From Clostridia bacterium (GTDB lineage Bacteria > Bacillota > Clostridia > Oscillospirales > CAG-272): a DNA stretch of 64,000 nt. How positions within the stretch are numbered: position 1 is the first letter of the stretch; each line of letters begins with the position of its first letter. Positions 1 through 64,000 of this stretch are shown piece by piece. The notes under the pieces were generated by a model. The model did no database searches, had not been told where the DNA came from, and saw only the letters and a list, made by a program, of their open reading frames with translations. The stretch lies in assembly GCA_017415805.1 (NCBI GenBank), contig JAFQEC010000004.1, forward strand, positions 2,843-66,842, in the 5' to 3' direction. Position numbers and translations under genes: made by a program.

Positions 1-2
1 CC

Positions 3-488
3 GCAAACAATGCGGCGATCGCAAGCAACCCCGTGATGGCCGTGAATGCCTCGCTTTGCTGCTCCTGCGGCGTTTGTGCCGAGGTCTGCTGTCAGGATAT
101 TTCGCCCAAGGACGTGATCCTGTCCCTGAAGGGCTTGCTTGCCAAAAGCAAGCTCCGCTTTTCCGCGGGCAACGGAGAATACACCCCCTTTGACGATAGA
201 GCATATCATTTGATCCCCTCCTCGCGCTGGGAGACCATGCTGGGCGTGCGCCGCTTTGACGCCGTTCCCGTATTCGAGCGTGAGCTGATCGCCCCGCGCG
301 CGGTCGAGATCCCGCTGTCGGGTCACATCGGCGCACCCTCCGTGCCCGTGGTCAAGGCAGGCGATCGCGTGACCAGAGGCACGGTCATTGCCGAGTGCGC
401 GGCGGGCCTTTCCCTTCCCCAGCATGCCAGCATTTGCGGCACGGTGACGCTGGTAGACGACAAAAAGATCGTCATAGAAGCCAACTGA
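3..488 (+). CDS. PduS/RnfC-like Fe-S oxidoreductase, C-terminal fragment (5' end lies left of the window)
   Basis: The frame is open from the window edge to the stop at 488. A Cys-rich ferredoxin-type motif (CCSCGVCAEVCC) is followed by an RnfC-type barrel-sandwich motif (PLSGHIGAPSVPVVKAGDRV...HASICGTV). BMC shell genes follow directly. Confidence 0.6.
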   Translation, partial: ANNAAIASNPVMAVNASLCCSCGVCAEVCCQDISPKDVILSLKGLLAKSKLRFSAGNGEYTPFDDRAYHLIPSSRWETMLGVRRFDAVPVFERELIAPRAVEIPLSGHIGAPSVPVVKAGDRVTRGTVIAECAAGLSLPQHASICGTVTLVDDKKIVIEAN

Positions 489-525
489 AAAATTCTACCA
501 CATTATAATAAAGTAGGTAATAAGC

Positions 526-1071
526 ATGTATCAAGCGATTGGCGTTATTGAATTAAAAAGCATAGCAAAGGGTGTTGAGGCCACCGATGACGCACTGAAA
601 AGCGCAGGCATCACGCTGATCTCGGCGCATCCCGCTTGTCCCGGAAAATACGAAATGATCCTGACGGGCACGATCTCGAACGTGACCGCCGCCGTGGAGC
701 ACGTTAAGGGCCGCTTTGAGGAGCGTCTGGTCGATTATTCGATCATGGGTCGCATCGACGAGCAGGTCATCACGGCACTTTTCGGCACGCAGGTCGCCGA
801 AAAGAAGGGCAGCCTTGGTATCATTGAGACCTATTCCGCCGCAAGTGCCATCAAGGCCGCCGATATTGCCGTAAAGACCGCTAAGGTCGATATCTTCGAG
901 CTGCGCGTTTCACGTGGCATGGGCGGTAAGGGCGTGGTGCTCCTTACGGGTGACGTCGGCGACGTGACCGCCGCCGTTGAGGCAGGCGCAGATCACGCCA
1001 AGGCACAGGGTGTCTTCACGGGCAGCTCTGTGATCGCCGCACCCCACGAGCTTCTCTGGGAGCAGATCTAA
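526..1071 (+). CDS. pduT: Tandem-BMC-domain shell protein (BMC-T), PduT-like
   Basis: 181 aa made of two BMC repeats (IGVIELKSIAKGVEATD... and LGIIETYSAASAIKAADIAVKTA...). Cys38 sits in an ACPGKY context, like the pore Fe-S ligand of PduT. Confidence 0.8.
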   Translation: MYQAIGVIELKSIAKGVEATDDALKSAGITLISAHPACPGKYEMILTGTISNVTAAVEHVKGRFEERLVDYSIMGRIDEQVITALFGTQVAEKKGSLGIIETYSAASAIKAADIAVKTAKVDIFELRVSRGMGGKGVVLLTGDVGDVTAAVEAGADHAKAQGVFTGSSVIAAPHELLWEQI

Positions 1072-1089
1072 CGAAAAAGGGAGCGTACT

Positions 1090-3624
1090 ATGGGAGAACT
1101 GAAATTTGTGATTCAAAAAAGCCCGCGTATTGACCGACTGATCGCGCATCTGTTTGCAAAGATGCCCGAGATCGAGGCCGATCGCGCAGAGCTGGTCACC
1201 GAAAGCTATAAGCAAACCGAGCATCTGCCCATCATCAAGCGGCGCAGTGCGGCGTTTCGGTACATTCTGGAAAATATTCCGATCGTGATCCGCCCCGAGG
1301 AGCTGATCGTGGGTAGCAACTCGCTGGCGCCCCGCGGCTGCCAGACCTTCCCTGAATACTCCTTTGAGTGGCTGGAGCCCGAGTTTGACACCATCGCCAC
1401 GCGCGAGGCCGATCCCTTCTACATTTCCAAGGAAACGGTGGAACGTTTGAAGAAGGTGCATCCCTACTGGAAGGGCAAGACCGTGAGCGACCTTGCCGCC
1501 GCAGGCATGGATCCCGAGGTGCTTGACGTGTTCCTCAACCACGGCATGTTCACCGTCGGCAACTATTTCTACAACGGCGTGGGACACATCAACGTCAACT
1601 ACGCCAAGGTCATCAACAAGGGGCTCGAGGCCATCATTGACGAGGCCAAGGCCGCCATGGCAAAGCTCCATCGCGGCATGGGCGACTATCAGAAAAGAAA
1701 GCAATTTCAAGAGGCCGTGATCGAGAGCTGTGAGGCCGTGATCGCCTACGCCGCCCGTTACGCGGATCTTGCGCGCCGCGAGGCCGCATACTGTGCCGAC
1801 CCCGCACGCCGCGCCGAGCTTTTGGAAATTGCCGAAAACTGCACCCGTGTGCCGGGTAAGCCCGCGCGCAGCTTCTACGAGGCCTGCCAGTCCTTCTGGT
1901 TTATCCAGCAGCTGCTGCAATGCGAATCCAGCGGTCACTCGATCTCTCCCGGTCGCTTTGACCAATATATGTATCCGCTGTTCAAAAAGGACATGGATGC
2001 AGGTGTTCTTACGTATGAAAAGGCGCAGGAGTATATCGACTGCATCTGGGTCAAGCTCAACGACCTCAACAAGGTCCGCGATGCCGCCTCGGCCGAGGGG
2101 TTTGCGGGCTACGGATTGTTCCAGAATCTGATCGTTGGCGGTCAGAACGAGCAGGGCGTGGACGCGACCAACGACCTTTCCTACATGTGCATGGAAGCCA
2201 CGATGCACGTGCGCTTGCCCCAGCCCTCTCTCTCGATCCGCGTTTGGAACTGCTCGCCCCACGATCTTCTGATCAAGGCCGCATCCGTCACGCGCGAGGG
2301 ACTCGGCGTGCCCGCGTTCTACAACGACGAGGTCATCATTCCCGCCATCATGGCGAGGGGTCTGACGCTCGAGGACGCGCGTGATTACTGTATCATCGGC
2401 TGCGTAGAGCCCCAAAAGGGCGCAAAGACCGACGGCTGGCACGATGCGGCCTTCTTCAACATGTGCCGCCCGCTGGAGCTGGTCTTCTCCAACGGTATGG
2501 ACAAGGGCAAGCAGATCGGCCTTCGCACGGGCGAGGTCGAGCAGATGACCTCGTTTGAGGAGTTCTTTGACGCATACAAGAAGCAACAGCTTCACATGAT
2601 CGAAATGATGGTGCACGCCGACAACGCCGTGGACTATGCACACGGCGTGCGTTGCCCCCTTCCCTTTGAGTCTTGCCTTTGCGACGATTGCATCGAGCGG
2701 GGCCTTAGCCTGCAGGAGGGCGGTGCACACTACAACTTCACAGGCCCGCAGGGCTTTGGCATTGCCAATATGACCGATGCGCTCCTGGCGGTCAAAACGC
2801 TCGTATTTGACGAGAAGAAGGTCACCATGGCCGAAATGAAGCAGGCGCTTGCCGACAACTTCGGCAAGGGTATCCTTCCCAAAAAGGCCGTGGAGCTCAC
2901 CACGCAGATCACACGCGAGCTCATGGCAGGCGGTGCGAGCGTGAATGACGATACCATCCGCACGGTCTACCGCAACCTGACCAACGCCGAAACCGTTGAT
3001 CCCGCGAAGAAGGCGCGCTACGCCGAGATCCTTTCGATGATCGAGGCTCTGCCCAAATACGGCAACGACCTCCCCGAGATCGACAGCTTTGCGCGTGAGG
3101 TCGGCAACACCTACACTAAGCCCCTTGAGCATTATACCAACCCGCGCGGCGGCATCTTCCAGGCAGGTCTTTATCCCGTTTCTGCCAACGTGCCGCTTGG
3201 CTATCAGACGGGCGCAACGCCCGACGGCAGACTGGCCTTTACGCCCATCGCCGACGGTGTGGGCCCCGCATCGGGGCGCGACGTCAAGGGCCCCACGGCA
3301 ACCGCGAACTCGGTGGCACGCCTGGATCACGGCATCGCCTCTAACGGCACGCTGTTCAACCAGAAATTCCACCCCTCTGCGCTTTCCTCGATGGCAAGCC
3401 TTGAGAAATTTGTGGCATACCTGCGCGGCTACTTCGACCAGAAGGGCATGCACGTGCAGTACAACGTCGTTTCGCGCGAGACGCTGATCGACGCACAGAA
3501 AAACCCCGAAAAATACAAGAATCTTGTGGTGCGCGTAGCGGGCTACAGCGCGCTGTTCACCACACTCTCACGCTCGTTGCAGGACGACATCATCGCCCGT
3601 ACCGAGCACGGAACTGTCAAATAA
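1090..3624 (+). CDS. Glycyl radical enzyme, BMC-associated diol-dehydratase type (1,2-propanediol dehydratase-like; substrate not provable here)
   Basis: 844 aa with the C-terminal glycyl-radical motif VVRVAGYSALF and the active-site loop IIGCVEPQ (Cys/Glu). GGGAG RBS upstream. Its activase follows and shell genes flank it. Confidence 0.9.
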   Translation: MGELKFVIQKSPRIDRLIAHLFAKMPEIEADRAELVTESYKQTEHLPIIKRRSAAFRYILENIPIVIRPEELIVGSNSLAPRGCQTFPEYSFEWLEPEFDTIATREADPFYISKETVERLKKVHPYWKGKTVSDLAAAGMDPEVLDVFLNHGMFTVGNYFYNGVGHINVNYAKVINKGLEAIIDEAKAAMAKLHRGMGDYQKRKQFQEAVIESCEAVIAYAARYADLARREAAYCADPARRAELLEIAENCTRVPGKPARSFYEACQSFWFIQQLLQCESSGHSISPGRFDQYMYPLFKKDMDAGVLTYEKAQEYIDCIWVKLNDLNKVRDAASAEGFAGYGLFQNLIVGGQNEQGVDATNDLSYMCMEATMHVRLPQPSLSIRVWNCSPHDLLIKAASVTREGLGVPAFYNDEVIIPAIMARGLTLEDARDYCIIGCVEPQKGAKTDGWHDAAFFNMCRPLELVFSNGMDKGKQIGLRTGEVEQMTSFEEFFDAYKKQQLHMIEMMVHADNAVDYAHGVRCPLPFESCLCDDCIERGLSLQEGGAHYNFTGPQGFGIANMTDALLAVKTLVFDEKKVTMAEMKQALADNFGKGILPKKAVELTTQITRELMAGGASVNDDTIRTVYRNLTNAETVDPAKKARYAEILSMIEALPKYGNDLPEIDSFAREVGNTYTKPLEHYTNPRGGIFQAGLYPVSANVPLGYQTGATPDGRLAFTPIADGVGPASGRDVKGPTATANSVARLDHGIASNGTLFNQKFHPSALSSMASLEKFVAYLRGYFDQKGMHVQYNVVSRETLIDAQKNPEKYKNLVVRVAGYSALFTTLSRSLQDDIIARTEHGTVK

Positions 3625-3651
3625 AGCTTACGATGAAAGGAGTCGCGCCGC

Positions 3652-4443
3652 ATGAATATCTATGAGCAGACAGGCCGTATTTTTGACATACAGCGCTACT
3701 CCATTCACGACGGCCCCGGTATTCGCACTATCGTCTTTTTGAAGGGCTGCTACCTGCGCTGCCGCTGGTGCTGCAACCCCGAATCGCAGGAATACAAGCT
3801 CCAGGAGCTGACGCAGGGCGGAAAAACGCGTACCGTTGGCAGGGATGTGACAGTTGGTGAGGTCATGGACGAGATCCGAAGGGATGCCGTTTATTACAGC
3901 CGAAGCGGCGGCGGTGTAACACTGTCGGGCGGAGAGTGCATGGCACAGCCCGAATTTTCCGAGGCCTTGCTTCGCGCCGTGCACGAATACGGCTACACCA
4001 CCGCCATTGAAACCACCGCGTTTGCATCGCGCGAGGTGGTGGACCGCCTGCTGCCGCACGTGGACTATTTCCTGCTGGACATCAAGCATATGGACAGCGA
4101 AAAGCACCGTCAGTTCTGCGGCAAGCCGAATGACGTGATCCTGGAAAACGCGCGGTATATCGCACAAAACGCAAAAAATTTAGTGATCCGCGTGCCAACC
4201 GTCCCCACCTTCAACGCAAGTGCCGAGGAGATCGCCGCCATTGCGCGCTTTGCCGACTCCCTGCCGCGCGTTGGCGAGCTTCACCTGCTGCCCTATCATC
4301 GCTTGGGGCAGGATAAGTACGCAGGGATCGGCCGCGAATACACTCTGTCACACATCACGCCCCCCACCAACGAGGAAATGGAGCAGTTGGCAGCCGCCGC
4401 ACGCGCGGCAGCACCCCGACTGCACGTACAGATCGGCGGCTGA
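3652..4443 (+). CDS. Glycyl-radical enzyme activating enzyme (radical SAM)
   Basis: 263 aa with the CxxxCxxC cluster motif (CYLRCRWCCNPE) and LSGGEC. AAAGGAG RBS upstream. It is the short PflA-like form with no extra ferredoxin-like Cys insert. Confidence 0.9.
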   Translation: MNIYEQTGRIFDIQRYSIHDGPGIRTIVFLKGCYLRCRWCCNPESQEYKLQELTQGGKTRTVGRDVTVGEVMDEIRRDAVYYSRSGGGVTLSGGECMAQPEFSEALLRAVHEYGYTTAIETTAFASREVVDRLLPHVDYFLLDIKHMDSEKHRQFCGKPNDVILENARYIAQNAKNLVIRVPTVPTFNASAEEIAAIARFADSLPRVGELHLLPYHRLGQDKYAGIGREYTLSHITPPTNEEMEQLAAAARAAAPRLHVQIGG

Positions 4444-4470
4444 CCGCCGCTTTGAAGCAAGGAGATCCGT

Positions 4471-4839
4471 ATGGAAGCTATGGAAATGAGAGATAAAATG
4501 CGCATCGTGCAGGAGCTTGTCCCCGGGCGGCAGATCACGCTGGCGCATGTGATCGCCAATCCCGATCCCATTCTTTATCAGAAAATGGGCCTTGATCCCA
4601 AGCTGGATTATCAGCGTGCTGCCATCGGCGTGCTGACGATCTCGCCCGCTGAAACGGCTGTTATCACCGCCGATATTGCCCTCAAGGCATCGGGCGCGGA
4701 GCTTGGCTTTGTGGACAGATTTTCGGGCACGCTGATCATCACGGGAACGGTGGATGAGGTCGAGGCCTCGTTCCAGGCGATCGCCACCTACTTCCGTGAC
4801 ACGCTGAAATTCTCGGTGTGCGACGTCACGCGCACGTAA
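4471..4839 (+). CDS. pduU: Circularly permuted BMC shell protein, PduU/EutS-like
   Basis: 122 aa. IVQELVPGRQITLAHVIANP and GVLTISPAETAVITADIALKASG match the PduU/EutS pattern. AAGGAG RBS upstream. Confidence 0.8.
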   Translation: MEAMEMRDKMRIVQELVPGRQITLAHVIANPDPILYQKMGLDPKLDYQRAAIGVLTISPAETAVITADIALKASGAELGFVDRFSGTLIITGTVDEVEASFQAIATYFRDTLKFSVCDVTRT

Positions 4840-4843
4840 ACTT

Positions 4844-5269
4844 ATGAAAAAGATCATCCTGATGGGGCGTGTGGCGGCAGGAAAGACCACCCTGACGCAG
4901 GCCCTGAAGGGCGAGCAGCTCCATTATTGTAAGACACAATACGTCAATTATACCGACACCATCATTGATACGCCCGGCGAATACACCGAGGTGCATACAT
5001 TGAGTGCGGCGCTTGCTGTCTACTCCTACGAGGCCGATATCATCGGGCTTGTGATCAGCGCCAACGAGCCGTTTTGCGTATTTCCACCCCACTGCACCTA
5101 TCACGTCAACCGTGAGGTGGTCGGCATCATTACGGGCATCGACAAGCCCGATGCCAACGTGGAGCTGGCCGAGCTCTGGCTGCGAAACTGCGGGTGCAAG
5201 AAGCTGTTTTACGTTTCGTCCTACACGGGCGAGGGACTGAACGATATCATCGATTACCTAAATCAATGA
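4844..5269 (+). CDS. pduV: EutP/PduV-family small GTPase
   Basis: 141 aa with P-loop GRVAAGKTTL and DTPGEY. Length and order match PduV/EutP. It starts 4 nt after the pduU-like stop. Confidence 0.8.
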   Translation: MKKIILMGRVAAGKTTLTQALKGEQLHYCKTQYVNYTDTIIDTPGEYTEVHTLSAALAVYSYEADIIGLVISANEPFCVFPPHCTYHVNREVVGIITGIDKPDANVELAELWLRNCGCKKLFYVSSYTGEGLNDIIDYLNQ

Positions 5270-5283
5270 AAAGGATGTAAGCT

Positions 5284-6075
5284 ATGGCCATCACGAAAAC
5301 GATATGCTTTGCAAACAACAAGGGCGGCAGCGGTAAATCCACTACCTGCGCCAACGTCGGCTATGCCCTTTCGACCCTGGGCAAGAAGGTGCTGCTGATC
5401 GACGGCGATATGCAAATGAACCTGACGCTCTCCTTTTTTGACGACGAGCGCTCGCTTGAATTTGCCAAGAGCGATCTCAATCTTTATCGCGGCATCACAG
5501 AGCAAAAGGATCTGAGCGATTTCATCCAGCATACCGACTACAAGGGACTGGATCTCATTCCCTCCTCCACGCTGATGAGCAGCATTGAGTTCGACCTGTT
5601 CACCAAATGGCAGCGCGAGTTCATCCTCAAAAAGGGGTTGGAGCGCATCAAGGCGACCGGAAAATACGATTACATCCTGATCGATGCCCCCCCCACGCTC
5701 GGCTGCTGGGTCATGAACATCATGTGCGCCAGCGACCACCTCGTCATTCCCGTTGAGGCATCGCCGTGGGGACTGTTCGGCATCGCGAATATGTTTGAGT
5801 TTTACGAGCAGATCCGGCAGGTCGCGCCCACGCTCAATTTGTTGGGCATCGCCGTGACCAAAGCAAGCGAACGCAAAAATTATTTCAAGCAGACCATTGA
5901 CACGCTCTCCTCGCTGGAAAACGTACGGCTGTTTTCGTCGATCATCCGCGTGGACAGCATGGTGGAGTGGTCTCAGGACGTCAGCAAGCCCGTGATGGCT
6001 TATAAGAAGAGCAGTCGCGCGGCACAAGAATACATGGAACTTGCAAAGGAGATCGAAACATATGTCAATCGGTAA
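5284..6075 (+). CDS. ParA/MinD-family ATPase (McdA-like candidate), last-but-one gene of the BMC operon
   Basis: 263 aa with the deviant Walker A NNKGGSGKST and Walker B YILIDAPP. AAAGGA RBS lies in the 14-nt gap after pduV. No ParB gene is nearby. Confidence 0.85.
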   Translation: MAITKTICFANNKGGSGKSTTCANVGYALSTLGKKVLLIDGDMQMNLTLSFFDDERSLEFAKSDLNLYRGITEQKDLSDFIQHTDYKGLDLIPSSTLMSSIEFDLFTKWQREFILKKGLERIKATGKYDYILIDAPPTLGCWVMNIMCASDHLVIPVEASPWGLFGIANMFEFYEQIRQVAPTLNLLGIAVTKASERKNYFKQTIDTLSSLENVRLFSSIIRVDSMVEWSQDVSKPVMAYKKSSRAAQEYMELAKEIETYVNR

Positions 6076-6292
6076 GGACAGCATTCAAAAGCGTGTAGCA
6101 AAGCCGCAGCAGCCCGCTGCAATCGAAAAGAAGGCGACCGCGCCCAAGGCAGCCCCCAAGAAAGCCCCCACCAAGACCTTGGTCGTGACCAAAATTGCAC
6201 CCGAGGTGGTGGAGAAGGTCACGGGACACAGCGAAAAGGCGGCCGTGGAAAAGGTCAGCGTTGGTAGCGATCTTCCCTATTTCCTGCTCTGA
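6062..6292 (+). CDS. Small Lys/Ala/Pro-rich, probably disordered protein (candidate ParA partner)
   Basis: ATG 6062 lies 14 nt inside the parA-like gene, with AAGGAG at 6046-6051. 76 aa with 13 Lys, no Cys or Trp, and a hydrophobic tail DLPYFLL. A terminator follows directly. Confidence 0.5.
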   Translation: MSIGKDSIQKRVAKPQQPAAIEKKATAPKAAPKKAPTKTLVVTKIAPEVVEKVTGHSEKAAVEKVSVGSDLPYFLL

Positions 6293-6296
6293 TAAG

Positions 6297-6325
6297 AAAC
6301 CCAAGGCTTTGCCTTGGGTTTTTGC
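6297..6325 (+). terminator. Intrinsic terminator closing the GRM operon
   Basis: An 11-bp stem (AAACCCAAGGC / GCCTTGGGTTT) with a TTT loop, followed by a T-run. Confidence 0.8.
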
Positions 6326-6405
6326 TTTTAAGGCGAGACATTTTGGCGATATCCCTTTACTTCTCGCCCCAAAAGCGGTATAATAGAAAAAAGGGGGGTG
6401 TAACA

Positions 6406-7167
6406 ATGTTACCCGACGCTCTGTTTTGGAACGTTCATATGTACGGCATCCTGATCGCCGTTGGCATCCTGGCCGCGTTTGCGGTCTTATTTCTGTACGC
6501 CAAGCGCAAGGGGCTTGACCCCATATTCACCGATTTCGTGTTTTACACCGCCATCGGCGCCATCGTGTTCGGCTTTTTTGCGGCGGCACTCTTTCAGGCC
6601 ACGTACAATTATATTGAAAATCCCCGCGCGGGATTTTCGCTGGGCGGCGGCATCACCTTTATCGGTGGGCTGATCGGCGGCACGCTGTTTTTCCTTGCCG
6701 TCTATTTTCTGCTCGGCCGTCGGCGCGGCGTTTCGCTGCTTGCCATTGTAACGCTGGCGCCCTGCATGATCACCGTGGCGCACGCCTTCGGGCGCGTGGG
6801 ATGCTTTTTTGCGGGCTGCTGCTACGGAAAGCAGACCGACAGCGTGCTGGGCGTAAAATTCCCCGCGCTGCGGCACGAGGTGCTGCCCACCCAGCTCTGG
6901 GAGGCGATCTTTCTCTTTTTGCTCTTTGGGCTTTGCTCTTATCTCTATCTCAAAAAGGATTTTCGCCACAATATGAGCGTGTATCTCATCGGCTACGGCG
7001 CGTGGCGCTTTGGACTGGAATTTTTGCGCGACGACGCGCGCGGCAAGCTGCTCGGTGCGCTCTCGCCCTCGCAATTCTGGTCGCTTGTAATGATCGCCGC
7101 GGGCGTGGGGCTGTACGTTTTGCTTCGCCACCTCTCCCGATCACAGACAAAGACCGAGAACGTATAA
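6406..7167 (+). CDS. lgt: Prolipoprotein diacylglyceryl transferase
   Basis: Internal ATG 6406 is preceded by AAAAGGGGGG. Multi-pass membrane protein with GGLIGG and HAFGRVGCFFAGCCYG motifs. Confidence 0.85.
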   Translation: MLPDALFWNVHMYGILIAVGILAAFAVLFLYAKRKGLDPIFTDFVFYTAIGAIVFGFFAAALFQATYNYIENPRAGFSLGGGITFIGGLIGGTLFFLAVYFLLGRRRGVSLLAIVTLAPCMITVAHAFGRVGCFFAGCCYGKQTDSVLGVKFPALRHEVLPTQLWEAIFLFLLFGLCSYLYLKKDFRHNMSVYLIGYGAWRFGLEFLRDDARGKLLGALSPSQFWSLVMIAAGVGLYVLLRHLSRSQTKTENV

Positions 7168-7173
7168 TCAAAA

Positions 7174-7199
7174 GGGCGACCTGCTTTTGCAGGTCGCCC
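7174..7199. terminator. Bidirectional terminator between lgt and the ybaK-like gene
   Basis: GGGCGACCTGC-TTTT-GCAGGTCGCCC hairpin between convergent genes. Confidence 0.75.
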
Positions 7200-7206
7200 G
7201 TTTCGT

Positions 7207-7686
7207 TTATTCTTCCTCTTGCCAGCCCTTGGCGACGTCTACCCATGCGATCACGTTACCAAGGCGCTCCAGCGCGGCGGCATCCATGGGGATGGCCGAA
7301 TGTGCGCTGCCTGCGGCGGGATAGAAGGTATTGAAGCGCTTGAGCGATACATCGGCAAACACGCGTACGCCCTCCTTGACGGCAAAGGGGCACACGCCCC
7401 CCGGGGCGTGGCCGATCTTTTCCTCCACCTCGTCAAACGGGATCATTTTGGCCTTCTCGCCGAAGGTGTCCTTAAATTTGCGGTTATCGGCCTTGGCCTC
7501 GCCCGACATGACGACCAGAACGGGGCCCGTAGAGAGCTCAAACGAGAGCGTTTTGGCGATCTCACGCTCCTCGCACCCAATGGCCGCGGCGGCCAGCGCC
7601 ACGGTGGCGGTATCGGCGGCAAATTCGATGACCTCGGCGGCACAGCCTGCCTGCTTCAAATACGCCCTCACTGCTTCGATCGACAT
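7207..7686 (-). CDS. YbaK/EbsC-family aminoacyl-tRNA deacylase
   Basis: 159 aa from M20 of the ORF. AKTLSF, VVMSGEAKADNRK and HAPGGVCPF match the YbaK-fold pattern. A promoter and GGGTAAGGA RBS fit this start. Confidence 0.7.
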   Translation of the reverse strand: MSIEAVRAYLKQAGCAAEVIEFAADTATVALAAAAIGCEEREIAKTLSFELSTGPVLVVMSGEAKADNRKFKDTFGEKAKMIPFDEVEEKIGHAPGGVCPFAVKEGVRVFADVSLKRFNTFYPAAGSAHSAIPMDAAALERLGNVIAWVDVAKGWQEEE

Positions 7687-7714
7687 ATCCTTACCCACTT
7701 TCTGCTTTTTTGTC

Positions 7715-7743
7715 ATTCTACCACAAATACGCACAAGATGCAA
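7715..7743 (-). promoter_or_regulatory. Sigma-70-type promoter of the ybaK-like gene
   Basis: On the minus strand: TTGCAT, 17 nt, TAGAAT, with a TG extension. Confidence 0.55.
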
Positions 7744-7817
7744 GGGCTTGCCGCAAATTGTGTGTGCGCGTTAGTTCCCCTCTTACAAAACAGAAGAAAA
7801 AAATCGGCAAAAAAGCA

Positions 7818-7846
7818 TTGACAAGCGCAAGGGCGCGTGGTAAAAT
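7818..7846 (+). promoter_or_regulatory. Promoter of the Mn-riboswitch/mntP transcript
   Basis: TTGACA (7818-7823), 17 nt, TAAAAT (7841-7846), with TGg upstream (extended -10). Confidence 0.75.
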
Positions 7847-7851
7847 ATAGA

Positions 7852-7974
7852 TGCTCTTCGAGGGAGTAGCAAGCGCACGGTGTGCGTTGCAAGTCAACAT
7901 ACTGACCGAGTACGGTCTGGCTTGCCTTAAATTGCGAGACTCAAATGTGGCGTGGTGCCATATTTGGGTTTTTT
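7852..7974 (+). promoter_or_regulatory. yybP-ykoY (manganese) riboswitch with terminator expression platform
   Basis: Conserved blocks GAGGGAGUAGC, GUCAACAUAC and UUGCGAGAC are present. A 10-bp terminator stem (CAAATGTGGC/GCCATATTTG) and T-run at 7942-7974 overlap the aptamer 3' strand. mntP lies downstream. Confidence 0.85.
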
Positions 7975-8008
7975 CTTTTGCAACAAATACAAAAGGAGAA
8001 CGACCGAG

Positions 8009-8593
8009 ATGAATTTTGAGTTTTTTCTGACCGCGGCATTGCTTGGCTGTGGGCTTGCAATGGATGCGTTTTCCATGTCGCTGGCCAACGGCCTCTCAGA
8101 GCCCTGTATGAAGCCCCACCGCATGTGCGGCATGGCAGGCATTTTCGCCTTTTTCCAATGCGCGATGCCCCTCATCGGCTGGGTCTGCGTACATACCGTG
8201 GCCGAGCGCTTTGAAAAGTTTGAGCGCTTTATCCCGTGGATCGCGTTCGCGCTGCTGGGCTACATCGGCGGCAAGATGCTCGTAGAGGGGCTGCGCGGCT
8301 GTGAGTGTGAGCAGGGCTGTTGCTGTCGCGTAGGATTGGGCGCGCTGCTGGTGCAGGGTGTGGCCACCTCGATCGACGCGCTCTCGGTGGGCTTTACCAT
8401 TGCAGACTACGATCTCATCCCCGCACTTGTGTGCTGTCTGGTCATCGCTGCGCTGACCTTTATCATCTGCACGGTGGGCATCCTGCTTGGCAAGCGATTT
8501 GGCACAAAGCTCGCGGGCAAGGCCACGGTTTTCGGCGGCGTGCTTCTCATCGGCATCGGGCTCAAGATCCTCATCAGCGGCTTAATCGCCTGA
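8009..8593 (+). CDS. mntP: Manganese efflux pump MntP
   Basis: ATG 8009 follows an AAAAGGAGAA RBS. N-terminus LAMDAFSMSLANG and second repeat SIDALSVGF are typical of MntP/DUF204. Confidence 0.85.
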   Translation: MNFEFFLTAALLGCGLAMDAFSMSLANGLSEPCMKPHRMCGMAGIFAFFQCAMPLIGWVCVHTVAERFEKFERFIPWIAFALLGYIGGKMLVEGLRGCECEQGCCCRVGLGALLVQGVATSIDALSVGFTIADYDLIPALVCCLVIAALTFIICTVGILLGKRFGTKLAGKATVFGGVLLIGIGLKILISGLIA

Positions 8594-8603
8594 TCTTAAA
8601 TAC

Positions 8604-8645
8604 AAAAGGCATATATGACATAAGGTCATATGCGCCTTTTTTTAT
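8604..8645. terminator. Bidirectional terminator (mntP / ykvI-like)
   Basis: Imperfect 15-bp hairpin (AAAAGGCATATATGAC...GTCATATGCGCCTTTT) flanked by an A-run and a T-run. Confidence 0.65.
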
Positions 8646-9738
8646 TTCTGCTCTTTTTTTGCCGATAAAACAAGACCGCATGAAGCAAAAGCAAGAGCAA
8701 GGGAAGCACGCCGATGTAGCCGAACAGCGGATAGAGGATGCCGACCAGACGCTCAAAGCCCAAAAGCCCCAGCAAGAATGCCAGCAAGGACATCAGTGCG
8801 CTTGCGGGCAGTAAAAAGCGCCGCGCGCGCGGCAAGCGCTGCGTGAAATATTCATTCAGTGCCGATTGCGAGGAGATCCCCGAGGAAAGGATGCCGAAGA
8901 TCAGCAAAACCGCATAGAAGAAGCCGATCAGCCCACTCTTGGAAAAGGCAAGCGTGAGCATGGGGAGTGCGGTGTCGGTCACCTGCGGATCGGTGGCGAG
9001 GGCAAGCAGAATCAAAACCGCAAGCACGCCGAACAAAAGACCGCCGATCAAAATTCCCCGCCTGCCCAGTCGCGCCGAGGGTACGCTTTTTTGCAGCGGC
9101 ACGAGCACAGGGATGGCACAAAACATGCAGAACGTGGTATAGATAAAGCCGTCGAGCAGCCAGTTCCCACTCACCAGGCCGTCGATCTTGACCACGGGAA
9201 AGCGCATGCCGTCCCCCGTTGCGACCGAAACACAGGCAAGTGCCGCCGTTACGGCGATGAGCACGGGCATCAGCCCCGAGAGCACACGGGCAAGCCCCGT
9301 GACCCCCGCCACCGAAAGCGCGGTGCACACCACGCAAAATACGAGGCCGCCCACAAAGACGGACAAGCCGAAGATCTGTGCGACCAGCGACCCGACCGCG
9401 GCGACGTTGAGCAGATAGACCATGAAAAGGAACAGGCCCTCAAACAGTGCCACGAGGGCGCGCAGCCACGGGCAATCGAACCAGACGATGATACGATCCA
9501 TGCGCACCTCGTCGGACGCGATCGCAAAGCTCAGGATCACCGCGCCGCACGCGGCGATCAGCAATAGCGCAAGCGCGAGCCCCGCAAAGGACCACACGCC
9601 CTTGGAGCCGAAGAACTGCCAGAGCTCCTGCCCCGAAAGAAACCCCGCACCCACAAGACACCCGACGAAGGTGAGCGCAACGCGCACGGTCGCTGCCACG
9701 CGCATCGGTCTTGAATAAAGCTCTTTGCGTTCCCTCAC
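8626..9738 (-). CDS. YkvI-family membrane protein
   Basis: 370 aa polytopic protein. The N-terminal GAGFLSGQELWQFF motif is typical of the YkvI family. Its ATG overlaps the nrnA stop (ATGA). Confidence 0.6.
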   Translation of the reverse strand: MRERKELYSRPMRVAATVRVALTFVGCLVGAGFLSGQELWQFFGSKGVWSFAGLALALLLIAACGAVILSFAIASDEVRMDRIIVWFDCPWLRALVALFEGLFLFMVYLLNVAAVGSLVAQIFGLSVFVGGLVFCVVCTALSVAGVTGLARVLSGLMPVLIAVTAALACVSVATGDGMRFPVVKIDGLVSGNWLLDGFIYTTFCMFCAIPVLVPLQKSVPSARLGRRGILIGGLLFGVLAVLILLALATDPQVTDTALPMLTLAFSKSGLIGFFYAVLLIFGILSSGISSQSALNEYFTQRLPRARRFLLPASALMSLLAFLLGLLGFERLVGILYPLFGYIGVLPLLLLLLHAVLFYRQKKSRNKKRRI

Positions 9739-10748
9739 CGCTTGCCTCCACGGCGTGCAAGGATCGCATCGGCCACGGCGCGCTCGGCGGCGGCAATATC
9801 GGCGGCCCGCACGCTTGTGCCTGCGGCGCGGCGGTGTCCGCCCCCGCCAAATTCGGCGGCAACCTCGGCTACGTCAAAATCGACGTTGGCACGCAGTGAG
9901 ACGCGGAACACGCCCTCGGGGGTGCTTTGTCGGATCGCGACGGCGACCTCCACACCCTCGACGCAGCGCGCCACGTCCACCAGCGTTTCCAGATGCTCGT
10001 CCGAAAGCTCCAGTGCGGAGCGCAGCTCGTAGGGAAAGGTCAGGATGGCGACCTTTCCATCTTCGTAGAACGAAAGGCGGTCAAAGCCCGCACGCTCGGC
10101 GCGCAAAAGCTCCATGGACTTGACCTCGAACAAGCGCCGATTGATCTCGGCGGCGTCGATGCCACTCTCTACGAGCGCCGCGGCACGCAGATGCGTATCG
10201 CGTGTGACGTTGGAATAGCGAAAGCACCCCGTATCGGCGCTGATCGCGGCGTACAGAAGTGCGGCGCACCCGGCAGGGATCTCCTTTCCCGACGCGGCCA
10301 TCAGATCGTATACGACCTCGCCCGTGGCGGCGGCCTCGGGGCAGATATAGGCATCGGCGTAAGGGGCTCCCTTGCCGTGATGGTCGATCATCAACTCGAT
10401 CCTGCCCACAAAGCGCTCATACAGGCGACCGAGCTGTGCGGGGGATGCGGTATCCACACTTACCGCACGCGCATCGGTAAATTCGGCGGGCATGTGCTCG
10501 GGGAGCACGCTCTGTTGCAGCCCTTCGGTCAAAAAGCGCAACCGTTCGGGCACCTCGTCGGCACACAGGCACCATGCGGGGCTGCCCATCGCGCGCAACC
10601 AAAGCGCGAGTGCGAAGGCCGAGCCCACGGCATCGCCGTCGGGTCTTGCGTGGAACAGCACGCAGGTCGGCTGCGGCTCTAAGAGCCGTGCTATGACCTC
10701 GTGCAGTGTGAGCGCGCGAAGATCGGCATTCTTCACGGTGTCAGCCAT
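9735..10748 (-). CDS. nrnA: DHH/DHHA1 phosphoesterase, NrnA-like oligoribonuclease/pAp phosphatase
   Basis: Start at MADTVKN. Motifs HARPDGDAVGS, IDHHG and GGGGH are present. It follows rbfA, as in many Firmicutes. Confidence 0.8.
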   Translation of the reverse strand: MADTVKNADLRALTLHEVIARLLEPQPTCVLFHARPDGDAVGSAFALALWLRAMGSPAWCLCADEVPERLRFLTEGLQQSVLPEHMPAEFTDARAVSVDTASPAQLGRLYERFVGRIELMIDHHGKGAPYADAYICPEAAATGEVVYDLMAASGKEIPAGCAALLYAAISADTGCFRYSNVTRDTHLRAAALVESGIDAAEINRRLFEVKSMELLRAERAGFDRLSFYEDGKVAILTFPYELRSALELSDEHLETLVDVARCVEGVEVAVAIRQSTPEGVFRVSLRANVDFDVAEVAAEFGGGGHRRAAGTSVRAADIAAAERAVADAILARRGGKR

Positions 10749-11115
10749 TGTCCTCGCCCTCCCCCTCGTCGGGATCGGTGATGGTAATGGAATTGAGCAG
10801 CGTGGCAATATGCGCGCCGTTTGCGATCGAGGTATCCTCCACGAAGGTGAACTCGGGCGTAGCGCGCAGATTCATGCGCTGTGCCACCATACGGCGAATA
10901 AAGCCCGCCGAGGACTTGAGGCCGAGATAAACCTCCTTCTTCTCGCCGCGCAGTGCGGAATAATACACCTTGGCATACTTGAGATCGGGCGTGACGTCCA
11001 CACCCGTGATGCTGACAAAGGCCTCACTCACGCGCGGATCCTTGACCTCGCGCAGGATCTGTGCCAGCTCCTTTTGCATCTCGTCGTTGATTCTGCCTCT
11101 GCGATAGTTTGCCAT
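10741..11115 (-). CDS. rbfA: Ribosome-binding factor A
   Basis: 124 aa from MANYRRGRINDEMQKELAQIL. VSITGVDVTPDLKYAKVYY is typical of RbfA. Confidence 0.85.
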   Translation of the reverse strand: MANYRRGRINDEMQKELAQILREVKDPRVSEAFVSITGVDVTPDLKYAKVYYSALRGEKKEVYLGLKSSAGFIRRMVAQRMNLRATPEFTFVEDTSIANGAHIATLLNSITITDPDEGEGEDNG

Positions 11116-11129
11116 TTGGTTTTCCTTTC

Positions 11130-11166
11130 TTTGGCGAAAAAGGAGAGCGCAATGCTCTCCTTTCTC
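11130..11166 (-). terminator. Terminator after tpiA
   Basis: GAAAAAGGAGAGC / GCTCTCCTTTCTC hairpin with a T-run on the minus strand. Confidence 0.65.
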
Positions 11167-11179
11167 GGTCATGCTGTAA

Positions 11180-11947
11180 TTACTGTGCCGCGTCCACGAT
11201 GGCGGTGAACTTCTTTGCCACCAGCGACGCGCCGCCAATGAGGCCGCCGTCCACGTTGGGCTTGGACAGAAGCTCAGCTGCGTTGGCATCGTTCATCGAG
11301 CCGCCGTACTGAATGGTGGTCGCCTCGGCAACCTCATTGCCGTAGAGCTCGGCGATGGTTGCGCGGATCACGGCGCAGGCGTCCTCTGCCTGCTCGGGGG
11401 TAGCGGTAAGGCCCGTACCGATGGCCCAAACGGGCTCGTAGGCGATGATGACGTTCTTCATATCCTCTGCGGAAATGCCGGCAAGATCCAGCTTGATCTG
11501 CATGGCGCAGACCTCGTTGGTGATGCCCGCAAGGCGCTGCTCCTTGACCTCGCCCATGCACAGGATCACGCGCATACCGGCGGCCAGCGCGGCCTTGGTG
11601 CGCAGGTTCACGGTCTCGTCGGTCTCACCGAAGTACTGACGGCGCTCGGAGTGGCCGACCAGAACGGTGTTGACGCCGATGGCCTTGAGCATATCGGCCG
11701 AGATCTCGCCCGTGTAAGCGCCCTTTGCCTCATAGTGCACGTTCTCGGCACCGATGACGATGTTTGAGCCCTTTGCAGCCTCCATCGCAGCGGCGATGGA
11801 AACGAAGGGAGCGCAGAAAATAATGTCGCAGTTGTCCTTGCCCGCAACCATGGGCTTGATCTCATTGATGAATGCGGTCGCCTCGGCGGGGGTGAAGTTC
11901 ATCTTCCAGTTACCGGCAATTACGGTTCTTCTCTTAGCAGGATTCAT
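11180..11947 (-). CDS. tpiA: Triosephosphate isomerase
   Basis: Start at MNPAKRR after an AAAGGAAG RBS. IAGNWKMN, VGHSERR and AYEPVWAIGTG motifs are present. Confidence 0.95.
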   Translation of the reverse strand: MNPAKRRTVIAGNWKMNFTPAEATAFINEIKPMVAGKDNCDIIFCAPFVSIAAAMEAAKGSNIVIGAENVHYEAKGAYTGEISADMLKAIGVNTVLVGHSERRQYFGETDETVNLRTKAALAAGMRVILCMGEVKEQRLAGITNEVCAMQIKLDLAGISAEDMKNVIIAYEPVWAIGTGLTATPEQAEDACAVIRATIAELYGNEVAEATTIQYGGSMNDANAAELLSKPNVDGGLIGGASLVAKKFTAIVDAAQ

Positions 11948-11974
11948 TTCTATTCTTCCTTTCAATGATGAAAA

Positions 11975-13270
11975 TTATTTATCAAGCAGGCATGCAATTC
12001 CGGGAAGGGTCTTGCCCTCGAGGAACTCGAGCGAAGCGCCGCCGCCCGTGGAAACATGCGTCATCTTGTCGGCAAAGCCGAGCTTCTCAACCGCTGCTGC
12101 GGAGTCACCGCCGCCGATGATCGAGATCGCGCCCGATTCAGCCACAGCCTTGGCGACCGACTCGGTGCCTGCGGCAAAGCTCTCCCACTCCGAAACGCCC
12201 ATCGGGCCGTTCCAGACAACGGTGCCTGCGTTCTTCAGAACATCGGCAAACAGCGCCTGCGACTTGGGGCCGATATCCAGACCCATCCAGCCCTCGGGGA
12301 TCTTGTCAGAATCCACGGTCATGCTCTCGGTGTCGGGCGCGTATGCCTTGCCCAGCTTGTTATCCACGGGAAGCATGAAATTGACGCCCTTGGCCTTTGC
12401 CTTCTCCATAAGCTCACGCGCAAGGTCAAGCTTATCGCTCTCGCAGATCGAGGTGCCGATCTCCAGACCCTGTGCCTTGAAGAAGGTGTAGGCCATGCCG
12501 CCGCCCACGATCAGGGTGTCGACCTTCTCGATGAGGTTGTTGATGACGCCGATCTTATCCGAGACCTTTGCGCCGCCGAGAATGGCAACGAAGGGGCGCT
12601 TGGGGTCGGAGAGTGCGCCGCCCATGATCGAGATCTCCTTCTGGATCAGGTATCCGCAAACGGCAGGCAGATAATCTGCAAGGCCTGCGGTGGAGGCGTG
12701 TGCACGGTGTGCGGTGCCGAAGGCATCGTTGACGTAGATCTCCGCCATGGAAGCCATCTCCTTGGCGAAGTCGGGATTGTTCTTGGTCTCCTCCTTATGG
12801 AAGCGGACGTTCTCAAGCAGCAACACCTCGCCGGGCTTGAGAGCAGCGGCCTTTGCCTTTGCATCGGGGCCGATCACGTCCTTGGCCATCTGCACCTCAA
12901 TGCCGAGAAGCTCGGACAGGCGCTTTGCAACAGGAGCGAGGGAGAACTTCTTGTCGTCATTCTTTGCAGCCTCGAGATACTTGGCGGTTGCTGCCTCGCG
13001 CTCGGCCTCGGGCAGAGCCTCGACCTTCTTCTTCTCCTTCTTGTCCAGCTCCAGCTTGGCGTTGAAGATGTTGTGGGGACGGCCGAAGTGCGAGCACAGG
13101 ATCACAGCCGCGCCGTTGTCAACCAGATACTTGATGGTGGGCAGCGCACCGACAATACGCTTGTCATCGGTGATGCGGTCGCCGTCCATCGGAACATTGA
13201 AATCGCAACGGGCAATCACCTTTTTGCCCTTGAGTGCGATATCCTCAATGGTTTTCTTGTTGTAGGTCAT
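11975..13270 (-). CDS. pgk: Phosphoglycerate kinase (with a ~35-40 aa Lys/Glu/Ala-rich insertion)
   Basis: ATG 13270 follows an [37 protein letters not shown] and STGGGASLE motifs are present. Confidence 0.95.
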
Positions 13271-13410
13271 TTTCAGATCCACCTTTCGTTTTTTTGCAGC
13301 TGCGAGAGAGCAGTTGCCTTAACAGGATTATTTTATCACAATACGCGCGCATTATCAAGAGCAAATTGTCAAATTTTTCTCGATTTTCACATTTTTGGCG
13401 ATTTTATACG

Positions 13411-13445
13411 CAAAAGGGCTGCCGCAACGCGGCAGCCCTTCTTTC
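13411..13445 (-). terminator. Terminator after the DUF11-like gene
   Basis: A 12-bp stem (AAGGGCTGCCGC / GCGGCAGCCCTT) with a T-run on the minus strand. Confidence 0.7.
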
Positions 13446-13480
13446 TGCTTCCTGTCTTTTTTCAAACGGCGACACTGCTG

Positions 13481-14290
13481 TCAAGCCGTTACCACACCCG
13501 TCACGGTATAGACCGCCACAGCACCCGCAGGCAGCGTGATCTGTGCCGCGGGATCGACGGTCAGCAGGCCGTCGACGAGCTGATAGTCAGTCGCGACAAG
13601 CGGAACCGCAACGCCGTCCACCGTGAGCGAGAGTCCCGTGAAGGAGAACTGCGCGGGCAGCTGATCGGTGAGCGCATCCAGCACGATGGGGCTCGCGGTG
13701 TTGTTGGTCACGGTAAAGAGGAACGAGATGCTCTCCCCCACACCGGCGCTTGCAGGCGCGCTCTTCACGATGGTGAGAGGCACGCGCGTGATCGTTGCAG
13801 ATGCGCTATCGGTGAGAATTGCTCCGACGGGCGAGCCCTCGCGCGCCGTTGCGGTTGCAAGCGAGACGACCGTATCTGCTGCCGTAGCGTTGACGGTGGC
13901 GTTATACACGAGAAATACGACCGCGCCGGCAGGGATCGGAGCCGGGAAGGTAAAAATTACGCTTCCCGTGCTGACAATCACGGGGAAAGGGCTGATAGAC
14001 GCACCGTTATACAAAAATGCGGCCGCGCTCCCCTCCACATAATCCAGAGCGCCGCCGCCGAGATCCGACTCGACCACAGCATTTACAAGTGTTCCCGTTC
14101 CCGTATTCTGCAAAGCGACGGTATAGAGAATGGTGTGACCAACGCCAAAGGTCTCGGGAGAAGCCGTGTGATAAAGCTCCATACCATACGTGACCGCCAC
14201 ATCCGTGCCCGTAGTGTTGGAAACGATAGAGGCCTGCGTACCGCCCTGGGGCGTGTAGCGCAGAATCCCCTGATTGAAAAGAGTTGCCAT
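13481..14290 (-). CDS. DUF11-like conserved-repeat-domain protein (two Ig-like repeats), no signal peptide
   Basis: 269 aa from MATLFNQG, after an AAAGGAAA RBS. The Thr/Val/Ala-rich beta-type repeats (YTVALQNTGTGTL, FLFTVTNNTASPI) are typical of DUF11. Confidence 0.55.
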   Translation of the reverse strand: MATLFNQGILRYTPQGGTQASIVSNTTGTDVAVTYGMELYHTASPETFGVGHTILYTVALQNTGTGTLVNAVVESDLGGGALDYVEGSAAAFLYNGASISPFPVIVSTGSVIFTFPAPIPAGAVVFLVYNATVNATAADTVVSLATATAREGSPVGAILTDSASATITRVPLTIVKSAPASAGVGESISFLFTVTNNTASPIVLDALTDQLPAQFSFTGLSLTVDGVAVPLVATDYQLVDGLLTVDPAAQITLPAGAVAVYTVTGVVTA

Positions 14291-14439
14291 GATTGTGATT
14301 TTCCTTTCTTTGCATTCGGAGACCGACTGCTTCGGCCCCCGCATTAGCAGAATATGCCGAGAAGGGGCGAAAAGTGTGCTCACAGCCCCCTCGGCTTGAC
14401 ATTTTGCGCGCGATGGGGCATAATAAGAGGTGAAATGAG

Positions 14440-16164
14440 GTGAAGCCCTTGAAGCAAAAAAGAACCGTTGCACTCGCCACTCCCGAGGCAATGCAGGTAG
14501 AACGCACCCCTGCAATATACCCCCGCCCGCAGCTGCGGCGCGACTCCTTTTTCTCACTGGACGGCCAATGGGAATTTTCGGCACACCCCAAGGGTGCGCC
14601 GCCCACGTTTGATGGGCGCATCCGTGTGCCCTTTCCGCCCGAATCGGCACTCTCGGGCATCGGCCGGGTCTTTGCCGACGGCACCGAGCTTCACTACCGC
14701 CGCCGCTTTTCTCTGCCCTCGGGCTTTTTGCGTGAGCGCGCGATCTTGCACGTGGGTGCGGCCGATCAGCGTGCCGAGGTCTTTCTCAACGGTCATTCCC
14801 TTGGCACACACGAGGGTGGCTATCTCCCCTTCTCGTTTGATATTACGCGCCATCTGCGCGCGGGCGAAAACACGCTCTATATCCGCGTGACAGACGAGCT
14901 GGACAAGCATATCCTGCCCTGGGGCAAGCAAAAGCACAAGCGCGGCGGCATGTGGTACACGCCCGTATCGGGGATCTGGCAGAGCGTATGGCTGGAGAGC
15001 GTGCCCGAGCGCTATGTGCGCGCGCTGGATATCAAGGCGAACGGCACGGGCGCCGTGATCCGCGCCGAGGGCGTGGACGAGGGCATGGTGATCGTGACCA
15101 CACCCGAGGGGCTGACCTGTGAGAAGCTGAAAAACGGCGTGGCGCATATTTCCCTGCATGCACCGCAGCTGTGGTCCCCCGAGGATCCCTATCTGTATCA
15201 ATTCAAGCTGATCTGCGGTGCGGACACGGTGCACTCCTATTTCGCCTGCCGCACGCTCTCGGTGGGCAAGGTGCGCGGCGTGCCGCGTCTGCTGCTCAAC
15301 GGCAAGCCCTATTTCTTCCACGGCCTGCTCGATCAGGGCTACTTTCCCGACGGCATTTTTACCCCCGCGCGCCCCTCGCGCTACGAAAAGGATATTTTGG
15401 CCGCCAAGTCGCTGGGCTTCAACACACTGCGCAAGCACATCAAGATCGAGCCCGAGCAGTTTTACTATGATTGCGACCGTCTGGGAATGATCGTGTTTCA
15501 GGATATGGTCAACAATGGGCACTACTCCTTTTTGCGCGATACGGCGCTGCCCACACTGGGCTTCAAGCGACGCAACGACAGGCGGCTGCACCGCGATGCG
15601 GCCACGCGCGCCGCGTTTCTCACCGCAATGGAGCAAACCGTCACGGCTCTTGCCAATCACCCCTCGGTCTGCTATTGGACGATCTTTAACGAGGGCTGGG
15701 GGCAGTTTGACAGCACTGCCGCCTTCGAAAAGCTCCGCGCGCTGGACGGCACACGCTTCATTGACACCGCATCGGGCTGGTTTACCCCCTCGCAAAGCGA
15801 CGTGGACAGTCCGCACGTCTATTTCAAGCCCGTGAAATGCCGCCCAAAGCAGCGCCCCATGGTGCTCTCGGAATTCGGGGGCTATTCGCTCGCCGTGAAG
15901 GATCATATTTTCAACCCCGACAGGGTATACGGATACCGCAAATTCACGGACGAAAAGGCATTTCAGACAGCACTGCTCGCGCTCTACGAGGACGAGATCC
16001 TGCCCGCCGTGCGTGCGGGGCTCTCGGGCGCGATCTACACCCAGCTCACCGACGTCGAAGACGAGATCAACGGTCTCTTTACCTACGACCGCAAGCATTG
16101 CAAGGTGAACGCCGACGCGATGCGTGCGCTTGCCGAGCGACTGCTTGAGGCGGCATTGGAATGA
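14440..16164 (+). CDS. Glycoside hydrolase family 2 (beta-galactosidase/beta-glucuronidase-like)
   Basis: 574 aa with VFLNGHSLGTHEGGYLPFSFDIT, WYTPVSGIWQSVWLE and WTIFNEGWGQ. The GTG 14440 start follows AGAGG; ATG 14491 is an alternative start. Confidence 0.8.
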   Translation: MKPLKQKRTVALATPEAMQVERTPAIYPRPQLRRDSFFSLDGQWEFSAHPKGAPPTFDGRIRVPFPPESALSGIGRVFADGTELHYRRRFSLPSGFLRERAILHVGAADQRAEVFLNGHSLGTHEGGYLPFSFDITRHLRAGENTLYIRVTDELDKHILPWGKQKHKRGGMWYTPVSGIWQSVWLESVPERYVRALDIKANGTGAVIRAEGVDEGMVIVTTPEGLTCEKLKNGVAHISLHAPQLWSPEDPYLYQFKLICGADTVHSYFACRTLSVGKVRGVPRLLLNGKPYFFHGLLDQGYFPDGIFTPARPSRYEKDILAAKSLGFNTLRKHIKIEPEQFYYDCDRLGMIVFQDMVNNGHYSFLRDTALPTLGFKRRNDRRLHRDAATRAAFLTAMEQTVTALANHPSVCYWTIFNEGWGQFDSTAAFEKLRALDGTRFIDTASGWFTPSQSDVDSPHVYFKPVKCRPKQRPMVLSEFGGYSLAVKDHIFNPDRVYGYRKFTDEKAFQTALLALYEDEILPAVRAGLSGAIYTQLTDVEDEINGLFTYDRKHCKVNADAMRALAERLLEAALE

Positions 16165-16189
16165 ACGGGCGAAGCAGTTATGCAAACAA

Positions 16190-16227
16190 AAAAGCACCCC
16201 CGCAGAAATTCTGCGGGGGTGCTTTTG
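16190..16227. terminator. Bidirectional terminator (GH2 / mscL)
   Basis: AAAAGCACCCCCGCAG-AAATTC-TGCGGGGGTGCTTTT hairpin. Confidence 0.85.
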
Positions 16228-16234
16228 TTCAAAT

Positions 16235-16783
16235 TTATTTTTTCGCCAGTTGCTCCAAAAGCTCGGTCTGGCGCGCGATGTTGGCGTAGACAGCCTGAAG
16301 CTCGGCTTCCTTTGCGGCAAGTGCGGCGGCAGCGGCCTCGGCCTTCACCTTCTCCTCAGCCTTCTTCTGCTCCTCGGCAGCCTTGGCGGCCTCCAGCTCT
16401 CTTTGCTTGACGCGCTTCATCACGTTGGTGGCGATGCGTGCGATCACAAAGAGCGTAAAGGCGACGAGCAGGAAGTTGATCACGGCGTTGATGAACATGC
16501 CCCAGTCAATGTAGATCGATTCCTCAAGATCGGGCGTGCCGTCCTCGAGATTGACGCGCTGCAGGAAGGTATAGACCTCGCTGAGCGAATCCTTGCCCAA
16601 GATCTTGGCAAGGATAAAGTTGATCACGGGCTTGAGGATGTTGTTGCTCAGGGCCGTAATGATCGCGGTGAACGCACCGCCGACGATAACACCGACGGCC
16701 ATATCCACCACGTTACCACGGGTGATGAACTTCTTGAAATCCTTGAAAAAGCCTGTTTTCTTTTCCTTCTTTTCCTTTTTCAT
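16235..16783 (-). CDS. mscL: Large-conductance mechanosensitive channel with a long Ala/Glu/Lys-rich C-terminal extension
   Basis: Start at MKKEKKEKK after an AAGGAGAG RBS. FITRGNVVDMAVGVIVGGAF is the MscL signature. 182 aa. Confidence 0.85.
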   Translation of the reverse strand: MKKEKKEKKTGFFKDFKKFITRGNVVDMAVGVIVGGAFTAIITALSNNILKPVINFILAKILGKDSLSEVYTFLQRVNLEDGTPDLEESIYIDWGMFINAVINFLLVAFTLFVIARIATNVMKRVKQRELEAAKAAEEQKKAEEKVKAEAAAAALAAKEAELQAVYANIARQTELLEQLAKK

Positions 16784-16844
16784 TTTTTGATCTCTCCTTT
16801 TTTCTTTTATGTATCTATGGTAGCACATTCGACACGAAATGTCA

Positions 16845-16884
16845 ACAAAAAAACGGACGAAAGCGAAATTTCGTCCGTTTTTAT
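16845..16884 (-). terminator. Terminator after aroG
   Basis: ACGGACGAAA-GCGAAA-TTTCGTCCGT hairpin with a T7 run on the minus strand. Confidence 0.8.
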
Positions 16885-16889
16885 TGCAC

Positions 16890-17918
16890 TCAAAGCAGAT
16901 CGGCGATATCCAGAATGAGCCGTTCGGTCTTCTCCCAGCCGATGCAAGGATCGGTGATCGACTTGCCAAAGCCCTCCTCGCCGATCTTACGGCAGCCGTC
17001 CTCCAGGTAGCTCTCGATCATGAAGCCCTTGACGATGCGCTTGATGTCGGCGTTGTGACGGCAGGAATGGAGCACCTCCTTGCAGATGCGGGGCTGCTCG
17101 GCGTATTTCTTGCCCGAGTTTGCATGGTTGGCATCCACGATCACCGCGGGATTGACAAGATCCGTCTTGGCGTACAGTGCCACCAGACGCACCAGATCCT
17201 CGTAATGATAGTTGGGGTAGCTGATGCCCTGCTCATCCACATAGCCGCGCAGAATGGCGTGTGCCATGGGATTGCCGTTGGTCTCGACTGCCCAGCCGCG
17301 GTAGATGAAGGAATGGGCGTGCTGTGCCGCGGTGATCGAATTCATCATGATCGAAAGGTCACCGCCCGTGGGATTCTTCAAGCCGACAGGGATACCGATT
17401 CCGCTGGATACCAGACGGTGCTCTTGATTTTCGGTAGAGCGCGCACCGACCGCAACGTAGGAAAGCAGATCGGAGAGGTAGCGGTGATTGGCGGGATAAA
17501 GCATCTCGTCTGCGGTGGAAAGACCCGTTTCGGTCAGCACGCGGGTGTGAAGCTCGCGAATGGCAAGGATTCCCTTGTAGACGTCGGGCATGCCCGAGGG
17601 ATCGGGCTGGTGCAGCATGCCCTTGTAGCCGTCGCCCGTGGTACGGGGCTTATTGGTATACACGCGGGGCACGATCACAAGCTTATCCTTCACCTGCTCC
17701 TGCACACGCGCAAGGCGGTGTGCATATTCCAGCACGGGCGCATCGGAATCGGCCGAGCAGGGGCCGATAATCAAAACAAGCTTGTCGGACTCGCCGCGAA
17801 AGATCTTTTGGATCTCAATGTCGCGCTTCTCCTTCTGCTCGGCGGCGGCGAGAGACACGGGATACTTTTCCTTGGTTTCTTGGGGAATGGGGAGCTTTCG
17901 GATAAACTTCATATCCAT
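16890..17918 (-). CDS. aroG: 3-deoxy-7-phosphoheptulonate (DAHP) synthase, class I
   Basis: 342 aa with LIIGPCS, RVYTNKPRTT and GLKNPTGG motifs. Confidence 0.85.
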   Translation of the reverse strand: MDMKFIRKLPIPQETKEKYPVSLAAAEQKEKRDIEIQKIFRGESDKLVLIIGPCSADSDAPVLEYAHRLARVQEQVKDKLVIVPRVYTNKPRTTGDGYKGMLHQPDPSGMPDVYKGILAIRELHTRVLTETGLSTADEMLYPANHRYLSDLLSYVAVGARSTENQEHRLVSSGIGIPVGLKNPTGGDLSIMMNSITAAQHAHSFIYRGWAVETNGNPMAHAILRGYVDEQGISYPNYHYEDLVRLVALYAKTDLVNPAVIVDANHANSGKKYAEQPRICKEVLHSCRHNADIKRIVKGFMIESYLEDGCRKIGEEGFGKSITDPCIGWEKTERLILDIADLL

Positions 17919-17954
17919 GGGGGATCACACTTCTTTCTTGATTCGGATTCAAAA

Positions 17955-19586
17955 TTACTCGACTGCGATGACGTAGTCGTACAGGGGCTGACCGCCCTCC
18001 AGCAGCATCAGCTCTGCATCGGGGGCCTTGGCGCGCAGCAGCTGCTCCACGCACTCGGTGATCGGCGCAGTAGCCTGCTCACCCGTATACACCGACAAAA
18101 ATGAGGGTGCATCGATGTTGTCCAGCAGCTTCTCCAGTGCGGCAGGGATCTCACCCGCGACCGCCTTGACCTTGCCGTTGACAAGGCCCAGCACCTCGCC
18201 GTCCTTGATGCACATGCCGTCGATCTCGGCATCGCGTACCGCGCGGGTGAAGGAGAGGGTGGTCACGCCCGTAATAGCCTCCTCCATAGCGGCGGCATTG
18301 TCCTCGGGCGAGAGGGACTCGTCATACATCATCATGGCGGTGAAGCCCTGTGTGAACTGTGCCGAATGGATGACGATGACCTTTTTATCGGTGGTCATCT
18401 CGGCGGCACGCTCGGCCACAAGGAAGATGTTTTTATTGTTGGGAAGAATAAATACGGTATCGGAATTCACCGCGTCGATGGCAGCGAGAATATCGTCGGT
18501 GCTGGGGTTCATGGTCTGACCGCCCGGCACGACGTAGCCCACGCCGAGATCGCGGAAGGCCGCCACCACGCCCTCACCCACGGCGATGGAAACAAAGCCA
18601 ACGGGCGTGCGGGGCTCATTCGAGGGGGCACTCTTTTCCTCGATCAGCTCGGTATGTTGATTTCGCATATTCTCGATCTTGACCGTGAACAGCGAGCCAA
18701 ATCGCAGCGCCTTCTCCAGCACCTTACCGGGGTGGTTGGTGTGCACGTGGATCTTGATCATATTTTCGTCGTCAATGAACACCAAGCTGTCGCCAAGACC
18801 CGCAAGGTACTCGCGCAGGTCGGAGCAATTGCCCTCGATCCCCTTGTGCTTGTCATCCTTGTCGACGATGCACTCGGTGCAGTAGGCAAACTTAATGTCG
18901 CCCGTTTCAAAACTGCCGAAATCGGCAACACCGGGCGTGGCGGTTGCGTCGCCGCCGCCCACACGCTCAATGGGCTGACCGTTGAGCGCCGCCAGCATGC
19001 CTGCCAGCACCGTGACAAAGCCGCTACCGCCCGCATCCACCACGTTGGCCTCCTTCAGAATGGGAAGGAGCTCGGGGGTGAGCGCCAGTGCCTCGTTGGC
19101 GGCCTGGAGCAGGTAGTTGAACAGTCCTCGGATATCGCCCTCGTATTCGCCGTGCTCGGTCGCCTCAACGGCGCGCTCGGCACACATACGCATGACGGTG
19201 AGGATCGTACCCTCGGTGGGGGTCATGACCGCGCCGTACGCCTCCTTGGTGCCCTGATTGAGCGCCTTGGCGATATCGGCGGAATCGACCTCATCCAAGC
19301 CCTTGAGCGACTTGGCAAAGCCGCGGAAAAACAGCGACAGGATCGCGCCCGAGTTGCCGCGCGCAGCGCGCAGCATATAGTCCGCCACCTTGGTGGCGCA
19401 CTCGGATACGGTGCCACTAAAATCGTTGAGGTTTTGCAGCGTGCTCATGGTCAGGCTCATATTGACGCCTGTATCGCCATCGGGCACGGGGAACACGTTG
19501 AGTGCATTGATAACCGCCTGGTCATTGTTGAGTGCATTGGCGGCCGAAATACACATTTCGCTGAATTTTTTACCGTTGAGCTTCAT
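17955..19586 (-). CDS. fakA: DAK2-domain fatty acid kinase subunit, FakA/YloV family (copy 1)
   Basis: 543 aa from MKLNGKK after an AGGAG RBS. The DhaL-type motif FPVPDGDTGVNM is present, and length fits the YloV/FakA family. Confidence 0.8.
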   Translation of the reverse strand: MKLNGKKFSEMCISAANALNNDQAVINALNVFPVPDGDTGVNMSLTMSTLQNLNDFSGTVSECATKVADYMLRAARGNSGAILSLFFRGFAKSLKGLDEVDSADIAKALNQGTKEAYGAVMTPTEGTILTVMRMCAERAVEATEHGEYEGDIRGLFNYLLQAANEALALTPELLPILKEANVVDAGGSGFVTVLAGMLAALNGQPIERVGGGDATATPGVADFGSFETGDIKFAYCTECIVDKDDKHKGIEGNCSDLREYLAGLGDSLVFIDDENMIKIHVHTNHPGKVLEKALRFGSLFTVKIENMRNQHTELIEEKSAPSNEPRTPVGFVSIAVGEGVVAAFRDLGVGYVVPGGQTMNPSTDDILAAIDAVNSDTVFILPNNKNIFLVAERAAEMTTDKKVIVIHSAQFTQGFTAMMMYDESLSPEDNAAAMEEAITGVTTLSFTRAVRDAEIDGMCIKDGEVLGLVNGKVKAVAGEIPAALEKLLDNIDAPSFLSVYTGEQATAPITECVEQLLRAKAPDAELMLLEGGQPLYDYVIAVE

Positions 19587-19590
19587 TCGA

Positions 19591-20457
19591 TCAACGCTCC
19601 TTTCCGAGGAAGAACAGTGCCATGGTGCCGGGGCCCGAATGTGCACCGATCACGGGGCCGACGTGGGAGATCAGAATCTCCTTTTTTACACCCATTACGG
19701 TGCGAACGCGCTCTGCCAGATACCTTGCATCCTCCTCGCAGTCGCCGTGGCTGATAAACACCGTCTGGTCGGCGGGGTCGATGGCCAGTGCCTGCATACG
19801 GGCGCACAGATCGTCCAGCGACGCACGTCTGCCGCGCTTGATGCCGATCTTCACAAGATGCCCCTCGTTATCCACGTGCATGATGGGCTTGATGCCCAGC
19901 GCCGAGCCCGCCACAGCGGTCACCGCGCTCACGCGGCCGCCGCGCTTGAGGAAAAAGAGGTCGTCGACCGTGAACAGGTGCACCAAATTGAGCTTGATGC
20001 TCTCGATATAATCACGCACCTCCTCAAGGCCTGCACCCGCGTTGCGCTTCTGCACCGCGTGATAGACAAGCAGTCCCTGCCCCAGCGAGGCGCAGAGCGT
20101 ATCCACCGCCGCGATCTTGCGCTCGGGATACTTCTCGGCCATTTCCTTGGCGGCAAAGAGCCCCGCCTGGAAGGTGCCCGAAAGCCCCGAGGAAAAGCCC
20201 AGATACAGCACGTCGCGCCCTGCGGCGAGATGCTTTTCAAAGATCTCCTCAAAGGTTTCAATATTGATCGCAGAGGTCTTTGCGCTACGCTTGTCGCGCA
20301 AGCTCTGATAAAATGCGCCGATCTCGACCTCATTATTGGGGCGGGGCTCCTCCCCGTCCACTGTTACATACAGCTGAACAACGTCAATATCAAGGGTCTT
20401 GACCAAATCAAGTGGCAGGTCTGCCGACGAGTCGGTCAGGATCACAAAAGGATTCAT
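19591..20457 (-). CDS. fakB: DegV-family fatty-acid-binding protein, FakB (copy 1)
   Basis: 288 aa from MNPFVILTDSSADLP. This N-terminus is typical of DegV. It ends 4 nt before fakA. Confidence 0.8.
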   Translation of the reverse strand: MNPFVILTDSSADLPLDLVKTLDIDVVQLYVTVDGEEPRPNNEVEIGAFYQSLRDKRSAKTSAINIETFEEIFEKHLAAGRDVLYLGFSSGLSGTFQAGLFAAKEMAEKYPERKIAAVDTLCASLGQGLLVYHAVQKRNAGAGLEEVRDYIESIKLNLVHLFTVDDLFFLKRGGRVSAVTAVAGSALGIKPIMHVDNEGHLVKIGIKRGRRASLDDLCARMQALAIDPADQTVFISHGDCEEDARYLAERVRTVMGVKKEILISHVGPVIGAHSGPGTMALFFLGKER

Positions 20458-20492
20458 ACGGATATTCCTTTCTAAAAAGATGTGCAAAGCAC

Positions 20493-20521
20493 TTGACAAG
20501 ACTGTTTGCAAGTGTTACACT
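20493..20521 (+). promoter_or_regulatory. Promoter of the TetR-aro operon
   Basis: TTGACA (20493-20498), 17 nt, TACACT (20516-20521). Confidence 0.6.
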
Positions 20522-20530
20522 TAATGGAGA

Positions 20531-20544
20531 GTTACATTCGTAAC
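20531..20544 (+). promoter_or_regulatory. Candidate TetR operator (palindrome)
   Basis: GTTAC-ATTC-GTAAC inverted repeat about 10 nt downstream of the -10. A further GTTACA copy overlaps the -10 (20514-20519). Confidence 0.4.
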
Positions 20545-20620
20545 ATATCAATTTTACCACTTTCATGAAAACCTGTCAATCTTTTTGCTTTAGTCTGTGA
20601 CAAACGGGGGGCTTTTGTTC

Positions 20621-21190
20621 ATGAAAAAAAAGAACGAATCCAACAAATTAGCCAAGGAATGTATCGTAACCGCGCTCATTGAGCTGATGAAGGTACAGGA
20701 CTACAACGCCATCACCATCACCGACATCACGCGCAAGGCGGGTGTCTCGCGCATGGCGTACTACCGTAATTATACGTCCAAGGATGATATTTTGAACACC
20801 TATATGGACGAGGTCGGCCTGTCGATCCACGAGAAGATCACCCATATGGGCTCGTACGACGAGATCTATCACTATTACTACGAGCTTTTTGATCAGCTGG
20901 GACGCTACAACGACCTCGGCATTGCCGCGTACCGCGCGCATCTGGGTGAGTTGATTCTTGCCAATATCAACAAAAATATGCTGGTGACCTTCCCCCCCGT
21001 GGACGACTCGCCCGCCGAGCGCTACCGTGCGCTATACCTTGCGGGGGCGTTCTACAACGTCTTTATTGAATGGCTCAAGGGCGGCCGACAGGAGAGCGTG
21101 GAGCAAATGGCGCGTATCTGCTGTGCCATGACCTGCCGCGGCTGCCCCATCCCCGTGCGCAACGCACAAAACGAAAAGGAGAACATTTAA
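20621..21190 (+). CDS. TetR/AcrR-family transcriptional regulator
   Basis: 189 aa from MKKKNES. The N-terminal HTH ITITDITRKAGVSRMAYYRNYTSKDDIL matches TetR. Its stop overlaps the tyrA ATG (TAATG). Confidence 0.8.
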   Translation: MKKKNESNKLAKECIVTALIELMKVQDYNAITITDITRKAGVSRMAYYRNYTSKDDILNTYMDEVGLSIHEKITHMGSYDEIYHYYYELFDQLGRYNDLGIAAYRAHLGELILANINKNMLVTFPPVDDSPAERYRALYLAGAFYNVFIEWLKGGRQESVEQMARICCAMTCRGCPIPVRNAQNEKENI

Positions 21191-22038
21191 TGTTTACGGT
21201 TGGAATTGTCGGACTTGGACTGATCGGCGGCTCGATGGCACGCACATACAGCGCGGGCGGGCACGCCGTTCTGGCATACGATACAAACGAAAACGCAATG
21301 AAAGAGGCTCTTGCCGCAAACGCGATCTGCGGGCGGCTTTGCGCCGAGAATGCGGCGGGCTGTGACGTGATTTATCTTGGCGTGTACCCGCAGGCGGCAC
21401 TCGCATGGCTGGAGCAGGCCGCGCCGCATCTGACGCGCTCCTCGCTTGTGATCGACCTGTGCGGCACCAAGCGCACCGTCTGTGCCGAGGGCTTTGCGCT
21501 GGCGGCAAAGCACGGCTTCACCTTTGTGGGCGGCCACCCGATGGCGGGCACGCAATTTTCGGGCTTTGCCAACAGCCGTGCAAATCTGTTTCAAGGCGCA
21601 CCCATGGTGATCGTGCCCCCCGAGGGGAGCAACGAGGCACTGCTCTCACGCATCCGTATGCTCCTCACGCCCGTGGGCTTCGGCTCGGTGACACTCTCCA
21701 CGGCCGAGGAGCACGACCGCATCATCGCTTTTACCTCACAGCTGGCGCACGTGGTCTCCAACGCCTACGTCAAGAGCCCCAACGCACAGGTGCACAAGGG
21801 CTTTTCGGCAGGCTCGTACAAGGATCTGACGCGCGTGGCGTGGCTCAATGAGCATATGTGGAGCGAGCTGTTTTTAGAGAACAAGGATTATCTGATCGAG
21901 GAGATCGAGGGGATCGCCGCCGCACTGCTGGAATATCGCGACGCGCTGAAAAGCAACGACGGTGAGCGATTGCTTGCGCTGTTGCGCGACGGCCGCCTTG
22001 CCAAGGAGCGCGTGGACCGCGGAGAGGAGCACGAATGA
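21190..22038 (+). CDS. tyrA: Prephenate dehydrogenase
   Basis: 282 aa from MFTVGIVGLGLIGGSMA (Rossmann fold). GGHPMAG motif present. Confidence 0.85.
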   Translation: MFTVGIVGLGLIGGSMARTYSAGGHAVLAYDTNENAMKEALAANAICGRLCAENAAGCDVIYLGVYPQAALAWLEQAAPHLTRSSLVIDLCGTKRTVCAEGFALAAKHGFTFVGGHPMAGTQFSGFANSRANLFQGAPMVIVPPEGSNEALLSRIRMLLTPVGFGSVTLSTAEEHDRIIAFTSQLAHVVSNAYVKSPNAQVHKGFSAGSYKDLTRVAWLNEHMWSELFLENKDYLIEEIEGIAAALLEYRDALKSNDGERLLALLRDGRLAKERVDRGEEHE

Positions 22039-23090
22039 AAACGGTATCGGTTCGGGCCTCGCGCCCTTATGAGGTAAAGATCGAGGCAGGGCTTCTCGCG
22101 CGCGCAGGCGCGGAGATCGCCGCGCTCTATGCGCCCCCGCGCTCAGTGCTGATCGTCACCGACGACACGGTGAACGCGCTTTATGCCGACGCGCTGACCG
22201 CCTCGCTGGAGAAGGCAGGCTTTGGTGCTTCGCGCTTTGTGTTTGCACACGGCGAGTGCTCCAAGCACATCGGCACGCTGGGTGAGATCTGGAACACGCT
22301 CGCAGAGCATAAGCTCACGCGCTCGGATCTCATCGTCGCACTGGGCGGCGGTGTGACGGGCGACATGGCGGGCTTTGCCGCCGCTACGTTCCTGCGCGGC
22401 ATTGCCTATATACAGATCCCCACGACGCTGCTTGCCATGGTGGATTCCTCGGTGGGCGGCAAGACCGCCATCGACCTCTCGGTGGGCAAGAATCTGGTGG
22501 GCGCGTTCTACCAGCCGTCGCTGGTGCTGTGCGACACCGATCTGCTCGCAACGCTCTCGCCTGAGATCTATGCGGACGGATGCGCCGAGGTCATCAAATA
22601 CGGCTACATCAACGACCCCACGCTGCTGGGCATGCTGGAAACATCCTTTGCCGACGCACCCGAGGCAGTCATAGCCCGCTGTATTGCGGACAAGCGCGAT
22701 CTGGTCGAGGCCGACGAGCACGACAACGGCGCGCGGCAGCTGCTCAATCTCGGGCACACGGCGGGGCACGCCATTGAGGCCTGCTCCAATTTCGAAATTT
22801 CGCACGGCAGTGCGGTCGCCATCGGCATGCTACTCATGGCGCGTGCGGCCGTGAAAAAGGGGCTTTGCACCCCCGACGTGCCCGCGCATATGGAAGCGAT
22901 GCTGCGCGCCTATCACCTGCCCACAGACTGCCCCTTCGGGGCGGCGGATCTGGCGGCCGTGGCACTCTCGGACAAAAAGCGCAAGGGCGCGACGCTCTCG
23001 CTGGTCGTGCCCCAAAAACTGGGGCAAAGCGTGCTCTATCCCATCGCGGCCGCCGAGGTCGAGGAATTTTTTGCGGCGGGACTGAACTGA
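22035..23090 (+). CDS. aroB: 3-dehydroquinate synthase
   Basis: 351 aa with GGGVTGDMAGFAAATFLRGI, DSSVGGKTAID and LNLGHTAGHA motifs. Confidence 0.9.
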   Translation: MKTVSVRASRPYEVKIEAGLLARAGAEIAALYAPPRSVLIVTDDTVNALYADALTASLEKAGFGASRFVFAHGECSKHIGTLGEIWNTLAEHKLTRSDLIVALGGGVTGDMAGFAAATFLRGIAYIQIPTTLLAMVDSSVGGKTAIDLSVGKNLVGAFYQPSLVLCDTDLLATLSPEIYADGCAEVIKYGYINDPTLLGMLETSFADAPEAVIARCIADKRDLVEADEHDNGARQLLNLGHTAGHAIEACSNFEISHGSAVAIGMLLMARAAVKKGLCTPDVPAHMEAMLRAYHLPTDCPFGAADLAAVALSDKKRKGATLSLVVPQKLGQSVLYPIAAAEVEEFFAAGLN

Positions 23091-23125
23091 AAAAATCGGC
23101 GCATCTGCGCCTTTGAGGAAAACGA

Positions 23126-24391
23126 ATGGATATTACGTTACATCATCCGAAATTTGCACGTGAGGTGGCCGCGCCAACCTCAAAATCGGCAGCACACCGC
23201 GTGCTGATCGCCGCGGCCTTTGCCGATGCACCTACGCGCGTGCGCGTATCGGGGGCGGGCGAGGATATTGCCGCAACCGTGCGCTGTCTTGCGGCGCTCG
23301 GTGCGCGCATCGACGAAGCTCCCATCGCAGGGGGCGATGCGTGGCTGACGGTCACGCCGATCATGGCCGTACCTGCGTGCGCAACACTGGATTGCGGCGA
23401 ATCGGGCTCGACGCTCCGCTTTCTGATCCCCGTTGCGGCGGCACTGGGCGTTGAGACGACCTTTTTGCGCCGCGGACGACTCCCCGAGCGTCCATTGGAG
23501 CCTTTGCGCTCGGAAATGATCCGACACGGGGCGGATTTTAAGGACAATCCCGACGGGAGTCTGACGGTTCGCGGCCGCATCGGCGCAGGCGATTACGAGA
23601 TTGCCGCAAACGTCTCGTCCCAGTACATCACAGGGCTTCTCTTTGCCCTCTCGCTGTGCGATCTCCCGTCCACGCTCACGCTCACGGGCGAGATCGAATC
23701 CGCGCCCTACGTGGACATGACGGTGCACGCGCTGGCCGCCTTCGGGGCGGCACCCATGCGCTCGGCCGACGGGCGCGTCTTTACCGTGGCAGGACGGAAC
23801 GTAGCGCCCCTTCGCTCCCCTGCCGAGCTGCTCCCCGAGGGCGATTTCTCGGGCGCGGCCTTTCCGCTGGCCGCAGGGGCGCTTGGCGCGCATCCCGTGA
23901 CGGTCACGGGGCTGGATCTTGCATCCGCGCAGGGCGACCGTGCGATCCTCGATCTACTCGCACGCTTTGGCGCAAGGGTCGAGCGTGACGCAACGCGCGG
24001 CACGGTGACGGTCTCCCCTGCACCGTTGCACGGCATTGACATTGACGCAAAGCAGATCCCCGATCTCGTACCCATTCTTGCGGTGATCGCCGCGGGGGCA
24101 AGCGGCAAGACCGTGATCACGGGTGCTTCGCGCCTTCGCTTGAAGGAAAGCGACCGCATCGCCACCACCGCCGCGCTCTTGCGCGCGCTGGGCGGCAAGG
24201 TGAGCGCGACCGACGACGGCCTTGTGATCGAGTGCTCCCCTCTCTCGGGCGGCACGGTCGACGGGGCGGGTGACCACCGCATCGTGATGAGCGGTGCCGT
24301 GGCGGCACTCTTTGCAAACGGCCCCGTGACGGTTACGGGTATCGAGGCGGTGGCAAAATCCTACCCCAATTTCTTTGAGCTGATGGCTTGA
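23126..24391 (+). CDS. aroA: 3-phosphoshikimate 1-carboxyvinyltransferase (EPSP synthase)
   Basis: 421 aa with PTSKSAAHRVLIAAA, DCGESGSTLRFL and GDHRIVMS motifs. Confidence 0.9.
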   Translation: MDITLHHPKFAREVAAPTSKSAAHRVLIAAAFADAPTRVRVSGAGEDIAATVRCLAALGARIDEAPIAGGDAWLTVTPIMAVPACATLDCGESGSTLRFLIPVAAALGVETTFLRRGRLPERPLEPLRSEMIRHGADFKDNPDGSLTVRGRIGAGDYEIAANVSSQYITGLLFALSLCDLPSTLTLTGEIESAPYVDMTVHALAAFGAAPMRSADGRVFTVAGRNVAPLRSPAELLPEGDFSGAAFPLAAGALGAHPVTVTGLDLASAQGDRAILDLLARFGARVERDATRGTVTVSPAPLHGIDIDAKQIPDLVPILAVIAAGASGKTVITGASRLRLKESDRIATTAALLRALGGKVSATDDGLVIECSPLSGGTVDGAGDHRIVMSGAVAALFANGPVTVTGIEAVAKSYPNFFELMA

Positions 24392-24402
24392 AAGGAGCGC
24401 TT

Positions 24403-25485
24403 ATGGCCAACCAATACGGCAACAACATAAAGCTTTCGGTCTTTGGCGGCTCGCACGACCCCGAGATCGGCATGCGCCTCACGGGCCTTCCTGCGGGATT
24501 TGCGCCCGATCTTAATGCGCTACGGCAGTTTCTGGCGCGGCGCGCCCCGAACGGCGGTGCGTTCTCCACGCCGCGCAAGGAGGCCGATACGCCCGAATTT
24601 CTCGCAGGGCTGACCGACGGCGTGACCGACGGCAGCGAGCTCCATGCGATCATCCGCAACACCAACGCCCACTCCAAGGATTATTCCTTTATCTACGACA
24701 CCCCCCGCCCCGGGCACGCCGATTTTGCCGCGTTGCAAAAATACGGCAATGCAGTCGATCTGCGCGGCGGCGGCCACTTCTCGGGGCGGCTCACGGCTCC
24801 CCTTTGCATCGCAGGGGGGCTCGCGCTCCAGTATCTGGCGGCTCGCGGTATTCACGTGGGCGCGCACATCGAGCGCATCCACGGTATCCCCGACACACGC
24901 TTTGACGCAGTAAACGTGGACAAGCCCACGCTGGACGCCCTGAAGGAGATGCCCTTTCCCGTGCTGGACGCACAAAAGGGTGAGGAAATGCAAAACGCCA
25001 TCACCGCCGCACGTGCCGCGGGCGATTCGGTGGGCGGCGCGGTGGAATGTGCCGTAACGGGGCTTCCCACAGGCCTTGGCGAGCATATGTTCGCGGGCGT
25101 GGAGGGGCGCTTTGCCGCACTGCTGTTTTCGATCCCCGCCGTAAAGGGTGTGGAGTTCGGCGCGGGCTTTGGCGCGGCCGAGCTTTTGGGCAGCGAGAAC
25201 AACGACCCCTTCGTGACCGACGGCAAGACCGTGCGCACCGCCACGAACAACTGCGGCGGCATTTTAGGTGGCATGACAAACGGCATGCCGCTTGTATTTC
25301 GCGTGGCCTTCAAGCCCACCCCCTCGATCGCGAAGGAGCAGCAGACCGTGTCGCTTACGCGCATGGAGAACACAACGCTTTCGATCGGCGGCAGACACGA
25401 CCCCACGGTCGTGGTGCGTGCCGTACCCGTGGTCGAGGCCGCCGCGGCACTCGCGGTGCTCGACCTGATCTTAGATGAAACGTGA
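24403..25485 (+). CDS. aroC: Chorismate synthase
   Basis: ATG 24403 follows an AAAGGAG RBS. FGGSHDPEIG, PRPGHAD and GGRHDPTVVVRAVPV motifs are present. Confidence 0.85.
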   Translation: MANQYGNNIKLSVFGGSHDPEIGMRLTGLPAGFAPDLNALRQFLARRAPNGGAFSTPRKEADTPEFLAGLTDGVTDGSELHAIIRNTNAHSKDYSFIYDTPRPGHADFAALQKYGNAVDLRGGGHFSGRLTAPLCIAGGLALQYLAARGIHVGAHIERIHGIPDTRFDAVNVDKPTLDALKEMPFPVLDAQKGEEMQNAITAARAAGDSVGGAVECAVTGLPTGLGEHMFAGVEGRFAALLFSIPAVKGVEFGAGFGAAELLGSENNDPFVTDGKTVRTATNNCGGILGGMTNGMPLVFRVAFKPTPSIAKEQQTVSLTRMENTTLSIGGRHDPTVVVRAVPVVEAAAALAVLDLILDET

Positions 25486-25493
25486 GGCAGACT

Positions 25494-26654
25494 ATGAGTA
25501 ACGAACACAAGATCCCTTCCCTTGCGGACTCCCGCGCCGCCATTGACCGCATCGACCGCGAGCTGGTCAAGCTCTTTTGTGAGCGCATGCAGGTCTCGGC
25601 CGACGTGGCGGAATACAAGCGTTCGGTCGGCATGCCCGTGACCGACGCGGCGCGCGAGCGCGCACTGCTCGCCAAGGTCTCCGAGCTGGCGGGCACGGAA
25701 ATGGAGGAGAACGTGCGCACGCTGTACGCCACGATCCTTGCCATCTCCAAGGCCTATCAGCACGAGCGACTCAATACCTCATCCAAGCTCGAGCACAAGA
25801 TCTCCACCGCCGTAAAGGAGACAAGCCCCATCTTCCCCGCGCGCGCCAAGGTCGCATGCCAGGGTGTGGAGGGCGCGTACTCGCTTAAGGCGGCCGAAAA
25901 GCTCTTTTCTTGCCCCGAGGTGCGCTTTTACAAAACCTTTGGCGACGTGTTTGACGCCATTGACCGCGGCGAGTGCCGCTACGGCGTCCTGCCCATTGAA
26001 AACAGCACCGCGGGATCGGTCACGCAGATCTACGATCTGATGAGCAACCACCGCTTCTACATCGTGCGCGCGCTGCGCTTGAAGGTGGATCATTGCCTTT
26101 TGGCCAAGCCCGGCACCAAGCGCGCGGACATCACCGAGATCGTCTCGCATCAGCAGGCACTCTCCCAATGTGCGGGCTACATCGCACAGCTGTCGGGCGT
26201 GAAGGCCACCCCCTTCCCCAACACGGCCAAGGCCGCCGAATTTGCCAAAAGCGCGCCTGCGGGCGTTGCCGCGATCGCAAGCCGCGACTGTGCCTCCCTG
26301 TACGGGCTTGAGGTGCTGGACACCGATATTCAGGACAACGCCAACAACTACACGCGCTTTATCTGTATCTCCAAGACTCCTGAGATCTACCCCGGTGCGG
26401 ACAAGACCAGTATCATTCTGACCGTGCCGCACAAGCCCGGTAGCCTCTCGCGCTTGCTCACGCAGATCGACGCCATGCACATCAACCTCACCAAGCTCGA
26501 ATCCCGTCCCATCCCCGGGCATGATTTTGAGTTCCTGTTCTACTTTGATCTGGAATCGCCCATTGAGTCCCCTGCGCTGCTCCGCTTGCTCGGAGAGCTG
26601 GAGAGCAGCAGCGAGACCTTCCGTTATCTTGGCACCTACCGCGAGATGCTGTGA
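25494..26654 (+). CDS. pheA: Bifunctional chorismate mutase / prephenate dehydratase (P-protein)
   Basis: The chorismate mutase helix IDRIDRELVKLFCERMQV is followed by the prephenate dehydratase domain (VACQGVEGAYS, NYTRFICI) and an ACT domain (LTKLESRPIPG). Confidence 0.85.
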   Translation: MSNEHKIPSLADSRAAIDRIDRELVKLFCERMQVSADVAEYKRSVGMPVTDAARERALLAKVSELAGTEMEENVRTLYATILAISKAYQHERLNTSSKLEHKISTAVKETSPIFPARAKVACQGVEGAYSLKAAEKLFSCPEVRFYKTFGDVFDAIDRGECRYGVLPIENSTAGSVTQIYDLMSNHRFYIVRALRLKVDHCLLAKPGTKRADITEIVSHQQALSQCAGYIAQLSGVKATPFPNTAKAAEFAKSAPAGVAAIASRDCASLYGLEVLDTDIQDNANNYTRFICISKTPEIYPGADKTSIILTVPHKPGSLSRLLTQIDAMHINLTKLESRPIPGHDFEFLFYFDLESPIESPALLRLLGELESSSETFRYLGTYREML

Positions 26655-26663
26655 GGTGACGCG

Positions 26664-27905
26664 ATGAAGCCCGAAGCCAAGCTGCGCACGGGATTGCTCG
26701 GCGCGCACCTCTCGCACAGCTTTTCGCCGCGCATCCACGCGGCCCTTGCCACCTACTCCTACGAGCTTTTTGAGAAGGAAGAGGGCGAGGTTGGAGATTT
26801 TTTGAAAAACGGCGATTTTGACGCCATCAACGTTACCATCCCCTACAAAAAAACCGTGATGCCCTATCTGGACGAGATCTCGGACGAAGCAAAGCGCATC
26901 GGCGCGGTCAACACCGTGGTGCGCCGTGAGGACGGCAATCTTTGGGGGCACAACACGGATTACGAAGGCTTTTCCGACCTTGTGGCCGACCTTGGCATCC
27001 CGCTTGCGGGCAAAAAGGTGCTGGTACTGGGCTCGGGCGGTGCCTCGCGCACGGCGGTGACGGTGGCAAGCGACCTTGGCGCACGGGCCGTGGTGGTGAT
27101 CTCACGCAACGGCGTAGACAATTACGGCAATATCGACCGCCACGCCGACGCAGAAATTCTGATCAACGCGACACCCGTTGGCATGTACCCCAACAACGGT
27201 GTCTCTCCCCTCTCGCTGGACGCGTTTCCGCGCCTTGAGGGGGTACTGGATATGATCTATAACCCCGCACGCACCGCGCTCTTGCTGGACGCCGCGGCAC
27301 GCGGTATCCCCTCGCGCAACGGCCTTTTGATGCTGGTCTCGCAGGCGCGCCGCGCCGCGGAGCGTTTCCTGGGGCGCGCGATCCCCGATGCCGAGGTGCA
27401 CCGCATCACGGCCGAGATCGCACGCGATACTGAGAACATTCTGCTCATCGGCATGCCCGGTTGCGGCAAGACAACCCTTGGCACGCGCCTTGCCAAGGAC
27501 CTCGGCCGCACCTTTGTGGACACCGATGCAGAGATCGAGAAGATGGCGGGAATGCCCATCCCCGAGATCTTTGCCACCAAGGGCGAGGTAGCCTTCCGCG
27601 CGCTGGAGACCGAGGTGCTATCGCACTTTTCCAAACAGAGCGCGCTGGTGATCGCCACGGGGGGCGGCGTGGTCACACAGCCGCGCAACCTTCCCCTTTT
27701 GAAGCAAAACAGCTGCGTACTGTTTCTCGACACGCCGCCCGAGGCTCTCCCCACCGCAGGGCGGCCGCTCTCACAGGCGCGCACCCCTGCCGTGCTGTAC
27801 GCCGAGCGTCTGCCCCTGTACCGCGCGGCGGCCGATGCGATCATCCCCGTGACGCGCGACATCGAGGACAATCTCAAAAAGATCAAGGAGGCACTGAAAG
27901 CATGA
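26664..27905 (+). CDS. aroE/aroK: Shikimate dehydrogenase - shikimate kinase fusion protein
   Basis: The N-terminal half has HSFSPRIH, NVTIPYK and GSGGASR. The C-terminal half has the P-loop LIGMPGCGKTT and FRALE. Confidence 0.85.
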   Translation: MKPEAKLRTGLLGAHLSHSFSPRIHAALATYSYELFEKEEGEVGDFLKNGDFDAINVTIPYKKTVMPYLDEISDEAKRIGAVNTVVRREDGNLWGHNTDYEGFSDLVADLGIPLAGKKVLVLGSGGASRTAVTVASDLGARAVVVISRNGVDNYGNIDRHADAEILINATPVGMYPNNGVSPLSLDAFPRLEGVLDMIYNPARTALLLDAAARGIPSRNGLLMLVSQARRAAERFLGRAIPDAEVHRITAEIARDTENILLIGMPGCGKTTLGTRLAKDLGRTFVDTDAEIEKMAGMPIPEIFATKGEVAFRALETEVLSHFSKQSALVIATGGGVVTQPRNLPLLKQNSCVLFLDTPPEALPTAGRPLSQARTPAVLYAERLPLYRAAADAIIPVTRDIEDNLKKIKEALKA

Positions 27906-28333
27906 AATTACTTGTGATCAACGGCCCGAATCTCAATCTGCTGGGCATCCGTGAGCCGGGAATCTACGGCGACCGAAGCTTTGGAGCGCTGTGCGACTTC
28001 ATCCAGAAATCGGTGGATGAGGTGGGCGCGGAGTGCGAGCTGTTTCAATCCAATCACGAGGGCGCGATCGTGGATGCCATTCAAGGCGCGCTTGGGCGCT
28101 TTGACGGCATCGTCATCAACCCTGCCGCCTATACGCACACCAGCGTGGCCATTCTCGATGCCCTCTCGGCGGTGCACATCCCCACCGTGGAGGTGCATAT
28201 TTCCAACGTGATGGAGCGCGAGGAGTTCCGCCATCATTCCTTTGTTTCGTCGGTTGCGAAAAAGACCTATATGGGCCTTGGCTTTGAGGGCTACCGCCGC
28301 GCGGTGCGCTATCTTGTGCTGGGGGAGGAATAA
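27902..28333 (+). CDS. aroQ: Type II 3-dehydroquinate dehydratase
   Basis: 143 aa from [23 protein letters not shown]. NHEGA and [10 protein letters not shown] motifs present. ATGA overlap with aroE/aroK. Confidence 0.9.
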   Translation: [143 protein letters not shown]

Positions 28334-28343
28334 AACAAAAAAA

Positions 28344-28375
28344 CGGGAGAGGCATGCCTCTCCCTTATTTTTCAA
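28344..28375. terminator. Bidirectional terminator (aro operon / SLOG gene)
   Basis: GGGAGAGGC-AT-GCCTCTCCC hairpin with A7 upstream and T5 downstream. Confidence 0.85.
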
Positions 28376-28700
28376 TTTTTATAACAGTAATTGGTTTTCC
28401 TTTTTTCTTGGCATAGCGCATGGTGTATTGTGTGCCGCGTGATACGCCGTCCCACAAAACCAAAACTGCATCTGACAGATCCACCATTTGCTCATTCCGC
28501 TTCAGCGGTGCCGCCCTTCCGTACAGATCATAACGAGGCCGCAGAATCAACTTTGACAGTTTATGTTCATCTGCATAACTCTCCGCGAGTGAATCTGCTC
28601 CCTTGGCTCCCCCACTAATGATCAGTTCTGTGTCGGGCGGAATCATACCGCGAAAATCAAATTTTTCTACACTTCGAGATCCCACCACTAAAATTTTCAT
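28365..28700 (-). CDS. SLOG-fold DUF2493/YspA-like protein
   Basis: 111 aa from MKILVVGSRS. IISGGAKGADSLAESYA and VLVLWDGVSRGT fit the DUF2493 pattern. The segment is low in GC. Confidence 0.65.
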   Translation of the reverse strand: MKILVVGSRSVEKFDFRGMIPPDTELIISGGAKGADSLAESYADEHKLSKLILRPRYDLYGRAAPLKRNEQMVDLSDAVLVLWDGVSRGTQYTMRYAKKKGKPITVIKIEK

Positions 28701-28730
28701 ATAAAACCCTTCCCGACATATATTTATATA

Positions 28731-28781
28731 AGTATATACCCAAACAAAGGAATTGTCAACAGAATATATGCTTATTAAAAT
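28731..28781. promoter_or_regulatory. Back-to-back divergent promoters (SLOG gene / XRE gene) with overlapping -35 boxes
   Basis: Plus strand: TTGTCA (28753-28758), 17 nt, TAAAAT. Minus strand: TTGACA (28759-28754), 17 nt, TATACT (28736-28731). Confidence 0.55.
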
Positions 28782-28804
28782 ATATCTTGGAAGGAAGTGA
28801 TGCG

Positions 28805-29005
28805 ATGATTCGACTGACGCTTGATCAATACTTGGACGCACACAAAATTACGCGCTACGAGCTATCGCAGCGTACAGGCATCCGCTATCAAATCGTGGAT
28901 CGTTATTACAAAAACACCGTCATTCGCTATGACAGCGACATATTGGATCGCATGTGCCAAGCTTTGAACTGCGATATATGTGACCTGATCGAATATCGAA
29001 AATGA
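28805..29005 (+). CDS. Small XRE/Cro-like HTH protein
   Basis: 66 aa from MIRLTLDQYL after a GGAAGGAAG RBS. ITRYELSQRTGIRYQIVDRYY is HTH-like, and LNCDICDLIEY is a typical C-terminus for this small-regulator family. Confidence 0.6.
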   Translation: MIRLTLDQYLDAHKITRYELSQRTGIRYQIVDRYYKNTVIRYDSDILDRMCQALNCDICDLIEYRK

Positions 29006-29009
29006 AAAA

Positions 29010-29047
29010 CTCCCGACAGACCTGGAGATCTGTCGGGGGTTTATTTC
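29010..29047. terminator. Terminator between the XRE gene and the DUF3784-like gene
   Basis: CCCGACAGA...TCTGTCGGG hairpin followed by a T-rich run. Confidence 0.7.
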
Positions 29048-29060
29048 TTGTATGAAGTAA

Positions 29061-29396
29061 TCAGAATATCCCCTTGTTATATTTTATCATCGCGTAGAAG
29101 CTGATCGCCATTCCCACAACGATGCCCACGATCAGCTCAACCGTACCGATCGCAACAAGAGCGTCCTGCTGCGTTTGCTCAAAGACAAAGAACAAAGCAC
29201 CGAACGCAATCAAAGCAACACCGATTATCAGCGTACCCAAACCAACGAGCCTGCCAAACGGCCTTCTGTTTTCTTCGGTCACGCGATGCCGATGGTAGCG
29301 ATGCAAGGACGATAGATTGCCCGTCATATTGACAATGCCAAGTATGCAGACCAACAGGCCCAAGCCTGCGGTGGTTATAAACGCTACCATAGACAA
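29061..29396 (-). CDS. Small three-TM membrane protein (DUF3784-like)
   Basis: 111 aa with hydrophobic helices and a central LHRYHRHRV loop. It starts 15 nt after the fakA2 stop. Confidence 0.45.
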   Translation of the reverse strand: MSMVAFITTAGLGLLVCILGIVNMTGNLSSLHRYHRHRVTEENRRPFGRLVGLGTLIIGVALIAFGALFFVFEQTQQDALVAIGTVELIVGIVVGMAISFYAMIKYNKGIF

Positions 29397-29411
29397 TTCC
29401 CTTCTTGTTTG

Positions 29412-31067
29412 TTACTCCAATATAAAGATAAACGGATAAAGCTCCTGTCCGCCGTCGATCTCAAAGATCTCCACGCGCGGATGGTTGGTGCGAAGGAAGG
29501 CGCGTACGGCGTCCATATCCTCGGCAGTGGCTTCCTTGCCGCAAAGAACGATGACGACCTCGTGATCCTCAAAATCAAGCCGCGAGAGCAGTGCCTCGGC
29601 GGTGGCGCGCACCGTGGGGGCATCGGCCAGCATCTGCTTGCCCGCAAAGCCGATGAAATCGTTTTTCACGATCTCCACGCCATTCAGGCTCGTATCGCGC
29701 ACGGCGCGCGTGATCTGTGCGGTCACCACGCCCTGCATCGCATCGCGCATGGTTTGGGCAATGGCATCGGCATCGCCGATCTCCATATCCGCCATGGTGA
29801 GCGCGGCATAGCCCTCGCCCACGGTCTTGCTTTCCAGCACGCGGATATCCGCAAAATCGCACAGCTTCGCCGATTGCTGTGCCGCCAGCACGATGTTGGA
29901 GTTATTGGGCAGCACGAATACCGTATCGGCATTGACCGTGCGGAAGGCGTGCAGAAAATCCTCGGCACTGGGGTTCATGGTCTGCCCGCCGCGAATGACG
30001 AAATCCGCGCCAAGCGACCGGAAGGTCTCGCAAATACCCTCTCCCTGCGCCACCGTCACCACCGCAAAGGGCTTGTGGGGCTGCACGGCATCCTCGCTCT
30101 CCTTTTTTTCGGCCTGCGCCTCGCTGTGCTGGAGCGTCATGTTCTCCACCTTGACGGTGAGGAACTCGCCGAATTGCTGGCAGAACTCAAAGACCTTGCC
30201 CGGTGTGAGGGTGTGCACGTGGATCTTCACCACCGTGCCGCTTTTGACCGCCACGATCGAGTCACCGACGGTGGTCAGAAAATCGGAGATGGTCTCCACG
30301 GGGAAATTCTCGGCATCGACCTTGCTGTTTTGCAGCTGCAAGAGACACTCGGTGCAATAGCCGAAGGTCATCACGCTATCGGCCGTAAAGAGTGAGAGAT
30401 CGGGGGTAGCAGGCCCCTGCACGGCGGGTGCGGGTGCGCTTGCCACGGCCTCGCCGCAAAGGATCTTATACATACCCTCGAGAATATAGACAAGCCCCGC
30501 GCCGCCGCTGTCGATCACGCCCGCCTCCTTCAAAATGGGAAGCAGCTCAGGCGTGTGGGTCAGCGAATCGCGCATGCCCGCGAGAATATCCGAGAAAAAC
30601 GCCTCCAGGGACGTATCGGGGCGCAAACGCGCCACCGCATAGTCGGTTGCCTCGCGCGCCACGGTCAGGATCGTGCCCTCGGTGGGGGTGAGCACGGCAT
30701 TATAGGCACGCCGCACGCCCTCGCCAAACGCGTTTGCCATGGCGGTGGCATCGGCGCGCTCACGGTCCACAAGGCCCGTGGCGAGCCCCGCAAAGAACTG
30801 CGAGAGGATCACGCCCGAGTTGCCGCGCGCACCGAGCAGTGCGCCGTTTGCAAACTTCTCGGCGATGAAGGACAGCGTATCGGATGCAACGCCGCGCAGT
30901 GCGGCGTCACCGCCCTCCATGGTCATGCACATATTGTCGCCCGTGTCGCCGTCGGGGATGGGAAACACGTTCAGGTCGTTGACGGCCTGTGCATTGGCGC
31001 GCAGGTTCTGCGCGCCGCCGCGGATCATATCGGCAAACAGCGAGCCGTCGATCTCATATTTTGCCAT
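29412..31067 (-). CDS. fakA: DAK2-domain fatty acid kinase subunit, FakA/YloV family (copy 2)
   Basis: 551 aa with FPIPDGDTGDNM. It has the same architecture as 17955-19586 but is clearly diverged. Confidence 0.8.
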   Translation of the reverse strand: MAKYEIDGSLFADMIRGGAQNLRANAQAVNDLNVFPIPDGDTGDNMCMTMEGGDAALRGVASDTLSFIAEKFANGALLGARGNSGVILSQFFAGLATGLVDRERADATAMANAFGEGVRRAYNAVLTPTEGTILTVAREATDYAVARLRPDTSLEAFFSDILAGMRDSLTHTPELLPILKEAGVIDSGGAGLVYILEGMYKILCGEAVASAPAPAVQGPATPDLSLFTADSVMTFGYCTECLLQLQNSKVDAENFPVETISDFLTTVGDSIVAVKSGTVVKIHVHTLTPGKVFEFCQQFGEFLTVKVENMTLQHSEAQAEKKESEDAVQPHKPFAVVTVAQGEGICETFRSLGADFVIRGGQTMNPSAEDFLHAFRTVNADTVFVLPNNSNIVLAAQQSAKLCDFADIRVLESKTVGEGYAALTMADMEIGDADAIAQTMRDAMQGVVTAQITRAVRDTSLNGVEIVKNDFIGFAGKQMLADAPTVRATAEALLSRLDFEDHEVVIVLCGKEATAEDMDAVRAFLRTNHPRVEIFEIDGGQELYPFIFILE

Positions 31068-31070
31068 GGC

Positions 31071-31952
31071 TTACACCGCCGTTTCGATCTTCTTGCCGTA
31101 CGCCCAGACACCGATGGCACCGGGGCCGATGCAAGCACCGACAACAGGGCCGATGGTGGTGATATGTACATCGGCAAATCCAAGCGGTGCGAGCGCCTCG
31201 CGCAGATATTCGACATCCTCAGCGCAATCGGCATGCTGAATGTAAAGGGTCTGCGACGCGGGCTCGATCACGGTCTCGCGCATGAGCTCCACGAGCTTAT
31301 CCAGCGACGTGCGGCGTCCCTTGACCTTGCAAACGGGGACGTTTTGTCCGTTGGCGTCCGAGATGATAATGGGCTTGACACCGAGCAAATTTCCGAAGAA
31401 TGCTGCCGAGCCCTTGACACGGCCTGCGCGTCTGAGCATATCCAGCGAACCGACCGTAACGAACTGATTGACGTATGCACGGCGCTCCTGGATCTGTGCC
31501 ACGATCTCCTCGGCGCTCTTACCGGCATCCCGCAGCTGTGCGGCAAGGATGGCGAGCATCCCCTCACCCATGCAGCAATTTTTGGAATCCACGCAATAGA
31601 TCTTGCCCTCGGGATAGGTGGCAGCGAGATCACGCGCCACGACCGCCGCAGTATTGACCGAGCTGGAAAGCGGCAGTGCACAGCCGATGTAGATCACGGT
31701 ATCACCCGCCTGCAACGCCTGTTCAAAGTATGCACGGAATTCACCCGCAGGAACCTGCGTGGTGGTGACGCGCTTGCCCTCGCGCAGCCAGCCGTAAAAC
31801 TCGGCACTGCCAAAGGCCTTCCAGTCGATGTCGGCGGGAATGACCTTGCCCTCGATCACGGTGCACATTTTTACATATTCAATATTGTATTTTTCGCGCA
31901 GCTCGGCGCAAAGATCGGAGTTGGTATCGGTAACGATGCGGATATTAGCCAT
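31071..31952 (-). CDS. fakB: DegV-family fatty-acid-binding protein, FakB (copy 2)
   Basis: 293 aa beginning MANIRIVTDTNSDL. It ends 3 nt before fakA copy 2. Confidence 0.8.
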   Translation of the reverse strand: MANIRIVTDTNSDLCAELREKYNIEYVKMCTVIEGKVIPADIDWKAFGSAEFYGWLREGKRVTTTQVPAGEFRAYFEQALQAGDTVIYIGCALPLSSSVNTAAVVARDLAATYPEGKIYCVDSKNCCMGEGMLAILAAQLRDAGKSAEEIVAQIQERRAYVNQFVTVGSLDMLRRAGRVKGSAAFFGNLLGVKPIIISDANGQNVPVCKVKGRRTSLDKLVELMRETVIEPASQTLYIQHADCAEDVEYLREALAPLGFADVHITTIGPVVGACIGPGAIGVWAYGKKIETAV

Positions 31953-32063
31953 GTATCGGTTCTCCTTTTTTGTTTTTTCATCCTCATTATAATATATTTT
32001 GGTTTTTTTACATCGGGCAATTTTTCGCGCTTTGTGTAAAAATTAGGCAAAAAAAGAAAATTG

Positions 32064-32093
32064 CGCAAAAAAAGATGCCGGAAAGGCATCTTC
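32064..32093 (-). terminator. Terminator-like hairpin upstream of the fakB2 promoter region
   Basis: AAGATGCC-GGAAA-GGCATCTT hairpin with a T7 run on the minus strand. Confidence 0.6.
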
Positions 32094-32149
32094 CATCAAG
32101 CGGGTTTTGCTTACAAAAAGCACGCTTTGCTCGACAAGGTGGAGAGCAA

Positions 32150-32300
32150 TAAGCCTCTCACCTCGGGAGAGGTGGCGGCGTAGCCGTCGGAGAGGGGGAT
32201 GCGATCAGCCCTCTCACCCGCTTTCGCGGGAGCTTTCCCAAAGGGAGAGCCTTTCGTTTGCACGCTCTGACAGCACAGTTGCTTTTCCCGTCAAGCATTG
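32150..32300. repeat. GC-rich structured element related to the tRNA-Ser-linked repeats (short, inverted form)
   Basis: Contains GTGGCGGCGTAGCCGTC. This joins two blocks (GTGGCGGCG and GGCGTAGCCGTC) that lie about 110 nt apart in the reverse complement of the 40.1-kb units. Hairpins CCTCTC/GAGAGG and CCCGC/GCGGG are also present. Confidence 0.35.
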
Positions 32301-32317
32301 CTTTTGCAGGCACAAAA

Positions 32318-32362
32318 GCAAGAGCGCACCTGCTTAATCCAGGTTCGCTCTTGTTGCTTTTT
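32318..32362 (-). terminator. Terminator after the polysaccharide locus
   Basis: Imperfect hairpin (AAGCAAGAGCG...CGCTCTTGTTGCTT) immediately after the epimerase stop. Confidence 0.6.
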
Positions 32363-32366
32363 GAAA

Positions 32367-33551
32367 TCAGAATTTGCGCCAGACCATTTTGTTGACCACG
32401 CCCGTATAGGACTGAATGATCTTGACCACACGGGTGGATACGTTCTCGTCCACATAGTCGGGCACAGGCGTGCCGTGCTCACCCGCGGCGTTTTGTGCCA
32501 CGGCAACATCCACCGCCTGCAAAAGCGAGCGCTCGTCAATGCCCGCAAGCACGAAGCACGCCTTGTCCAGCGCCTCGGGGCGCTCGGTCGAGGTGCGGAT
32601 ACAGACCGCGGGAAACGGGCTGCCCACCGAGGTGTAAAAGCTCGACTCCTCGGGGAGCGTGCCGCTGTCCGAAATGACCGCAAACGCGTTCATTTGCAGG
32701 TTGTTGTAGTCGTGGAAGCCCAAGGGCTCGTGACGGATCACGCGCGCATCGAGCGCAAAGCCACTCTTTTCCAGGCGGTTGCGGCTGCGCGGATGGCAGG
32801 AATACAGAATGGGCATGTCGTACTTCTCTGCGATACGGTTGATCGCGGTAAAGAGCGACTTGAAATTCGCCTCGGTATCAATATTCTCCTCGCGGTGTGC
32901 CGAGAGCAAAATGTATTTTCCCTTCTCCAAGCCCAGACGCGAGAGGATATCCGACGCGCGAATGTCGTCCAGATTGTTGCGCAGGACCTCGGCCATGGGC
33001 GAGCCCGTGACGTAGACGCGCTCCTTGGGCAGTCCGCACTCGTGCAGATACTTGCGCGCGTGCTCGGAATAGGCGAGGTTGACGTCCGAAATGATGTCCA
33101 CGATGCGGCGGTTGGTCTCCTCGGGCAGGCACTCATCCTTGCAGCGGTTGCCCGCCTCCATGTGGAAGATCGGGATGTGCAGCCTCTTTGCCGCGATGGC
33201 CGAGAGACAGCTGTTAGTGTCGCCCAGGATCAGCAGTGCATCGGGCTTGGTGGCGACCATCAGCTTGTACGAGGCGTTGATGATATTGCCCACCGTGGCG
33301 CCCAGATCGTCGCCCACGGCATCCATATACACCTCGGGATCGGCGAGCTTTAAGTCCTTGAAAAACACCCCATTGAGGTTGTAATCGTAGTTCTGCCCCG
33401 TGTGTGCGAGGATGCAGTCAAAATACCGGCGGCACTTGGTGATCACGGCCGCAAGGCGGATAATCTCGGGGCGCGTGCCCACGATGATGAGCAGCTTGAG
33501 CCGCCCGTCGTTTGCAAATTTCACGTCGGAATAGTTGGTTTTGAGTTCCAT
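32367..33551 (-). CDS. wecB: UDP-N-acetylglucosamine 2-epimerase (non-hydrolysing), WecB/Cap5P-like
   Basis: 394 aa with IVGTRPEIIRLA, HTGQNYD and ILGDTNS motifs. Confidence 0.8.
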   Translation of the reverse strand: MELKTNYSDVKFANDGRLKLLIIVGTRPEIIRLAAVITKCRRYFDCILAHTGQNYDYNLNGVFFKDLKLADPEVYMDAVGDDLGATVGNIINASYKLMVATKPDALLILGDTNSCLSAIAAKRLHIPIFHMEAGNRCKDECLPEETNRRIVDIISDVNLAYSEHARKYLHECGLPKERVYVTGSPMAEVLRNNLDDIRASDILSRLGLEKGKYILLSAHREENIDTEANFKSLFTAINRIAEKYDMPILYSCHPRSRNRLEKSGFALDARVIRHEPLGFHDYNNLQMNAFAVISDSGTLPEESSFYTSVGSPFPAVCIRTSTERPEALDKACFVLAGIDERSLLQAVDVAVAQNAAGEHGTPVPDYVDENVSTRVVKIIQSYTGVVNKMVWRKF

Positions 33552-33566
33552 ATCCTTCTCCTACCT

Positions 33567-34523
33567 TCAAATTTCTTTTTGCATCAGGTCATACAGCGCG
33601 TGCATATTCCCTGCCTTGATCAAAGCACGGTGCGCCCGTGCAAATCGCCGCGCGTCACGCATATCCTTTGTATTTTCCTTGCGTAGCATGCGCAACATGC
33701 TCATGCTAAAATTCGTCCATTTCATCCAAAGACGCGAGCCGGGGCCCATATGTAGCTTATGGCTGAAATAAAGGCGATTGACCACATACAAAAACGTGGC
33801 CTTGCGCGATGGAGTGCGGTATTCCGTGCTGACACGGTGCAGGACCTGCACGCGATCGCTGAACACGCAACGCAAGCCGCTTTCCTTCGCTTTTTTATAA
33901 TAGCGATAGCTGAAATCCAGATCCTCACCGTATGCGTAACCCGTGAGATTTTCATCCCAACAGATCCCCCATTTTTCAAGCAACGACTTGCGCACCGCGA
34001 AGAAAAAGCCCATGGCCCATTCGGTATTCACCTCTCCCACGACCGCTTGCTGCGGAAATCTGCCGAGCATAGATCTGGTGACGTGCCCTATTTTACGCTT
34101 GCGAAAGGATTTCGTGCCGAACAAATAGCCGCTGCTTGATTTTGCACCCTCGTTCCCACTCATGCCCGCAACCATGGCAATATTACCGTTCTCCATCAGA
34201 TCGTACACGGAGCGAAGCGTGTCATTCGCGACATCCACATCGTCGTCTGAAAAAATCAAAATATCTTGTGTTGCAAGGTCGATTGCTTTGTTTCGAGATA
34301 ACGTGGTGGATGGCATGTCTTGAAAGACATAGGTGATCTCGGTTTCACTCGTGCTTTGTGCCAATTCGGATATGCGCGCACGCATCTCCTTGTCCGTGGT
34401 TTGATCCACGATCACGATCTGCGCGGGGACGCAATCGGCCTCCAGATATGTACGAAGTGTGCGCTCCAGGGCCAGAGGGCGGTTCATGGTCGGAATTAAA
34501 ACAGAAATCGGCAATGAGGGCAT
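33567..34523 (-). CDS. Family-2 glycosyltransferase
   Basis: 318 aa with the GT-A signatures ISVLIPTMNRP and IFSDDDV. Confidence 0.75.
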   Translation of the reverse strand: MPSLPISVLIPTMNRPLALERTLRTYLEADCVPAQIVIVDQTTDKEMRARISELAQSTSETEITYVFQDMPSTTLSRNKAIDLATQDILIFSDDDVDVANDTLRSVYDLMENGNIAMVAGMSGNEGAKSSSGYLFGTKSFRKRKIGHVTRSMLGRFPQQAVVGEVNTEWAMGFFFAVRKSLLEKWGICWDENLTGYAYGEDLDFSYRYYKKAKESGLRCVFSDRVQVLHRVSTEYRTPSRKATFLYVVNRLYFSHKLHMGPGSRLWMKWTNFSMSMLRMLRKENTKDMRDARRFARAHRALIKAGNMHALYDLMQKEI

Positions 34524-34621
34524 ATGCTTTTCTCCTTACATTTATTTCAAAGGCCCGAAAAAGGCATCGGGACATGCAGGATCAAAGGGCTCAGCAAAGC
34601 TGCCCCGCGCATCGGTATTTT

Positions 34622-36151
34622 TCAGGACAGAGTCTTGTGCTTTTTGATTTTGGATCTTACGATTTCAATACTCCGCTTGCGCTCTGCGCGCGAAAGAGCG
34701 AAGAGCCATAGGGTGACACCGTAAACCGCCACGGTGATCATTCCCTTTACTACGAGCGAAAGCCACCCGCCATCGGGTATCAGACGGTTGATCAAAAGCC
34801 CTGCGGCAACCGTCAACAGGATGGGTGGGGTCATACGCAAATAGCAGCACTTCGCGAACCGTATGATGTTAAGGTGCAGGTGCTTTCGGTATACGATCAA
34901 GGACAGCACCTCACGCAGCATATACGCCACGAAGATCGACAGACAAGCACCGATCACGCCCCAACGGTAGGAAAAAATGAACGAAAGGATGACGTTGGCC
35001 ACACCCGTTGCAAGCGCGATAAAGGCGCGCTCCTTCACTCTTTTTTTCACCACAAGCGCGGTGTTGGCGATCTGCAACGCATTATAGAACAGACCCGGCA
35101 CGATAACGAGCAATATTCCAAAATAGGCCTGTGCAAACGCTTCGCCCATCCAAAGCCGGATAAACAAACGTCCTACCACAGCAAAGCCCGCGACGACAAG
35201 CCCGTTGAGCGCATACTGAAACCGTCCGACCCCAAGCACCAGCGCTGACAGATTCTCCTCGGCGTTCTCACCGACATTGATACGTGCCACGCGCGGCAAA
35301 AACAGGCCGTTGATCGCAGTTGCAACGGTATAGACATACCCCTCGATCGTCGTGATCACACCGAACACACCGATCGCGGCGGCGCTTGCCACAATACCGA
35401 GGATCGAGGGCGTGATCTGAAACACCAACCGCGCCGCCAGAGCATCGATCAGGATCCAGACCGAAAAGGAAAGGATCTTCCGATACAGTGCGCGATCGGT
35501 ATGGCGCAGGCTTGCGCGCACACCAACGGTGCTTTTGAATACGATCCATTTATAAGCGATCAGCACAAGGCCCACAAGGGCGTTGACGGTCACCAACGCA
35601 TACAGACCCTGATCCAGCAAAAGGGCGAGCACCGTCAGCCCCACCTGAAGCACGCGATACAACAGATCGGCGATCTTCATGGGGATATATTTTTCGTGTG
35701 CGTTCAGGATACCGTCCAGTGGAATGAACGGAAATTTGACGACCGTAAACAGGCCCGATATGATATAAACGACCTTGAATTGCGCAAGCTCGGTGGGTGT
35801 CAGCTTGACATAGATCTGATCCAGCAGGAAAAACAGGATCACCAGCACCGCAAAGATCACCATATCGATGATCAGGTACAGCTTATAGATCGCGCCAAGG
35901 AATGCGCCGATCTTTTCAGGGTGCCCCTGTGCACGGTACTTTGCCACGTAACGCTCGGTGGCCTTGCCCAAGCCGAAGTCGACCACAAACAGCGTGATCA
36001 GCGTGTTGGACAGCGTATAGAGGCCGTACTGCGCTTGCCCGATCTGCTCGATCATCCACGGGATATACACCAATCCCGCAAGGATACTGAGCGCAATCGA
36101 AGCGTATGAGAGGATCGCCCCGACGCGCACTTGCTTTTCGTTGCTGATCAT
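34622..36151 (-). CDS. Wzx-type oligosaccharide flippase (MOP/PST family)
   Basis: 509 aa with about 14 predicted TM segments. The N-terminus GAILSYASIALSILAGLVYIPWMIEQIGQAQYG is typical of polysaccharide biosynthesis flippases. Confidence 0.7.
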   Translation of the reverse strand: MISNEKQVRVGAILSYASIALSILAGLVYIPWMIEQIGQAQYGLYTLSNTLITLFVVDFGLGKATERYVAKYRAQGHPEKIGAFLGAIYKLYLIIDMVIFAVLVILFFLLDQIYVKLTPTELAQFKVVYIISGLFTVVKFPFIPLDGILNAHEKYIPMKIADLLYRVLQVGLTVLALLLDQGLYALVTVNALVGLVLIAYKWIVFKSTVGVRASLRHTDRALYRKILSFSVWILIDALAARLVFQITPSILGIVASAAAIGVFGVITTIEGYVYTVATAINGLFLPRVARINVGENAEENLSALVLGVGRFQYALNGLVVAGFAVVGRLFIRLWMGEAFAQAYFGILLVIVPGLFYNALQIANTALVVKKRVKERAFIALATGVANVILSFIFSYRWGVIGACLSIFVAYMLREVLSLIVYRKHLHLNIIRFAKCCYLRMTPPILLTVAAGLLINRLIPDGGWLSLVVKGMITVAVYGVTLWLFALSRAERKRSIEIVRSKIKKHKTLS

Positions 36152-37353
36152 ACGCGGCTCCGATCGGGCTTACCGCCGCCCACTACAATTCCGAGCAGCA
36201 GCCAGAGAAAATAGCATTTTACACCGGGGCCAAAGGGCGGCAAGCACTCGAAAAGGCTGTTCGCCAAATAGGCCGCCGCAATGAGCAGCAGCACGAAGCG
36301 CCAATCCTCGCCGTACACCGAGCGCCGACATGCGCGCACCAGCGGGTATAGCGCGACCGCAAAAAGAGGGATCGAAGCAAATATCCCAAACTGTATCAGT
36401 GTCGCAAACGGGAAGCAGTCGAGATAAAAATCACCGATACCGACCCCGTAATTTTCGCACAGGAGCGGCCAATAATCATGTAAAAGCGAGAGGCGGCCCG
36501 AGGAGATCGCGTCCAAGGATTCGTTTTCGCGCGAGACCAGCAAAATGCCGTCCACGAAAATCGAACGGAATTCCGCATGAAAGATCAGAAATGCCGCAAG
36601 GACCAGCACCGCAACGAGCAAGATATGCCGTTCCTTTGCCGACGGCTGAAATCTGCGCTGCAGAAGAAGGATCAGCAAGGTTACAACGGCAAAGGAAACG
36701 ATGGTTGCACGCGAGCGCAGAATGAAGAGAAGATAGATCAAAAACGCAGCACAGATGTATTTGAGCAACACAAGAATACGACCTTTTGGCCGAATCACCG
36801 TCAAAAGCAGGACGATCGCCACAAGAACGATCTGCGCAAAGGAGTTTTTCGATCTGTATACATACAGCTCGGCAAAAACATCCTCGTTTCCCACAAAGAA
36901 CTGAATGTAGATCGCCAAAGCCACCGCAAGTGCGCTGATCACATACACCAGAGCAACATGTCGCAGTACTTCCTTTGTGACATAGCGTGCACACAGCGCT
37001 CCGATCAAAAACACAAAGACTGAAAGATAGAAGGAATAGGTCGTGGCACTTTCAAAATACGGATGCTCGAAAAAAATCGTATACAGTGCCAACATAACAC
37101 TGAACACAAGCGCACAGGAAAGCACGACGATCACATCCCGATGCAAGGAAAATGACCGCGCCATAGCCAGAAAAAGCGCGAGCAGGATCCACGCCGGAAT
37201 GGCCAAAAACTGCGTTGCGCCCGCATCCACGAGCTCGGGATGCTGCGAGATATTTGTCAAAAAGCACACAAAAGCAAGCACAAGGGTCAGCAGGCTTACC
37301 TTTGCGGAATTTTTGTTTGTTTTCAACTCGTTTTCCAAAATGTACTCCTTCAA
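36148..37353 (-). CDS. Wzy/O-antigen-ligase-like polymerase membrane protein
   Basis: 401 aa polytopic protein with a large loop near residues 270-300. The call rests on its position between the flippase and the GT genes. Confidence 0.55.
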   Translation of the reverse strand: MKEYILENELKTNKNSAKVSLLTLVLAFVCFLTNISQHPELVDAGATQFLAIPAWILLALFLAMARSFSLHRDVIVVLSCALVFSVMLALYTIFFEHPYFESATTYSFYLSVFVFLIGALCARYVTKEVLRHVALVYVISALAVALAIYIQFFVGNEDVFAELYVYRSKNSFAQIVLVAIVLLLTVIRPKGRILVLLKYICAAFLIYLLFILRSRATIVSFAVVTLLILLLQRRFQPSAKERHILLVAVLVLAAFLIFHAEFRSIFVDGILLVSRENESLDAISSGRLSLLHDYWPLLCENYGVGIGDFYLDCFPFATLIQFGIFASIPLFAVALYPLVRACRRSVYGEDWRFVLLLIAAAYLANSLFECLPPFGPGVKCYFLWLLLGIVVGGGKPDRSRV

Positions 37354-38474
37354 GATTGGGATACGGGCACGGCACTACCAGACGGATCAAGAAGCTCGAG
37401 ATGCCGTTTGACCATACACTCAATGGTATAGGAACGGATGGTTTCCAGTGCCGCGTGGCTCATGCCTGCCAGCTGCGCGGGAGACGCAAACGCGCGCGTG
37501 ATGGCGTCGCCGAGCGCGGTGCTGTCCGCGGGCGGTACCAAAAAGCCGTTTTCGCCCTCGCGCACCAGCTCCAGCCCTGCAATACAGCGCGTGGTCGTCA
37601 CAACGGGGAGCGCCGCGGCCATCGCCTCGTTGACCACGAGGCCCCAAATATCCTCGCGCGTGGGAAGCACAAACAGATCCGCCGCACGGTAATACCGTTG
37701 CAGCGCATCCTTTGCGCAAAAGCCGACAAAATGTACGTTGGTCAGCGCGTGCTTCTCTACAAACGCCGTGTACTCCTCGGTCGGTGTGCCACCGACAAAA
37801 TAAAAGCCGATGTCACGCGGCAATCCGCGTGCCGCATCTAGCAAGACGTCAAAGCCCTTGCGCGGAATAAACTGACCGACCGCAAGGACGATCCGCTTTT
37901 CCTTGATATTCAACATCTCACGCAAAGCGGCCTTCCCCTCGGGCGTGACGGGCGCATCCGCCACGTCGGACGCAAACAGCGAGGTAAAGGGATAGCGGTG
38001 AATGCGCGCGGGATCTGCGCCGTAGGTAAGATAATAGCGGTCGTGCTCATCGGCGGTGGAAAAATAGCCCTTTGCCCCCGCGATGATCCATCTTTTGATG
38101 CGCGCCTTTATGCCCTTGGAGCTTCCCGCAAAGCCGCCGTCACTTTCCAAGTAATAGGGGATGCGATGCCGCTTCATATAAGAGACAGCAAGCATGCCCG
38201 TGGGCGTTGTGAAATCGGAGCAGATGATGCGATCAAAGGAGCGATCCTTGACGTAGCGCAGCACCCCGGGGCAAATTGCCATATCCGTGCTTGTGGAAGG
38301 CCCCTTCAAAAAAACGCCGTTAAAACGCCGAAATTCGTCGCCCTTCCACTCCTTATTCCTCTCTCTGGAGCGCTCCTTCTCAAACAGCACCGTAAGCTCA
38401 CAGTGCTTGCCCAGCTCATTGAAGAAGTGCACGCGGTAGGGCGAGGGAATGTTTGTCAAAAACAGAATTTTCAT
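37350..38474 (-). CDS. Family-4 glycosyltransferase (GT-B)
   Basis: 374 aa. The C-terminal half has PTREDIWGLVVNEAMAAALPVVTT (EX7E-type motif). Confidence 0.75.
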   Translation of the reverse strand: MKILFLTNIPSPYRVHFFNELGKHCELTVLFEKERSRERNKEWKGDEFRRFNGVFLKGPSTSTDMAICPGVLRYVKDRSFDRIICSDFTTPTGMLAVSYMKRHRIPYYLESDGGFAGSSKGIKARIKRWIIAGAKGYFSTADEHDRYYLTYGADPARIHRYPFTSLFASDVADAPVTPEGKAALREMLNIKEKRIVLAVGQFIPRKGFDVLLDAARGLPRDIGFYFVGGTPTEEYTAFVEKHALTNVHFVGFCAKDALQRYYRAADLFVLPTREDIWGLVVNEAMAAALPVVTTTRCIAGLELVREGENGFLVPPADSTALGDAITRAFASPAQLAGMSHAALETIRSYTIECMVKRHLELLDPSGSAVPVSQS

Positions 38475-39661
38475 ATCCGACTCACCTCGCGGTACAGGTC
38501 AATATACGCCGCAAAGCGTTTGTTCTTATTCCACTCCTCGTGCGCCTGTACGGTGTGCGGCTCGGTGCTTTGCAAAATATGTGCCACGGTTTCGATATCC
38601 CCCTTCTCGACCACGGTGCCCGAGTCGGGGTCCAGCGTCTCGGGACTGCCGCCCGTGCGATACGTGATCACAGGTGTACCGCAGGCCTGCGCCTCAAGAT
38701 TGACCATGGACAATGTTTCCTGATACGTCGGATTTACAAACCAATCCGCCGCCGTGTAAATTTCGGCAAGCGCGCGTACGCTATCTGTACGCGTGATGCC
38801 GAGGATGTTGGGGGGCAACGCCGCCCTTTGTTCCTCTGTCAGGCCCACCAGCACAATTTGGAATCGGTCATCCAGCATGGCGGAAAGGCGCACGAAATCA
38901 TCGAGTCCCTTGTATTTTTGCCACGCACTCGCAACACCGAGCACCACTTTCTTATTCTCAATGCCGTGTCGCGCACGAAAATCACTCTCACACGGTTGAA
39001 AGGCGGACAGGTCAATACCGTTTGGGATCACACGTATCGGTGTCTTGGCAAAAAAAGACTGTGCGGCCAGATCCGCAAGCCAGCGCGAGGGTGTGACCAG
39101 TATCAGATTTTCAAGCGATGCAAACAGCCCGCGCTTGTGCACAAGATTACGAGCGGAGCGATCGAGGAAAAGCGACTTGGGATATCCCCGTTTTTGCGGA
39201 CACCCGCTGCACGCCTGTGCGCGCCATTTCTCACACCCCACCATATCGAAATGTGAGCAGTGTCCCGTAAAGCTCCAGCAATCGTGCAGTGTCCAGATCA
39301 CGGGCTTGCCTGATTCGCGCAAATAGTCAAACAAGACCTTGATGTTGATGTAATAGCCGTGGATGTTATGCAGATGGATCACGTCGGGGTCGTACGCCTG
39401 CACCCACCGGATAAATTTCTTGGTGGCGTGTCCGCTGCCAAGGCCCGCGGAATCAAACAGACGTGCGCGAAGTGCATGCCGCTTCACATCCCGATCGTTC
39501 CCGATGCGCACCGCATATTTTTGATGCTGCGCGAGCACATGCTCGCGACCGTATGCGATCTTGCACTCGTGCCCCGCACGCTCCAGCAGCTCGGCAAGAT
39601 CGGTGCAGATCCTGCCCGTGCTGCGAATGCCGCAAACCGAGTTGATCTGTAAAACCCTCAT
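38471..39661 (-). CDS. Family-4 glycosyltransferase (GT-B), first gene of the locus
   Basis: 396 aa from MRVLQINSVCG. NPTYQETLSMVNLEAQACGTPVI is a GT-B motif. Confidence 0.7.
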   Translation of the reverse strand: MRVLQINSVCGIRSTGRICTDLAELLERAGHECKIAYGREHVLAQHQKYAVRIGNDRDVKRHALRARLFDSAGLGSGHATKKFIRWVQAYDPDVIHLHNIHGYYINIKVLFDYLRESGKPVIWTLHDCWSFTGHCSHFDMVGCEKWRAQACSGCPQKRGYPKSLFLDRSARNLVHKRGLFASLENLILVTPSRWLADLAAQSFFAKTPIRVIPNGIDLSAFQPCESDFRARHGIENKKVVLGVASAWQKYKGLDDFVRLSAMLDDRFQIVLVGLTEEQRAALPPNILGITRTDSVRALAEIYTAADWFVNPTYQETLSMVNLEAQACGTPVITYRTGGSPETLDPDSGTVVEKGDIETVAHILQSTEPHTVQAHEEWNKNKRFAAYIDLYREVSRI

Positions 39662-39786
39662 AGCTTCGTCTCCCATTCCGTTTGAAACATGCCCAAATTC
39701 CTCTGCCTCACTTGCGCGCCGCACCTGTCCTTTATCGCATCCGTGCAGTGAGTGGAGAAGTGCTTAAACTCAAAATATCTTTATAT

Positions 39787-39815
39787 ATTATATCACGCGC
39801 GTGCGCTTATGTCAA
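39787..39815 (-). promoter_or_regulatory. Promoter of the polysaccharide operon
   Basis: On the minus strand: TTGACA, 17 nt, TATAAT, with a TGa extension. It lies about 120 nt upstream of the first GT gene. Confidence 0.6.
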
Positions 39816-40100
39816 CTGCAAGAAACGATAATATTAAGGGGGTGAGATCGCCAAGGCTCCGCAAAACGCGGTTCACAAGAACCAAGCCCACGCGCTGTGC
39901 AGGGGCTTGGTTCTCGCATTTCCAATTCTTTTTCTACATTTTCCAACTTTTGATATTTCTCGTTCTATTTTCAATTCTCTCTCTTTCTCGTTTTTGTTCT
40001 GCTCTCCCCCTCTTTTTTCGACCTTCCCCGTTTTGAGAAAGAGAAACGCCATCACAGCAACACTCTAACGGCTTACTTGTTCGCACTTTGCTATGGCAAA

Positions 40101-40252
40101 GAGAGAGGACGGCTACGCCTATTCGCCACGCCAAGTCCTGCGGACTTGCTATGAAGATGCGTTTGGTGCCCACGGGGCTCCATTCGCTTCGCGAACCGCG
40201 CATCTTCCCCTCGCCGCCACTTTGTGGCTGCGCGGTTTCTCTGTACCCTCTC
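40101..40252. repeat. Structured tandem repeat, unit 1
   Basis: Near-identical to 40297-40448 (196-bp offset) outside a 17-nt patch at 40161-40177. Internal hairpins are CAAGTCC/GGACTTG, GAAGATGCG/CGCATCTTC, TTCGC/GCGAA and GCCAC/GTGGC. Confidence 0.85.
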
Positions 40253-40290
40253 CGCCATAGCAAAAGGGCACCCGATTGGGTGCCCTTTTC
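40253..40290. terminator. Terminator-like hairpin between the repeat units
   Basis: AAAAGGGCACCC-GATT-GGGTGCCCTTTT hairpin. Confidence 0.6.
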
Positions 40291-40296
40291 TTGTGA

Positions 40297-40448
40297 GAGA
40301 GAGGACGGCTACGCCTATTCGCCACGCCAAGTCCTGCGGACTTGCTCTGAAGATGCTCTTGTCGCCAAAGCGGCTCCATTCGCTTTGCGAACCGCGCATC
40401 TTCCCCTCGCCGCCACTTTGTGGCTGCGCGGTTTCTCTGTACCCTCTC
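40297..40448. repeat. Structured tandem repeat, unit 2
   Basis: Copy of 40101-40252. The variable patch lies at 40357-40373. Confidence 0.85.
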
Positions 40449-40491
40449 TTTGCCATAGCAAAAGGGCACCCGTTTGGGTGCCCTTTTGCTA
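40449..40491 (-). terminator. tRNA-Ser terminator (20-bp perfect hairpin)
   Basis: GCCATAGCAAAAGGGCACCC-GTTT-GGGTGCCCTTTTGCTATGGC hairpin directly after the tRNA CCA end. Confidence 0.75.
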
Positions 40492-40583
40492 TGGCGGAGA
40501 GAGAGGGATTCGAACCCTCGTTGGGGTATTAGCCCAAACACGATTTCCAGTCGTGCGCCTTAGACCAGCTCAGCCATCTCTCC
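40492..40583 (-). tRNA. tRNA-Ser (anticodon GGA)
   Basis: 92 nt. Acceptor stem GGAGAGA/TCTCTCC, anticodon loop CUGGAAA, long variable arm, GGTTCGAATCC T-arm, and an encoded CCA. Confidence 0.9.
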
Positions 40584-40599
40584 TTGCTGTGACTTATAT

Positions 40600-40628
40600 A
40601 TCATACCAAAAAACACGCAAAATGTCAA
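40600..40628 (-). promoter_or_regulatory. tRNA-Ser promoter
   Basis: On the minus strand: TTGACA, 17 nt, TATGAT (TGg extended). It lies about 10 nt before the tRNA 5' end. Confidence 0.7.
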
Positions 40629-40678
40629 GAGCAAACGGGAAAGTTTTTTGACATTTTTTGTGCAACGTCAAAAGAAGG

Positions 40679-40707
40679 AAAAGAGCGCCGCGAACGGCGC
40701 TCTTTTT
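40679..40707 (-). terminator. Terminator after rpmA
   Basis: AAAAGAGCGCCG-CGAA-CGGCGCTCTTTT hairpin. Confidence 0.85.
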
Positions 40708-40712
40708 CAAAA

Positions 40713-40991
40713 TCAGTCGGCGTAAACGCTGACCTGCTTCTTGTCCTTGGTCTTCTGCTCAAAGCGGACCTTGCCCGCGATCAGAGCGAACAGGGTGTCA
40801 TCCTTGCCGATGCCGACGTTGTTGCCGGGGTGGATGGCGGTACCGCGCTGGCGAACGATGATGCTGCCTGCCGTAACGGTCTCGCCGTCGGCTGCCTTCA
40901 CGCCAAGACGCTTGGACTCACTATCACGACCGTTCTTGGTCGAACCAACGCCCTTCTTGTGGGCGAAGAACTGCAAGCTAATTCTTAACAT
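40713..40991 (-). CDS. rpmA: 50S ribosomal protein L27 (with cleavable N-terminal extension)
   Basis: [24 protein letters not shown] shows the Firmicute pro-sequence before the AHKK motif. Confidence 0.95.
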
Positions 40992-41024
40992 TGTGCGTTT
41001 CCTCCTTCAAAAATAGGGTGAACC

Positions 41025-41402
41025 TCAAAAATCACGATCCTCGACCTTGATCTTGAAGCCGCTGTCCTTGGTAAACTCGTACATGTCGTCGTGCAGAAGC
41101 ATATCCTCAAGCATCCGGTAGTAGGTGAGGAACAGCCCCGATACGGCGAAGCGTACGCGCTCGTCCGCCTCGTAGGCGGGCAATGCCGAGCGGGAACGGA
41201 CGGTGATCACCGTGTCGTCCTCGTTGATGTCATAGCGGACCTCGCCGCCGTAGACCTCCTCGATGGCATCGACAATGTACATGGTGATCGACGAGAGCAT
41301 GGCACAAAACGGGTCGTTGCCGTATTCGGCGTACGCCACGTGGCCACTCTCCTCAAAGCCGTAAAAGATTCCGTCGCTTCGGAAAAATGTGATGGTCGTC
41401 AT
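41025..41402 (-). CDS. prp: Ribosomal-processing cysteine protease Prp
   Basis: 125 aa between rplU and rpmA, with the SGHVAYAEYGNDPFCAMLSS His/Cys dyad pattern. Confidence 0.75.
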   Translation of the reverse strand: MTTITFFRSDGIFYGFEESGHVAYAEYGNDPFCAMLSSITMYIVDAIEEVYGGEVRYDINEDDTVITVRSRSALPAYEADERVRFAVSGLFLTYYRMLEDMLLHDDMYEFTKDSGFKIKVEDRDF

Positions 41403-41410
41403 AGGGACGA

Positions 41411-41722
41411 TCAGCCCTCGATAGCCGTGATCTGCACCTTGGTGTAGGGCTGACGGTGACCGAGCTTCTTCTTCTCGTTCTTCTTTGCCTTGTACTTGAA
41501 GACCGTGATCTTCTTTGCCTTGCCCTGCTTGACAACGGTTGCGGTAACCTTTGCGCCTTCCACATCGGGCGTGCCGATCTTCAGTGCGCCGTCACGGGAC
41601 AGAGCCTTGACCGCGGTGAACTCCACGGTTGCGTTCTCCTCAACGTCGAGCTTTTCCACAAAAATGATGTCGCCCTCGTTGACCTTGTACTGCTTTCCGC
41701 CGGTTTCAATAATTGCGTACAC
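41411..41722 (-). CDS. rplU: 50S ribosomal protein L21
   Basis: GTG 41722 ([14 protein letters not shown]) lies 8 nt after an AGAGAGG RBS. The longer GTG 41731 start would leave no room for an RBS. Confidence 0.9.
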
Positions 41723-41805
41723 GAAAAGCACCTCTCTTTCTTCATAGACTCGCTGATTTCAGGCGGTATCCAAAGGATACACTTGTGGGCCTTTTTCATG
41801 CGGCA
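41723..41805 (-). promoter_or_regulatory. Possible L21 ribosomal-protein leader
   Basis: An ~80-nt 5' UTR between the promoter and rplU with a GTATCC-TTTG-GATAC hairpin. The call rests on position only. Confidence 0.3.
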
Positions 41806-41809
41806 AATT

Positions 41810-41839
41810 ATTATAGCACAGAAAGCACGCAAATGTCAA
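41810..41839 (-). promoter_or_regulatory. rplU operon promoter (inside the 3' end of vanZ)
   Basis: On the minus strand: TTGACA, 18 nt, TATAAT, with a TGc extension. Confidence 0.7.
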
Positions 41840-42318
41840 GGGTTTTTTTCATTTATTTCCGATTTTTTTCGCTCCTTGCGCGCACACAGCGCGTAAAACA
41901 GCAGCAGCGCACCGCAAAAGAACACAATTCCCGCAAGACCGCCTGCGGTGTCCAGCAAAACATCAAGAAACGACGGGCCGCGATCGGGCGAGAGGAGCTG
42001 CAAAAGCTCATCCACACAGCCCACCGCAAAGACCGCCAAAAGTGCCCACGGAGCGAAATGGCGAAACTCAAAGGAAACAAGCGTGAGCGCGGCAAGAACG
42101 CCCAGCACTGCAAACTCACAAAAATGCGCCATTTTTCGCACCGTTTCGTGCTCAAATCGCGTTTCGCTGCCCGCCGATGCTAAAAATCCATTGAGGGTCT
42201 CGACCACGCCGCCGCTGGTCTGGGCAGACTCCGTGCCCGAGGCCAGTGAGAAATGCCAGATAAAGCCGCACCACAAAACCGTGGCCGCCAGCAGCACCCA
42301 TGGCAACACGCGCCGCAT
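41836..42318 (-). CDS. VanZ-family membrane protein
   Basis: 160 aa with VRKMAHFCEFAVLG, DELLQL and DVLLDTAG motifs. Confidence 0.75.
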   Translation of the reverse strand: MRRVLPWVLLAATVLWCGFIWHFSLASGTESAQTSGGVVETLNGFLASAGSETRFEHETVRKMAHFCEFAVLGVLAALTLVSFEFRHFAPWALLAVFAVGCVDELLQLLSPDRGPSFLDVLLDTAGGLAGIVFFCGALLLFYALCARKERKKSEINEKNP

Positions 42319-42499
42319 TTGCTCCGCCTCCTTTCAAAAAGCTCTTGCTTTTCCCACAAAAGTATGCTATACTAATGAGGTATTTGATGCGCACATACGC
42401 AATCCCCCACATTCTTTTCTATGCCAAGATAGCATAAAAGATTTGCCAAATTGTGAACGCGCGCACAAAAGTCAACGCTCCGCACCGACAATTGCATAC

Positions 42500-42574
42500 G
42501 CCTGCATAGTTAAATGGATATAACAACCCCCTCCTAAGGGGTAGTTACAGGTTCGATTCCTGTTGCGGGTGCCA
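42500..42574 (+). tRNA. tRNA-Arg (anticodon CCT)
   Basis: 75 nt. D-arm GTTA/TAAC, anticodon stem ACCCC/GGGGT with loop CTCCTAA, T-arm ACAGG-TTCGATT-CCTGT, and an encoded CCA. The acceptor stem has two G-U pairs (1-72 and 4-69). Confidence 0.75.
42531..42574 (+). repeat. Direct repeat, left copy (attL-like; 3' part of tRNA-Arg)
   Basis: CTCCTAAGGGGTAGTTACAGGTTCGATTCCTGTTGCGGGTGCCA. It matches 44891-44934 at 42 of 44 positions. Confidence 0.85.
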
Positions 42575-42605
42575 CAGGGCAGTCAATTAGGGCTGCCCTT
42601 TTTAA
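42575..42605 (+). terminator. tRNA-Arg terminator
   Basis: AGGGCAG...CTGCCCT hairpin followed by TTTTT. Confidence 0.7.
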
Positions 42606-42716
42606 TTTGCATCACCATTTATATCTGAAAAAATTAAATTGTCCACCTTTTGTCACCCTACATTTAACAAAATATGTGCTATAATTAAATTACAATCTCA
42701 TAGAAAGGAGAATTTT

Positions 42717-42905
42717 ATGTTGAACCAAGAAGAAAAAAAGTATCAGGATTTTATCAATAAATTCAAACGCTCTTTGGCGGAATTGGAAAGAGATTTTGCT
42801 GAATTGTCCGAAATCAATAAACCAAGAGCTGCAACAGAACTTGTTGAGTTTGTTGGAAAGCAAACTGTATTGAAAATGGCAATGTCGGCAATAAGTGGCA
42901 GATAA
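42717..42905 (+). CDS. Hypothetical small helical protein (62 aa)
   Basis: ATG 42717 follows an AAAGGAGAA RBS. An extended -10 (TGcTATAAT) lies upstream. The protein is charged and coiled-coil-like, with no recognisable motif. Confidence 0.45.
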   Translation: MLNQEEKKYQDFINKFKRSLAELERDFAELSEINKPRAATELVEFVGKQTVLKMAMSAISGR

Positions 42906-42917
42906 TACAGCTTCCCG

Positions 42918-42946
42918 TTGACAAATTCTCAAACATATGGTACAAT
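42918..42946 (+). promoter_or_regulatory. Strong promoter inside the islet
   Basis: TTGACA (42918-42923), 17 nt, TACAAT (42941-42946), with a TGg extension. Confidence 0.75.
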
Positions 42947-42952
42947 AATTGC

Positions 42953-43111
42953 GCTACACAAATCGAATACCTTTAGTCCAGAGTGGGTATTTTTATCTAT
43001 GGTAAAAATGCATACTCCCTTTTCTGCGTGCTCTGGCTAGTGGTAAAGATTTGTGTAGCAACAATTGGAGATGCGTTTTTCGTGCGTCTCTGATTGGGGC
43101 GCACTTTTTTT
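42953..43111 (+). ncRNA. Unassigned structured leader: 107-nt rod closed by a 12-bp helix, plus alternative antiterminator/terminator hairpins
   Basis: GCTACACAAATC (42953-42964) pairs with GATTTGTGTAGC (43048-43059), with inner CCAGAG/CTCTGG pairing. Hairpin 43068-43090 and terminator 43082-43104 (followed by T7) share nt 43083-43090. Confidence 0.5.
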
Positions 43112-43135
43112 ATTTTACTTTTGGAGGATTTAAAA

Positions 43136-43915
43136 ATGGCATTTCAAAGATACGATGGATTTGTAGGGAGCGCACCACAAAAGAAAATGGATAACGGCCT
43201 TCCCAAGTGTCCTTTCTGTGGAGAACACCCACACTGGTTATTGGATTTACAATCGGGCTTTACGGCAACAATGACGTGTATGTGTGAAAAATGCGGTGGA
43301 AAATTATACTCGGAAAATCACGGATTTTCTTTTGATGATAACATGCGAATTGTAGATGTTGGCACCAAAAATCTAAATAATCTCCCATTAAATTCCGTAT
43401 ATCACATTAAATCATTGAACACGATAGCACAAAATACTTTTTACAATGGTGGACAACAGTCCAATCCCTCGACCGGTGGATTTGAAGCGACATCACACAC
43501 TACATATACACCATCATATACGGAACAGAAATCTAAAAATAACAAAACTGCTGTTGCAGTCATTTCTGTAATATCGATCATATTGTTTATTGGTATAATG
43601 GCTTGGATTTTATTGCCCGGTGGCGGAGGTAATAAGATAGATGTTGTTGTAAATTCCTCTTCTATGCAAGTCGAAGAATTGTTTGGAACTTACACAGCAA
43701 CGGTTACGGGTAAAATCACTAATAACTCGTCAAGCACACTAGATTACGTGCAGATTACAATTTCCTTGTATGATAGTGCAGGTAATGTCGTAGGTACGGC
43801 AATTGATAATCAGTTGAATTTAGGTGCAGGAGAAACTTGGAATTTCTCTGCTATGGGTATGAGTTCTACTACACGACCAGTTTCTTGCAAAGTCACAGAT
43901 GTAACATATTATTGA
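43136..43915 (+). CDS. Membrane protein: N-terminal zinc ribbon, one TM helix, C-terminal FxLYD domain
   Basis: ATG 43136 lies 8 nt after GGAGG. Zinc ribbon CPFC...CEKC, TM helix AVAVISVISIILFIGIMAWILL, and VTGKITNNSSSTLDYVQITISLYDSAGNVVG...GETWNF, which fits the FxLYD pattern. Confidence 0.7.
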   Translation: MAFQRYDGFVGSAPQKKMDNGLPKCPFCGEHPHWLLDLQSGFTATMTCMCEKCGGKLYSENHGFSFDDNMRIVDVGTKNLNNLPLNSVYHIKSLNTIAQNTFYNGGQQSNPSTGGFEATSHTTYTPSYTEQKSKNNKTAVAVISVISIILFIGIMAWILLPGGGGNKIDVVVNSSSMQVEELFGTYTATVTGKITNNSSSTLDYVQITISLYDSAGNVVGTAIDNQLNLGAGETWNFSAMGMSSTTRPVSCKVTDVTYY

Positions 43916-43950
43916 TTTCGTAAGGTGGGTATCCCACTTACGAAACTTTC
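43916..43950 (+). terminator. Terminator after the FxLYD gene
   Basis: A 14-bp perfect stem (TTTCGTAAGGTGGG-TAT-CCCACTTACGAAA). The T-run is weak. Confidence 0.6.
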
Positions 43951-44108
43951 GGAGAGGGCGAAAAATTGACGCGTGACGGCAAATTGATCCCTCTCCTTAT
44001 CCTGTTTCCTAAAATGATAAATTCAATGACTTGTGTACCTGTATAAATACATTGATTAATTGACAATTTTATGATATAATTATCAAAATAAAATTGAGAG
44101 AGTAAATA

Positions 44109-44726
44109 ATGATAGGAATAAAATTATTCAAAGAACAAGAATATGCCGAACAGTTTATGAAAGGGCAAATTTATATAAGCGCTGCTGGGCGTTTTTCAAA
44201 AGCTACAGATGCACAACGGCGTTATACCGAAGGAATGATTCCAATTTTTGATAAACCATTGGTTATAGATGGGCAGGTTTTTAATGTGCCTTATTCCTTT
44301 AGTTATCTTGAACTTGATCGAGTTCCCGTGTTTTGTTTTACAATTTTAGACGAAAGAAATAGCACTATTGTTGATAAAACTCTTAATCACGATATTCCAA
44401 AAGGCAATCACGAGTTAGGAAAACATCTTGTGCTATTTGATGTAGATGAATTTTACAGAATACTATCTCAAAAAGTAACCGCTTGTGGTTGTGGCATTAT
44501 TGGCAAAAAGGTTAAATACTTTGATTTTAATAATTTAAAAGACAATTCGTGGCATAATGAAATAAAAACTCCGTATGACTGTTTGTTTTTACACGATATT
44601 AAGCATAAAAATCAAAATGAATTTAGATTTGTATTAACTGAAAAAATATTTGATCCGGGATTTGAGAGTACAATTGTTGATGTAGGCGAGTGGGATAAAA
44701 AACCTCAATATATGGAAATAGAGTAA
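44109..44726 (+). CDS. Hypothetical cytoplasmic protein (205 aa), no recognisable family
   Basis: An ORF in AT-rich DNA with an RBS-like GAGAGAG 8 nt upstream and a TTGATT-17-TATAAT promoter. No motif was recognised by eye. Confidence 0.5.
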   Translation: MIGIKLFKEQEYAEQFMKGQIYISAAGRFSKATDAQRRYTEGMIPIFDKPLVIDGQVFNVPYSFSYLELDRVPVFCFTILDERNSTIVDKTLNHDIPKGNHELGKHLVLFDVDEFYRILSQKVTACGCGIIGKKVKYFDFNNLKDNSWHNEIKTPYDCLFLHDIKHKNQNEFRFVLTEKIFDPGFESTIVDVGEWDKKPQYMEIE

Positions 44727-44802
44727 CTGGTTTTCGTACACCTATTGTACACCCGCACACTACAAACCGCCGCAAAAACCACCAACAACTACACAACCTA
44801 CC

Positions 44803-44845
44803 GAGCGTAAAATCTGCGTTTTTCGTGGATTTTACGCTCATTTTG
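44803..44845 (+). terminator. Terminator-like hairpin at the right end of the islet
   Basis: GAGCGTAAAATC-TGCGTTTTTCGTG-GATTTTACGCTC, followed by ATTTTG. Confidence 0.6.
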
Positions 44846-44890
44846 AAAGAAAATCCCCAAAGCGCAGATATAAACGAACATTTATGAAAA

Positions 44891-44934
44891 CTCCTAAGGG
44901 GTAGTTACAGGTTCGATTCCCGTTGGGGGTGCCA
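44891..44934 (+). repeat. Direct repeat, right copy (attR-like tRNA-Arg 3' fragment)
   Basis: CTCCTAAGGGGTAGTTACAGGTTCGATTCCCGTTGGGGGTGCCA. No tRNA 5' half lies upstream of it. Confidence 0.85.
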
Positions 44935-44974
44935 AAAAAACCGAGCTTGGTTGCAAAACCAAGCTCGGTTTTTC
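44935..44974. terminator. Bidirectional terminator
   Basis: CCGAGCTTGGTT-GCAA-AACCAAGCTCGG hairpin flanked by A7 and T5. Confidence 0.8.
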
Positions 44975-44978
44975 TGAT

Positions 44979-45230
44979 TTAATCCAACTCAAGATCCTCG
45001 CGTCTGAAAATATCGTCGTTCATAAATTCTTCGACTGTCATGTTGAAGCCGCGCGCGAGTCTGAATATTGTTGTGAAGGAGACCGTATTGTTTTTGCCTT
45101 GCAATATCCGATCCATGGCGCCGTGAAAAATTCCGGAGTCTTGCTCCAAACGATATTGTGTCATGCCTTTGCTGTGCAACAATTGAATAATTCTTATAGC
45201 AACTGCATCATTTATCGTCAAATTTTCCAC
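44979..45230 (-). CDS. XRE-family HTH regulator
   Basis: 83 aa. IRIIQLLHSKGMTQYRLEQDSGIFHGAMDRILQGKNN is an HTH_3-like sequence. Confidence 0.7.
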   Translation of the reverse strand: MENLTINDAVAIRIIQLLHSKGMTQYRLEQDSGIFHGAMDRILQGKNNTVSFTTIFRLARGFNMTVEEFMNDDIFRREDLELD

Positions 45231-45348
45231 CTCCTGCCTTTGTAAATGCGTATATATTTTATCATTTTTCCAAAAGCAATATACGCCTTCACAAAGGCGT
45301 AATGGTGTGGTATAATATGAGACGAATATATGCGAAAAGAGGTCGACA

Positions 45349-45777
45349 ATGACGATTGTGAAATATATAGTGGTCGGAATTTTGCTATTTGCCGCAATAT
45401 TCTCTTTCGTGTTTTTTCTGACAGATAAAACCGAGCACTACACGGTCGATAGCTATGTGCAAGAGCCTCTGGTGTATATTACCGATCACGGCGAATGTTA
45501 CCACGCTTGGAATTGCCACTATCTGGAGCGATCAAAAAACGCGAACGGCTTGTACGATGCTCGTTCAAAAGGATATCGCGCTTGTTCCTATTGTGATGGG
45601 GCCCCTCACGGAACAATCGAGGTTCCGTACAAGAAAACAGAGGCACAAGACGTTACATGCAAGGTTGTGATCCAAGCCATCATTTTTGCATCTGTTGGCA
45701 CCCTTCTGTATGCAACGGGATGTGTAACAATCCACTTTTACAGAAAAAGCAACACAAAAAAGGAACGGCAGATATAA
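45349..45777 (+). CDS. Membrane-anchored protein with a CYH-x3-C ... C-x2-C zinc-binding motif
   Basis: 142 aa with N- and C-terminal TM helices. The central sequence is HGECYHAWNCHYL...GYRACSYCDG. The promoter is TTCACA-17-TATAAT with a TG extension. Confidence 0.55.
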   Translation: MTIVKYIVVGILLFAAIFSFVFFLTDKTEHYTVDSYVQEPLVYITDHGECYHAWNCHYLERSKNANGLYDARSKGYRACSYCDGAPHGTIEVPYKKTEAQDVTCKVVIQAIIFASVGTLLYATGCVTIHFYRKSNTKKERQI

Positions 45778-45817
45778 TCGTCTGCTGTTCCTTTTGTATT
45801 TCATTTATACGTTTCCT

Positions 45818-46345
45818 TCACTTCACCAGATACCGCCAGGGGCGGTCGCGGTCCTCGGGGGCGGCGTAGTCGATGCCGACGCGCGGTAGGGCGACATAAT
45901 GGGGCACAGGGGTGCCGTCATCCTCCAGCCAGATGCCGCCCTGCTCGGTAAGCGGTGCGCCGTTATCGGCGCAGGTGATGGCCAGCGCGCGCGTGACGCG
46001 CCCGGGGCCGCTTGCGCCCTCCACGCCGCGGATGAGCACCGCCTCGGGATGCCCCTCGTCGCCCGTGACGACGTTGAGCAGGGCGTGGATGCCGTAGCAG
46101 AGGTAGACGTAGGCAATACCCCCTTGACGGTATAAGATCTCGGTACGTTTCGTCCTTCCCTTATGCGCGTGAGAGGCGGTGTCCTCCTCGCCGAAATAGC
46201 ACTCGGTCTCGGTGATGCGGCGGCGCAGCACGGTGCCGTCGGGCAGGCGGCGGCAGAGCCATTTACCAAGCAAAAGGGGCGCCAGAATAGTGGCAGGGCG
46301 ACTGAACCACGCAGAGTCCAATCGCCCGATCTGTTTTTGTGTCAT
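45818..46345 (-). CDS. mpg: DNA-3-methyladenine glycosylase (Mpg/AAG family)
   Basis: Start at MTQKQIG (ATGA overlap with asnA). ITETECYFGEEDTASHA and YVYLCYGIHALLNVV motifs are present. Confidence 0.8.
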   Translation of the reverse strand: MTQKQIGRLDSAWFSRPATILAPLLLGKWLCRRLPDGTVLRRRITETECYFGEEDTASHAHKGRTKRTEILYRQGGIAYVYLCYGIHALLNVVTGDEGHPEAVLIRGVEGASGPGRVTRALAITCADNGAPLTEQGGIWLEDDGTPVPHYVALPRVGIDYAAPEDRDRPWRYLVK

Positions 46346-47349
46346 AGCAAAACGATGCCGTTTTCGGCGCAAACGCGGCGCGTTTCGTCGTCCCAGAGCG
46401 ACACCTGCACCTCGCCGATGTGCGCCTTACCAAGCAGGAGCATGGAAAGGCGGGACTGGCCGATGCCGCCGCCCATGGTGAGGGGCAGCTCGCCTGCGAG
46501 CAGTGCGCGGTGGAAGGGCAGATCGCGCCGATCCTCCGCACCTGCCGCCTTGAGCTGTGCCGCAAGCGAGCGTTCGTCCACGCGAATACCCATTGACGAG
46601 ATCTCCACGGCGCAGTCAAGCGTGTCATCCCAGAACAGAATGTCGCCGTTAAGCGACCAATCGTCGTAGTCGGGGGCGCGGCCGTCGTGGGGCTTGCCCG
46701 AGCGCAGCTTGCCGCCGATCTGCATAATAAATACCGTCTTTTTCTCCTTGGTGATCAGGTTCTCGCGCTCCTTGCCCGTCTTATCGGGGTAGAGGTCCTC
46801 GAGCTCCTGCGAGGTGATAAAGGTGACCTCGCGCTCCAGCTCGACGTTCAGCTGCGGATAGCGGCATTTGAGCACGTCCAGCGTTTCGCAGATCGCGCCC
46901 ACGATGCACTTCACCACGGTTTTGAGATAGTCGATATTGCGCGTTTTGGTGGTGATGATCTTCTCCCAGTCCCACTGATCGGTATAGATCGAGTGCAGGT
47001 TATCCATCTCCTCGTCGCGGCGGATGGCGTTCATATCAGTATAAAGCCCCTCGCCCGCCGAAAAGCCGTAGGCGCGCAGTGCCATGCGCTTCCACTTGGC
47101 AAGCGAGTGCACGATCACGGCGGTCTGCCCGTTCTCCTTGATGTCAAACGCGACGGGTCGCTCGTAGCCGTTCAGGTCATCGTTCATGCCCGTGGTGGGA
47201 TCGACGAACAAGGGCGCGGACACGCGGCGCAAATTCAGCGCCAGGCACAGCTTTTCCTCAAACGTGCGCTTGAGCATGCCGATGGCGGTCTGCGTGTCGT
47301 AAATACCCAATACCGAGCGATACCCTTCGGGCACTGTGATCTTACTCAT
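46342..47349 (-). CDS. asnA: Aspartate-ammonia ligase
   Basis: 335 aa beginning MSKITVPEGYRSVLGIYDTQTAIGMLKRTFE. GGGIGQSRL motif present. Confidence 0.9.
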   Translation of the reverse strand: MSKITVPEGYRSVLGIYDTQTAIGMLKRTFEEKLCLALNLRRVSAPLFVDPTTGMNDDLNGYERPVAFDIKENGQTAVIVHSLAKWKRMALRAYGFSAGEGLYTDMNAIRRDEEMDNLHSIYTDQWDWEKIITTKTRNIDYLKTVVKCIVGAICETLDVLKCRYPQLNVELEREVTFITSQELEDLYPDKTGKERENLITKEKKTVFIMQIGGKLRSGKPHDGRAPDYDDWSLNGDILFWDDTLDCAVEISSMGIRVDERSLAAQLKAAGAEDRRDLPFHRALLAGELPLTMGGGIGQSRLSMLLLGKAHIGEVQVSLWDDETRRVCAENGIVLL

Positions 47350-47369
47350 AAAAAACTCCTTACAGCTTG

Positions 47370-48746
47370 TTAAATGCTGCCCACACTGCGGGGGAACAGC
47401 AGAGTATCACGGATGTTTTGCACGCCCGTGAGGTACATCACGATGCGGTCAAGGCCCAGACCAAAGCCGCTGTGCGGCACACTGCCGAACTTGCGCGTGT
47501 CGAGATACTCGCGGTAGGACTCCAGCGCCATGCCGCGCGCGTTCATTGCGTCCAGCAGCTTATCCATATCCCACTCGCGCTCGCTGCAGCCGATGATCTC
47601 ACCGATGCCGGGCACGAGCAGGTCGGTTGCGGCAACGGTCTTGCCGTCGTCGTTCTGCTTCATATAGAAGGACTTGATCTCCTTGGGGTAATCCACCACG
47701 AACAGCGGCTTTTTAAAATACTCGTCGGTGAGATACTTCTCGTGCTCGGTCTGGAGATCGCAGCCCCACTCCACGGGGTATTTGAACTCCTTGCCCGATT
47801 TTTGCAGGATCTCCACCGCCTCGGTATAGGTGACGCGGCCGAAATCGCTGTTGAGCACGTGGTTGAGCTTATCCTTGAGTCCCTTCTCCACCCACTGATC
47901 GAAGAAATCCATTTCCTCGGGGCAGTTCTCCAGCACGTCGCGGATGATCGACTTGATGAAGTCCTCGGCGATCTCGATGATGTCGTCGATCTCGGCAAAG
48001 GCGACCTCGGGCTCAACGTGCCAGAACTCCGAGAGGTGACGGGTGGTGTTGCTGTGCTCGGCGCGGAACGAGGGCCCGAAGGTATAGATCTTGCCAAGAC
48101 CCATAGCGGCCATCTCGCCCTCAAGCTGTGCCGACACGCTCAGTCCCACGCGCTTGCCGAAGAAATCGGCGGCGTTGTACTCCTCCTCGCTCTTGTGCTC
48201 GGTGCTCCACGGATGCGTGGTCACACGGAACATCTCGCCCGCACCCTCGCAATCGCTTGCGGTGATAATGGGCGCATGGACATACTTATAGCCGTTGCTC
48301 TGGAAATAATTGTGGATGGCGAAGGAGAGGCGGTCGCGCACGGCGAAAACCGACTCAAAATAGCGGGTTCTGGCGCGCAGGTGCGGAATGGTGCGCAGGA
48401 ACTCAAGCGTGTGGCGCTTCTTTTGCAGAGGATAATCGCCGGGGCAGGAGCCGAACACCGTGAGCTCGCGCACGTTGACCTCACAGCCGTTGCGCTCGGA
48501 TGCGATCAGCTCACCCTTGACCATGAGCGACGCGCCCACGACCATCACGTCGCCAAGCTGTGCGTCGCTGAACTTCTCACGGTCGAACACCAGCTGCAGA
48601 TTGCGCAGGCAGGTGCCGTCATTGAGCTCGATAAACGCCACGCTCTTGGAATCGCGCGCGGTACGCACCCAGCCACAGACCGTGACATCGGTGCCCACAT
48701 ACGCCGCGGTGTTGGCAAACAGCTTTTTTACATCAATGTGCTTCAT
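47370..48746 (-). CDS. asnS: Asparaginyl-tRNA synthetase
   Basis: 458 aa with class II motifs FRAEHSNTTRHLSEFWHVEPE and GFGLGLDR, plus an N-terminal OB fold (VCGWVRTARDSK). Confidence 0.9.
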   Translation of the reverse strand: MKHIDVKKLFANTAAYVGTDVTVCGWVRTARDSKSVAFIELNDGTCLRNLQLVFDREKFSDAQLGDVMVVGASLMVKGELIASERNGCEVNVRELTVFGSCPGDYPLQKKRHTLEFLRTIPHLRARTRYFESVFAVRDRLSFAIHNYFQSNGYKYVHAPIITASDCEGAGEMFRVTTHPWSTEHKSEEEYNAADFFGKRVGLSVSAQLEGEMAAMGLGKIYTFGPSFRAEHSNTTRHLSEFWHVEPEVAFAEIDDIIEIAEDFIKSIIRDVLENCPEEMDFFDQWVEKGLKDKLNHVLNSDFGRVTYTEAVEILQKSGKEFKYPVEWGCDLQTEHEKYLTDEYFKKPLFVVDYPKEIKSFYMKQNDDGKTVAATDLLVPGIGEIIGCSEREWDMDKLLDAMNARGMALESYREYLDTRKFGSVPHSGFGLGLDRIVMYLTGVQNIRDTLLFPRSVGSI

Positions 48747-48842
48747 AGCGTCCTCCGAAATGCCCGAAATGGCAAATTAAGTCATATATAGATAAGTATA
48801 ACACTATTTTAAGGAAAAATCAATATGTTTTACAGGAAAATT

Positions 48843-48870
48843 AAGGCCTCGCGGCGTGCCGCGAGGCCCT
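48843..48870 (-). terminator. Terminator after pflA
   Basis: AAGGCCTCGCGG-CGTG-CCGCGAGGCCTT hairpin. Confidence 0.75.
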
Positions 48871-48872
48871 TT

Positions 48873-49580
48873 TCAATATTTCAGCTTTTTTTGCAGCTCT
48901 GCCATTTGCTCGGCCGTGGGTGTTTCGTAACGGTCAAAGGGAAATTCCAACCCCATATTGTCGTATTTCACGCGGCAGATCTTGCGAAAGGGCAAGAGCT
49001 CCACGCCGTCCACCACCGAATGTGCGGCGGCAAGGGCGTTCAGCATTTCCACGCTCTGTGCGGTATCGTTGAGCGAGGGGATTGTGACCTGACGCAGCGT
49101 GGTGGGGATCCCCTTTGCTTGCAGCTCGTCCAGGAACGCCAAGGGGGGCTCGATACCACAGCCCACGAAGGCGCGGTACTGCGCATCGGTGGGGTATTTG
49201 ATGTCCAGCAAAACGCGGTCGGTCACGGCAAGCAACGCGCGCACGCGCCCGTCCAACAAGCTGCCCGAGGTGTCAAGGCAGGTGTGGATGCCGCGCGCGT
49301 GGCACTCCTCGAACAGTGCGCGCACGAAATCCGATTGCAGCAGCGGCTCACCGCCCGAGACCGTGATGCCACCGTCCTTGCCGAAATACGTGCGGTAGCG
49401 CGCGGCGGTCTCGGCCAGCTCCGCGGCGGTCATTTCCCTGCCGCCCTCGCACGCCCACGTATCGGGATTGTGACAGCATCCGCAGCGCAGGTTACAGCCC
49501 TGCACGAACACAACGAAACGGACACCCGGCCCGTCGAGCGTGCCGAGTGTCTGAATCGAATGAATGCGTCCCTTCATCAC
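48873..49580 (-). CDS. pflA: Pyruvate formate-lyase activating enzyme
   Basis: 235 aa with [27 protein letters not shown] and VSGGEP motifs. Confidence 0.9.
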
Positions 49581-51808
49581 ATGCTCTCGTGGAAGGTACG
49601 GCTGATGACCTCACGCTGCTGCTCGCGCGAGAGCTTGTTGAAGTTCACGGCGTAGCCCGAAACGCGAATGGTCAGGTTCGGGTAGGCATCGGGGTCCTCG
49701 TACGCCTTCATCAGCGTCTCACGGGAGAGCACGTTGATGTTGATGTGGTGCGCCATCTTGGCAAAATAGCCGTCCAGAATGGTCACCAGATTGCCGACGC
49801 GCTCGGCGTCGGTTCTGCCCAGTGCCGCGGGCGTGATCGAGAAGGTGTTGGAAACGCCGTCACGGCAGTCGTCATAGTCGATCTTGGCCACCGAGTTGAG
49901 CGACGCGAGCGCACCGTTCTCCTCACGGTTGTGCATGGGGTTGGCACCGGGGGCGAAGGGCTCGCCCGCCTTGCGGCCGTCGGGAGTGTTGTTGGTGTGC
50001 TTGCCGTACATCACGTTCGAGGTGATGGTCAGCACCGAGAGGGTATGCTCGGCGTTGCGGTAGGTGGGTGTCTTGCGAAGCTCGGTGATCACCTTGTGCG
50101 TGAGCTCCTTGGCGATGCTGTCCACGCGGTCGTCGTCGTTGCCGAACTTGGGGAAATCGCCCACGGTCTTGAAATCCACGATATAGCCGTTCTCGTCCTT
50201 GATGGGCGACACGCTTGCGTGCTTGATGGCGCTGAGCGAATCGGTCACGACCGAAAGGCCCGCCACGCCAAAGGCCATAAAGCGATGCACGTCGGTATCG
50301 TGCAGAGCCATTTGCGTCTTCTCGTAGGCATATTTATCGTGCATATAGTGAATGACGTTCATGGTATTCACGTACAGGCGGGAGAGCCACTGCAAATAAA
50401 TGTCGTAGCGCTCCATCACCGCCGCAAAATCCAGCTTATCTCCCGCCAGCACGTCCATCTGCGGGCCGATCTTCATGCCGCTGGTGGTGTCATAGCCGCC
50501 GTTGATGGCGATGAGCAGCAGCTTGGCGAGGTTACAGCGCGCGCCGAAGAACTGCATTTGCTTGCCGATGCGCATCGCGGAGACGCAGCAGGCGATCGCA
50601 TAGTCGTCGCCGTAGCGCGGGCGCATCAGATCGTCGTTTTCATACTGGATGGAGTCGGTATCCACCGAGACCTTGGCACAGTATTTCTTGAAGCCCTCGG
50701 GCAGCTCGGTCGACCAGAGCACCGTGAGGTTGGGCTCGGGCGACGAGCCAAGCGTGTAGAGCGTGTTGAGGATACGGAAGCTGCTCTTGGTGACCAGCGT
50801 GCGGCCGTCCTCACCCATACCGCCCACGGCCTCGGTGATCCACATGGGGTCGCCGCCGAAGAGCTCGTTATAGTCGGGGGTGCGCAGATGGCGCGCCATA
50901 CGCAGCTTCATCACGAAATCGTCGATCAGCTCCTGCGCCTCGCTCTCGGTCAGCGTGCCGTTTGCAAGATCGCGCTCGATATAAATGTCGAAGAAGGTCG
51001 AGACACGGCCCAGCGAGTTTGCCGCGCCATTCTGCTCCTTAATGGCGGCAAGGTATGCGAAATAGGTCCACTGGATCGCCTCGCGTGCGTTTGCGGCGGG
51101 GCCGCTGATGTCGTAGCCGTACATGGCCGCCATTTCCTTGAGGAAGCCGAGGAACGAGATCTGACGGTGCAGCTCCTCGTCCAAACGGATCACGTCGACG
51201 TCAAAATCGCGCGTTGCCAGTGCTTGCTTGTCCTTCTTTTTTTCCTCGATCAGGTGATCCACGCCGTACAGCGCCACGCGGCGGTAGTCGCCGATGATAC
51301 GGCCGCGGCCATAGCCGTCGGGCAGGCCCGTGATCACGTGGCACTTGCGCGCCAAACGCATCTCGTCGGTATAGGCGCGGAATACGCCGTCGTTGTGGGT
51401 GGTGCGGTAGCAAAAGCCCTCCTCGACCGCGTTGCCGAGCTTATAGCCGTAGGCCTCGCAGGCAGCGCGTGCCATGCGGATACCGCCGAAGGGGTTGACG
51501 CCGCGCTTGAGCGGGCGGTTGGTCTGCAGACCCACGATCAGCTCCTTGTCCTTGTCCAGATAACCGGGGGCGTAGGCCGTGAGCGAGGAGACCGTGTTGG
51601 TGTCAATATCCAGCACGCCGCCGTACTGACGCTCCAGCGTGAAGAGCGATTGCAGCTTTTTCATGAGCTCCGCGGTGCGCTCGGTTGCGCCCGCAAGGAA
51701 GTTCGCGCCGCCCGTATAGGGGCGATAGTTTTGTTGAATAAAATCGCGGACGTCGATGGCGCTCTGCCATACGCCGGCCTTGAAGCCATGCCAATTCTTG
51801 TGTTCCAT
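49577..51808 (-). CDS. pflB: Pyruvate formate-lyase (formate C-acetyltransferase)
   Basis: 743 aa with the catalytic IACCVSA and the glycyl-radical motif [11 protein letters not shown]. Confidence 0.95.
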
Positions 51809-51932
51809 AATCTTCTCCTTCTCGCCGGGCCCAGACGGTCGGCCTTATGCGCTTATTATTTTTACATTCCCCTGCGGTGCTCCGCTCAGCCACACGGATG
51901 TATGGCGGGCCGTCAGTCATGTAACTATTATC

Positions 51933-51961
51933 AGTATAATATAATCATTCTAAAAAGTCAA
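51933..51961 (-). promoter_or_regulatory. pflBA promoter
   Basis: On the minus strand: TTGACT, 17 nt, TATACT. It lies about 120 nt upstream of pflB. Confidence 0.55.
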
Positions 51962-52049
51962 GATGGGGAACGGTGGCAAAAACACGAAAAAGTGCGCAAA
52001 CGGGTCGCGTTTTTTGACGCTGTTGCACACAAAAAATATTTTTATGTAA

Positions 52050-52092
52050 AAATTTGGCGCACCCGCTTTGTTTCGGGTGCGCCGATTTTTTA
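52050..52092 (-). terminator. Terminator after cysK
   Basis: GGCGCACCCG...CGGGTGCGCC hairpin with T-runs on both strands. Confidence 0.75.
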
Positions 52093-52093
52093 T

Positions 52094-53020
52094 TTAGTCA
52101 AATAACGGGGTGGAAAAATAGCGCTCTGCAGTGTCGGGCAAAACCGTGACCACGGTTTTCCCCTTACCCAGCTTCTTGGCAAGCCGCAGTGCCGCCGCCA
52201 CGTTGGTGCCGCTGCTGATGCCGCACAGGATCCCCTCCTTGGCGGCAAGGTCGCGCGCAGTCTGCAACGCCTCCTCATCCTTGACGATACACACATCGTC
52301 GTAAATGCTTTGGTTGAGGATCGGGGGAATGAGGCCGTCGCCGATGCCCATCTGCACGTGCGTGCCGATCGAGCCGCCCGACAGGATCGCGGCGTTCTCG
52401 GGCTCGACCGCCCAGATCGTGATGTCAGGATTCTGCGCCTTGAGCGTTTCCCCGATGCCCGTGATCGTGCCGCCCGTTCCGATGCCCGAGCAAAAGCCGT
52501 GAATGGGACCTGCAACCTGCACCAGGATCTCCGCACCTGTTGCCGTACGCTGAATGGCGGGGTTGGCGGGGTTTTCAAACTGCTGGGGCACAAAGACGTT
52601 GGGGTCCTCTGCCTTCATGCGGAGCGCGAGTGCAAGGCACTCCTCGATGCAAAGGCCGATGTTGCCGTTGTCGTGCACGAGAAGCACCTCGGCACCGTAC
52701 TGGCGCACCAGCTTGCGACGCTCCTCGCTGACCGAGTCGGGCATGATGATCTTGACCTTATAGCCGCGCACCGCGCCCACCAGTGCAAGCCCGATGCCCT
52801 GATTGCCGCTTGTGGGCTCGACGATCACGGTATCCGCACCGATCAGCCCACGCGACTCGGCATCCTCGATCATATTCAGCGCGGTGCGCGTCTTGATCGA
52901 GCCACCGACGTTGAGCCCCTCAAACTTCACCAGCACCTCGGCATCGTCCGAGCCCGTCATATGGCGAAGTCGGATGATGGGCGTGTTGCCCATTGCCTCT
53001 AAAATCGTGTTACAAATCAT
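52094..53020 (-). CDS. cysK: Cysteine synthase A (O-acetylserine sulfhydrylase)
   Basis: 308 aa with GNTPIIRL, the PLP-Lys region NVGGSIKTR, TSGNQGIGLA and GIGTGGTITG. Confidence 0.9.
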   Translation of the reverse strand: MICNTILEAMGNTPIIRLRHMTGSDDAEVLVKFEGLNVGGSIKTRTALNMIEDAESRGLIGADTVIVEPTSGNQGIGLALVGAVRGYKVKIIMPDSVSEERRKLVRQYGAEVLLVHDNGNIGLCIEECLALALRMKAEDPNVFVPQQFENPANPAIQRTATGAEILVQVAGPIHGFCSGIGTGGTITGIGETLKAQNPDITIWAVEPENAAILSGGSIGTHVQMGIGDGLIPPILNQSIYDDVCIVKDEEALQTARDLAAKEGILCGISSGTNVAAALRLAKKLGKGKTVVTVLPDTAERYFSTPLFD

Positions 53021-53053
53021 GTCTGCTACCTTTCATTGGTTCGCTATCACGTT

Positions 53054-53082
53054 ATTGTACCATAAAGTATAGCAAAAATCAA
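53054..53082 (-). promoter_or_regulatory. cysK promoter
   Basis: On the minus strand: TTGATT, 17 nt, TACAAT (TGg extended). Confidence 0.6.
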
Positions 53083-53096
53083 GAGCTGTGTGAATA

Positions 53097-54086
53097 TTAG
53101 CCGAACACGCCCGCCAAGCGCAGCAAAAACGAGCACAGGAAAATCGAGAGCGCAGAGACCAGCGTCGTCCACACCACAAGCTGCCCTGCCAGCTCCACAT
53201 CTCCGCCAAGCTCCTGCGTCATGGGCGCGCTGGAAATGGCAACGGGAGAGGCAAACAGTGCCACGAACGCGGCGAAATGCGCGCCGTTGAAGCTGTCGCG
53301 GAAGAACACAAACGCAATCCCCACACCCAGCAGCGGTGCCGCGAGGCAACGTGCCAGCGTGCCGATCACGATTTCGCGTCGCAGCGCCTTGATGGCAGAA
53401 AATTCGAAGCGCGCACCCAGCACAAGCAGTGCCATAGGCGTTGCCAGATCCGAGAGATACCCCAGCACGTCAAACACGGGGGTCACGTCGGAGAGCCGCC
53501 ACGCGATCCCGTTTTGCACCAGCAGTGCGCGCACGCCGAGTGCCACAAAGCCAAGCGCAATGCTGATGATCAACGGATTTTTGAGAATGTCCAGCACGAT
53601 CCTGCGCACGCGGGCGCGCTCGCCCCCCTCGCCGAAGACCGAGAGGCTGATGACCGCCAGCACGTTGAACAGCGGGATCACGACCGCCGAGAGCAGCGTG
53701 GCGATCAGCTCACCCTCCTGCCCGAACAGCGACCCCGCAAGCGCCAGACCCACCAGCGCAAAATTGGAGCGAAAGGCCACCTGCACCAAGGGCCCGCGGC
53801 GGCTTTTGTGCTCGGTGGCAAGCAGCGAAAGGGGGAGCATGAGCGCAAAGATGCCGAATACCACGAGCAGCGCATAGATCATGTAAGTCAGGTCAATATC
53901 CGCGAGTGCTTCGATGCCGTAGACGTTGCAAAACAGGGTCGCGGGCAGAAACACGCGAAAGACCAGCTTATTTGCCGCCTTGGCAAAATCCGCACTCATA
54001 AGGCCAACGCGCCGCAGTCCGTAGCCAAGCGCCACAGTCAGCATGATCGGCGCGACCGCGCCGAGTGCAAACAGTAAGGATTCCAT
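53097..54086 (-). CDS. AEC (auxin efflux carrier) family transporter
   Basis: 329 aa from MESLLFALGAVAPIMLTVALGY, about 10 TM segments. The internal start follows a GGGAGAGGGAG RBS. Confidence 0.7.
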   Translation of the reverse strand: MESLLFALGAVAPIMLTVALGYGLRRVGLMSADFAKAANKLVFRVFLPATLFCNVYGIEALADIDLTYMIYALLVVFGIFALMLPLSLLATEHKSRRGPLVQVAFRSNFALVGLALAGSLFGQEGELIATLLSAVVIPLFNVLAVISLSVFGEGGERARVRRIVLDILKNPLIISIALGFVALGVRALLVQNGIAWRLSDVTPVFDVLGYLSDLATPMALLVLGARFEFSAIKALRREIVIGTLARCLAAPLLGVGIAFVFFRDSFNGAHFAAFVALFASPVAISSAPMTQELGGDVELAGQLVVWTTLVSALSIFLCSFLLRLAGVFG

Positions 54087-54112
54087 CTCCCTCTCCCTTC
54101 CCAAAAGCGTGG

Positions 54113-54140
54113 AGCGCCCCCGCAGGATCGCGGGGGCGCC
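54113..54140 (-). other. GC-rich hairpin between trpB and the AEC gene (weak terminator or processing site)
   Basis: GGCGCCCCCGC-GATCCT-GCGGGGGCGC(T)C hairpin. Only a short, displaced T4 run follows on the minus strand. Confidence 0.4.
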
Positions 54141-54144
54141 GTCA

Positions 54145-55365
54145 TCAGCGAATACCGTAGTGCTCGATGATATAATCCATATCCTTATCCCCTCTGCCCG
54201 AGAGGTTGATGAGCACCGAGCCGTGCTCCATGGTCCTGGCAAGCTTCATGCCGTAGGCCACGGCATGCGAGCTCTCGATGGCGGGGATAATACCCTCCAT
54301 GCGCGCGAGCTTATAGAAGGCGTCAACAGTCTCCTCATCGTCGATCACGTCGTACTTGACGCGGCCGATCTCCTGCAAGAAGGCGTGCTCGGGCCCCGAC
54401 GAGGGATAATCCAGACCGCTGGCCACCGAGTACACGGGGGCGGGCTCGCCGTTCTCGTCCTTGAGCATGATGCTGTTGAAGCCGTGCATGATGCCCTCGG
54501 TGCCGTATTTCAGGCTGGCCGCGTGGTCGCCGAGCTTGGGGCCTCGGCCAAGGGGCTCGATGCCGTAGATGTCCACGGGATCGTTCAAAAATCCTGCAAA
54601 CAGGCCCGCGGCATTGGAGCCGCCGCCCACACACGCCACGATGGCGCTGGGCAGATGCCCCGTCATCTCCAAGAACTGCTCTCTTGCCTCAATGCCGACC
54701 ACGCTCTGGAAGTCGCGCACCATCATGGGAAAGGGGTGCGGCCCCAGCACAGAGCCGATGCAGTAGATCGAGTCCTTATACTCCTTGCTGTATGCGTCAA
54801 ATGCCGCGTCCACCGCCTCCTTGAGGGTCTGCAGACCGTGCGTGACCTCCACCACGTTCGCGCCGAGGATCTTCATGCGCGCCACGTTGGGGGCTTGCTT
54901 CTTGATGTCGACCGAGCCCATATAAATATCGCACTCCAGACCGAAGTACGCGGCGGCCGTTGCCAGCGCAACGCCGTGCTGTCCCGCACCCGTTTCGGCG
55001 ATCACCTTCTTCTTGCCCATATACTTGGCAAGCAGTGCCTCGCCCATGCAATGATTGAGCTTGTGCGCACCCGAGTGGTTCAGATCCTCACGCTTGGCGT
55101 AGAGCTGGACCTTGCCGCCCAGCGCGTCCGAGAGACGCTCCAGGTGCGTCACGGGTGTGGGTCTGCCCTGAAACTCCTTGCGGATGCGGCGCAGCTCGGC
55201 AATAAACTTGCGCGACTGGCAGATCGAGTAGTAGGCCTCGGTGATCTCGGCCATTGCGGCCTTGAGCTTTTCGTCCACATACACGCCGCCGTACTTGCCA
55301 AAATAGCCATTGGCATCGGGATAGTGCTGAAAATAGGTGTCAAAATCAACATTGTTCAACTTCAT
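54145..55365 (-). CDS. trpB: Tryptophan synthase beta chain (stand-alone; no trpA in the window)
   Basis: 406 aa with [28 protein letters not shown] and GGGSNAAG motifs. Confidence 0.85.
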
Positions 55366-55651
55366 GGTGCTTCCTCCATAAACAAAAATAGCCTTGACAG
55401 AAAAAGCTCTGCCAAGGACGGGCGAGTGCCCGCGGTGCCACCTTGCTTCACGGCTGTGCCGTGCACTTTCGGGGTACGGTCATACCCCCGACCACTCACG
55501 CGTGTCTCACGTTGCGAAATACTCGGCCTGCGCCTTTGTTCCGCACCCTCCGCGGTCCATTTGTCCACTCGTTTCCGACCCAACTCTCAGCAGCGTGGGC
55601 TCTCTGTACGGGCGTGATAGACGTTATCTCCGCTTCAACGGTTTTTTGGAT
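55366..55651 (-). promoter_or_regulatory. T-box riboswitch leader, probable Trp specifier (UGG)
   Basis: On the minus strand: stem I distal motifs CAGAGAGC...GCUGAGAG, specifier context GAG-UGG-A (plus-strand 55565-55567), the T-box AAGGUGGCACCGCGG (55431-55445), then a hairpin and U-run before the RBS. Confidence 0.7.
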
Positions 55652-55657
55652 AGTTGC

Positions 55658-55686
55658 AGTATAGCACAGTTTTCGCGTTTTGTCAA
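55658..55686 (-). promoter_or_regulatory. Promoter of the T-box/trpB transcript
   Basis: On the minus strand: TTGACA, 17 nt, TATACT, with a TGc extension. Confidence 0.7.
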
Positions 55687-55726
55687 GAGGCTGCAAAAAA
55701 TTCTTTCTCCCGACAAAATGCGCCAC

Positions 55727-55752
55727 GGCGCGATGCTTCGCGCATCGCGCCC
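55727..55752 (-). terminator. Terminator after the LTD-motif gene
   Basis: GGCGCGATGC-TTCGC-GCATCGCGCC hairpin followed by ATTTTG on the minus strand. Confidence 0.65.
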
Positions 55753-55766
55753 GTCTTGCGTGCTCT

Positions 55767-57419
55767 TTATTTATGCTTGTCCCGCATCACGTTCTTGATT
55801 GCCGAGGCGACTCGCGTAAGAAGGGTGACGGTCTGCAAGGGGATCAGCGAGGCGCGTGCGAGGCGGCGAATGCCCTTGCGGCGCGCTTTGTCGCGCTTGG
55901 TTGCATCGGCCTCCTGATCGCCACCCTCGCCGATCGAAAAGGCGATCTTGCGATAGGTGCGATTGCCCAGCCCGTCGCGCAACGAGACCTCAAGGGTGTG
56001 CGCACCGAGCGCAAGGGGCTTTTTGGGGCGATAGGTCACGGCATCCGCCCCCCATACGGCGGCGGTGCTGACGTTTCGGCCGTCCACGCAAAGGACCGAA
56101 CGGTGTGGGTTGACGGTGGAAATATCGTAATAGCACACGCACACGGTAAGGGGTTCGCATTTGTCGAGCACCTGGCCTGCGGCAGGATAGCTGGAGAGGA
56201 TCTCGGGTCCTGCGTTATCCACGATACGCAGCGTGCACGGCGCTTTTTCGTTGCCGTATTCTGCGGTATAAAGTCCGCCGCTGACACGGATAAAATATTC
56301 CAATCTTGTGCCCATGCGTGCAAGCGTTGCCAAGGGCACCGTTGCCTCGAACAGTCCGTCGTCGCACAGCCTTGCGTAAAAGGCCTTGAAGCTCCCGTCG
56401 ATGCGCACAAGCACCGTGGGTGCGGCGATCTCTCTGCCCACTGCGGCAAAGCGGATCCTGCAAGCGCCGTTTGCAAGGTAGACACGCACCTCGGGCTCGA
56501 CGGGCAGGATGGCGGGAACGGTTACGGCCGCAGGATCCGGAAGGAAGGTATGCTCCGCGGCAAAGCCGGGGGTGGGCGATGCACACCCGTGCGCAAGCAT
56601 GCCGTGCGCGGGATCGCGCACGTCGACCGTCCAATAAGCGGCGTAGCCGCTTTTCGCATCGGACACGAGGGCAGCGCGATCGGCCGCGACCGAGAAAAGG
56701 GCCTCCTCCCACGGCGCACCGCGCCGCACAAGTGCAAGGGATCGGGCGGTATCGCAGTCACCGTTCTCTTTTTGCCTGTTCGTATCCATCATGAAAAGCA
56801 ACGGATCGCGCTCGGCGATATCTGCACACGTATCGGGGTATTTTTCAACGAGTGCCGAAAAAAAGAGTTCCCTCTCCCCCGGCTCGCCTTCCCCCTCATG
56901 CACGAGCACAACGGCTGCGTGCATACGCGCAGGAATCACATGCTCACCCGCCGTACGTGCCAGAGGTTGGCGGCGCAACACGCCATCGTGACACAAAAGC
57001 TCAAAGTCAAAGAGATCCTGTGCTTCGTCCGTCGTATTGTAGAGCTCTACATATTCGTGCGGCGCATCGCCGAGCTCCCCGTATTCCGTGATCAGAAGCG
57101 GCGGCAGCTCGGGCGCATCGAGCAGCGGGATGCAATAGCTCTCACTTTGCGCGCCGTTGCGCGAAAAGCGGTAGATCAGCACGTCACGCCCGACCAATGC
57201 GCCGACGGGAACCGTGGCGGCATAAACCGAATAGCTCTCGCCGCTATTCAGCCCGTCCACGGGCAGCATGCGCAGGCGCTGCTCGCCCTCGGAGCGCATG
57301 AGGATCAGCGCAATATCGGCCACGGGCGCATCGTCATCGGGGACGATGAGCTGCAGCACAAGCGCACGGCCGCGGAACGCGAACGCGGCAGGTGCGTGGA
57401 CACAATCGATTCGGTTCAC
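55767..57419 (-). CDS. Hypothetical 550-aa protein with a lamin-tail-domain-like motif
   Basis: ITEYGELGDAPHEYVELYNTTDEAQDL resembles the LTD signature (E-x-VELYN). No signal peptide is present. The C-terminus is basic. Confidence 0.5.
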   Translation of the reverse strand: MNRIDCVHAPAAFAFRGRALVLQLIVPDDDAPVADIALILMRSEGEQRLRMLPVDGLNSGESYSVYAATVPVGALVGRDVLIYRFSRNGAQSESYCIPLLDAPELPPLLITEYGELGDAPHEYVELYNTTDEAQDLFDFELLCHDGVLRRQPLARTAGEHVIPARMHAAVVLVHEGEGEPGERELFFSALVEKYPDTCADIAERDPLLFMMDTNRQKENGDCDTARSLALVRRGAPWEEALFSVAADRAALVSDAKSGYAAYWTVDVRDPAHGMLAHGCASPTPGFAAEHTFLPDPAAVTVPAILPVEPEVRVYLANGACRIRFAAVGREIAAPTVLVRIDGSFKAFYARLCDDGLFEATVPLATLARMGTRLEYFIRVSGGLYTAEYGNEKAPCTLRIVDNAGPEILSSYPAAGQVLDKCEPLTVCVCYYDISTVNPHRSVLCVDGRNVSTAAVWGADAVTYRPKKPLALGAHTLEVSLRDGLGNRTYRKIAFSIGEGGDQEADATKRDKARRKGIRRLARASLIPLQTVTLLTRVASAIKNVMRDKHK

Positions 57420-57445
57420 GGCCTCCTCCTTTTTTAATCAGTGCA

Positions 57446-58216
57446 TCAGAACACAAACAAAAGCTCGTACAGCGGACACAGCGCGATGGGGAAAAACATG
57501 GCGGGAATATAGTTCATCACCTTGAGCTTGGTCACACCCAAGAGATTTGTGCCGATGGCGATCACCAACAGCGACCCCACGGCGATCATCTCGCCCGTGA
57601 TCAGCGCAGGGATCGCGCCTGCCGCAAGCACGGCCGCCAGGGTCAGCAGGCCCTGCACGGCAAAAACCGCCGCGGCGGAAAAGATCACACCCACGCCAAG
57701 CGAGGTGGCAAAGATCACGGCCGAGACCATATCCAGCATGGACTTGGCATAATAGGTGGTGTGCTGGTGCAAAATGCCGCTTTCCATCGCACCCGTTACG
57801 GTCATCGCCCCCACGCAAAACAGAAGCGTTGCCGCAACGAAGCCCTCGGCCACGTTGCCGCCCTTACCCTTCATACGGTGCTCGATCCACCGCCCAAGGC
57901 GATTGACCAGCCCGTCCAGATCCAACAGCTCGCCCACGATCGCGCCCAGCACCACGGAGAGAATCATCACCAATATATTCTGCACCTTTACGGCACCCAA
58001 AATACCGATGAGCAGCACGCAAAGCCCAAGACCGCCCTGTACCGTGGCGGGGAGCGACGCAAAGCGCGACGGCTTTTGCACGGATGCCGTAAGCTCCTCG
58101 CCCTCGGTCGCGCGGGTCGCACGCCCGACGAGTGCCTTGATTCCAAGCCCCAATAATGCACCCAGCAAAACCGCCCCTGTGTTGACGATCGTGCCCCATA
58201 ACGCCCAGCTTGTCAT
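57446..58216 (-). CDS. DUF554-family membrane protein
   Basis: 256 aa polytopic protein. The N-terminus WGTIVNTGAVLLGALLG matches the YdfK/DUF554 pattern. Confidence 0.6.
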   Translation of the reverse strand: MTSWALWGTIVNTGAVLLGALLGLGIKALVGRATRATEGEELTASVQKPSRFASLPATVQGGLGLCVLLIGILGAVKVQNILVMILSVVLGAIVGELLDLDGLVNRLGRWIEHRMKGKGGNVAEGFVAATLLFCVGAMTVTGAMESGILHQHTTYYAKSMLDMVSAVIFATSLGVGVIFSAAAVFAVQGLLTLAAVLAAGAIPALITGEMIAVGSLLVIAIGTNLLGVTKLKVMNYIPAMFFPIALCPLYELLFVF

Positions 58217-58337
58217 AATAAACCTTCCTTACAGTATAGCATTGATTCAATTCTATCACACACACGCGCGAAATGCAAGAGAAAACAAAAAGAAACGGAC
58301 ACCTCACGCAAGGGGCGTCCGCTTCTTTTTTCTCGTA

Positions 58338-58916
58338 TTATGCACCAAATTCCAACCGCAACGCGATCGCGGCATCAAAGGCCTCGGCCAGTGCCACGCG
58401 CCATTCGCCAAGCGACGAGGAAAGAAAGATCGCAACCTCGCGCTCCCCCTCCTCCAGCATTTTTTCAAAGGACTGCTCCTCAAGCTCGGACAGACGGATA
58501 GAGCGTTCGCAAAAATCGCGCAGATCCTCGTTCGCATCTGCCCCTTTTCGACCCCGTTGCAGCAGATATGATAGTCGCTCGGTCTGTGCCACGCTCATGC
58601 GCACGCGGTCAAACAGCGCCCACATGCGCACGTTGCGCCCCCGCAACAGCATCGCGGTTTCGGCCGCGGCATCGGTCACACGGCGCAAAGCACCCCCAAG
58701 GTGCACCATCGCACCGCGCTCGCCCGCCGCACAGCTTGCGGCAAACAGCCCCTCCACCAGTGTCAAAAATGCGCGTTCGCTGTCCGCGCGCAGATGCTTT
58801 TGCTCGCGGTCTGCACTGCGCTGACCCGAGACCAGCATGGAATTTGCGATCCTTGCCATACGCACGGCCTTTTCCCCCAGCCCCTCAATCAAAGCATATC
58901 CTTCGGAACGAAGCAT
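58338..58916 (-). CDS. Hypothetical all-helical protein (weak PhoU/DUF47-like impression)
   Basis: 192 aa with a GGGGG RBS. The protein is Arg/Glu/Ala/Leu-rich. The family assignment is uncertain. Confidence 0.35.
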   Translation of the reverse strand: MLRSEGYALIEGLGEKAVRMARIANSMLVSGQRSADREQKHLRADSERAFLTLVEGLFAASCAAGERGAMVHLGGALRRVTDAAAETAMLLRGRNVRMWALFDRVRMSVAQTERLSYLLQRGRKGADANEDLRDFCERSIRLSELEEQSFEKMLEEGEREVAIFLSSSLGEWRVALAEAFDAAIALRLEFGA

Positions 58917-59021
58917 AAGGTTGTCCCCCTTTTTGTTTTTGCTCTATTGTATGCGAGGGGGCAAGGATAAAGAACAGAGACGGAGCGGGGCGTTCCTCAA
59001 CGAGCGTTGCACAAGGTCGCG

Positions 59022-61370
59022 TTAAGGATTAACGGATACCGTGTGGTTACATTCTATCGTTTTACCGGTTGACGTGCTCTTCCCCACCAAGCCGCCGACA
59101 TTGGTTGCGTTTGGTGCGCTGACCGTGCCGGATGCGGTCACGCGAATGATCGAACCGTTCAAATATCCGCAAAGAAGGCCGGCGTAACTTAGTCCCTTCG
59201 TCGTTTCCAATCTGCCGTTTTCAATGATCAGATCGCATATGACGGCATTTGTGTATACCGTTCCAAAAAGGCCTGCCGACGAATTGAAGCCCGAGGAAAG
59301 CACAAAATTTTTAATGGTATGTCCGTTACCCAAAAGCATTCCGCTAAGGGAAGGGATAAAGGAAATGGATTGCCCCTCAAAATCCAAGTCCTTGGTCAAA
59401 ACGTAAAGGCGGGGATTGGCGGGGGTATCGCTTATACGCAAAAGATCGCTTGTTGAATCAATAAACACGATGTTGTGCTGGCTTTTTGCGTATTCGTTGC
59501 CTGCGATTATCGTTTGCCCGTCGGCGGGAATATAAGCAACCTGAGAAACCCCTGCCATCTGAAAATCGACGAAGCACGAACCGTCGGGATTGACGATCAG
59601 CAGCTTGCCCTCCCCCTGCTTTTCACTATATCCGGAGGCAGAAACCGTAGTCGAGGTGAAAGAAACCCCGCCGTTTCCATCAAAGGATTTGATTTCAAGC
59701 ATGTTGAGTGTGTTTTTTGAATAAAGGTAATACGCGCCAAGCTGTGCATCCTTCCCATTGCCCGATGCATGACCCTGCTGCGACCAGATCTCCTCTTTCA
59801 CCATTGTCACATCGCTGTAATCGGTAATTTCGAGACAATCGCTTGAGAACGTGGCGTAAGAAAGCTCTTCAAAGCTGCCCGTTTTGGGTTGATAGAGTGC
59901 CTCGGCAAGGGTGAATTTGATTTGCAGCCCGTCGCGGTCCTTTTTGATGATCTGGCCTATTTCCTTGCTCTTGGCATAGTGTTCCTTGTAGGTGGATTCA
60001 CTAATTGCCTCTACCTTGCCCTCACTGTCACAGGAGAGAATGGTCAGCTTATCAAAAACGCCATCCTCGTAGCCGTAATAAGTTCCTATGATTTCAGGCG
60101 TATAGAGAAAATGCTCGGCGTAAACATCCTTACCCATAAAGAGAGCACCGGTAGCAAGCCCCCCGAAAACAAGAAAAACGGCCGCAAGAAAAAGCAACGC
60201 GTGCGTGACAAAGCGCCGACGCTGCCGCTTCGCATTCTCCCGAAGTCGATACCCAAGCAACGCATGCGGTTTATCGGGATCGTAATCGCTCTCCCTGACG
60301 CAAAGCGGGCGCTCCTTTTTCGCCATTACAATGCCAACAACGGCCATGGCGACCGCAGCAGCACACGAAGCGATCATTGGGAAGAGATAAAAATACCGCA
60401 ATCCTTCCACGTGCAGCTGCTTGCCGAAGGCAAGCAAGGAGATCAAGCCAAGCACGCCGAGCGCAGAAATGAAAATGCTAAGAGCATAAAGAATACGCAC
60501 GCCCCTTAGCTTTTTGAAAAAATCGTAGCGTTGATCGGCAACAAGCTCCTTATATTTTTCGTAATGATCACTCAGCTTACCGACGGATGTGATTTCCGAG
60601 ATCTTTTTGCAATGGTGTTTATAAACCTCGCCCTCAAATTCGCACCATACATCAAACTCGTAGGTGTAGGGCAAATAGGTGATCCAAAGCTCGTCCACAC
60701 CGTAGTTGGTAACGGAATCTATTTTTATGTCTTTGGGGCTGTCGTTTTTATGAAAGCCGGTCGCATCGTCGATCAGAGATGCGCGAACGTTGCCGGGGAT
60801 CGACGAGGGGGTGATATATGGATTTAAGAACCCGTAGGTGATGGGGGCGCTTGCCATTTTTGCCAGCTCTGCGGGGATTCTTTTTTTGTCCGTTACATCC
60901 TCGTAATTTTTCAGATCGTATCCACTGTGTGCAGCTCCGCCCACACGCATAATACAAGAATCTTTTGCCGAGGAGTACCACGACGCACTGGTCGTTTTTT
61001 GGGTTCTGGAGCTTGAATAATGGTCGGTGGTATGAACGTTTGAAAGCTTGACATCACCGGAGGAATTGACCGATGCCGTACCCGAAACGGTCGTGCTGGA
61101 AACGTAACTCAGAACGTAGGTGTATGAAACATTGGCACTTACACTGTACAGAGAAAGCTTGCAATCAAAGCCGTAAACGGGTGTAAGCTTCACAAAAATG
61201 TTGTCAAGATCCTTTATGTGTGCCTTGTATTCGTCCGACAGTCGATTATCCTCAAGGCATCTTTTCGAAAAGGTTTTTTTGATCAAGCTGATCTGATCTT
61301 TCACGTAATCGGGCCGGAAATCATAAATTCGCTTTTCTTCTGGCACAATCTTGGTAATCGCAGTTGACAT
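59022..61370 (-). CDS. Large membrane protein: ~310-aa cytoplasmic N-domain, three TM helices, extracellular C-domain ending in GLUG-type repeats
   Basis: ATG 61370 follows a GGGGGG RBS. 782 aa. C-terminal repeats are SSAGLFG, YAGLLCG and NVGGLVGKS. GC is low (24/60 at 60601-60660). Confidence 0.65.
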   Translation of the reverse strand: MSTAITKIVPEEKRIYDFRPDYVKDQISLIKKTFSKRCLEDNRLSDEYKAHIKDLDNIFVKLTPVYGFDCKLSLYSVSANVSYTYVLSYVSSTTVSGTASVNSSGDVKLSNVHTTDHYSSSRTQKTTSASWYSSAKDSCIMRVGGAAHSGYDLKNYEDVTDKKRIPAELAKMASAPITYGFLNPYITPSSIPGNVRASLIDDATGFHKNDSPKDIKIDSVTNYGVDELWITYLPYTYEFDVWCEFEGEVYKHHCKKISEITSVGKLSDHYEKYKELVADQRYDFFKKLRGVRILYALSIFISALGVLGLISLLAFGKQLHVEGLRYFYLFPMIASCAAAVAMAVVGIVMAKKERPLCVRESDYDPDKPHALLGYRLRENAKRQRRRFVTHALLFLAAVFLVFGGLATGALFMGKDVYAEHFLYTPEIIGTYYGYEDGVFDKLTILSCDSEGKVEAISESTYKEHYAKSKEIGQIIKKDRDGLQIKFTLAEALYQPKTGSFEELSYATFSSDCLEITDYSDVTMVKEEIWSQQGHASGNGKDAQLGAYYLYSKNTLNMLEIKSFDGNGGVSFTSTTVSASGYSEKQGEGKLLIVNPDGSCFVDFQMAGVSQVAYIPADGQTIIAGNEYAKSQHNIVFIDSTSDLLRISDTPANPRLYVLTKDLDFEGQSISFIPSLSGMLLGNGHTIKNFVLSSGFNSSAGLFGTVYTNAVICDLIIENGRLETTKGLSYAGLLCGYLNGSIIRVTASGTVSAPNATNVGGLVGKSTSTGKTIECNHTVSVNP

Positions 61371-61508
61371 AAGAAGTCCCCCCTTAACAGATGATAAACC
61401 AAAAGCCCCTGTCTGCCACATAATTTTCGTTGTGTGGCAGATGAAAATTTATACACAAATAATTATACTGCTTTTTGAATTGTTTGTCAATCCAAGAAGA
61501 AAATATGT

Positions 61509-61534
61509 AAAAGCACCCCGTGCGGGGTGCTTTT
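61509..61534. terminator. Bidirectional hairpin upstream of the GLUG gene
   Basis: AAAAGCACCCC-GTGC-GGGGTGCTTTT hairpin. Confidence 0.7.
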
Positions 61535-61673
61535 ACCATGACTTGCTCAAATTACCTTCCTGCGGAGACGCCGCGACATGTCGCGGCTACTCGTCACGCA
61601 AGGCTTTGCCTTGCGTGACCGCCTGAGCGCAAGGCGCTCTGCGGAGCTCTCGTGCCCGTATGGGCCACCAACA

Positions 61674-61700
61674 CAAAAAGCCCCCGGTTGGGGGCGTTTT
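61674..61700 (-). terminator. tRNA-Lys terminator
   Basis: GCCCCC-GGTT-GGGGGC hairpin with a T5 run on the minus strand, directly after the CCA end. Confidence 0.7.
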
Positions 61701-61704
61701 GTGT

Positions 61705-64000
<2,296 letters not shown>

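Follow-up and report, generated by a model that had tools for sequence, protein, structure and literature searches.

The nearest described systems are McdAB, above all the alpha-McdAB pair of Halothiobacillus neapolitanus, together with the "McdAB-like" pairs of glycyl-radical-enzyme microcompartment (GRM) and PDU operons (PMC8359340, PMC11321042). ParA genes in microcompartment (BMC) loci were noted in 2014 (PMC4207490), and bioinformatic work has reported putative McdAB-like pairs that adjoin GRM and PDU operons and carry a C-terminal Tyr or Phe (MacCready 2021, PMC8359340; Basalla 2024, PMC11321042). McdB proteins have a charged N-terminus, are disordered and carry a C-terminal aromatic residue necessary for carboxysome binding, and in S. 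elongatus McdB a Tyr functionally replaces the Trp (PMC8359340; PMC11321042). In the McdB-like proteins proposed for GRM and PDU loci, a Tyr or Phe stands among the last five residues (PMC8359340 section 2.9; PMC11321042). A 2025 review calls mcdAB-like genes only "occasionally detected" in the vicinity of other BMC operons and notes a lack of directed studies (PMC13052382). The supplement of PMC11321042 gave no match to YYLL, YFLL, GRM or PDU, and MacCready 2020 (PMC7182216), a paper cited for other BMCs, makes no mention of PDU or GRM. The McdAB-like idea for catabolic BMCs has been predicted in print already, and the pair described here is a well-documented further example.

The window, meaning the whole 64,000-nucleotide stretch analysed, holds the 3' part of a GRM operon, and all features given below lie on its forward strand. 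The operon starts upstream of the window, where the source contig (locus L067) encodes an ADH, six BMC-H proteins, PduL, EutN and PduS (442 aa). Within the window there are the 3' part of the PduS-like gene (33..488, Pfam RnfC_N domain), a PduT-like tandem-BMC shell protein (526..1071, two Pfam BMC domains, 2e-39), an 844-aa glycyl radical enzyme (1090..3624, Pfam PFL-like and Gly_radical), its radical SAM activase (3652..4443, Pfam Radical_SAM and Fer4_12) and a PduU-like BMC-domain shell protein (4471..4839, Pfam BMC, 1e-11). Several of the encoded proteins are Fe-S proteins. The glycyl radical enzyme, of the B12-independent 1,2-propanediol dehydratase type, is the signature enzyme of the microcompartment. 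It matched the Roseburia diol dehydratase 5I2A over its full length (1208 bits), and its score against the CutC model was under the model cutoff. The GRM cargo is that of a propanediol-dehydratase type (fucose/rhamnose/propanediol) organelle.

Directly 5' of parA we found a PduV/EutP-family small GTPase-like protein (4844..5269, Pfam PF10662, 3e-49; NCBIfam TIGR02528, 141.9 bits, over the cutoff). A preliminary description of this DNA had pointed to PduV as a link to microcompartment dynamics. The adjacency to parA stands, and that link is weak as support: the related EutP model is named an acetate kinase by NCBIfam. The PduV/EutP- or PduK-dependent positioning in Salmonella likewise has to do with how a propanediol-degrading metabolosome is arranged in the cell. 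There, however, a Ras-like GTPase/acetate kinase and a shell protein are involved, as opposed to a ParA and a disordered adaptor here, and the Salmonella pdu operon has no ParA.

The last two genes of the operon, before a strong terminator, are parA and a small ORF. The first (5284..6075) encodes a ParA/Soj-type ATPase of 263 aa (Pfam AAA_31, 1e-51; CbiA, 7e-18). It starts 14 nt past the stop of the PduV-like gene, which ends at 5269, and has its own ribosome binding site (AAGGA) upstream. The second (6062..6292, 76 aa plus stop) starts at ATG 6062 and overlaps parA by 14 nt; its Shine-Dalgarno sequence, AAGGAG (6046..6051), read from the sequence 10 nt upstream of the ATG, lies within the parA coding sequence. 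Because the overlap is almost invariant and the Shine-Dalgarno sequence internal, the two genes are probably translationally coupled. An intrinsic terminator (6295..6329; 13-bp stem, 3-nt loop, T-run) ends the operon. It was missed by a simple terminator scan and found by direct folding: the hairpin at 6295-6323 had −23.3 kcal/mol (z = −4.67), none of 200 shuffles was as stable, and a T-run follows. From this layout, parA and the small ORF are predicted to be co-transcribed with the catabolic GRM genes. The spacing, overlap and closing hairpin were as the preliminary description had given them.

The same arrangement recurred among relatives. The order PduS-PduT-GRE-activase-PduU-PduV-ParA-small was found in 58/58 species-level genomes with the pair, all gut or faecal MAGs of Clostridia/Oscillospiraceae, and in those metagenome contigs that had enough upstream DNA. 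The pair is also found behind a DeoR regulator at the end of a GRM5-like locus with rearranged gene order. Since it stands at the end of two differently ordered GRM loci, the linkage is more than inherited gene order. In all, the pair was found as the terminal genes of GRM operons in about 60 species. In a single locus (L074) the pair was found away from BMC genes.

Such a pair might be a DNA partition system of a chromosome, plasmid or integrated element that lies beside a BMC operon by chance, with the small protein as a novel centromere-binding protein. The ATPase is Soj-like and matches the PHROG "ParA-like partition protein", and rare variants of the small protein carry an FtsK-gamma DNA-binding domain, both of which would fit. 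Against this reading stand the conservation of the pair at the 3' end of GRM operons across species and gene orders, its predicted co-transcription with the catabolic genes, and the variation of the flanking genes. Searches for partition components were also negative. Neither a ParB nor an HTH domain was found in the small protein with Pfam, NCBIfam or PHROG, and it has no RHH either. A scan of the whole window for the canonical Firmicutes parS consensus, allowing up to 3 mismatches, returned nothing. Near the pair there were no iterated repeats or iterons and no mobile-element genes, in line with the earlier remark that ParB/HTH partner and parS-like repeats are absent. No close plasmid or phage relatives of the pair were found. 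Identity inside the GRM-linked ParA clade was 62-100%, and the best plasmid ParAs reached ≤39%; the ParA orthologues are GRM-linked, and not normally tied to parB, parS or plasmids. Identity and context led us to reject a plasmid or partition origin, and we hold a chance neighbour of this kind to be extremely improbable. Chromosomal ParABS (Soj/Spo0J; M. xanthus ParA 8RAY) does share with this locus the closest ATPase by sequence and a partner gene directly downstream. Unlike in ParABS, the partner lacks a ParB/Srx CTPase domain, an HTH and a dimerisation domain, and the pair ends an inducible catabolic operon instead of lying in an origin-proximal housekeeping locus. The sole ParB resemblance is a ParA-binding-like peptide at the N-terminus of the small protein.

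The ATPase is a complete Soj-like enzyme of the deviant-Walker-A type and is 100% identical to the NCBI entry "MAG: ParA family protein [Clostridia bacterium]". The deviant Walker A that had been noticed (KGGSGKST) is present, with the signature Lys13 and Lys18, and is accompanied by Walker A' Asp42/Asn46 and Walker B Asp134. All five residues were kept in 54-55 of the 55 orthologues. The nearest solved structure was the M. xanthus chromosomal ParA 8RAY (103 bits, 1.7e-28, residues 4-257), and H. pylori Soj 6IUB matched with 5e-24. The McdA structures 6NON and 6NOO reached 55 bits over residues 5-190 only, far under chromosomal ParA/Soj. As the protein is closer to chromosomal Soj/ParA than to McdA, any relation to cyanobacterial McdA is one of analogy or wider family, not orthology. 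Identity with what we take to be the B. subtilis Soj sequence was 32%. Arg197 aligned with the presumed DNA-binding Arg189 of that sequence and was conserved among the 55 orthologues mapped. At the position of the second DNA-binding arginine of Soj, presumably R218, the GRM ParA clade has Met or Thr, so that nucleoid binding by this ParA is not assured. A 357-aa "ParA" (P0034), a candidate natural ParA-adaptor fusion, was discarded as an assembly artefact with an internal duplication.

Weak Pfam and NCBIfam similarities to MinD and MipZ, all under the curated cutoffs, raise the alternative of a MinD/FlhG/MipZ-like spatial regulator whose targets, BMCs or something else, would be placed not on the nucleoid but at the membrane, at the poles or at the division site. 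This is very improbable. The MinD NCBIfam models scored far under their cutoffs, the best matches were Soj/ParA and not MinD, and the Soj Arg189 equivalent is conserved. The C-terminus (...LAKEIETYVNR) lacks the amphipathic membrane-targeting helix of MinD.

Another alternative, which we find quite unlikely, assigns this SIMIBI-class ATPase to BMC biogenesis, as a shell or cargo chaperone or nucleator, or in metal or Fe-S delivery to PduS, PduT or the activase, with the small protein as scaffold or targeting subunit. It draws on the Fe-S proteins of the operon and on four cysteines conserved in the GRM ParA clade, C8, C22, C141 and C148 (three in 55/55 orthologues, C141 in 52/55). All four are absent from Soj in the sequence that we presume for it, and C141 lies 7 residues past the Walker B Asp, which we take to be the spacing of the NifH cluster ligand Cys132; both points were counted for this alternative. 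By alignment, however, the cysteines fall in the core beta-1, alpha-1 and the post-Walker-B helix and may simply pack. Neither CxxC nor CxC nor any other known metal motif of Mrp/NBP35, CooC, Get3 or HypB is present in the ParA, and the Pfam NifH and NUBPL matches span the P-loop only, the full-length similarity being highest to chromosomal ParA/Soj. The positioning branch is marked out by the signature lysine and by a partner whose N-terminal peptide is ParB-like.

Of the 76 residues of the small protein, 13 are Lys, 11 Ala and 7 Pro; it contains neither Cys nor Trp and has a pI of 9.9. Its Lys/Ala/Pro-rich composition, basic N-terminus and hydrophobic tail (DLPYFLL) had been described correctly. 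No significant match was found in Pfam, NCBIfam, PHROGs or the PDB sequences, and matches to uS19 (E ~0.05) were treated as chance. Homologues numbered 28 by a word-indexed search and 100 representatives by an exhaustive HMMER search, i.e., about 100 clusters at 50% identity out of 1.84 billion representatives, with lengths of 69-144 aa. The ORF was intact in 64/66 related loci. Its invariant residues are written with several synonymous codons: Arg11 as AGA, CGC, CGT or AGG, Val12 with all four and the Leu at −2 with five. The number of clusters, the intact loci and this codon variety together mark the ORF as a real, conserved gene with a clear coding signature. Identity among the adaptors was 28-61%, lower than for the partner ParA (62-89%), as expected for an enzyme and a disordered partner.

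AlphaFold2, run with the family alignment, gave a mean pLDDT of 58.5 and a pTM of 0.13, with short helices only at residues 5-12 and 47-53. As the preliminary description had surmised, the protein is predicted to be largely disordered, and it falls into three parts. A basic/aliphatic N-terminal peptide, a disordered linker and a conserved C-terminal motif with an aromatic residue make up the layout expected of a ParA adaptor.

The N-terminal part is a 14-residue peptide, MSIGKDSIQKRVAK (6062..6103), with the consensus M-[PS]-[IL]-G-K-D-S-I-x-K-R-V-A-K. Among 61 unique sequences, G4, K5, S7, I8, R11 and V12 were invariant. Residues 6-14 lie beyond the overlap with parA and are still conserved with synonymous codon variation. 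McdB's charged N-terminus has its counterpart in K5, K10, R11 and K14 of this almost invariant 14-mer, and ParA-binding motifs of ParB are likewise short aliphatic/basic peptides at the start of the protein. We infer that the 14-mer binds ParA and stimulates its ATPase.

The middle part is a low-complexity Lys/Ala/Pro/Thr linker of low pLDDT and net positive charge, 26 aa long here (6104..6181). Across the family it measured 19-94 aa and, although its length varied, it was always in frame. Its composition was A 24%, T 19%, K 18%, P 11% and E 9% (A/T/K/P/E 81%). The net charge was typically +4 to +12, and a few linkers were net negative. One family member gave a weak Pfam HC2 "histone H1-like" match. 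Three 50%-identity representatives (P0185, P0193, P0200) carried a bona fide FtsK_gamma domain in the linker (E 1e-13 to 4e-18), and in the two contexts looked up, P0185 and P0200, the gene stood after ParA in GRM loci. A plain McdB model does not predict an FtsK-gamma domain in some of the linkers.

A rival reading is a direct nucleoid tether, in which the adaptor would bind DNA by its Lys-rich, histone-H1-like linker or, in some lineages, by an inserted FtsK-gamma winged helix, and the BMC by its C-terminus. The chromosome would then carry the organelles along, the part of ParA would be limited to modulating or mobilising this tether, and the adaptor would be a functional ParB with a protein shell as its second ligand. 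The A/T/K/P-rich, mostly positive linkers, the HC2 match and the FtsK_gamma insertions favour such a tether. A folded DNA-binding domain is lacking in most members, however, among them the window protein, whose linker has 26 aa, and neither sequence nor length of the linker is conserved, nor its charge sign in every case. Basic disordered regions are typical of McdB too, where they tune condensates and are not known as DNA binders (PMC11321042). On balance we regard the tether as unlikely.

The C-terminal part is a conserved 36-residue module (6182..6289), defined by position counts over the 61 unique sequences and ending in DLPYFLL here, with the consensus V-L-x-N-[VI]-[AS]-P-E-[TV]-V-[EA]-[AK]-V-x-G-H-...-G-x-x-[ML]-P-x-[YFH]-L-[LM]. 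The motif was kept in the most distant family members. Position −3 held Tyr in 29, Phe in 18 and His in 14 of the 61 genome-derived sequences; Tyr at position −4, tallied apart from position −3, occurred in 14/61. The aromatic Tyr or Phe described among the last five residues of GRM/PDU McdB-like proteins (PMC11321042) was present at −3 in 47/61 sequences, and the other 14 had His there. No Trp was found in the 61 genome-derived sequences, in which the invariant C-terminal Trp of carboxysome McdBs therefore has no equivalent; a few metagenome-derived members (P0014, P0016, P0225) had Trp at −3. This module is, as we infer, the microcompartment-binding end.

Compared with McdAB as a whole, the locus likewise has, within a BMC operon, a small gene behind that of a ParA-family ATPase bearing the signature lysine. 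Like McdB, the partner is for the most part disordered, its composition is biased and its N-terminus is charged. With the non-carboxysome McdB-like proteins it also shares a conserved C-terminal motif that has Tyr/Phe within the last five residues and acidic residues nearby. Unlike McdB, it had no detectable homology to solved or annotated proteins in the families and structures searched, it possesses a second conserved element, PEVVEKVxGH, upstream of the tail, and some variants bear FtsK-gamma; unlike carboxysome McdB, it can have His at −3 and lacks Trp in genome-derived sequences. The ATPase, unlike McdA, is nearer to chromosomal Soj. The cargo is not a carboxysome; what these strictly anaerobic gut Clostridia encode is a catabolic GRE metabolosome.

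We consider it fairly probable that the pair is an McdAB-like, nucleoid-based positioning module for the catabolic GRM microcompartment of the propanediol dehydratase type. This reading rests on the intact ParA motifs, including the Soj Arg189 equivalent, on an adaptor that is predicted to be disordered and has no DNA-binding or ParB domain, and on the position of the pair at the end of GRM operons, with no parS or iterons and no close plasmid relatives. The preliminary description had proposed such a module; the GRM linkage and the conserved adaptor support it, and it stood after both checks run against it, on the linkage of the ParA orthologues and on the conservation of the small ORF. ATP-bound ParA dimers would coat the nucleoid non-specifically. 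The adaptor would bind the exterior of the BMC shell via the C-terminal module ending in [ML]-P-x-[YFH]-L-[LM], a contact that would be analogous to that of the C-terminal aromatic motif of McdB on carboxysomes. Thanks to the flexible basic linker, the N-terminal peptide MPIGKDSIxKRVAK could reach the ParA dimers, whose ATP hydrolysis it would stimulate. Hydrolysis would deplete ParA locally, and the resulting gradient would move and space the microcompartments along the nucleoid (Brownian ratchet). Positioning of this kind would prevent microcompartment aggregation and ensure inheritance at division.

Several features were counted against the positioning reading: a ParA nearer to Soj than to McdA, the Met or Thr at the R218 equivalent, the missing invariant McdB Trp, His at −3 in 14/61 adaptors, the FtsK-gamma domain in the linker of some family members, and the L074 pair, which has no adjacent BMC genes.

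A further possibility, doubtful at present, is that the adaptor is a McdB/ParB hybrid, whose C-terminal LPxYLL would hold the metabolosome, whose linker or FtsK-gamma domain would contact DNA and whose N-terminal peptide would drive the Soj-derived ParA. Were this so, anaerobic gut Firmicutes would have evolved an organelle-segregation machine independently, and it would be the first positioning system shown for any metabolosome.

The locus family offers a compact test case for the spacing and inheritance of catabolic microcompartments (Pdu, Eut, GRM), with a 263-aa ParA and an adaptor of 69-144 aa, the three functional parts of which show directly in the alignment. Nature also supplies adaptor variants, with linkers of 19-94 residues, FtsK-gamma insertions and Y, F or H at −3. 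The 14-residue peptide and the 6-residue tail are candidate portable tags for placing synthetic BMCs.

On the plus strand, an operon already under way at the start of the window comprised the 3' part of a PduS-like gene (33-488), a PduT-like tandem bacterial microcompartment (BMC) shell protein (526-1071), a glycyl radical enzyme (GRE) of 844 aa (1090-3624), its radical-SAM activase (3652-4443), a PduU-like BMC protein (4471-4839), a PduV/EutP protein (4844-5269), a ParA-type ATPase (5284-6075) and a small ORF of 76 aa (6062-6292). The parA gene had AAGGA in front and began 14 nt past the PduV stop. The ATG of the small ORF (6062) lay within parA, giving a 14-nt overlap, with an AAGGAG 10 nt upstream, also inside parA. 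A terminator hairpin followed at 6295-6329 (13-bp stem, then a T-run; -23.3 kcal/mol, z = -4.7), and downstream of it a promoter-like site and lgt. Re-reading the window and folding the hairpin reproduced the gene order, ParA start, ORF overlap and hairpin of the preliminary description. A perfect 11-bp GC-rich hairpin (7174-7199) separated the end of lgt (+) from a minus-strand gene that converges with it (7207-7743). The hairpin had a terminator score on both strands and, because of its position, is probably a bidirectional terminator.

The GRE matched the Roseburia B12-independent propanediol dehydratase (5I2A) over its full length with 1208 bits, and scored under the CutC model cutoff. Upstream on the same contig, public assemblies carried a Zn-ADH, six BMC-H genes, PduL, EutN and the full-length PduS. 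Together, these results identify the organelle as a GRE microcompartment (GRM) of the propanediol-dehydratase type. The PduV/EutP protein passed the EutP/PduV subfamily model, and was well under the cutoff of a related NCBIfam equivalog model. Since NCBIfam names that equivalog "ethanolamine utilization acetate kinase EutP", the common view of PduV as a positioning GTPase is not secure. The window also encoded a second, non-BMC GRE (48873-51808, minus strand; 743 aa, PFL-like and Gly_radical domains) with its own 235-aa activase. This second GRE had a class II tRNA synthetase and a PLP enzyme as neighbours and shared just 24% identity with the GRM enzyme; it is probably a pyruvate formate-lyase.

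To follow the pair across genomes we ran a pattern scan on a set holding a single genome for each GTDB species, which gave 58 loci. Almost all had titles of Clostridia, Eubacteriales, Oscillospiraceae or Clostridium sp. MAGs; gut and faecal sources, e.g., deer, goat, sheep and horse, were indicated by the names of the isolates. The order PduS, PduT, GRE, activase, PduU, PduV, ParA, small ORF was recognized by tblastn in all loci that extended far enough upstream, the identity to the window proteins being 68-89% for ParA and 28-61% for the small protein. All loci except one had the 14-nt overlap; in the exception (L011:9179-10231) the ParA match stopped ~40 nt before the small-ORF ATG. The genes downstream of the pair varied from locus to locus, so the pair is part of the operon and not of the neighbourhood. 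The distant member P0237 had the standard gene order. In another, P0227, the pair closed a GRM5-like locus of another arrangement (GRE, activase, BMC, PduV, class II aldolase, AldDH, ADH, BMC, PduL, BMC, DeoR, ParA, small ORF), which argues for a functional linkage with the GRM, more than inherited gene order. At L074:9223-10318 a pair whose ParA was 65% identical to that of the window came directly after giant LRR_5/Big_2 surface-protein genes at a contig end, with no BMC genes within 9 kb upstream; either a "satellite" copy that became detached or the boundary of an assembly could explain this.

Codon use and an intact frame show that the small ORF is a real gene: at invariant residues its relatives used several synonymous codons (four for Arg11, four for Val12, five for Leu at -2), also at residues 6-14, outside the parA overlap, and the frame was intact in 64 of 66 loci although linker indels were large. 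One of the other two was apparently frameshifted, the other broken by masked bases. A word-indexed search found 28 homologues. The family is narrow: when 1.84 billion representatives at 50% identity were searched exhaustively with an HMMER profile, only 100 matched at E <= 1e-3.

From 61 unique sequences in related loci we recognized three parts. The N-terminal 14-mer had the consensus M-[PS]-[IL]-G-K-D-S-I-x-K-R-V-A-K, with G4, K5, S7, I8, R11 and V12 invariant. It was followed by a linker of 19-94 residues (Ala, Thr, Lys, Pro, Glu), usually with a positive net charge, and a C-terminal 36-residue module, V-L-x-N-[VI]-[AS]-P-E-[TV]-V-[EA]-[AK]-V-x-G-H-K-E ... G-x-K-[ML]-P-x-[YFH]-L-[LM]-COOH, whose most conserved element was the tail [DE/K]-[ML]-P-x-[YFH]-L-[LM]. 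AlphaFold2 with the family alignment predicted only short helices at 5-12 and 47-53 (pLDDT 58.5, pTM 0.13), suggesting a largely disordered protein bearing short linear motifs. P0203, P0207 and P0216 kept the linker and C-terminal module; in place of the ParA-binding-type N-terminal peptide they had a zinc ribbon, a domain resembling IF2_N or an extension of unrelated sequence. They may be chimeras produced by gene calling or assembly, or else adaptors no longer coupled to ParA.

In three homologues of 197-304 aa (P0185, P0193 and P0200) the linker that joins the conserved peptide of the N-terminus to the C-terminal module was interrupted by a genuine winged-helix DNA-binding domain of the FtsK_gamma family (Pfam PF09397, E 2e-13 to 4e-18). 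The contexts of P0185 and P0200 were checked: both followed ParA in GRM loci with the 14-nt overlap retained (adaptors at L071:6641-7555 and L072:10001-10594). Because of these variants and a histone-H1-like linker composition, the adaptor itself might contact DNA, a model that we regard as unlikely.

In the ATPase, the signature lysine, the residues of the Walker A' and B motifs and the position matching Soj Arg189 were each conserved in 54-55 of 55 orthologues, and the equivalent of Arg218 was Met or Thr. In the Soj sequence both DNA-binding positions were Arg, as expected. A MinD-like membrane role is opposed by the absence of the membrane-targeting helix. The origin of the ATPase appears Soj-like rather than McdA-like: its nearest solved relatives were H. 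pylori Soj and 8RAY, the M. xanthus chromosomal ParA (bioRxiv 10.1101/2025.03.14.642875), with much lower scores for cyanobacterial McdA structures. The GRM-linked ParA clade, rearranged and detached loci included, shared at least 62% identity; the best plasmid ParAs reached at most 39% identity, and the adaptor had no match among plasmid sequences. Within the window we found no parS consensus, iterons, ParB or second ParA. A DNA partition system is opposed by the lack of a centromere, by a partner without a DNA-binding fold and by the synteny with GRM operons. The preliminary description had allowed for a ParA usually tied to parB or plasmid genes; the usual setting in the 58-species census was the end of a GRM operon.

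Four cysteines were kept across the GRM-linked orthologues (C8, C22 and C148 in 55/55, C141 in 52/55), all absent from the Soj sequence. C141 lies 7 residues past the Walker B Asp, as does Cys132, the cluster ligand of NifH. They may form a redox or metal site, or merely pack the core. Their conservation is the only point suggesting that the ATPase acts in maturation or metal delivery; the lack of a known metal motif and a similarity to Soj over the full length speak against this.

The observed gene anatomy, conservation pattern and genomic linkage support well a McdAB-like module of a catabolic, glycyl-radical microcompartment, as the preliminary description proposed. The anatomy fits the ParA-adaptor logic of McdAB and ParABS. 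ParA-binding peptides dock in helical form where the two ParA subunits of the dimer meet (10.1101/2025.03.14.642875), and the adaptor 14-mer resembles those of the ParB type (I3, I8 and V12 plus K5, K10, R11 and K14, predicted helix 5-12). McdB binds carboxysomes via a motif at its C-terminus that includes an invariant aromatic residue; in S. elongatus McdB this Trp is functionally replaceable by Tyr, with acidic residues close by (PMC11321042). From the likeness of the 14-mer and of the tail to these elements we infer that ParA-ATP would bind the nucleoid and the C-terminal module the shell, while the linker would offer the N-terminal peptide to ParA. The peptide would speed hydrolysis and create ParA depletion zones, spacing the organelles along the nucleoid.

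The idea of a positioning pair is supported by sequence and is not new. ParA (PF01656) was noted in BMC loci by Axen et al. 2014 (PMC4207490). MacCready et al. 2021 reported McdA/B-like sequences in or adjoining four non-carboxysome BMC operon types, the McdB-like ones having a Tyr among the final four residues of the C-terminus (PMC8359340), and Basalla et al. 2024 explicitly named PDU and GRM and reported that a Tyr or Phe is conserved among the final five (PMC11321042); the idea is therefore already in print as a bioinformatic hypothesis. A 2025 review notes that such genes turn up occasionally and that directed studies are missing (PMC13052382). This exact family may already be among the published McdB-like sets. 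Added here are a defined family that has three modules and whose distribution over taxa and loci is narrow, a nearly invariant overlap of the translational-coupling kind, the FtsK-gamma variants, the Soj-like, not McdA-like, ATPase origin and the ParB-like N-terminal peptide. The pair is a well-characterised member of a kind of system that is known from bioinformatic prediction. It would be no surprise to a specialist, and offers a clean system in which metabolosome positioning could first be demonstrated.

Follow-up and report, generated by a model that had tools for sequence, protein, structure and literature searches.

An integrase-less islet in a tRNA-Arg(CCT) gene of a gut Clostridia bacterium and its relatives at other tRNA-Arg loci

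Introduction

Islands without an integrase are normally dropped by island finders or put down to decay. In an uncultured bacterium of the gut Clostridia, a 2,360-bp islet inside a gene for tRNA-Arg(CCT) raises the question of how DNA of this kind reaches such a site, and whether it is a remnant or a mobile element in its own right. The original prediction saw in it an integrase-less islet inserted in the manner of tyrosine-integrase elements, which was either decayed or mobilised in trans and which carried accessory or defence-type cargo. This core is supported by an empty site, by a family of related islets, by displaced tRNA halves, by the integrase of one related locus (L011) and by a restriction-modification system in another (L039). 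All positions refer to the window, i.e. the whole 64-kb stretch of DNA that was analysed, unless another locus is named, and the features described lie on the + strand apart from a bidirectional host terminator.

Boundaries of the islet and its empty site

The islet is bounded by a direct repeat. An intact tRNA-Arg(CCT) gene (42500-42574; ARAGORN and Rfam, 63.9 bits) forms its attL side, and the 44 nt from the anticodon loop to CCA of this gene (42531-42574) were found by a repeat search to recur at 44891-44934 (attR), where they form a 3′ half that was displaced from its tRNA and bears two substitutions. The copies agree at 42/44 positions, as had been claimed from the start, and are the sole match of such quality on both strands of the window; the chance expectation for a 44-mer with ≤2 mismatches in 64 kb is about 1e-18, which is a rough estimate and not the output of a tool. 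ARAGORN, Rfam and a half-tRNA comparison find no 5′ half of a tRNA in front of the second copy at 44891. A terminator scan places an islet-borne hairpin (AGGGCAGTCAATTAGGGCTGCCCT, then a T run) at 42576-42599, where it now ends the tRNA transcript; the same hairpin is found 3′ of the att copy or tRNA in the L011 and L019 islets. The first host DNA after the islet is a bidirectional terminator (44933-44976, inverted repeat I6), formerly the tRNA's own, which lies directly 3′ of the tRNA at the L031 empty site.

The composition of the interval is foreign, with a G+C of 0.356 (42575-44890) against 0.537 on the left (38000-42499) and 0.60 on the right (45801-50000), so that the reported collapse within flanks of 54-60% is borne out, down to the 18/60 counted at 43381-43440. 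Low G+C (0.42) runs on for about 870 bp beyond the second copy (44935-45800), over an XRE gene and a 142-aa ORF. This XRE/ORF5 stretch does not belong to the islet, whose extent is corrected accordingly, because the empty site of a sister lineage has the same stretch. In this lineage (L031 and L032), with 89% amino acid identity in VanZ and 95.6-96.1% nucleotide identity in the flanks, the host terminator and then the XRE gene come directly after the tRNA; when the window is aligned to L031, its blocks 40479-42574 and 44891-48871 have exactly the 44 nt in common. Relatives are thus polymorphic for the islet, and the 2,360 bp between the repeat copies are probably a horizontally acquired insertion.

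The empty site also settles two further points. The acceptor stem of the intact tRNA does have the two G-U pairs ascribed to it, but their interpretation as the sign of a 3′ strand replaced by the element fails: the tRNAs of the empty site and of the window agree at 75/75 positions, and the two pairs are therefore native. There is likewise next to no likelihood that the second 44-nt copy is the relic of a tandem tRNA-Arg duplicate, with native low-GC DNA in between. Tandem duplication is common among tRNA genes and the second copy does extend to CCA, but it lacks a 5′ half, the interval is foreign in composition, and the sister lineage, which has one tRNA and precisely lacks the interval, already refutes this origin. 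An arm of the element that is conserved in other species lies just before the copy, which is an att junction made of element arm, core and tRNA 3′ half rather than a second, degraded tRNA gene. Neither of the two conditions set to refute the original prediction, an islet invariant among relatives or a degraded second tRNA, therefore holds.

A family of islets without an integrase

Homologous islets adjoin tRNA-Arg at four other loci (L018, L019, L020 and L039), and a fifth (L011) lies beside an att copy; together with the window they share islet DNA that is 78-99% identical. These are elements of 2.4-3.2 kb in MAGs of gut Clostridia, and the proposed check for the same islet at other loci has found it at tRNA-Arg genes of unrelated Clostridia genomes. 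Blastn of the window core flanks against L018-L030 gave no match. Between the window and L019, identity is 91-99% over about 1 kb (42600-43600), and near 43600 it falls from >90% to about 60%. No integrase lies inside any of the six islets (window, L011, L018, L019, L020 and L039), nor do they hold relaxase, coupling protein, replication or integrase remnants, an absence that would be compatible with decay from an ICE or IME as well as with another origin. For the window islet, searches of Pfam, PHROGs and PADLOC agree with the initial reading that integrase, excisionase and transposase are absent, with no family match.

What these islets have in common at their right end is an arm (P arm; 44731-44890 in the window) of about 160-190 bp, which is conserved across six loci whatever the cargo and is 72-85% identical in L011, L018, L019, L038 and L039 although the adjacent cargo differs. 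It contains the motif CGTACACCTA-TTGTACACCC at 44735-44754, with TTGTACACCC itself at 44745-44754, and an inverted repeat GAGCGTAAAATC...GATTTTACGCTC at 44803-44839, and it ends in ...TTATGAAAA immediately 5′ of the core. A left arm of about 136 bp with two TTGTACACCC copies is present in L018-L020 and absent from the window copy, which may therefore be no longer excisable, that is, crippled. Beyond the att copy, L019 and L039 hold more cargo, including Fic genes and a second leader RNA.

The layout of the family bears on the view that the islet is what was left of a larger, integrase-bearing island or prophage after in-place deletion had removed its integrase along with other functions, leaving an immobile piece that is inherited vertically. 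A decay route of exactly this kind is given in the review that defines cis-mobilizable elements (CIMEs; PMC5704250), and it would agree with the missing integrase and left-arm motifs of the window copy, with the two disabling substitutions in its attR copy, and with metagenomic contigs carrying an identical VanZ or ORF3, all of which show the same context. It is nevertheless an unlikely origin, given that at least five other genomes have the same compact layout of tRNA or att copy, cargo and arm, that their islets hold neither an integrase nor conjugation, replication or phage remnants, and that separate decay into the same small form is itself unlikely. The stretch of about 1 kb shared with L019 between unalignable host flanks points to transfer after the compact form had arisen.

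The tRNA target and the crossover

The host tRNA gene of L018 and L019 is interrupted within its anticodon loop, and its displaced 5′ and 3′ halves flank an element which brings its own complete tRNA-Arg. When the displaced halves are joined, 17/17 stem pairs form and a perfect cloverleaf results, whereas 1-3 mismatches arise if either displaced half is combined with one from the internal tRNA. The junctions of these halves give the position of the presumed crossover core, CTCCTAAG, which corresponds to 42531-42538 in the left repeat copy. The displaced halves thus put the crossover in the anticodon loop, the target site of the family.

In the window, all stem pairs of the intact tRNA are standard, the two native G-U pairs included. 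Combining the attR copy with the resident 5′ half, by contrast, yields the mismatches G5.G68 and A51.C63, i.e. the two substitutions break pairing. Both substituted states match another tRNA-Arg variant, and simple drift is not obviously the source of the two differences.

These differences look like an exchange with another tRNA variant and, together with the strong mosaicism of the cargo (the break in identity to L019 near 43600, the ORF3 cassette behind another gene in L010), they could be read as spread by homologous recombination alone, for example after transduction or transformation, with the tRNA and its partial copy as homology and no site-specific recombinase involved. This is highly improbable as the only route. 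The right junction, arm and then CTCCTAAG, falls on the same nucleotide in six loci, and the displaced halves of L018 and L019 meet precisely at the anticodon loop. Moreover, the unalignable flanks leave the tRNA as the sole homology, and one tRNA cannot give both crossovers of a replacement. Finally, the arm has a motif in common with an integrase-bearing element.

A candidate helper integrase

At the L011 locus, a tyrosine-type integrase of 535 aa (PF00589 1e-20, PF14659 3e-12, phrog_1 2e-64) is encoded at positions 5146-6753 of that locus, followed by an att copy (7395-7438), the islet and a further att copy (10160-10203). Some 640 bp separate the end of the gene from the att copy that opens the islet, and this interval contains four direct and two inverted copies of TTGTACACCC; of the direct copies, the nearest lie 127-171 bp from the core. 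In the islets themselves, TTGTACACCC lies 136-146 bp from the core, and L018, L019 and L020 each have two copies of it in their left arm.

With the att site and the arm motif in common, an L011-type integrase would be the likely helper of the islets. The link is thin, since its position next to an islet was seen at one locus only, where the left end of the element lies outside the DNA examined. L011 has its islet in tandem with an integrase-bearing element sharing the att site and the window does not: no integrase like that of L011 is present in the 64-kb window, and tblastn with three tyrosine recombinases gave no match there. Among 120 IMG/VR contigs with the tRNA-Arg(CCT) 3′ half, none carries a similar integrase or the arm motif.

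Leader RNA and cargo genes

The three ORFs of 62, 259 and 205 aa named by the original prediction are present, all on the + strand. The claim that each has its own promoter and terminator holds for one half only, as terminator-like sites are enriched (13 found against 3.1 expected from shuffles) and promoter-like sites are not above expectation (10 against 11.6). The terminator at 43082-43104, in addition, is not the end of an ORF1 transcript and lies upstream of ORF2 in a structured leader.

This leader RNA (42951-43112) was delineated with RNAalifold and a covariance model, which scores 139.8 bits in the window. It is preceded by a promoter-like site at 42918-42946 (TTGACA, 17 nt, TACAAT, extended TG; 11/12 match), a candidate driver of leader and ORF2 whose hexamers are conserved in a 14-locus alignment. 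In the leader, a helix of 12 bp (P1) closes over inner helices, the loop of hairpin P3 (UUUGGUAAAAA) is conserved, and a linker leads to an intrinsic terminator, which has a U tract and lies about 15 nt before the ribosome-binding site of ORF2. In the alignment, 99.3% of cells are paired, 11/21 pairs have changed on both sides, and 0/500 shuffles reach the observed covariation. The 3′ side of P3 could alternatively pair with the linker. No Rfam 15 family matches the leader in the window at the gathering threshold, and at E up to 5 only the tRNA and chance-level matches appear in 42400-46000. It is well supported that the leader is a new structured RNA with a built-in terminator, and it occurs on viral contigs besides the islets.

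ORF1 (42717-42905, from the ORF call) encodes a small protein of 62 aa. Its L019 counterpart matches it at 100% and its L011 counterpart at 53% over 43 aa, while the L018, L020 and L039 islets lack it. By eye the ORF1 sequence looks helical; no family in Pfam, PHROGs or NCBIfam matches it, and PADLOC does so only at E 0.018. ORF2 (43136-43915, 259 aa) begins with a zinc ribbon (CPFCG...CMCEKC) and closes with an FxLYD domain, between which lie a variable linker and a single transmembrane helix; it is a member of NF038353 (FxLYD; residues 187-257 score 76.6 bits, cutoff 23) that also matches phrog_14275 at 6e-11. Membership of its N-terminus in the Lar-type restriction alleviation proteins was considered and rejected, as both profiles match weakly, below their cutoffs (PF14354, 17.9 vs 28.6 bits; TIGR03655, 18.8 vs 39.6) and the zinc ribbon alone is shared. 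The ORF2 family comprises 48 clusters, in which N- and C-terminal alleles are shuffled among relatives, and has homologues distant from any tRNA (L013, L017). A terminator-like hairpin after the gene, TTTCGTAAGGTGGG...CCCACTTACGAAA at 43917-43946, was read from the sequence; it belongs to a segment (43904-44014) of which L019 and L039 have versions of about 78-82% identity.

Next to the right arm lies a variable slot, which in the window is occupied by ORF3 (44109-44726, 205 aa), with promoter-like sites upstream at 44052-44089 (promoter scan). Promoter and gene move as a unit, as L010 has the segment 43996-44742 at 95% identity but with another gene upstream of it. ORF3 is a member of an uncharacterised family that occurs on mobile elements, with only three close clusters and 42 representatives at E up to 1e-3, and matches phrog_26561 (2e-11); its relatives adjoin recombinases or an HNH gene. 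The AlphaFold2 model is confident (pLDDT 89.8, pTM 0.85) and has no structural neighbour in PDB or BFVD. Its motifs KD..Y..QNE.R presumably resemble DUF2971, which served as a lead only: ORF3 itself does not match PF11185, and 1/35 family members does so at E 0.0099, so that this assignment was rejected. In other islets the slot is filled by a protein of 323 aa (L011 and L018), by one of 354 aa that matches HEPN weakly (L019), or by an M.HaeIII-like methylase together with R.HaeIII (L039; PF00145 3e-103, PF09556 1e-135). PADLOC-DB 2.0 has no match for ORF2 or ORF3. A defence or exclusion role of either is putative.

A model for the islet and its significance

The islet is probably a non-autonomous integrative element of a tRNA-Arg family, with a borrowed integrase and cassette cargo. 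A tyrosine recombinase would insert it site-specifically at the anticodon loop of tRNA-Arg(CCT), with CTCCTAAG as the core. The copy in the window shows the classical layout, in which the left end of the element supplies the tRNA 3′ half and a terminator, so that the tRNA gene stays intact, while the right end consists of the conserved arm and, behind it, the 3′ half displaced from the host tRNA. The integrase would act in trans, or in cis after tandem accretion, and would come from a larger co-resident element with the same att site and TTGTACACCC. The cargo is made up of self-contained cassettes, namely the small ORF1, the FxLYD protein behind its terminator-containing leader and an exchangeable gene by the right arm, a slot that relatives use for a restriction-modification system or other candidate defence genes.

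A more far-reaching version can be put forward only tentatively. Rather than debris, the islets might be dedicated minimal carriers without an integrase, reduced to their recombination arms, in some cases with a spare complete tRNA-Arg that compensates for splitting the host gene. They would hijack the integrase of co-resident elements and exchange single defence or exclusion genes among gut Clostridia, and their conserved membrane protein would be under the control of a riboswitch-like RNA class, so far undescribed, that is shared with prophage accessory (“moron”) genes.

The recurrence across species of a compact form whose arm is conserved and whose slot takes one variable gene suggests that single accessory or defence genes may have a simple and overlooked way of moving between gut Clostridia, via the integrase of a neighbour. 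Splitting the host tRNA and bringing a complete replacement would be, to our knowledge, an unusual answer to the cost of integrating into a tRNA gene. By-products of the analysis are the structured leader RNA, as a new element of islets and viral contigs, and ORF3, as a confidently modelled protein family that stands alone in structure.

Comparison with known systems

The islet resembles Islander-type islands (PMC4383910) in having a regenerated tRNA at one end and a displaced direct 3′ fragment at the other, an identity block from anticodon loop to CCA, foreign composition and an empty site in relatives. An intact tRNA (42500-42574) is accompanied by a cognate fragment on the same strand (44891-44934), and presence and absence are polymorphic with a precise empty site in L031 and L032. 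A tyrosine integrase gene inside the island, on the other hand, is lacking by Pfam, PHROGs and tblastn, and the Islander filter would therefore reject the islet. Its 2.36 kb are also expected to lie below typical island sizes. A further difference is that L018-L020 do more than restore the 3′ part, as they carry a whole replacement tRNA, with an arm of about 136 bp between it and the core.

Phage satellites of the PICI type encode their own integrase, replication and helper-interference genes and often carry defence genes. The islets are like them in being small, integrated site-specifically and presumably dependent on a helper, but classification as such a satellite was rejected since ORF1-3 have no integrase, replication, helper-interference or packaging family matches. 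In the tycheposons of Prochlorococcus, successive integrations at tRNA hot spots push older elements inward and leave partial tRNAs and cargo-only remnants (bioRxiv 10.1101/2020.12.28.424599). L019 and L039, with their further cargo, show the same hot-spot pattern; tycheposons, however, have their own integrase and often replication modules, whereas the Clostridia islets encode neither.

There is also a likeness to CIMEs of the ICESt1/ICESt3 type, which keep attL and attR without integration and transfer genes (PMC5704250). The window islet likewise retains both att sites and has none of these genes, and the L011 islet stands in tandem with an integrase-bearing element at the same att site, an arrangement which, as in CIMEs, would allow mobilisation by accretion. 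In contrast to CIMEs, the islets bear no trace of conjugative or mobilisable ancestry, are much smaller (2.4 kb) and in some cases come with a complete tRNA gene. Since the compact form is conserved with its own arm in several species, it looks like a dedicated hitch-hiker, with mobilisation predicted from these sequences, and not like a one-off product of decay.

A precise insertion at tRNA-Arg(CCT)

The last 44 nt of tRNA-Arg(CCT) (42500-42574, + strand; ARAGORN and Rfam), from the anticodon loop to CCA (42531-42574, attL), are repeated at 44891-44934 (attR) with 42/44 identity. No further copy occurs on either strand of the window, even at 64% identity, and nothing similar to a tRNA 5' half was found before the second copy. 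The interval between the two copies, the islet, has a G+C content of 35.6%, compared with 53.7% on its left side and 60% in the core genes on its right, and carries three ORFs of 62, 259 and 205 aa (ORF1 to ORF3), all on the + strand and none with a match to an integrase, excisionase or transposase. The tRNA repeat, the low-GC interval and the three ORFs without a recombinase are thereby confirmed as originally predicted. The prediction placed the drop in G+C between the copies; this interval is indeed low, yet low G+C runs about 870 bp past the second copy.

A search with the flanking VanZ protein led to a sister lineage (89% amino acid identity; contigs L031 and L032) which keeps the gene order of the window, in the window's orientation rpmA, prp, rplU, VanZ, tRNA-Arg, XRE, a homologue of the 142-aa ORF5, MPG glycosylase, asnA and asnS, and from which the islet is missing. 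The flanks are 95.6-96.1% identical to those of the window, and the alignment blocks 40479-42574 and 44891-48871 of the window overlap on L031 by exactly 44 nt. The L031 tRNA is identical to that of the window (75/75) and is followed directly by the hairpin AAAAAAGCCGAGCTTGG..., which in the window stands after the second repeat copy. Because L031 has the same tRNA, no islet and blocks overlapping by 44 nt, the 2,360 bp of the islet are a precise insertion. The same identity shows that the two acceptor-stem G-U pairs, at first taken as the mark of a replaced 3' strand, are native, as the tRNA of the empty site has them too.

The stretch just outside the islet (44979-45777) has a G+C of 0.42 and holds an XRE-type HTH gene (XRE/HTH_26; 44979-45230, - strand) and ORF5 (45349-45777), which encodes a membrane protein with a Cys/His-rich segment (phrog_14556 C-terminus, 8e-7). 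ORF5 is called at only 69 aa in L031, by eye apparently due to a one-base difference in an A run. That this stretch might belong to the element was considered and dropped, since it is also found at the empty site of L031 and the window has no degenerate third att copy; an earlier insertion at this hot spot may have left it behind. At the equivalent position, the related loci L019 and L039 have a Fic gene.

A second tRNA gene, tRNA-Ser(GGA) (40492-40583, - strand), is followed by a 196-bp tandem duplication (40100-40252 and 40296-40448, 94% identical), in a region (39650-40583) with palindromic terminator-like units and a dip in G+C. Homology to the sister lineage stops at 40479, and L031 (5982-7985) has a 283-aa tyrosine integrase and a Rep_1 gene beside this tRNA instead. 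tRNA-Ser(GGA) is a second hot spot of variable integration, 2 kb away from tRNA-Arg(CCT). Further along the window, a ZMP/ZTP riboswitch (pfl motif; 51822-51930, - strand, 51.3 bits) stands upstream of pflB-pflA, which is an ordinary, known arrangement.

Split and regenerated tRNAs

In the related islet loci L018 (9398-9652 and 12128-12171), L019 (9188-9441 and 12222-12265) and L020 (6739-6993), a tRNA 5' half which stops within the anticodon loop (...CTCCTAAG/T) lies about 180 bp upstream of an intact tRNA. The opposite end of the islet has a displaced 3' half in L018 and L019, and together the two displaced halves form a cloverleaf with 17/17 stem pairs, while 1-3 mismatches arise when either of them is joined to a half of the internal tRNA. 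The anticodon loop is therefore where the host tRNA was split. The elements of all three loci bring their own complete tRNA-Arg, preceded by a left arm of about 136 bp with two TTGTACACCC motifs. In L020 this replacement tRNA has the anticodon TCT, not CCT. The terminator of the element-borne tRNA in L018 resembles the native tRNA terminator in the locus L033, a likeness which points to the past capture of a host tRNA.

The layout is classical in the window, the L011 islet and L039, where the host 5' half is joined directly by the 3' half of the element. The element-borne tRNA of L039 is identical to the window tRNA at 76/77 positions and its 3' half at 44/44, which explains the "native" look of the window attL. 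As another explanation for an attL equal to the empty-site tRNA, it was considered that strands might cross over at the repeat's 3' end; both this 44/44 identity and the anticodon-loop crossover of L018 and L019 stand against it, and a crossover in the anticodon loop is retained.

The window attR differs from attL at two positions. With the resident 5' half, both changes give mismatches (G5.G68 and A51.C63), and both agree with a second variant of tRNA-Arg(CCT) present in L019, L020 and L033. The flank divergence of about 4% from L031 would fit drift in a non-functional relic; given the coincidence of states, recombination with another tRNA variant may also be the source.

An islet family with a variable slot

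Related loci were found by context look-ups and one scan each of genome and metagenome collections, and come from uncultured Clostridia/Eubacteriales MAGs. ORF3 is very rare with three homologous clusters, compared with 48 for ORF2. The window flanks had no blastn match in L018-L030, though islet DNA is common to the related loci. The islet adjoins tRNA-Arg in L018, L019, L020 and L039 and is placed between two att copies in L011. All these islets conserve a right arm of about 190 bp before attR, with TTGTACACCC about 140 bp from the core, the inverted repeat AGCGTAAAATC...GATTTTACGCT and the end ...TATGAAAA/CTCCTAAGGG. Between 42600 and 43600, the window is 91-99% identical to L019, and identity then falls to about 60% within the C-terminal domain of ORF2; this pattern is a mosaic produced by recombination and indicates recent exchange.

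The gene adjoining the right arm varies. In the window this slot holds ORF3, whose cassette recurs in L010 (95% identical) behind a different gene. It is occupied in L011 and L018 by a 323-aa protein, in L019 by a 354-aa protein with a sub-threshold HEPN match, and in L039 by an M.HaeIII-like methylase (PF00145, 3e-103) with a HaeIII endonuclease (PF09556, 1e-135). The L020 islet has a distant ORF3 relative at a position other than the slot, with the same phrog_26561 (1.4e-16). Against PDB sequences, the 323-aa protein gave only designed pentatricopeptide-repeat matches with no significant aligned stretch and the 354-aa protein gave no match. A SIR2-like impression of the 323-aa protein, gained by eye, is not claimed, as Pfam and PADLOC lend it no support.

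ORF2 has a four-cysteine zinc ribbon at its N-terminus, followed by a variable linker and a single transmembrane helix, and an FxLYD domain at its C-terminus (NF038353, 76.6 bits; family alignment A2), a domain of which no mention was found in the literature searched. Its homologues also occur away from tRNAs (L013 and L017); none were found in IMG/VR. The ORF3 family comprises proteins of 205-250 aa (42 representatives) with conserved motifs including K.F..EYA..F..G.IY, P.FC and F.KD..Y..QNE.R. An AlphaFold2 model from 34 sequences (pLDDT 89.8, pTM 0.85) replaced one from only 4 sequences (pLDDT 39). With this model, the best Foldseek hits in PDB (E 0.64) and BFVD (E 0.1) were not significant, and a profile search against PDB sequences gave no match. 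Distant members adjoin serine recombinases and a primase, or an HNH gene. The islet cargo is made up of accessory genes typical of mobile elements; a role in defence or exclusion is plausible from the neighbouring genes, and no direct match supports it.

A structured leader RNA upstream of ORF2

Between ORF1 and ORF2, a near-consensus promoter (42918-46) precedes a conserved leader RNA (42951-43112, + strand) which ends in an intrinsic terminator (43082-43104) about 15 nt before the ORF2 ribosome-binding site. Of the terminators originally assigned to each ORF, this one exists, but it lies within the ORF2 leader and does not end the ORF1 transcript. The helices covary strongly: in 15 sequences, pairing is 99.3% for the closing helix (12 bp) and the terminator, and both sides have changed in 11/21 pairs; the observed values are reached by 0/500 shuffles, and pairing falls to 32-55% when the partners are slid. 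An inner hairpin has the conserved loop UUUGGUAAAAA. The 3' side of this hairpin can alternatively pair with the linker that immediately precedes the terminator, and the variants differ here in a compensatory way (UGCAU/AUGCG, GUGUUU/AAACAU, CGCAAA/UUUGCG and UGCAGA/UCUGCG). In the minimum-free-energy fold of the window sequence, the linker pairs with the 5' strand of the terminator instead. These two alternative partners of the linker suggest that the leader could switch between termination and read-through. The leader has no match in Rfam 15. A T-box-like reading of its UGGU loop is left as speculation, with no T-box match in Rfam.

The linker motif TGCGTTTTTCGTGCG (43069-43083) is identical to the loop TGCGTTTTTCGTG (44815-44827) of the right-arm inverted repeat, which may be coincidence because the arm loop differs in other islets.

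With a covariance model, the leader was also found before unrelated small genes in L019 (13767-13924) and L039 (4671-4826), as a weak fragment (19 bits, E 0.38) cut off at the contig end of L010, and in four IMG/VR viral contigs (L088 2325-2493, - strand; L059 1444-1615, - strand; L093 4250-4419, - strand; L110 10499-10644, + strand) at 87-103 bits, where the genes behind it encode a two-TM protein, a 112-aa protein and a lipoprotein. As it precedes unrelated small membrane or lipoprotein genes on islets and viral contigs, it seems to serve accessory genes of mobile elements in general rather than ORF2 specifically, and is a candidate for a new riboswitch-like attenuator of such genes.

Several independent metagenome assemblies of the window's strain (contigs L002 and L004-L007) break at about 43016-43070, within the leader. 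Samples containing the strain include ERZ27256764, SRR12529064, SRR12529057 and the XIEF21 set. These breaks were set aside as an element boundary and are read as a multi-copy leader RNA confusing the assembler, the likely cause being near-identical copies in other elements or strains of the community.

A candidate helper integrase

In L011, a 535-aa tyrosine integrase (PF00589, PF14659, phrog_1) is encoded about 640 bp upstream of the att copy which starts the islet. The integrase gene forms the end of a larger element that also carries a DNA methylase and DUF3846. Within the 640-bp interval, the TTGTACACCC motif occurs four times in direct and twice in inverted orientation, and a core-proximal stretch is similar to the arm of the islets. 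Because att core and arm motif are shared, this integrase family is the likely mobiliser of the islets; the window itself contains no such gene.

A scan of viral contigs gave only one distant relative of the L011 integrase. The paired arm motif was found in two contigs only, of high G+C by eye and without a tRNA, in which neither the integrase nor the islet proteins have a match and which look unrelated. The 3' half of tRNA-Arg(CCT) (CTCCTAAGGGNTAGTTNNNGGTTCGATTCC) is present in at least 120 IMG/VR viral contigs (L163-L282), often near the contig end, and an L011-like integrase or arm motif in 0 of the 120 contigs fetched. Therefore, many prophages appear to use tRNA-Arg(CCT) as their attachment site, served by other integrase families.

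Comparison with known systems

The islet shows all of the described tRNA-island signature (PMC4383910) save the integrase. It also fits the definition of a cis-mobilizable element (PMC5704250), with att sites but without recombination genes, and the tandem arrangement with an integrase-bearing element is seen in its relative L011. Tandem arrays with partial tRNAs and cargo-only remnants have been described for tycheposons (bioRxiv 10.1101/2020.12.28.424599). The islet is no phage satellite. What sets it apart from cis-mobilizable elements is its tiny size, its recurrence in a conserved compact form and, in some members, a complete replacement tRNA.

Follow-up and report, generated by a model that had tools for sequence, protein, structure and literature searches.

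The window analysed here, a 64,000-nucleotide stretch of contig JAFQEC010000004.1 from a Clostridia bacterium, contains a 3.2-kb island of low GC content (33-40% against 55-60% in the flanks) that adjoins a tRNA-Arg(CCU) gene at 42500-42574 and encodes poorly characterized proteins. Within it, and on the forward strand like all the leader features described below, an ORF for 259 amino acids starts at ATG 43136 and is preceded by a GGAGG ribosome binding site at 43123-43127 (the two together occupy 43123-43915). Modelling of the product predicts a cytosolic Zn-ribbon/beta domain, one transmembrane helix (residues 128-159) and an external Ig-like beta-sandwich; a search of the PDB for folds resembling the model returned generic Ig-like sandwiches only. 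Upstream is a sigma-A-type promoter (42918-42946), with the -35 box TTGACA at 42918-42923, a 17-nt spacer and the extended -10 element TGgTACAAT at 42938-42946. It scores 11/12 plus the TG and is the best site in a promoter scan of 3.6 kb, which agrees with the near-consensus promoter reported in a preliminary description of this DNA made from the sequence alone. Transcription is predicted to start at about 42952-42954, at or beside the 5′ strand of a long helix, P1.

The proposal that the region of about 190 nt between promoter and gene is a structured leader is borne out by its folding energy. The 186-nt leader folds at -63 kcal/mol versus -41.8 +/- 4.0 kcal/mol for 200 dinucleotide shuffles (z = -5.3), none of the 200 being as stable. 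P1 itself, the closing helix of the preliminary description, is evident both in the sequence and in the MFE structure, where GCUACACAAAUC (42953-42964) forms 12 perfect base pairs with GAUUUGUGUAGC (43048-43059). Enclosed by it is P3, the MFE pairing of ACCUUUAGUCCAGAG (42969-42983) with CUCUGGCUAGUGGU (43031-43044), and the CCAGAG/CUCUGG pairing noticed earlier turns out to be one part of this longer helix. In two of its closest variants in the family considered below the P3 helix is retained with other sequence, ACCUUUUACGAG/CUCGUAAAGGU in L014 and UUUCAUAAAGAG/CUCUUAUGAAAG in L005. The same two leaders have GCGCAU opposite an unchanged AUACUCCC, so that a further pairing suggested at the time, GGGUAU with AUA..CCC, has to be abandoned. 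MFE folding and the variants place at the apex a hairpin spanning 42987-43011 in which the a′ arm GUAUUUUUAUC (42987-42997) and the arm GGUAAAAAUGC (43001-43011) are separated by the loop UAU.

Downstream of P1 come the linker AACAAUU (43060-43066) and then a segment, b, with the sequence GGAGAUGCGUUUUU (43067-43080). Together with the GGAG of b, the linker provides the 5′ arm of an antiterminator hairpin (43062-43096), which in the MFE structure of the full leader pairs CAAUUGGAGAUGCG at 43062-43075 with 43083-43096. An intrinsic terminator, found by a terminator scan and supported by covariation in the family, occupies 43082-43111; its stem is GUGCGUCUC/GGGGCGCAC (43082-43090 with 43096-43104), its loop is UGAUU and its U7 run is at 43105-43111, 24 nt from the ATG where the family median is 23 nt. 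The antiterminator and terminator hairpins overlap and are mutually exclusive. Two exclusive 3′ hairpins had been described before and that holds, as does the placing of the terminator (43082-43104 with seven T), ribosome binding site and start codon, while the first hairpin is slightly wider than the 43068-43090 originally given to it. The two states are iso-energetic in the window leader, -62.1 kcal/mol with the antiterminator and -61.8 kcal/mol with the terminator.

Three candidate leader peptide frames were rejected: a 40-aa ORF at 42918-43040 begins within the -35 box, a short AUG frame at 42999 is not retained in L001 or L005, and a GUG frame within the terminator is not conserved. The absence of any tandem repeat with a score of at least 30 in 42850-43200 excludes a ToxI-like antitoxin RNA of a type III toxin-antitoxin system.

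A 15-nt complementarity between segment b and a segment a, AAAAAUGCAUACUCC (43004-43018), had been overlooked. The a:b duplex in the window comprises 14 bp with one bulged A (43004-43018 with 43067-43080; -15 kcal/mol). Segment a is inside the folded domain, in the 3′ half of the apical hairpin, and segment b is just outside it, directly after P1. The apical hairpin and a:b thus compete for a, and b can pair with either a, as an anti-antiterminator, or the terminator apex, as the antiterminator. As a is inside P1 and b outside, a:b crosses P1 and, if it forms, must do so as a pseudoknot beside P1 and P3, with which it is expected to coexist; formation of a:b as a nested alternative to P1 and P3 was rejected, being 16-22 kcal/mol worse. 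No second copy of the leader, and no other b-like or a-like partner, was found elsewhere in the window.

A DNA pattern generalized from five leader variants was scanned over metagenomes and matched at least 120 loci, many of them on contigs labelled human gut. Among the matches listed, about 110 share the full architecture and are taken as true members. The window leader has what defines the family, namely an a:b pairing of at least 14 bp together with an intrinsic terminator that is overlapped by an antiterminator made from linker and b. A covariance model (R1) trained on 13 sequences from one different subfamily, the window not among them, recovers the window element at 42951-43111 over model positions 1-213 with 44.9 bits (E = 5e-9), and a model that includes the window (R2) gives it 87 bits.

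Leaders of the family are about 160-270 nt long, with a median of 212 nt. In a typical member P1 measures 13-16 bp (the range is 12-23 bp). Such a member also has a helix P1b, a small P2 hairpin with UUUU behind it and a long P3, and its apical hairpin combines a 7-bp stem, GAAUUUG/CAAAUUC, with a 9-nt A-rich loop. Its segment a is AAAAAUGCAAAUUCC, and the linker plus the GGAG of b pair with the terminator apex as CUAUCGGAG with CUUCGGUAG. P2 and the three-way junction that comes with it are present in most members and absent from window-type variants, the window copy being an atypical short rod-shaped variant with a longer apical stem. The promoter is part of the unit: its spacer is 17 nt in 96 of 103 members, 83% have the extended -10 (TGn), and 6 nt separate the end of the -10 box from P1 in 87 of the 103. 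Positions conserved at 90% or above among 82 members are confined to the outer part of P1 (GCCAAAC/GUUUGGC across copies), the apical hairpin and its A-run, the linker, the GGAGUUUGCGUUUUU block after P1 and the terminator. Two copies can be present on a single contig, as at L105 and at L002, where the second copy (L002b) is divergent. P3 and P1 lengths, compared as a test for a fold-back pseudoknot, are negatively correlated; the correlation is confounded by the distance window of the search pattern and was not used as support.

The preliminary description could assign the leader to no known class, and an Rfam/Infernal scan also gives no family for it. At the gathering threshold of Rfam 15 the window and 24 further member loci yielded tRNA and ZTP matches only, none of them on the leader (the ZTP riboswitch of the window is at 51822-51930), and relaxing the cutoff to E<=10 for the leader and E<=5 for three typical members produced weak chance matches, such as RAGATH-22 with 24 bits against a threshold of 120. 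BLAST of the leader against phages gave chance matches to the promoter region only, and against plasmids none; with the family pattern also having 0 matches in IMG/VR viral contigs, the leader is not a phage element. A literature search with the conserved sequence strings found no match, and neither did the first 200 of the 408 files that supplement Fremin and Bhatt 2021, the largest survey of RNA motifs in the human microbiome, though the family could sit unnamed in a catalogue of that kind. An attenuator with an anti-antiterminator is a principle already known. Novelty appears to lie in the family as such, in an anti-antiterminator that is long and of pseudoknot type, and in the occurrence of many copies before unrelated surface and accessory genes.

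The preliminary description had treated the element as the leader of the Zn-ribbon/FxLYD gene in particular. This proves too narrow, since the 116 downstream ORFs among the matches listed form 69 unrelated protein clusters. Many of the products are lipoproteins, secreted or membrane proteins, or Zn-ribbon proteins; domains encountered include SLH, BspA-LRR, C-type lectin, CHAP, trypsin-like, DUF5067 and DUF4352, and there are also an SPFH protein, an EcoRI-type (type II) methyltransferase and one UzuA match. A single leader subfamily with 86% sequence identity precedes at least a dozen different genes. The downstream ORF is co-oriented with the leader in all members, at a median of 23 nt from U-run to start codon. 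Among homologues of the window protein itself, with 95% to 48% protein identity, related leaders precede the gene at L001, L002, L003, L005, L010-13, L014-15 and L016-19; the loci L004, L009 and L020 have none, and L006-8 have a leader remnant from which the terminator is deleted. No neighbouring gene, whether for a regulator or otherwise, is common to the loci, and no candidate gene for a factor was found. Nor was there enrichment for anti-phage defence, with only 7 PADLOC families represented, each in 1-2 of 60 downstream proteins.

The covariation that had been proposed as a check on the helices is strong. In an alignment of 82 sequences fitted to the covariance model, 93.4% of 4606 cells are paired, versus 69.3% in shuffles and 33-42% with partners slid; double changes occur in 51 of 60 pairs and number 1081 cells versus 334 in shuffles. 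As the alignment is fitted to the model, an alignment-free comparison was made as well of each member's own duplex with cross duplexes formed from strands of different members, and it agrees. For P3 the own median is -18.3 kcal/mol and the cross median -7.3, with 92% of own pairs below the 5th percentile of the cross pairs, and for P1 the medians are -18.1 and -9.9 kcal/mol. Helix by helix, P1 cells are 97.6% paired and 9 of the 13 P1 pairs have double changes, the terminator is 98.5% paired with double changes in all 9 pairs, and 92.1% of antiterminator cells are paired, one covarying antiterminator pair (alignment columns 335:387) being AU in 36 members, UA in 23 and AA in none. Even in the subfamily with 86% identity, the changes cluster in the stems of P3 and the terminator and compensate one another. 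G.U exceeds A.C by 559 to 67 overall, by 39 to 7 in P1, 195 to 10 in P3, 113 to 28 in P1b and 129 to 1 in the terminator, an excess that indicates selection on the sense-strand RNA and not on the DNA or the antisense strand.

Judged from the sequences, nothing in the family is better conserved than the complementarity of a and b, which would add an anti-antiterminator layer to the competing terminator and antiterminator. It extends over 14-16 bp in 102 of 103 members, most of which were gathered with a DNA pattern that itself demanded a and b, and 98.3% of a:b cells are paired against 28-58% in slid controls. Column-wise covariation of a:b is weak because both segments are so conserved: there is one double change in the 82 sequences, and the remaining variation is compatible with wobble pairing. 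The main support comes instead from a few divergent copies with coordinated changes. L164 has lost one nucleotide on each side (CAAUUCC/GGAGUUG), and its own duplex is worth -18.8 kcal/mol where crosses to consensus give -14.4 and -13.4; with several changes per side L171 has -21.2 kcal/mol for its own duplex, and -16.7 and -13.4 for the crosses. In L002b a′, a and b are all rewritten (GGGAAAAUAC / GUGUUUUCUC / GAGGGAAACA) and both pairings are retained, the a:b duplex being worth -12.7 kcal/mol and its crosses to consensus -5.4 and -5.1. The a′ arm covaries with a both there and in L176.

Selection at the RNA level bears on a quite different view of the locus, as an invertible 5′-UTR phase-variation switch like that of Clostridioides difficile cwpV, with the P1 strands serving as inverted repeats for a site-specific recombinase. 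The orientation seen would supply a, and with it a:b, the terminator and the off state; inversion would swap a for its complement, allowing the antiterminator to form and the gene to be on. In cwpV the promoter is upstream of the left repeat, the 21-bp imperfect repeats are 195 bp apart and an intrinsic terminator is present only in the OFF transcript (PMC2784873). The leader resembles it in the order of promoter, inverted repeat, segment of about 100-200 bp, second inverted repeat and gene, in control via an intrinsic terminator in the leader transcript, and in the regulation of surface-protein genes. Here a perfect 12-bp inverted repeat flanks a segment between promoter and gene, segment a is within the repeats and b outside them, the conservation of outer P1 across copies is what one shared recombinase would lead one to expect, and the gene set (lipoproteins, BspA-LRR, SLH, lectin, CHAP, the type II methyltransferase, UzuA) is of the kind usual at phase-variable loci. 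Yet all of about 41 orientation-blind observations of the leader (9 distinct loci reached from the window protein, one locus in 10 samples, and 22 contigs reached from a second protein) have one orientation, though these are consensus assemblies that would miss a minority orientation, and the evidence is weak because genomic DNA of cwpV is itself 96% OFF (PMC2784873). Against inversion, too, P1 is under RNA-level selection and the internal helices P3 and P1b are built for one strand only, so that, unlike in cwpV, repeats and internal helices alike carry sense-strand covariation and G.U bias. The leader terminator, again unlike that of cwpV, is wholly outside the repeats; the tuned competitor hairpin a′:a, covarying with a, would be needless for a DNA switch; and there is no recombinase within the 3.2-kb island, though a master recombinase might be encoded at a distance. 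We give an invertible switch very little credence.

The reading we prefer, as likely if with some reserve, is cis-acting attenuation of transcription by a leader that belongs to an RNA family with no counterpart in Rfam 15 or the literature searched. As pictured, a strong constitutive promoter would give a transcript with a folded domain of P1, P3 and the apical hairpin, to which most members would add P2 and the three-way junction, and the outcome would depend on a chain of four competing helices: the apical hairpin a′:a, a:b, the antiterminator formed by linker-b with the terminator apex, and the terminator. On emerging after P1, b would meet a before the terminator apex is transcribed, and the default is therefore expected to be a:b plus terminator, i.e. 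off. With a:b formed, b would be unavailable to the linker, no antiterminator could form, and the terminator hairpin would stop transcription about 25 nt before the start codon. If a were withheld, b would be free to form the antiterminator and the gene would be read; withholding might result if the apical hairpin were stabilized, if a factor bound, or if conditions were unfavourable to long-range pairing. Pairing of a with b contributes about -15 to -17 kcal/mol, compared with only about -4 for the typical apical hairpin. Across 102 members the energy of the antiterminator state minus that of the terminator state has a median of -0.3 kcal/mol (IQR -1.4 to 1.5).

This balance is also pertinent to the suggestion that there is no regulatory input, the leader being a fixed expression cassette or MITE-like repeat, or its terminated RNA of ~160-200 nt being itself the product, an sRNA. 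A fixed cassette would combine a strong promoter, an mRNA-stabilizing 5′-terminal stem and a leaky terminator for low constant output. P1 does begin at the predicted +1, and 5′-terminal stems protect Firmicute mRNAs. The element is multi-copy, on occasion with two copies per contig, and has terminal inverted repeats with unrelated genes behind them, and a strong promoter followed by a default-off terminator predicts an abundant short RNA. Three conserved and mutually exclusive pairing layers, balanced within about 1.5 kcal/mol, are nevertheless hard to explain without a decision. For a MITE-like repeat, conservation ought to stop at the inverted repeats, yet it takes in the promoter boxes on one side and b, the terminator and the spacing of the ribosome binding site on the other; no target-site duplications were seen and the flanks are unrelated. 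The ORF, moreover, is always within about 23 nt and on the same strand, and orthologous genes retain the leader across 48-95% protein identity. Absence of an input is thus highly improbable in our estimation.

For an attenuator, the question becomes what is sensed. We tentatively favour a trans-acting protein or RNA, which would capture either the apical hairpin or segment a, or else, as the less likely of the two, a physical or kinetic variable, be it Mg2+, temperature or the speed of RNA polymerase at the U-run. A small-molecule ligand is distinctly unlikely.

The preliminary description had pointed towards a riboswitch-like leader, here a small-molecule or ion riboswitch with the P1-P3 domain as aptamer and the ligand setting the balance between apical hairpin and a:b. 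Its picture of a structured cis-leader with a terminator/antiterminator platform is upheld, and the leader is conserved. The layout of a structured domain followed by such a pair is one a riboswitch would have, as is strong covariation of the helices. Multi-copy leaders before very diverse genes, many of them for surface proteins, recall second-messenger riboswitches such as c-di-GMP-I in Clostridia. Ligand-stabilized pseudoknots are common among riboswitches, including ZTP, which is present in the same window. What does not fit is the pattern of conservation. Among the 82 members the nucleotides of the three-way junction and internal loops are not conserved, junction columns being below 70%, which makes a classical ligand pocket unlikely and tells against the 107-nt element being a ligand aptamer. 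There are 33 unpaired positions conserved at 90% or above, and all serve a:b, the antiterminator or the terminator, except for 5 in the U-run, 1 A after a and 1 linker A. Window-type variants dispense with P2 and the junction altogether, and this together with the lack of conserved pocket nucleotides led us to rate a classical small-molecule riboswitch as unlikely. In addition P1, at 12-23 bp, far exceeds a ligand-gated P1, and the regulated genes have no metabolic theme in common. Overall a riboswitch of this kind seems quite improbable.

Comparison with known systems places the proposed attenuator among familiar designs while setting it apart from each. The PyrR-responsive pyr attenuators of Bacillus likewise have three mutually exclusive pairing layers upstream of an intrinsic terminator, with the decision taken at the most 5′ element, the anti-antiterminator, and illustrate how an off-by-termination design can be biased by a trans-factor. 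Their anti-antiterminator is, however, a local hairpin, while that of the leader would be formed by 15 bp between segments far apart, on either side of a closed domain boundary; moreover the leader has no PyrR binding loop and the genes regulated are unrelated to pyrimidines. Other members do not retain the PyrR-like box seen in the window, AGUCCAGAGUGGG (42975-42987), and there is no Rfam PyrR match. T-box leaders, like those of this family, occur in multiple copies in Firmicutes; both kinds begin with a long helical domain, downstream of which antiterminator and terminator hairpins compete, and both vary their stems while the platform stays conserved. Unlike them, the leader has no specifier loop, T-box sequence or link to aminoacyl-tRNA genes; assignment as a T-box was rejected, with no Rfam T-box match and no T-box motif in the 5′ arm of the antiterminator. 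In the ZTP/pfl pseudoknot riboswitches, as in the leader, an outside 3′ strand pairs with a loop within the main domain in competition with the expression platform. There the long-range helix is 5-8 bp and blocks termination, whereas that of the leader is 15 bp and would favour it, and conserved ligand-pocket nucleotides are lacking in the leader.

Gut Clostridia are abundant in the human gut and genetically hard to study, and to our knowledge little is understood of how they control variable surface and accessory genes. The leader family probably switches genes on and off by premature transcription termination, and in it promoter, leader and terminator constitute one conserved, easily recognized handle that marks at least 69 unrelated gene families as co-controlled. 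It is a candidate new Rfam family and would be a natural balanced attenuator, with four competing helices and a long predicted pseudoknot, and the role of a:b as anti-antiterminator is a concrete hypothesis, testable by mutation. Possible, though doubtful at present, is that the leaders constitute a genome-wide regulon in abundant human-gut Clostridia. One and the same self-contained RNA device would keep dozens of surface, envelope and defence genes off, unrelated as these are, until a single trans-acting factor or signal captured the apical hairpin and released them in concert. If so, this would be a new class of global riboregulation with a reach comparable to that of the T-box or c-di-GMP systems, and hypervariability of the P3 stem might serve to distinguish one copy from another. 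Should a common factor or signal release the leaders, its discovery would expose a surface-remodelling regulon of commensals.

The low-GC island around the leader-controlled gene of the window, which encodes a 259-aa Zn-ribbon/FxLYD membrane protein, extends over 3.2 kb (42600-45800) at 33-40% GC vs 55-60% in the flanks, and adjoins a tRNA-Arg(CCU) gene. It looks like a cassette gained horizontally. Besides the leader-controlled membrane protein, its five ORFs encode a helical protein of 62 aa, a protein of 205 aa, a divergent HTH_26 protein and a membrane protein of 142 aa; an integrase is absent among them. Near-consensus extended -10 promoters, each with the TG, lie on the forward strand upstream of the 205-aa ORF (44052-44080; 10/12) and of the 142-aa ORF (45288-45316; 11/12), and from both the leaders are short and lack the motif of the leader family. 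Elsewhere in the window, a 196-bp unit present twice in tandem with a 93% match (40100-40487) directly adjoins tRNA-Ser(GGA) at 40492-40583. The ZMP/ZTP (pfl) aptamer on the reverse strand at 51822-51930 (51.3 bits, with a gathering score of 39 bits) is a known riboswitch and has no relation to the leader family.

At other loci carrying leaders, a second recurrent sequence (…CTTGTATAAGTCAAGCACCCGCCAAAGTGCCATTTT…), for which an Rfam search gave no match, is present 100-200 nt 5′ of the leader promoter at L053, L072, L084, L097, L128, L050 and L016. In one branch, at L154-L175 (positions 256-498), an operon of three genes is under leader control; they encode a DUF1413 protein, a membrane protein of 71 aa and a Zn-ribbon/TPR protein. 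Proteins of the Zn-ribbon/TPR kind recur near leaders at 15 loci.

The leader itself also varies. Before an orthologue of the window gene, with an adjoining tRNA-Arg, L006:2850-3003 (and likewise L007 and L008) has a shortened leader that retains UUUCCUGCGU…GCUACAAC and has lost the terminator and segment b, the block 3′ of the closing helix that is complementary to arm a of the apical hairpin. This is a natural variant, with constitutive expression as its probable effect. Two contigs have a second leader copy 2-4 kb from the first (L002:7767-7924 and L105:6371-6572). In that of L002 both hairpin arms, a′ and a, and segment b are rewritten with pairing still kept, and no clear ORF was found within 100 nt downstream. 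Among 13 leaders that are 86% identical (alignment A4), compensatory changes concentrate in a hot spot, the stem of the inner helix, P3 (columns 81-89 / 121-129), whose positions each have three pair types in leaders otherwise near-identical. Neutral drift could account for this, as could selection making each copy different.

Genes for tRNAs are often within ~1 kb of the leader-gene cassettes (L001, L002, L006-8, L064, L072, L082, L084 and L105), and tRNA-Arg(CCU) is a neighbor that L001 and L006 share with the window. This proximity, and the recurrence of tRNA-Arg(CCU), suggests that the cassettes were inserted at hot spots linked to tRNAs.
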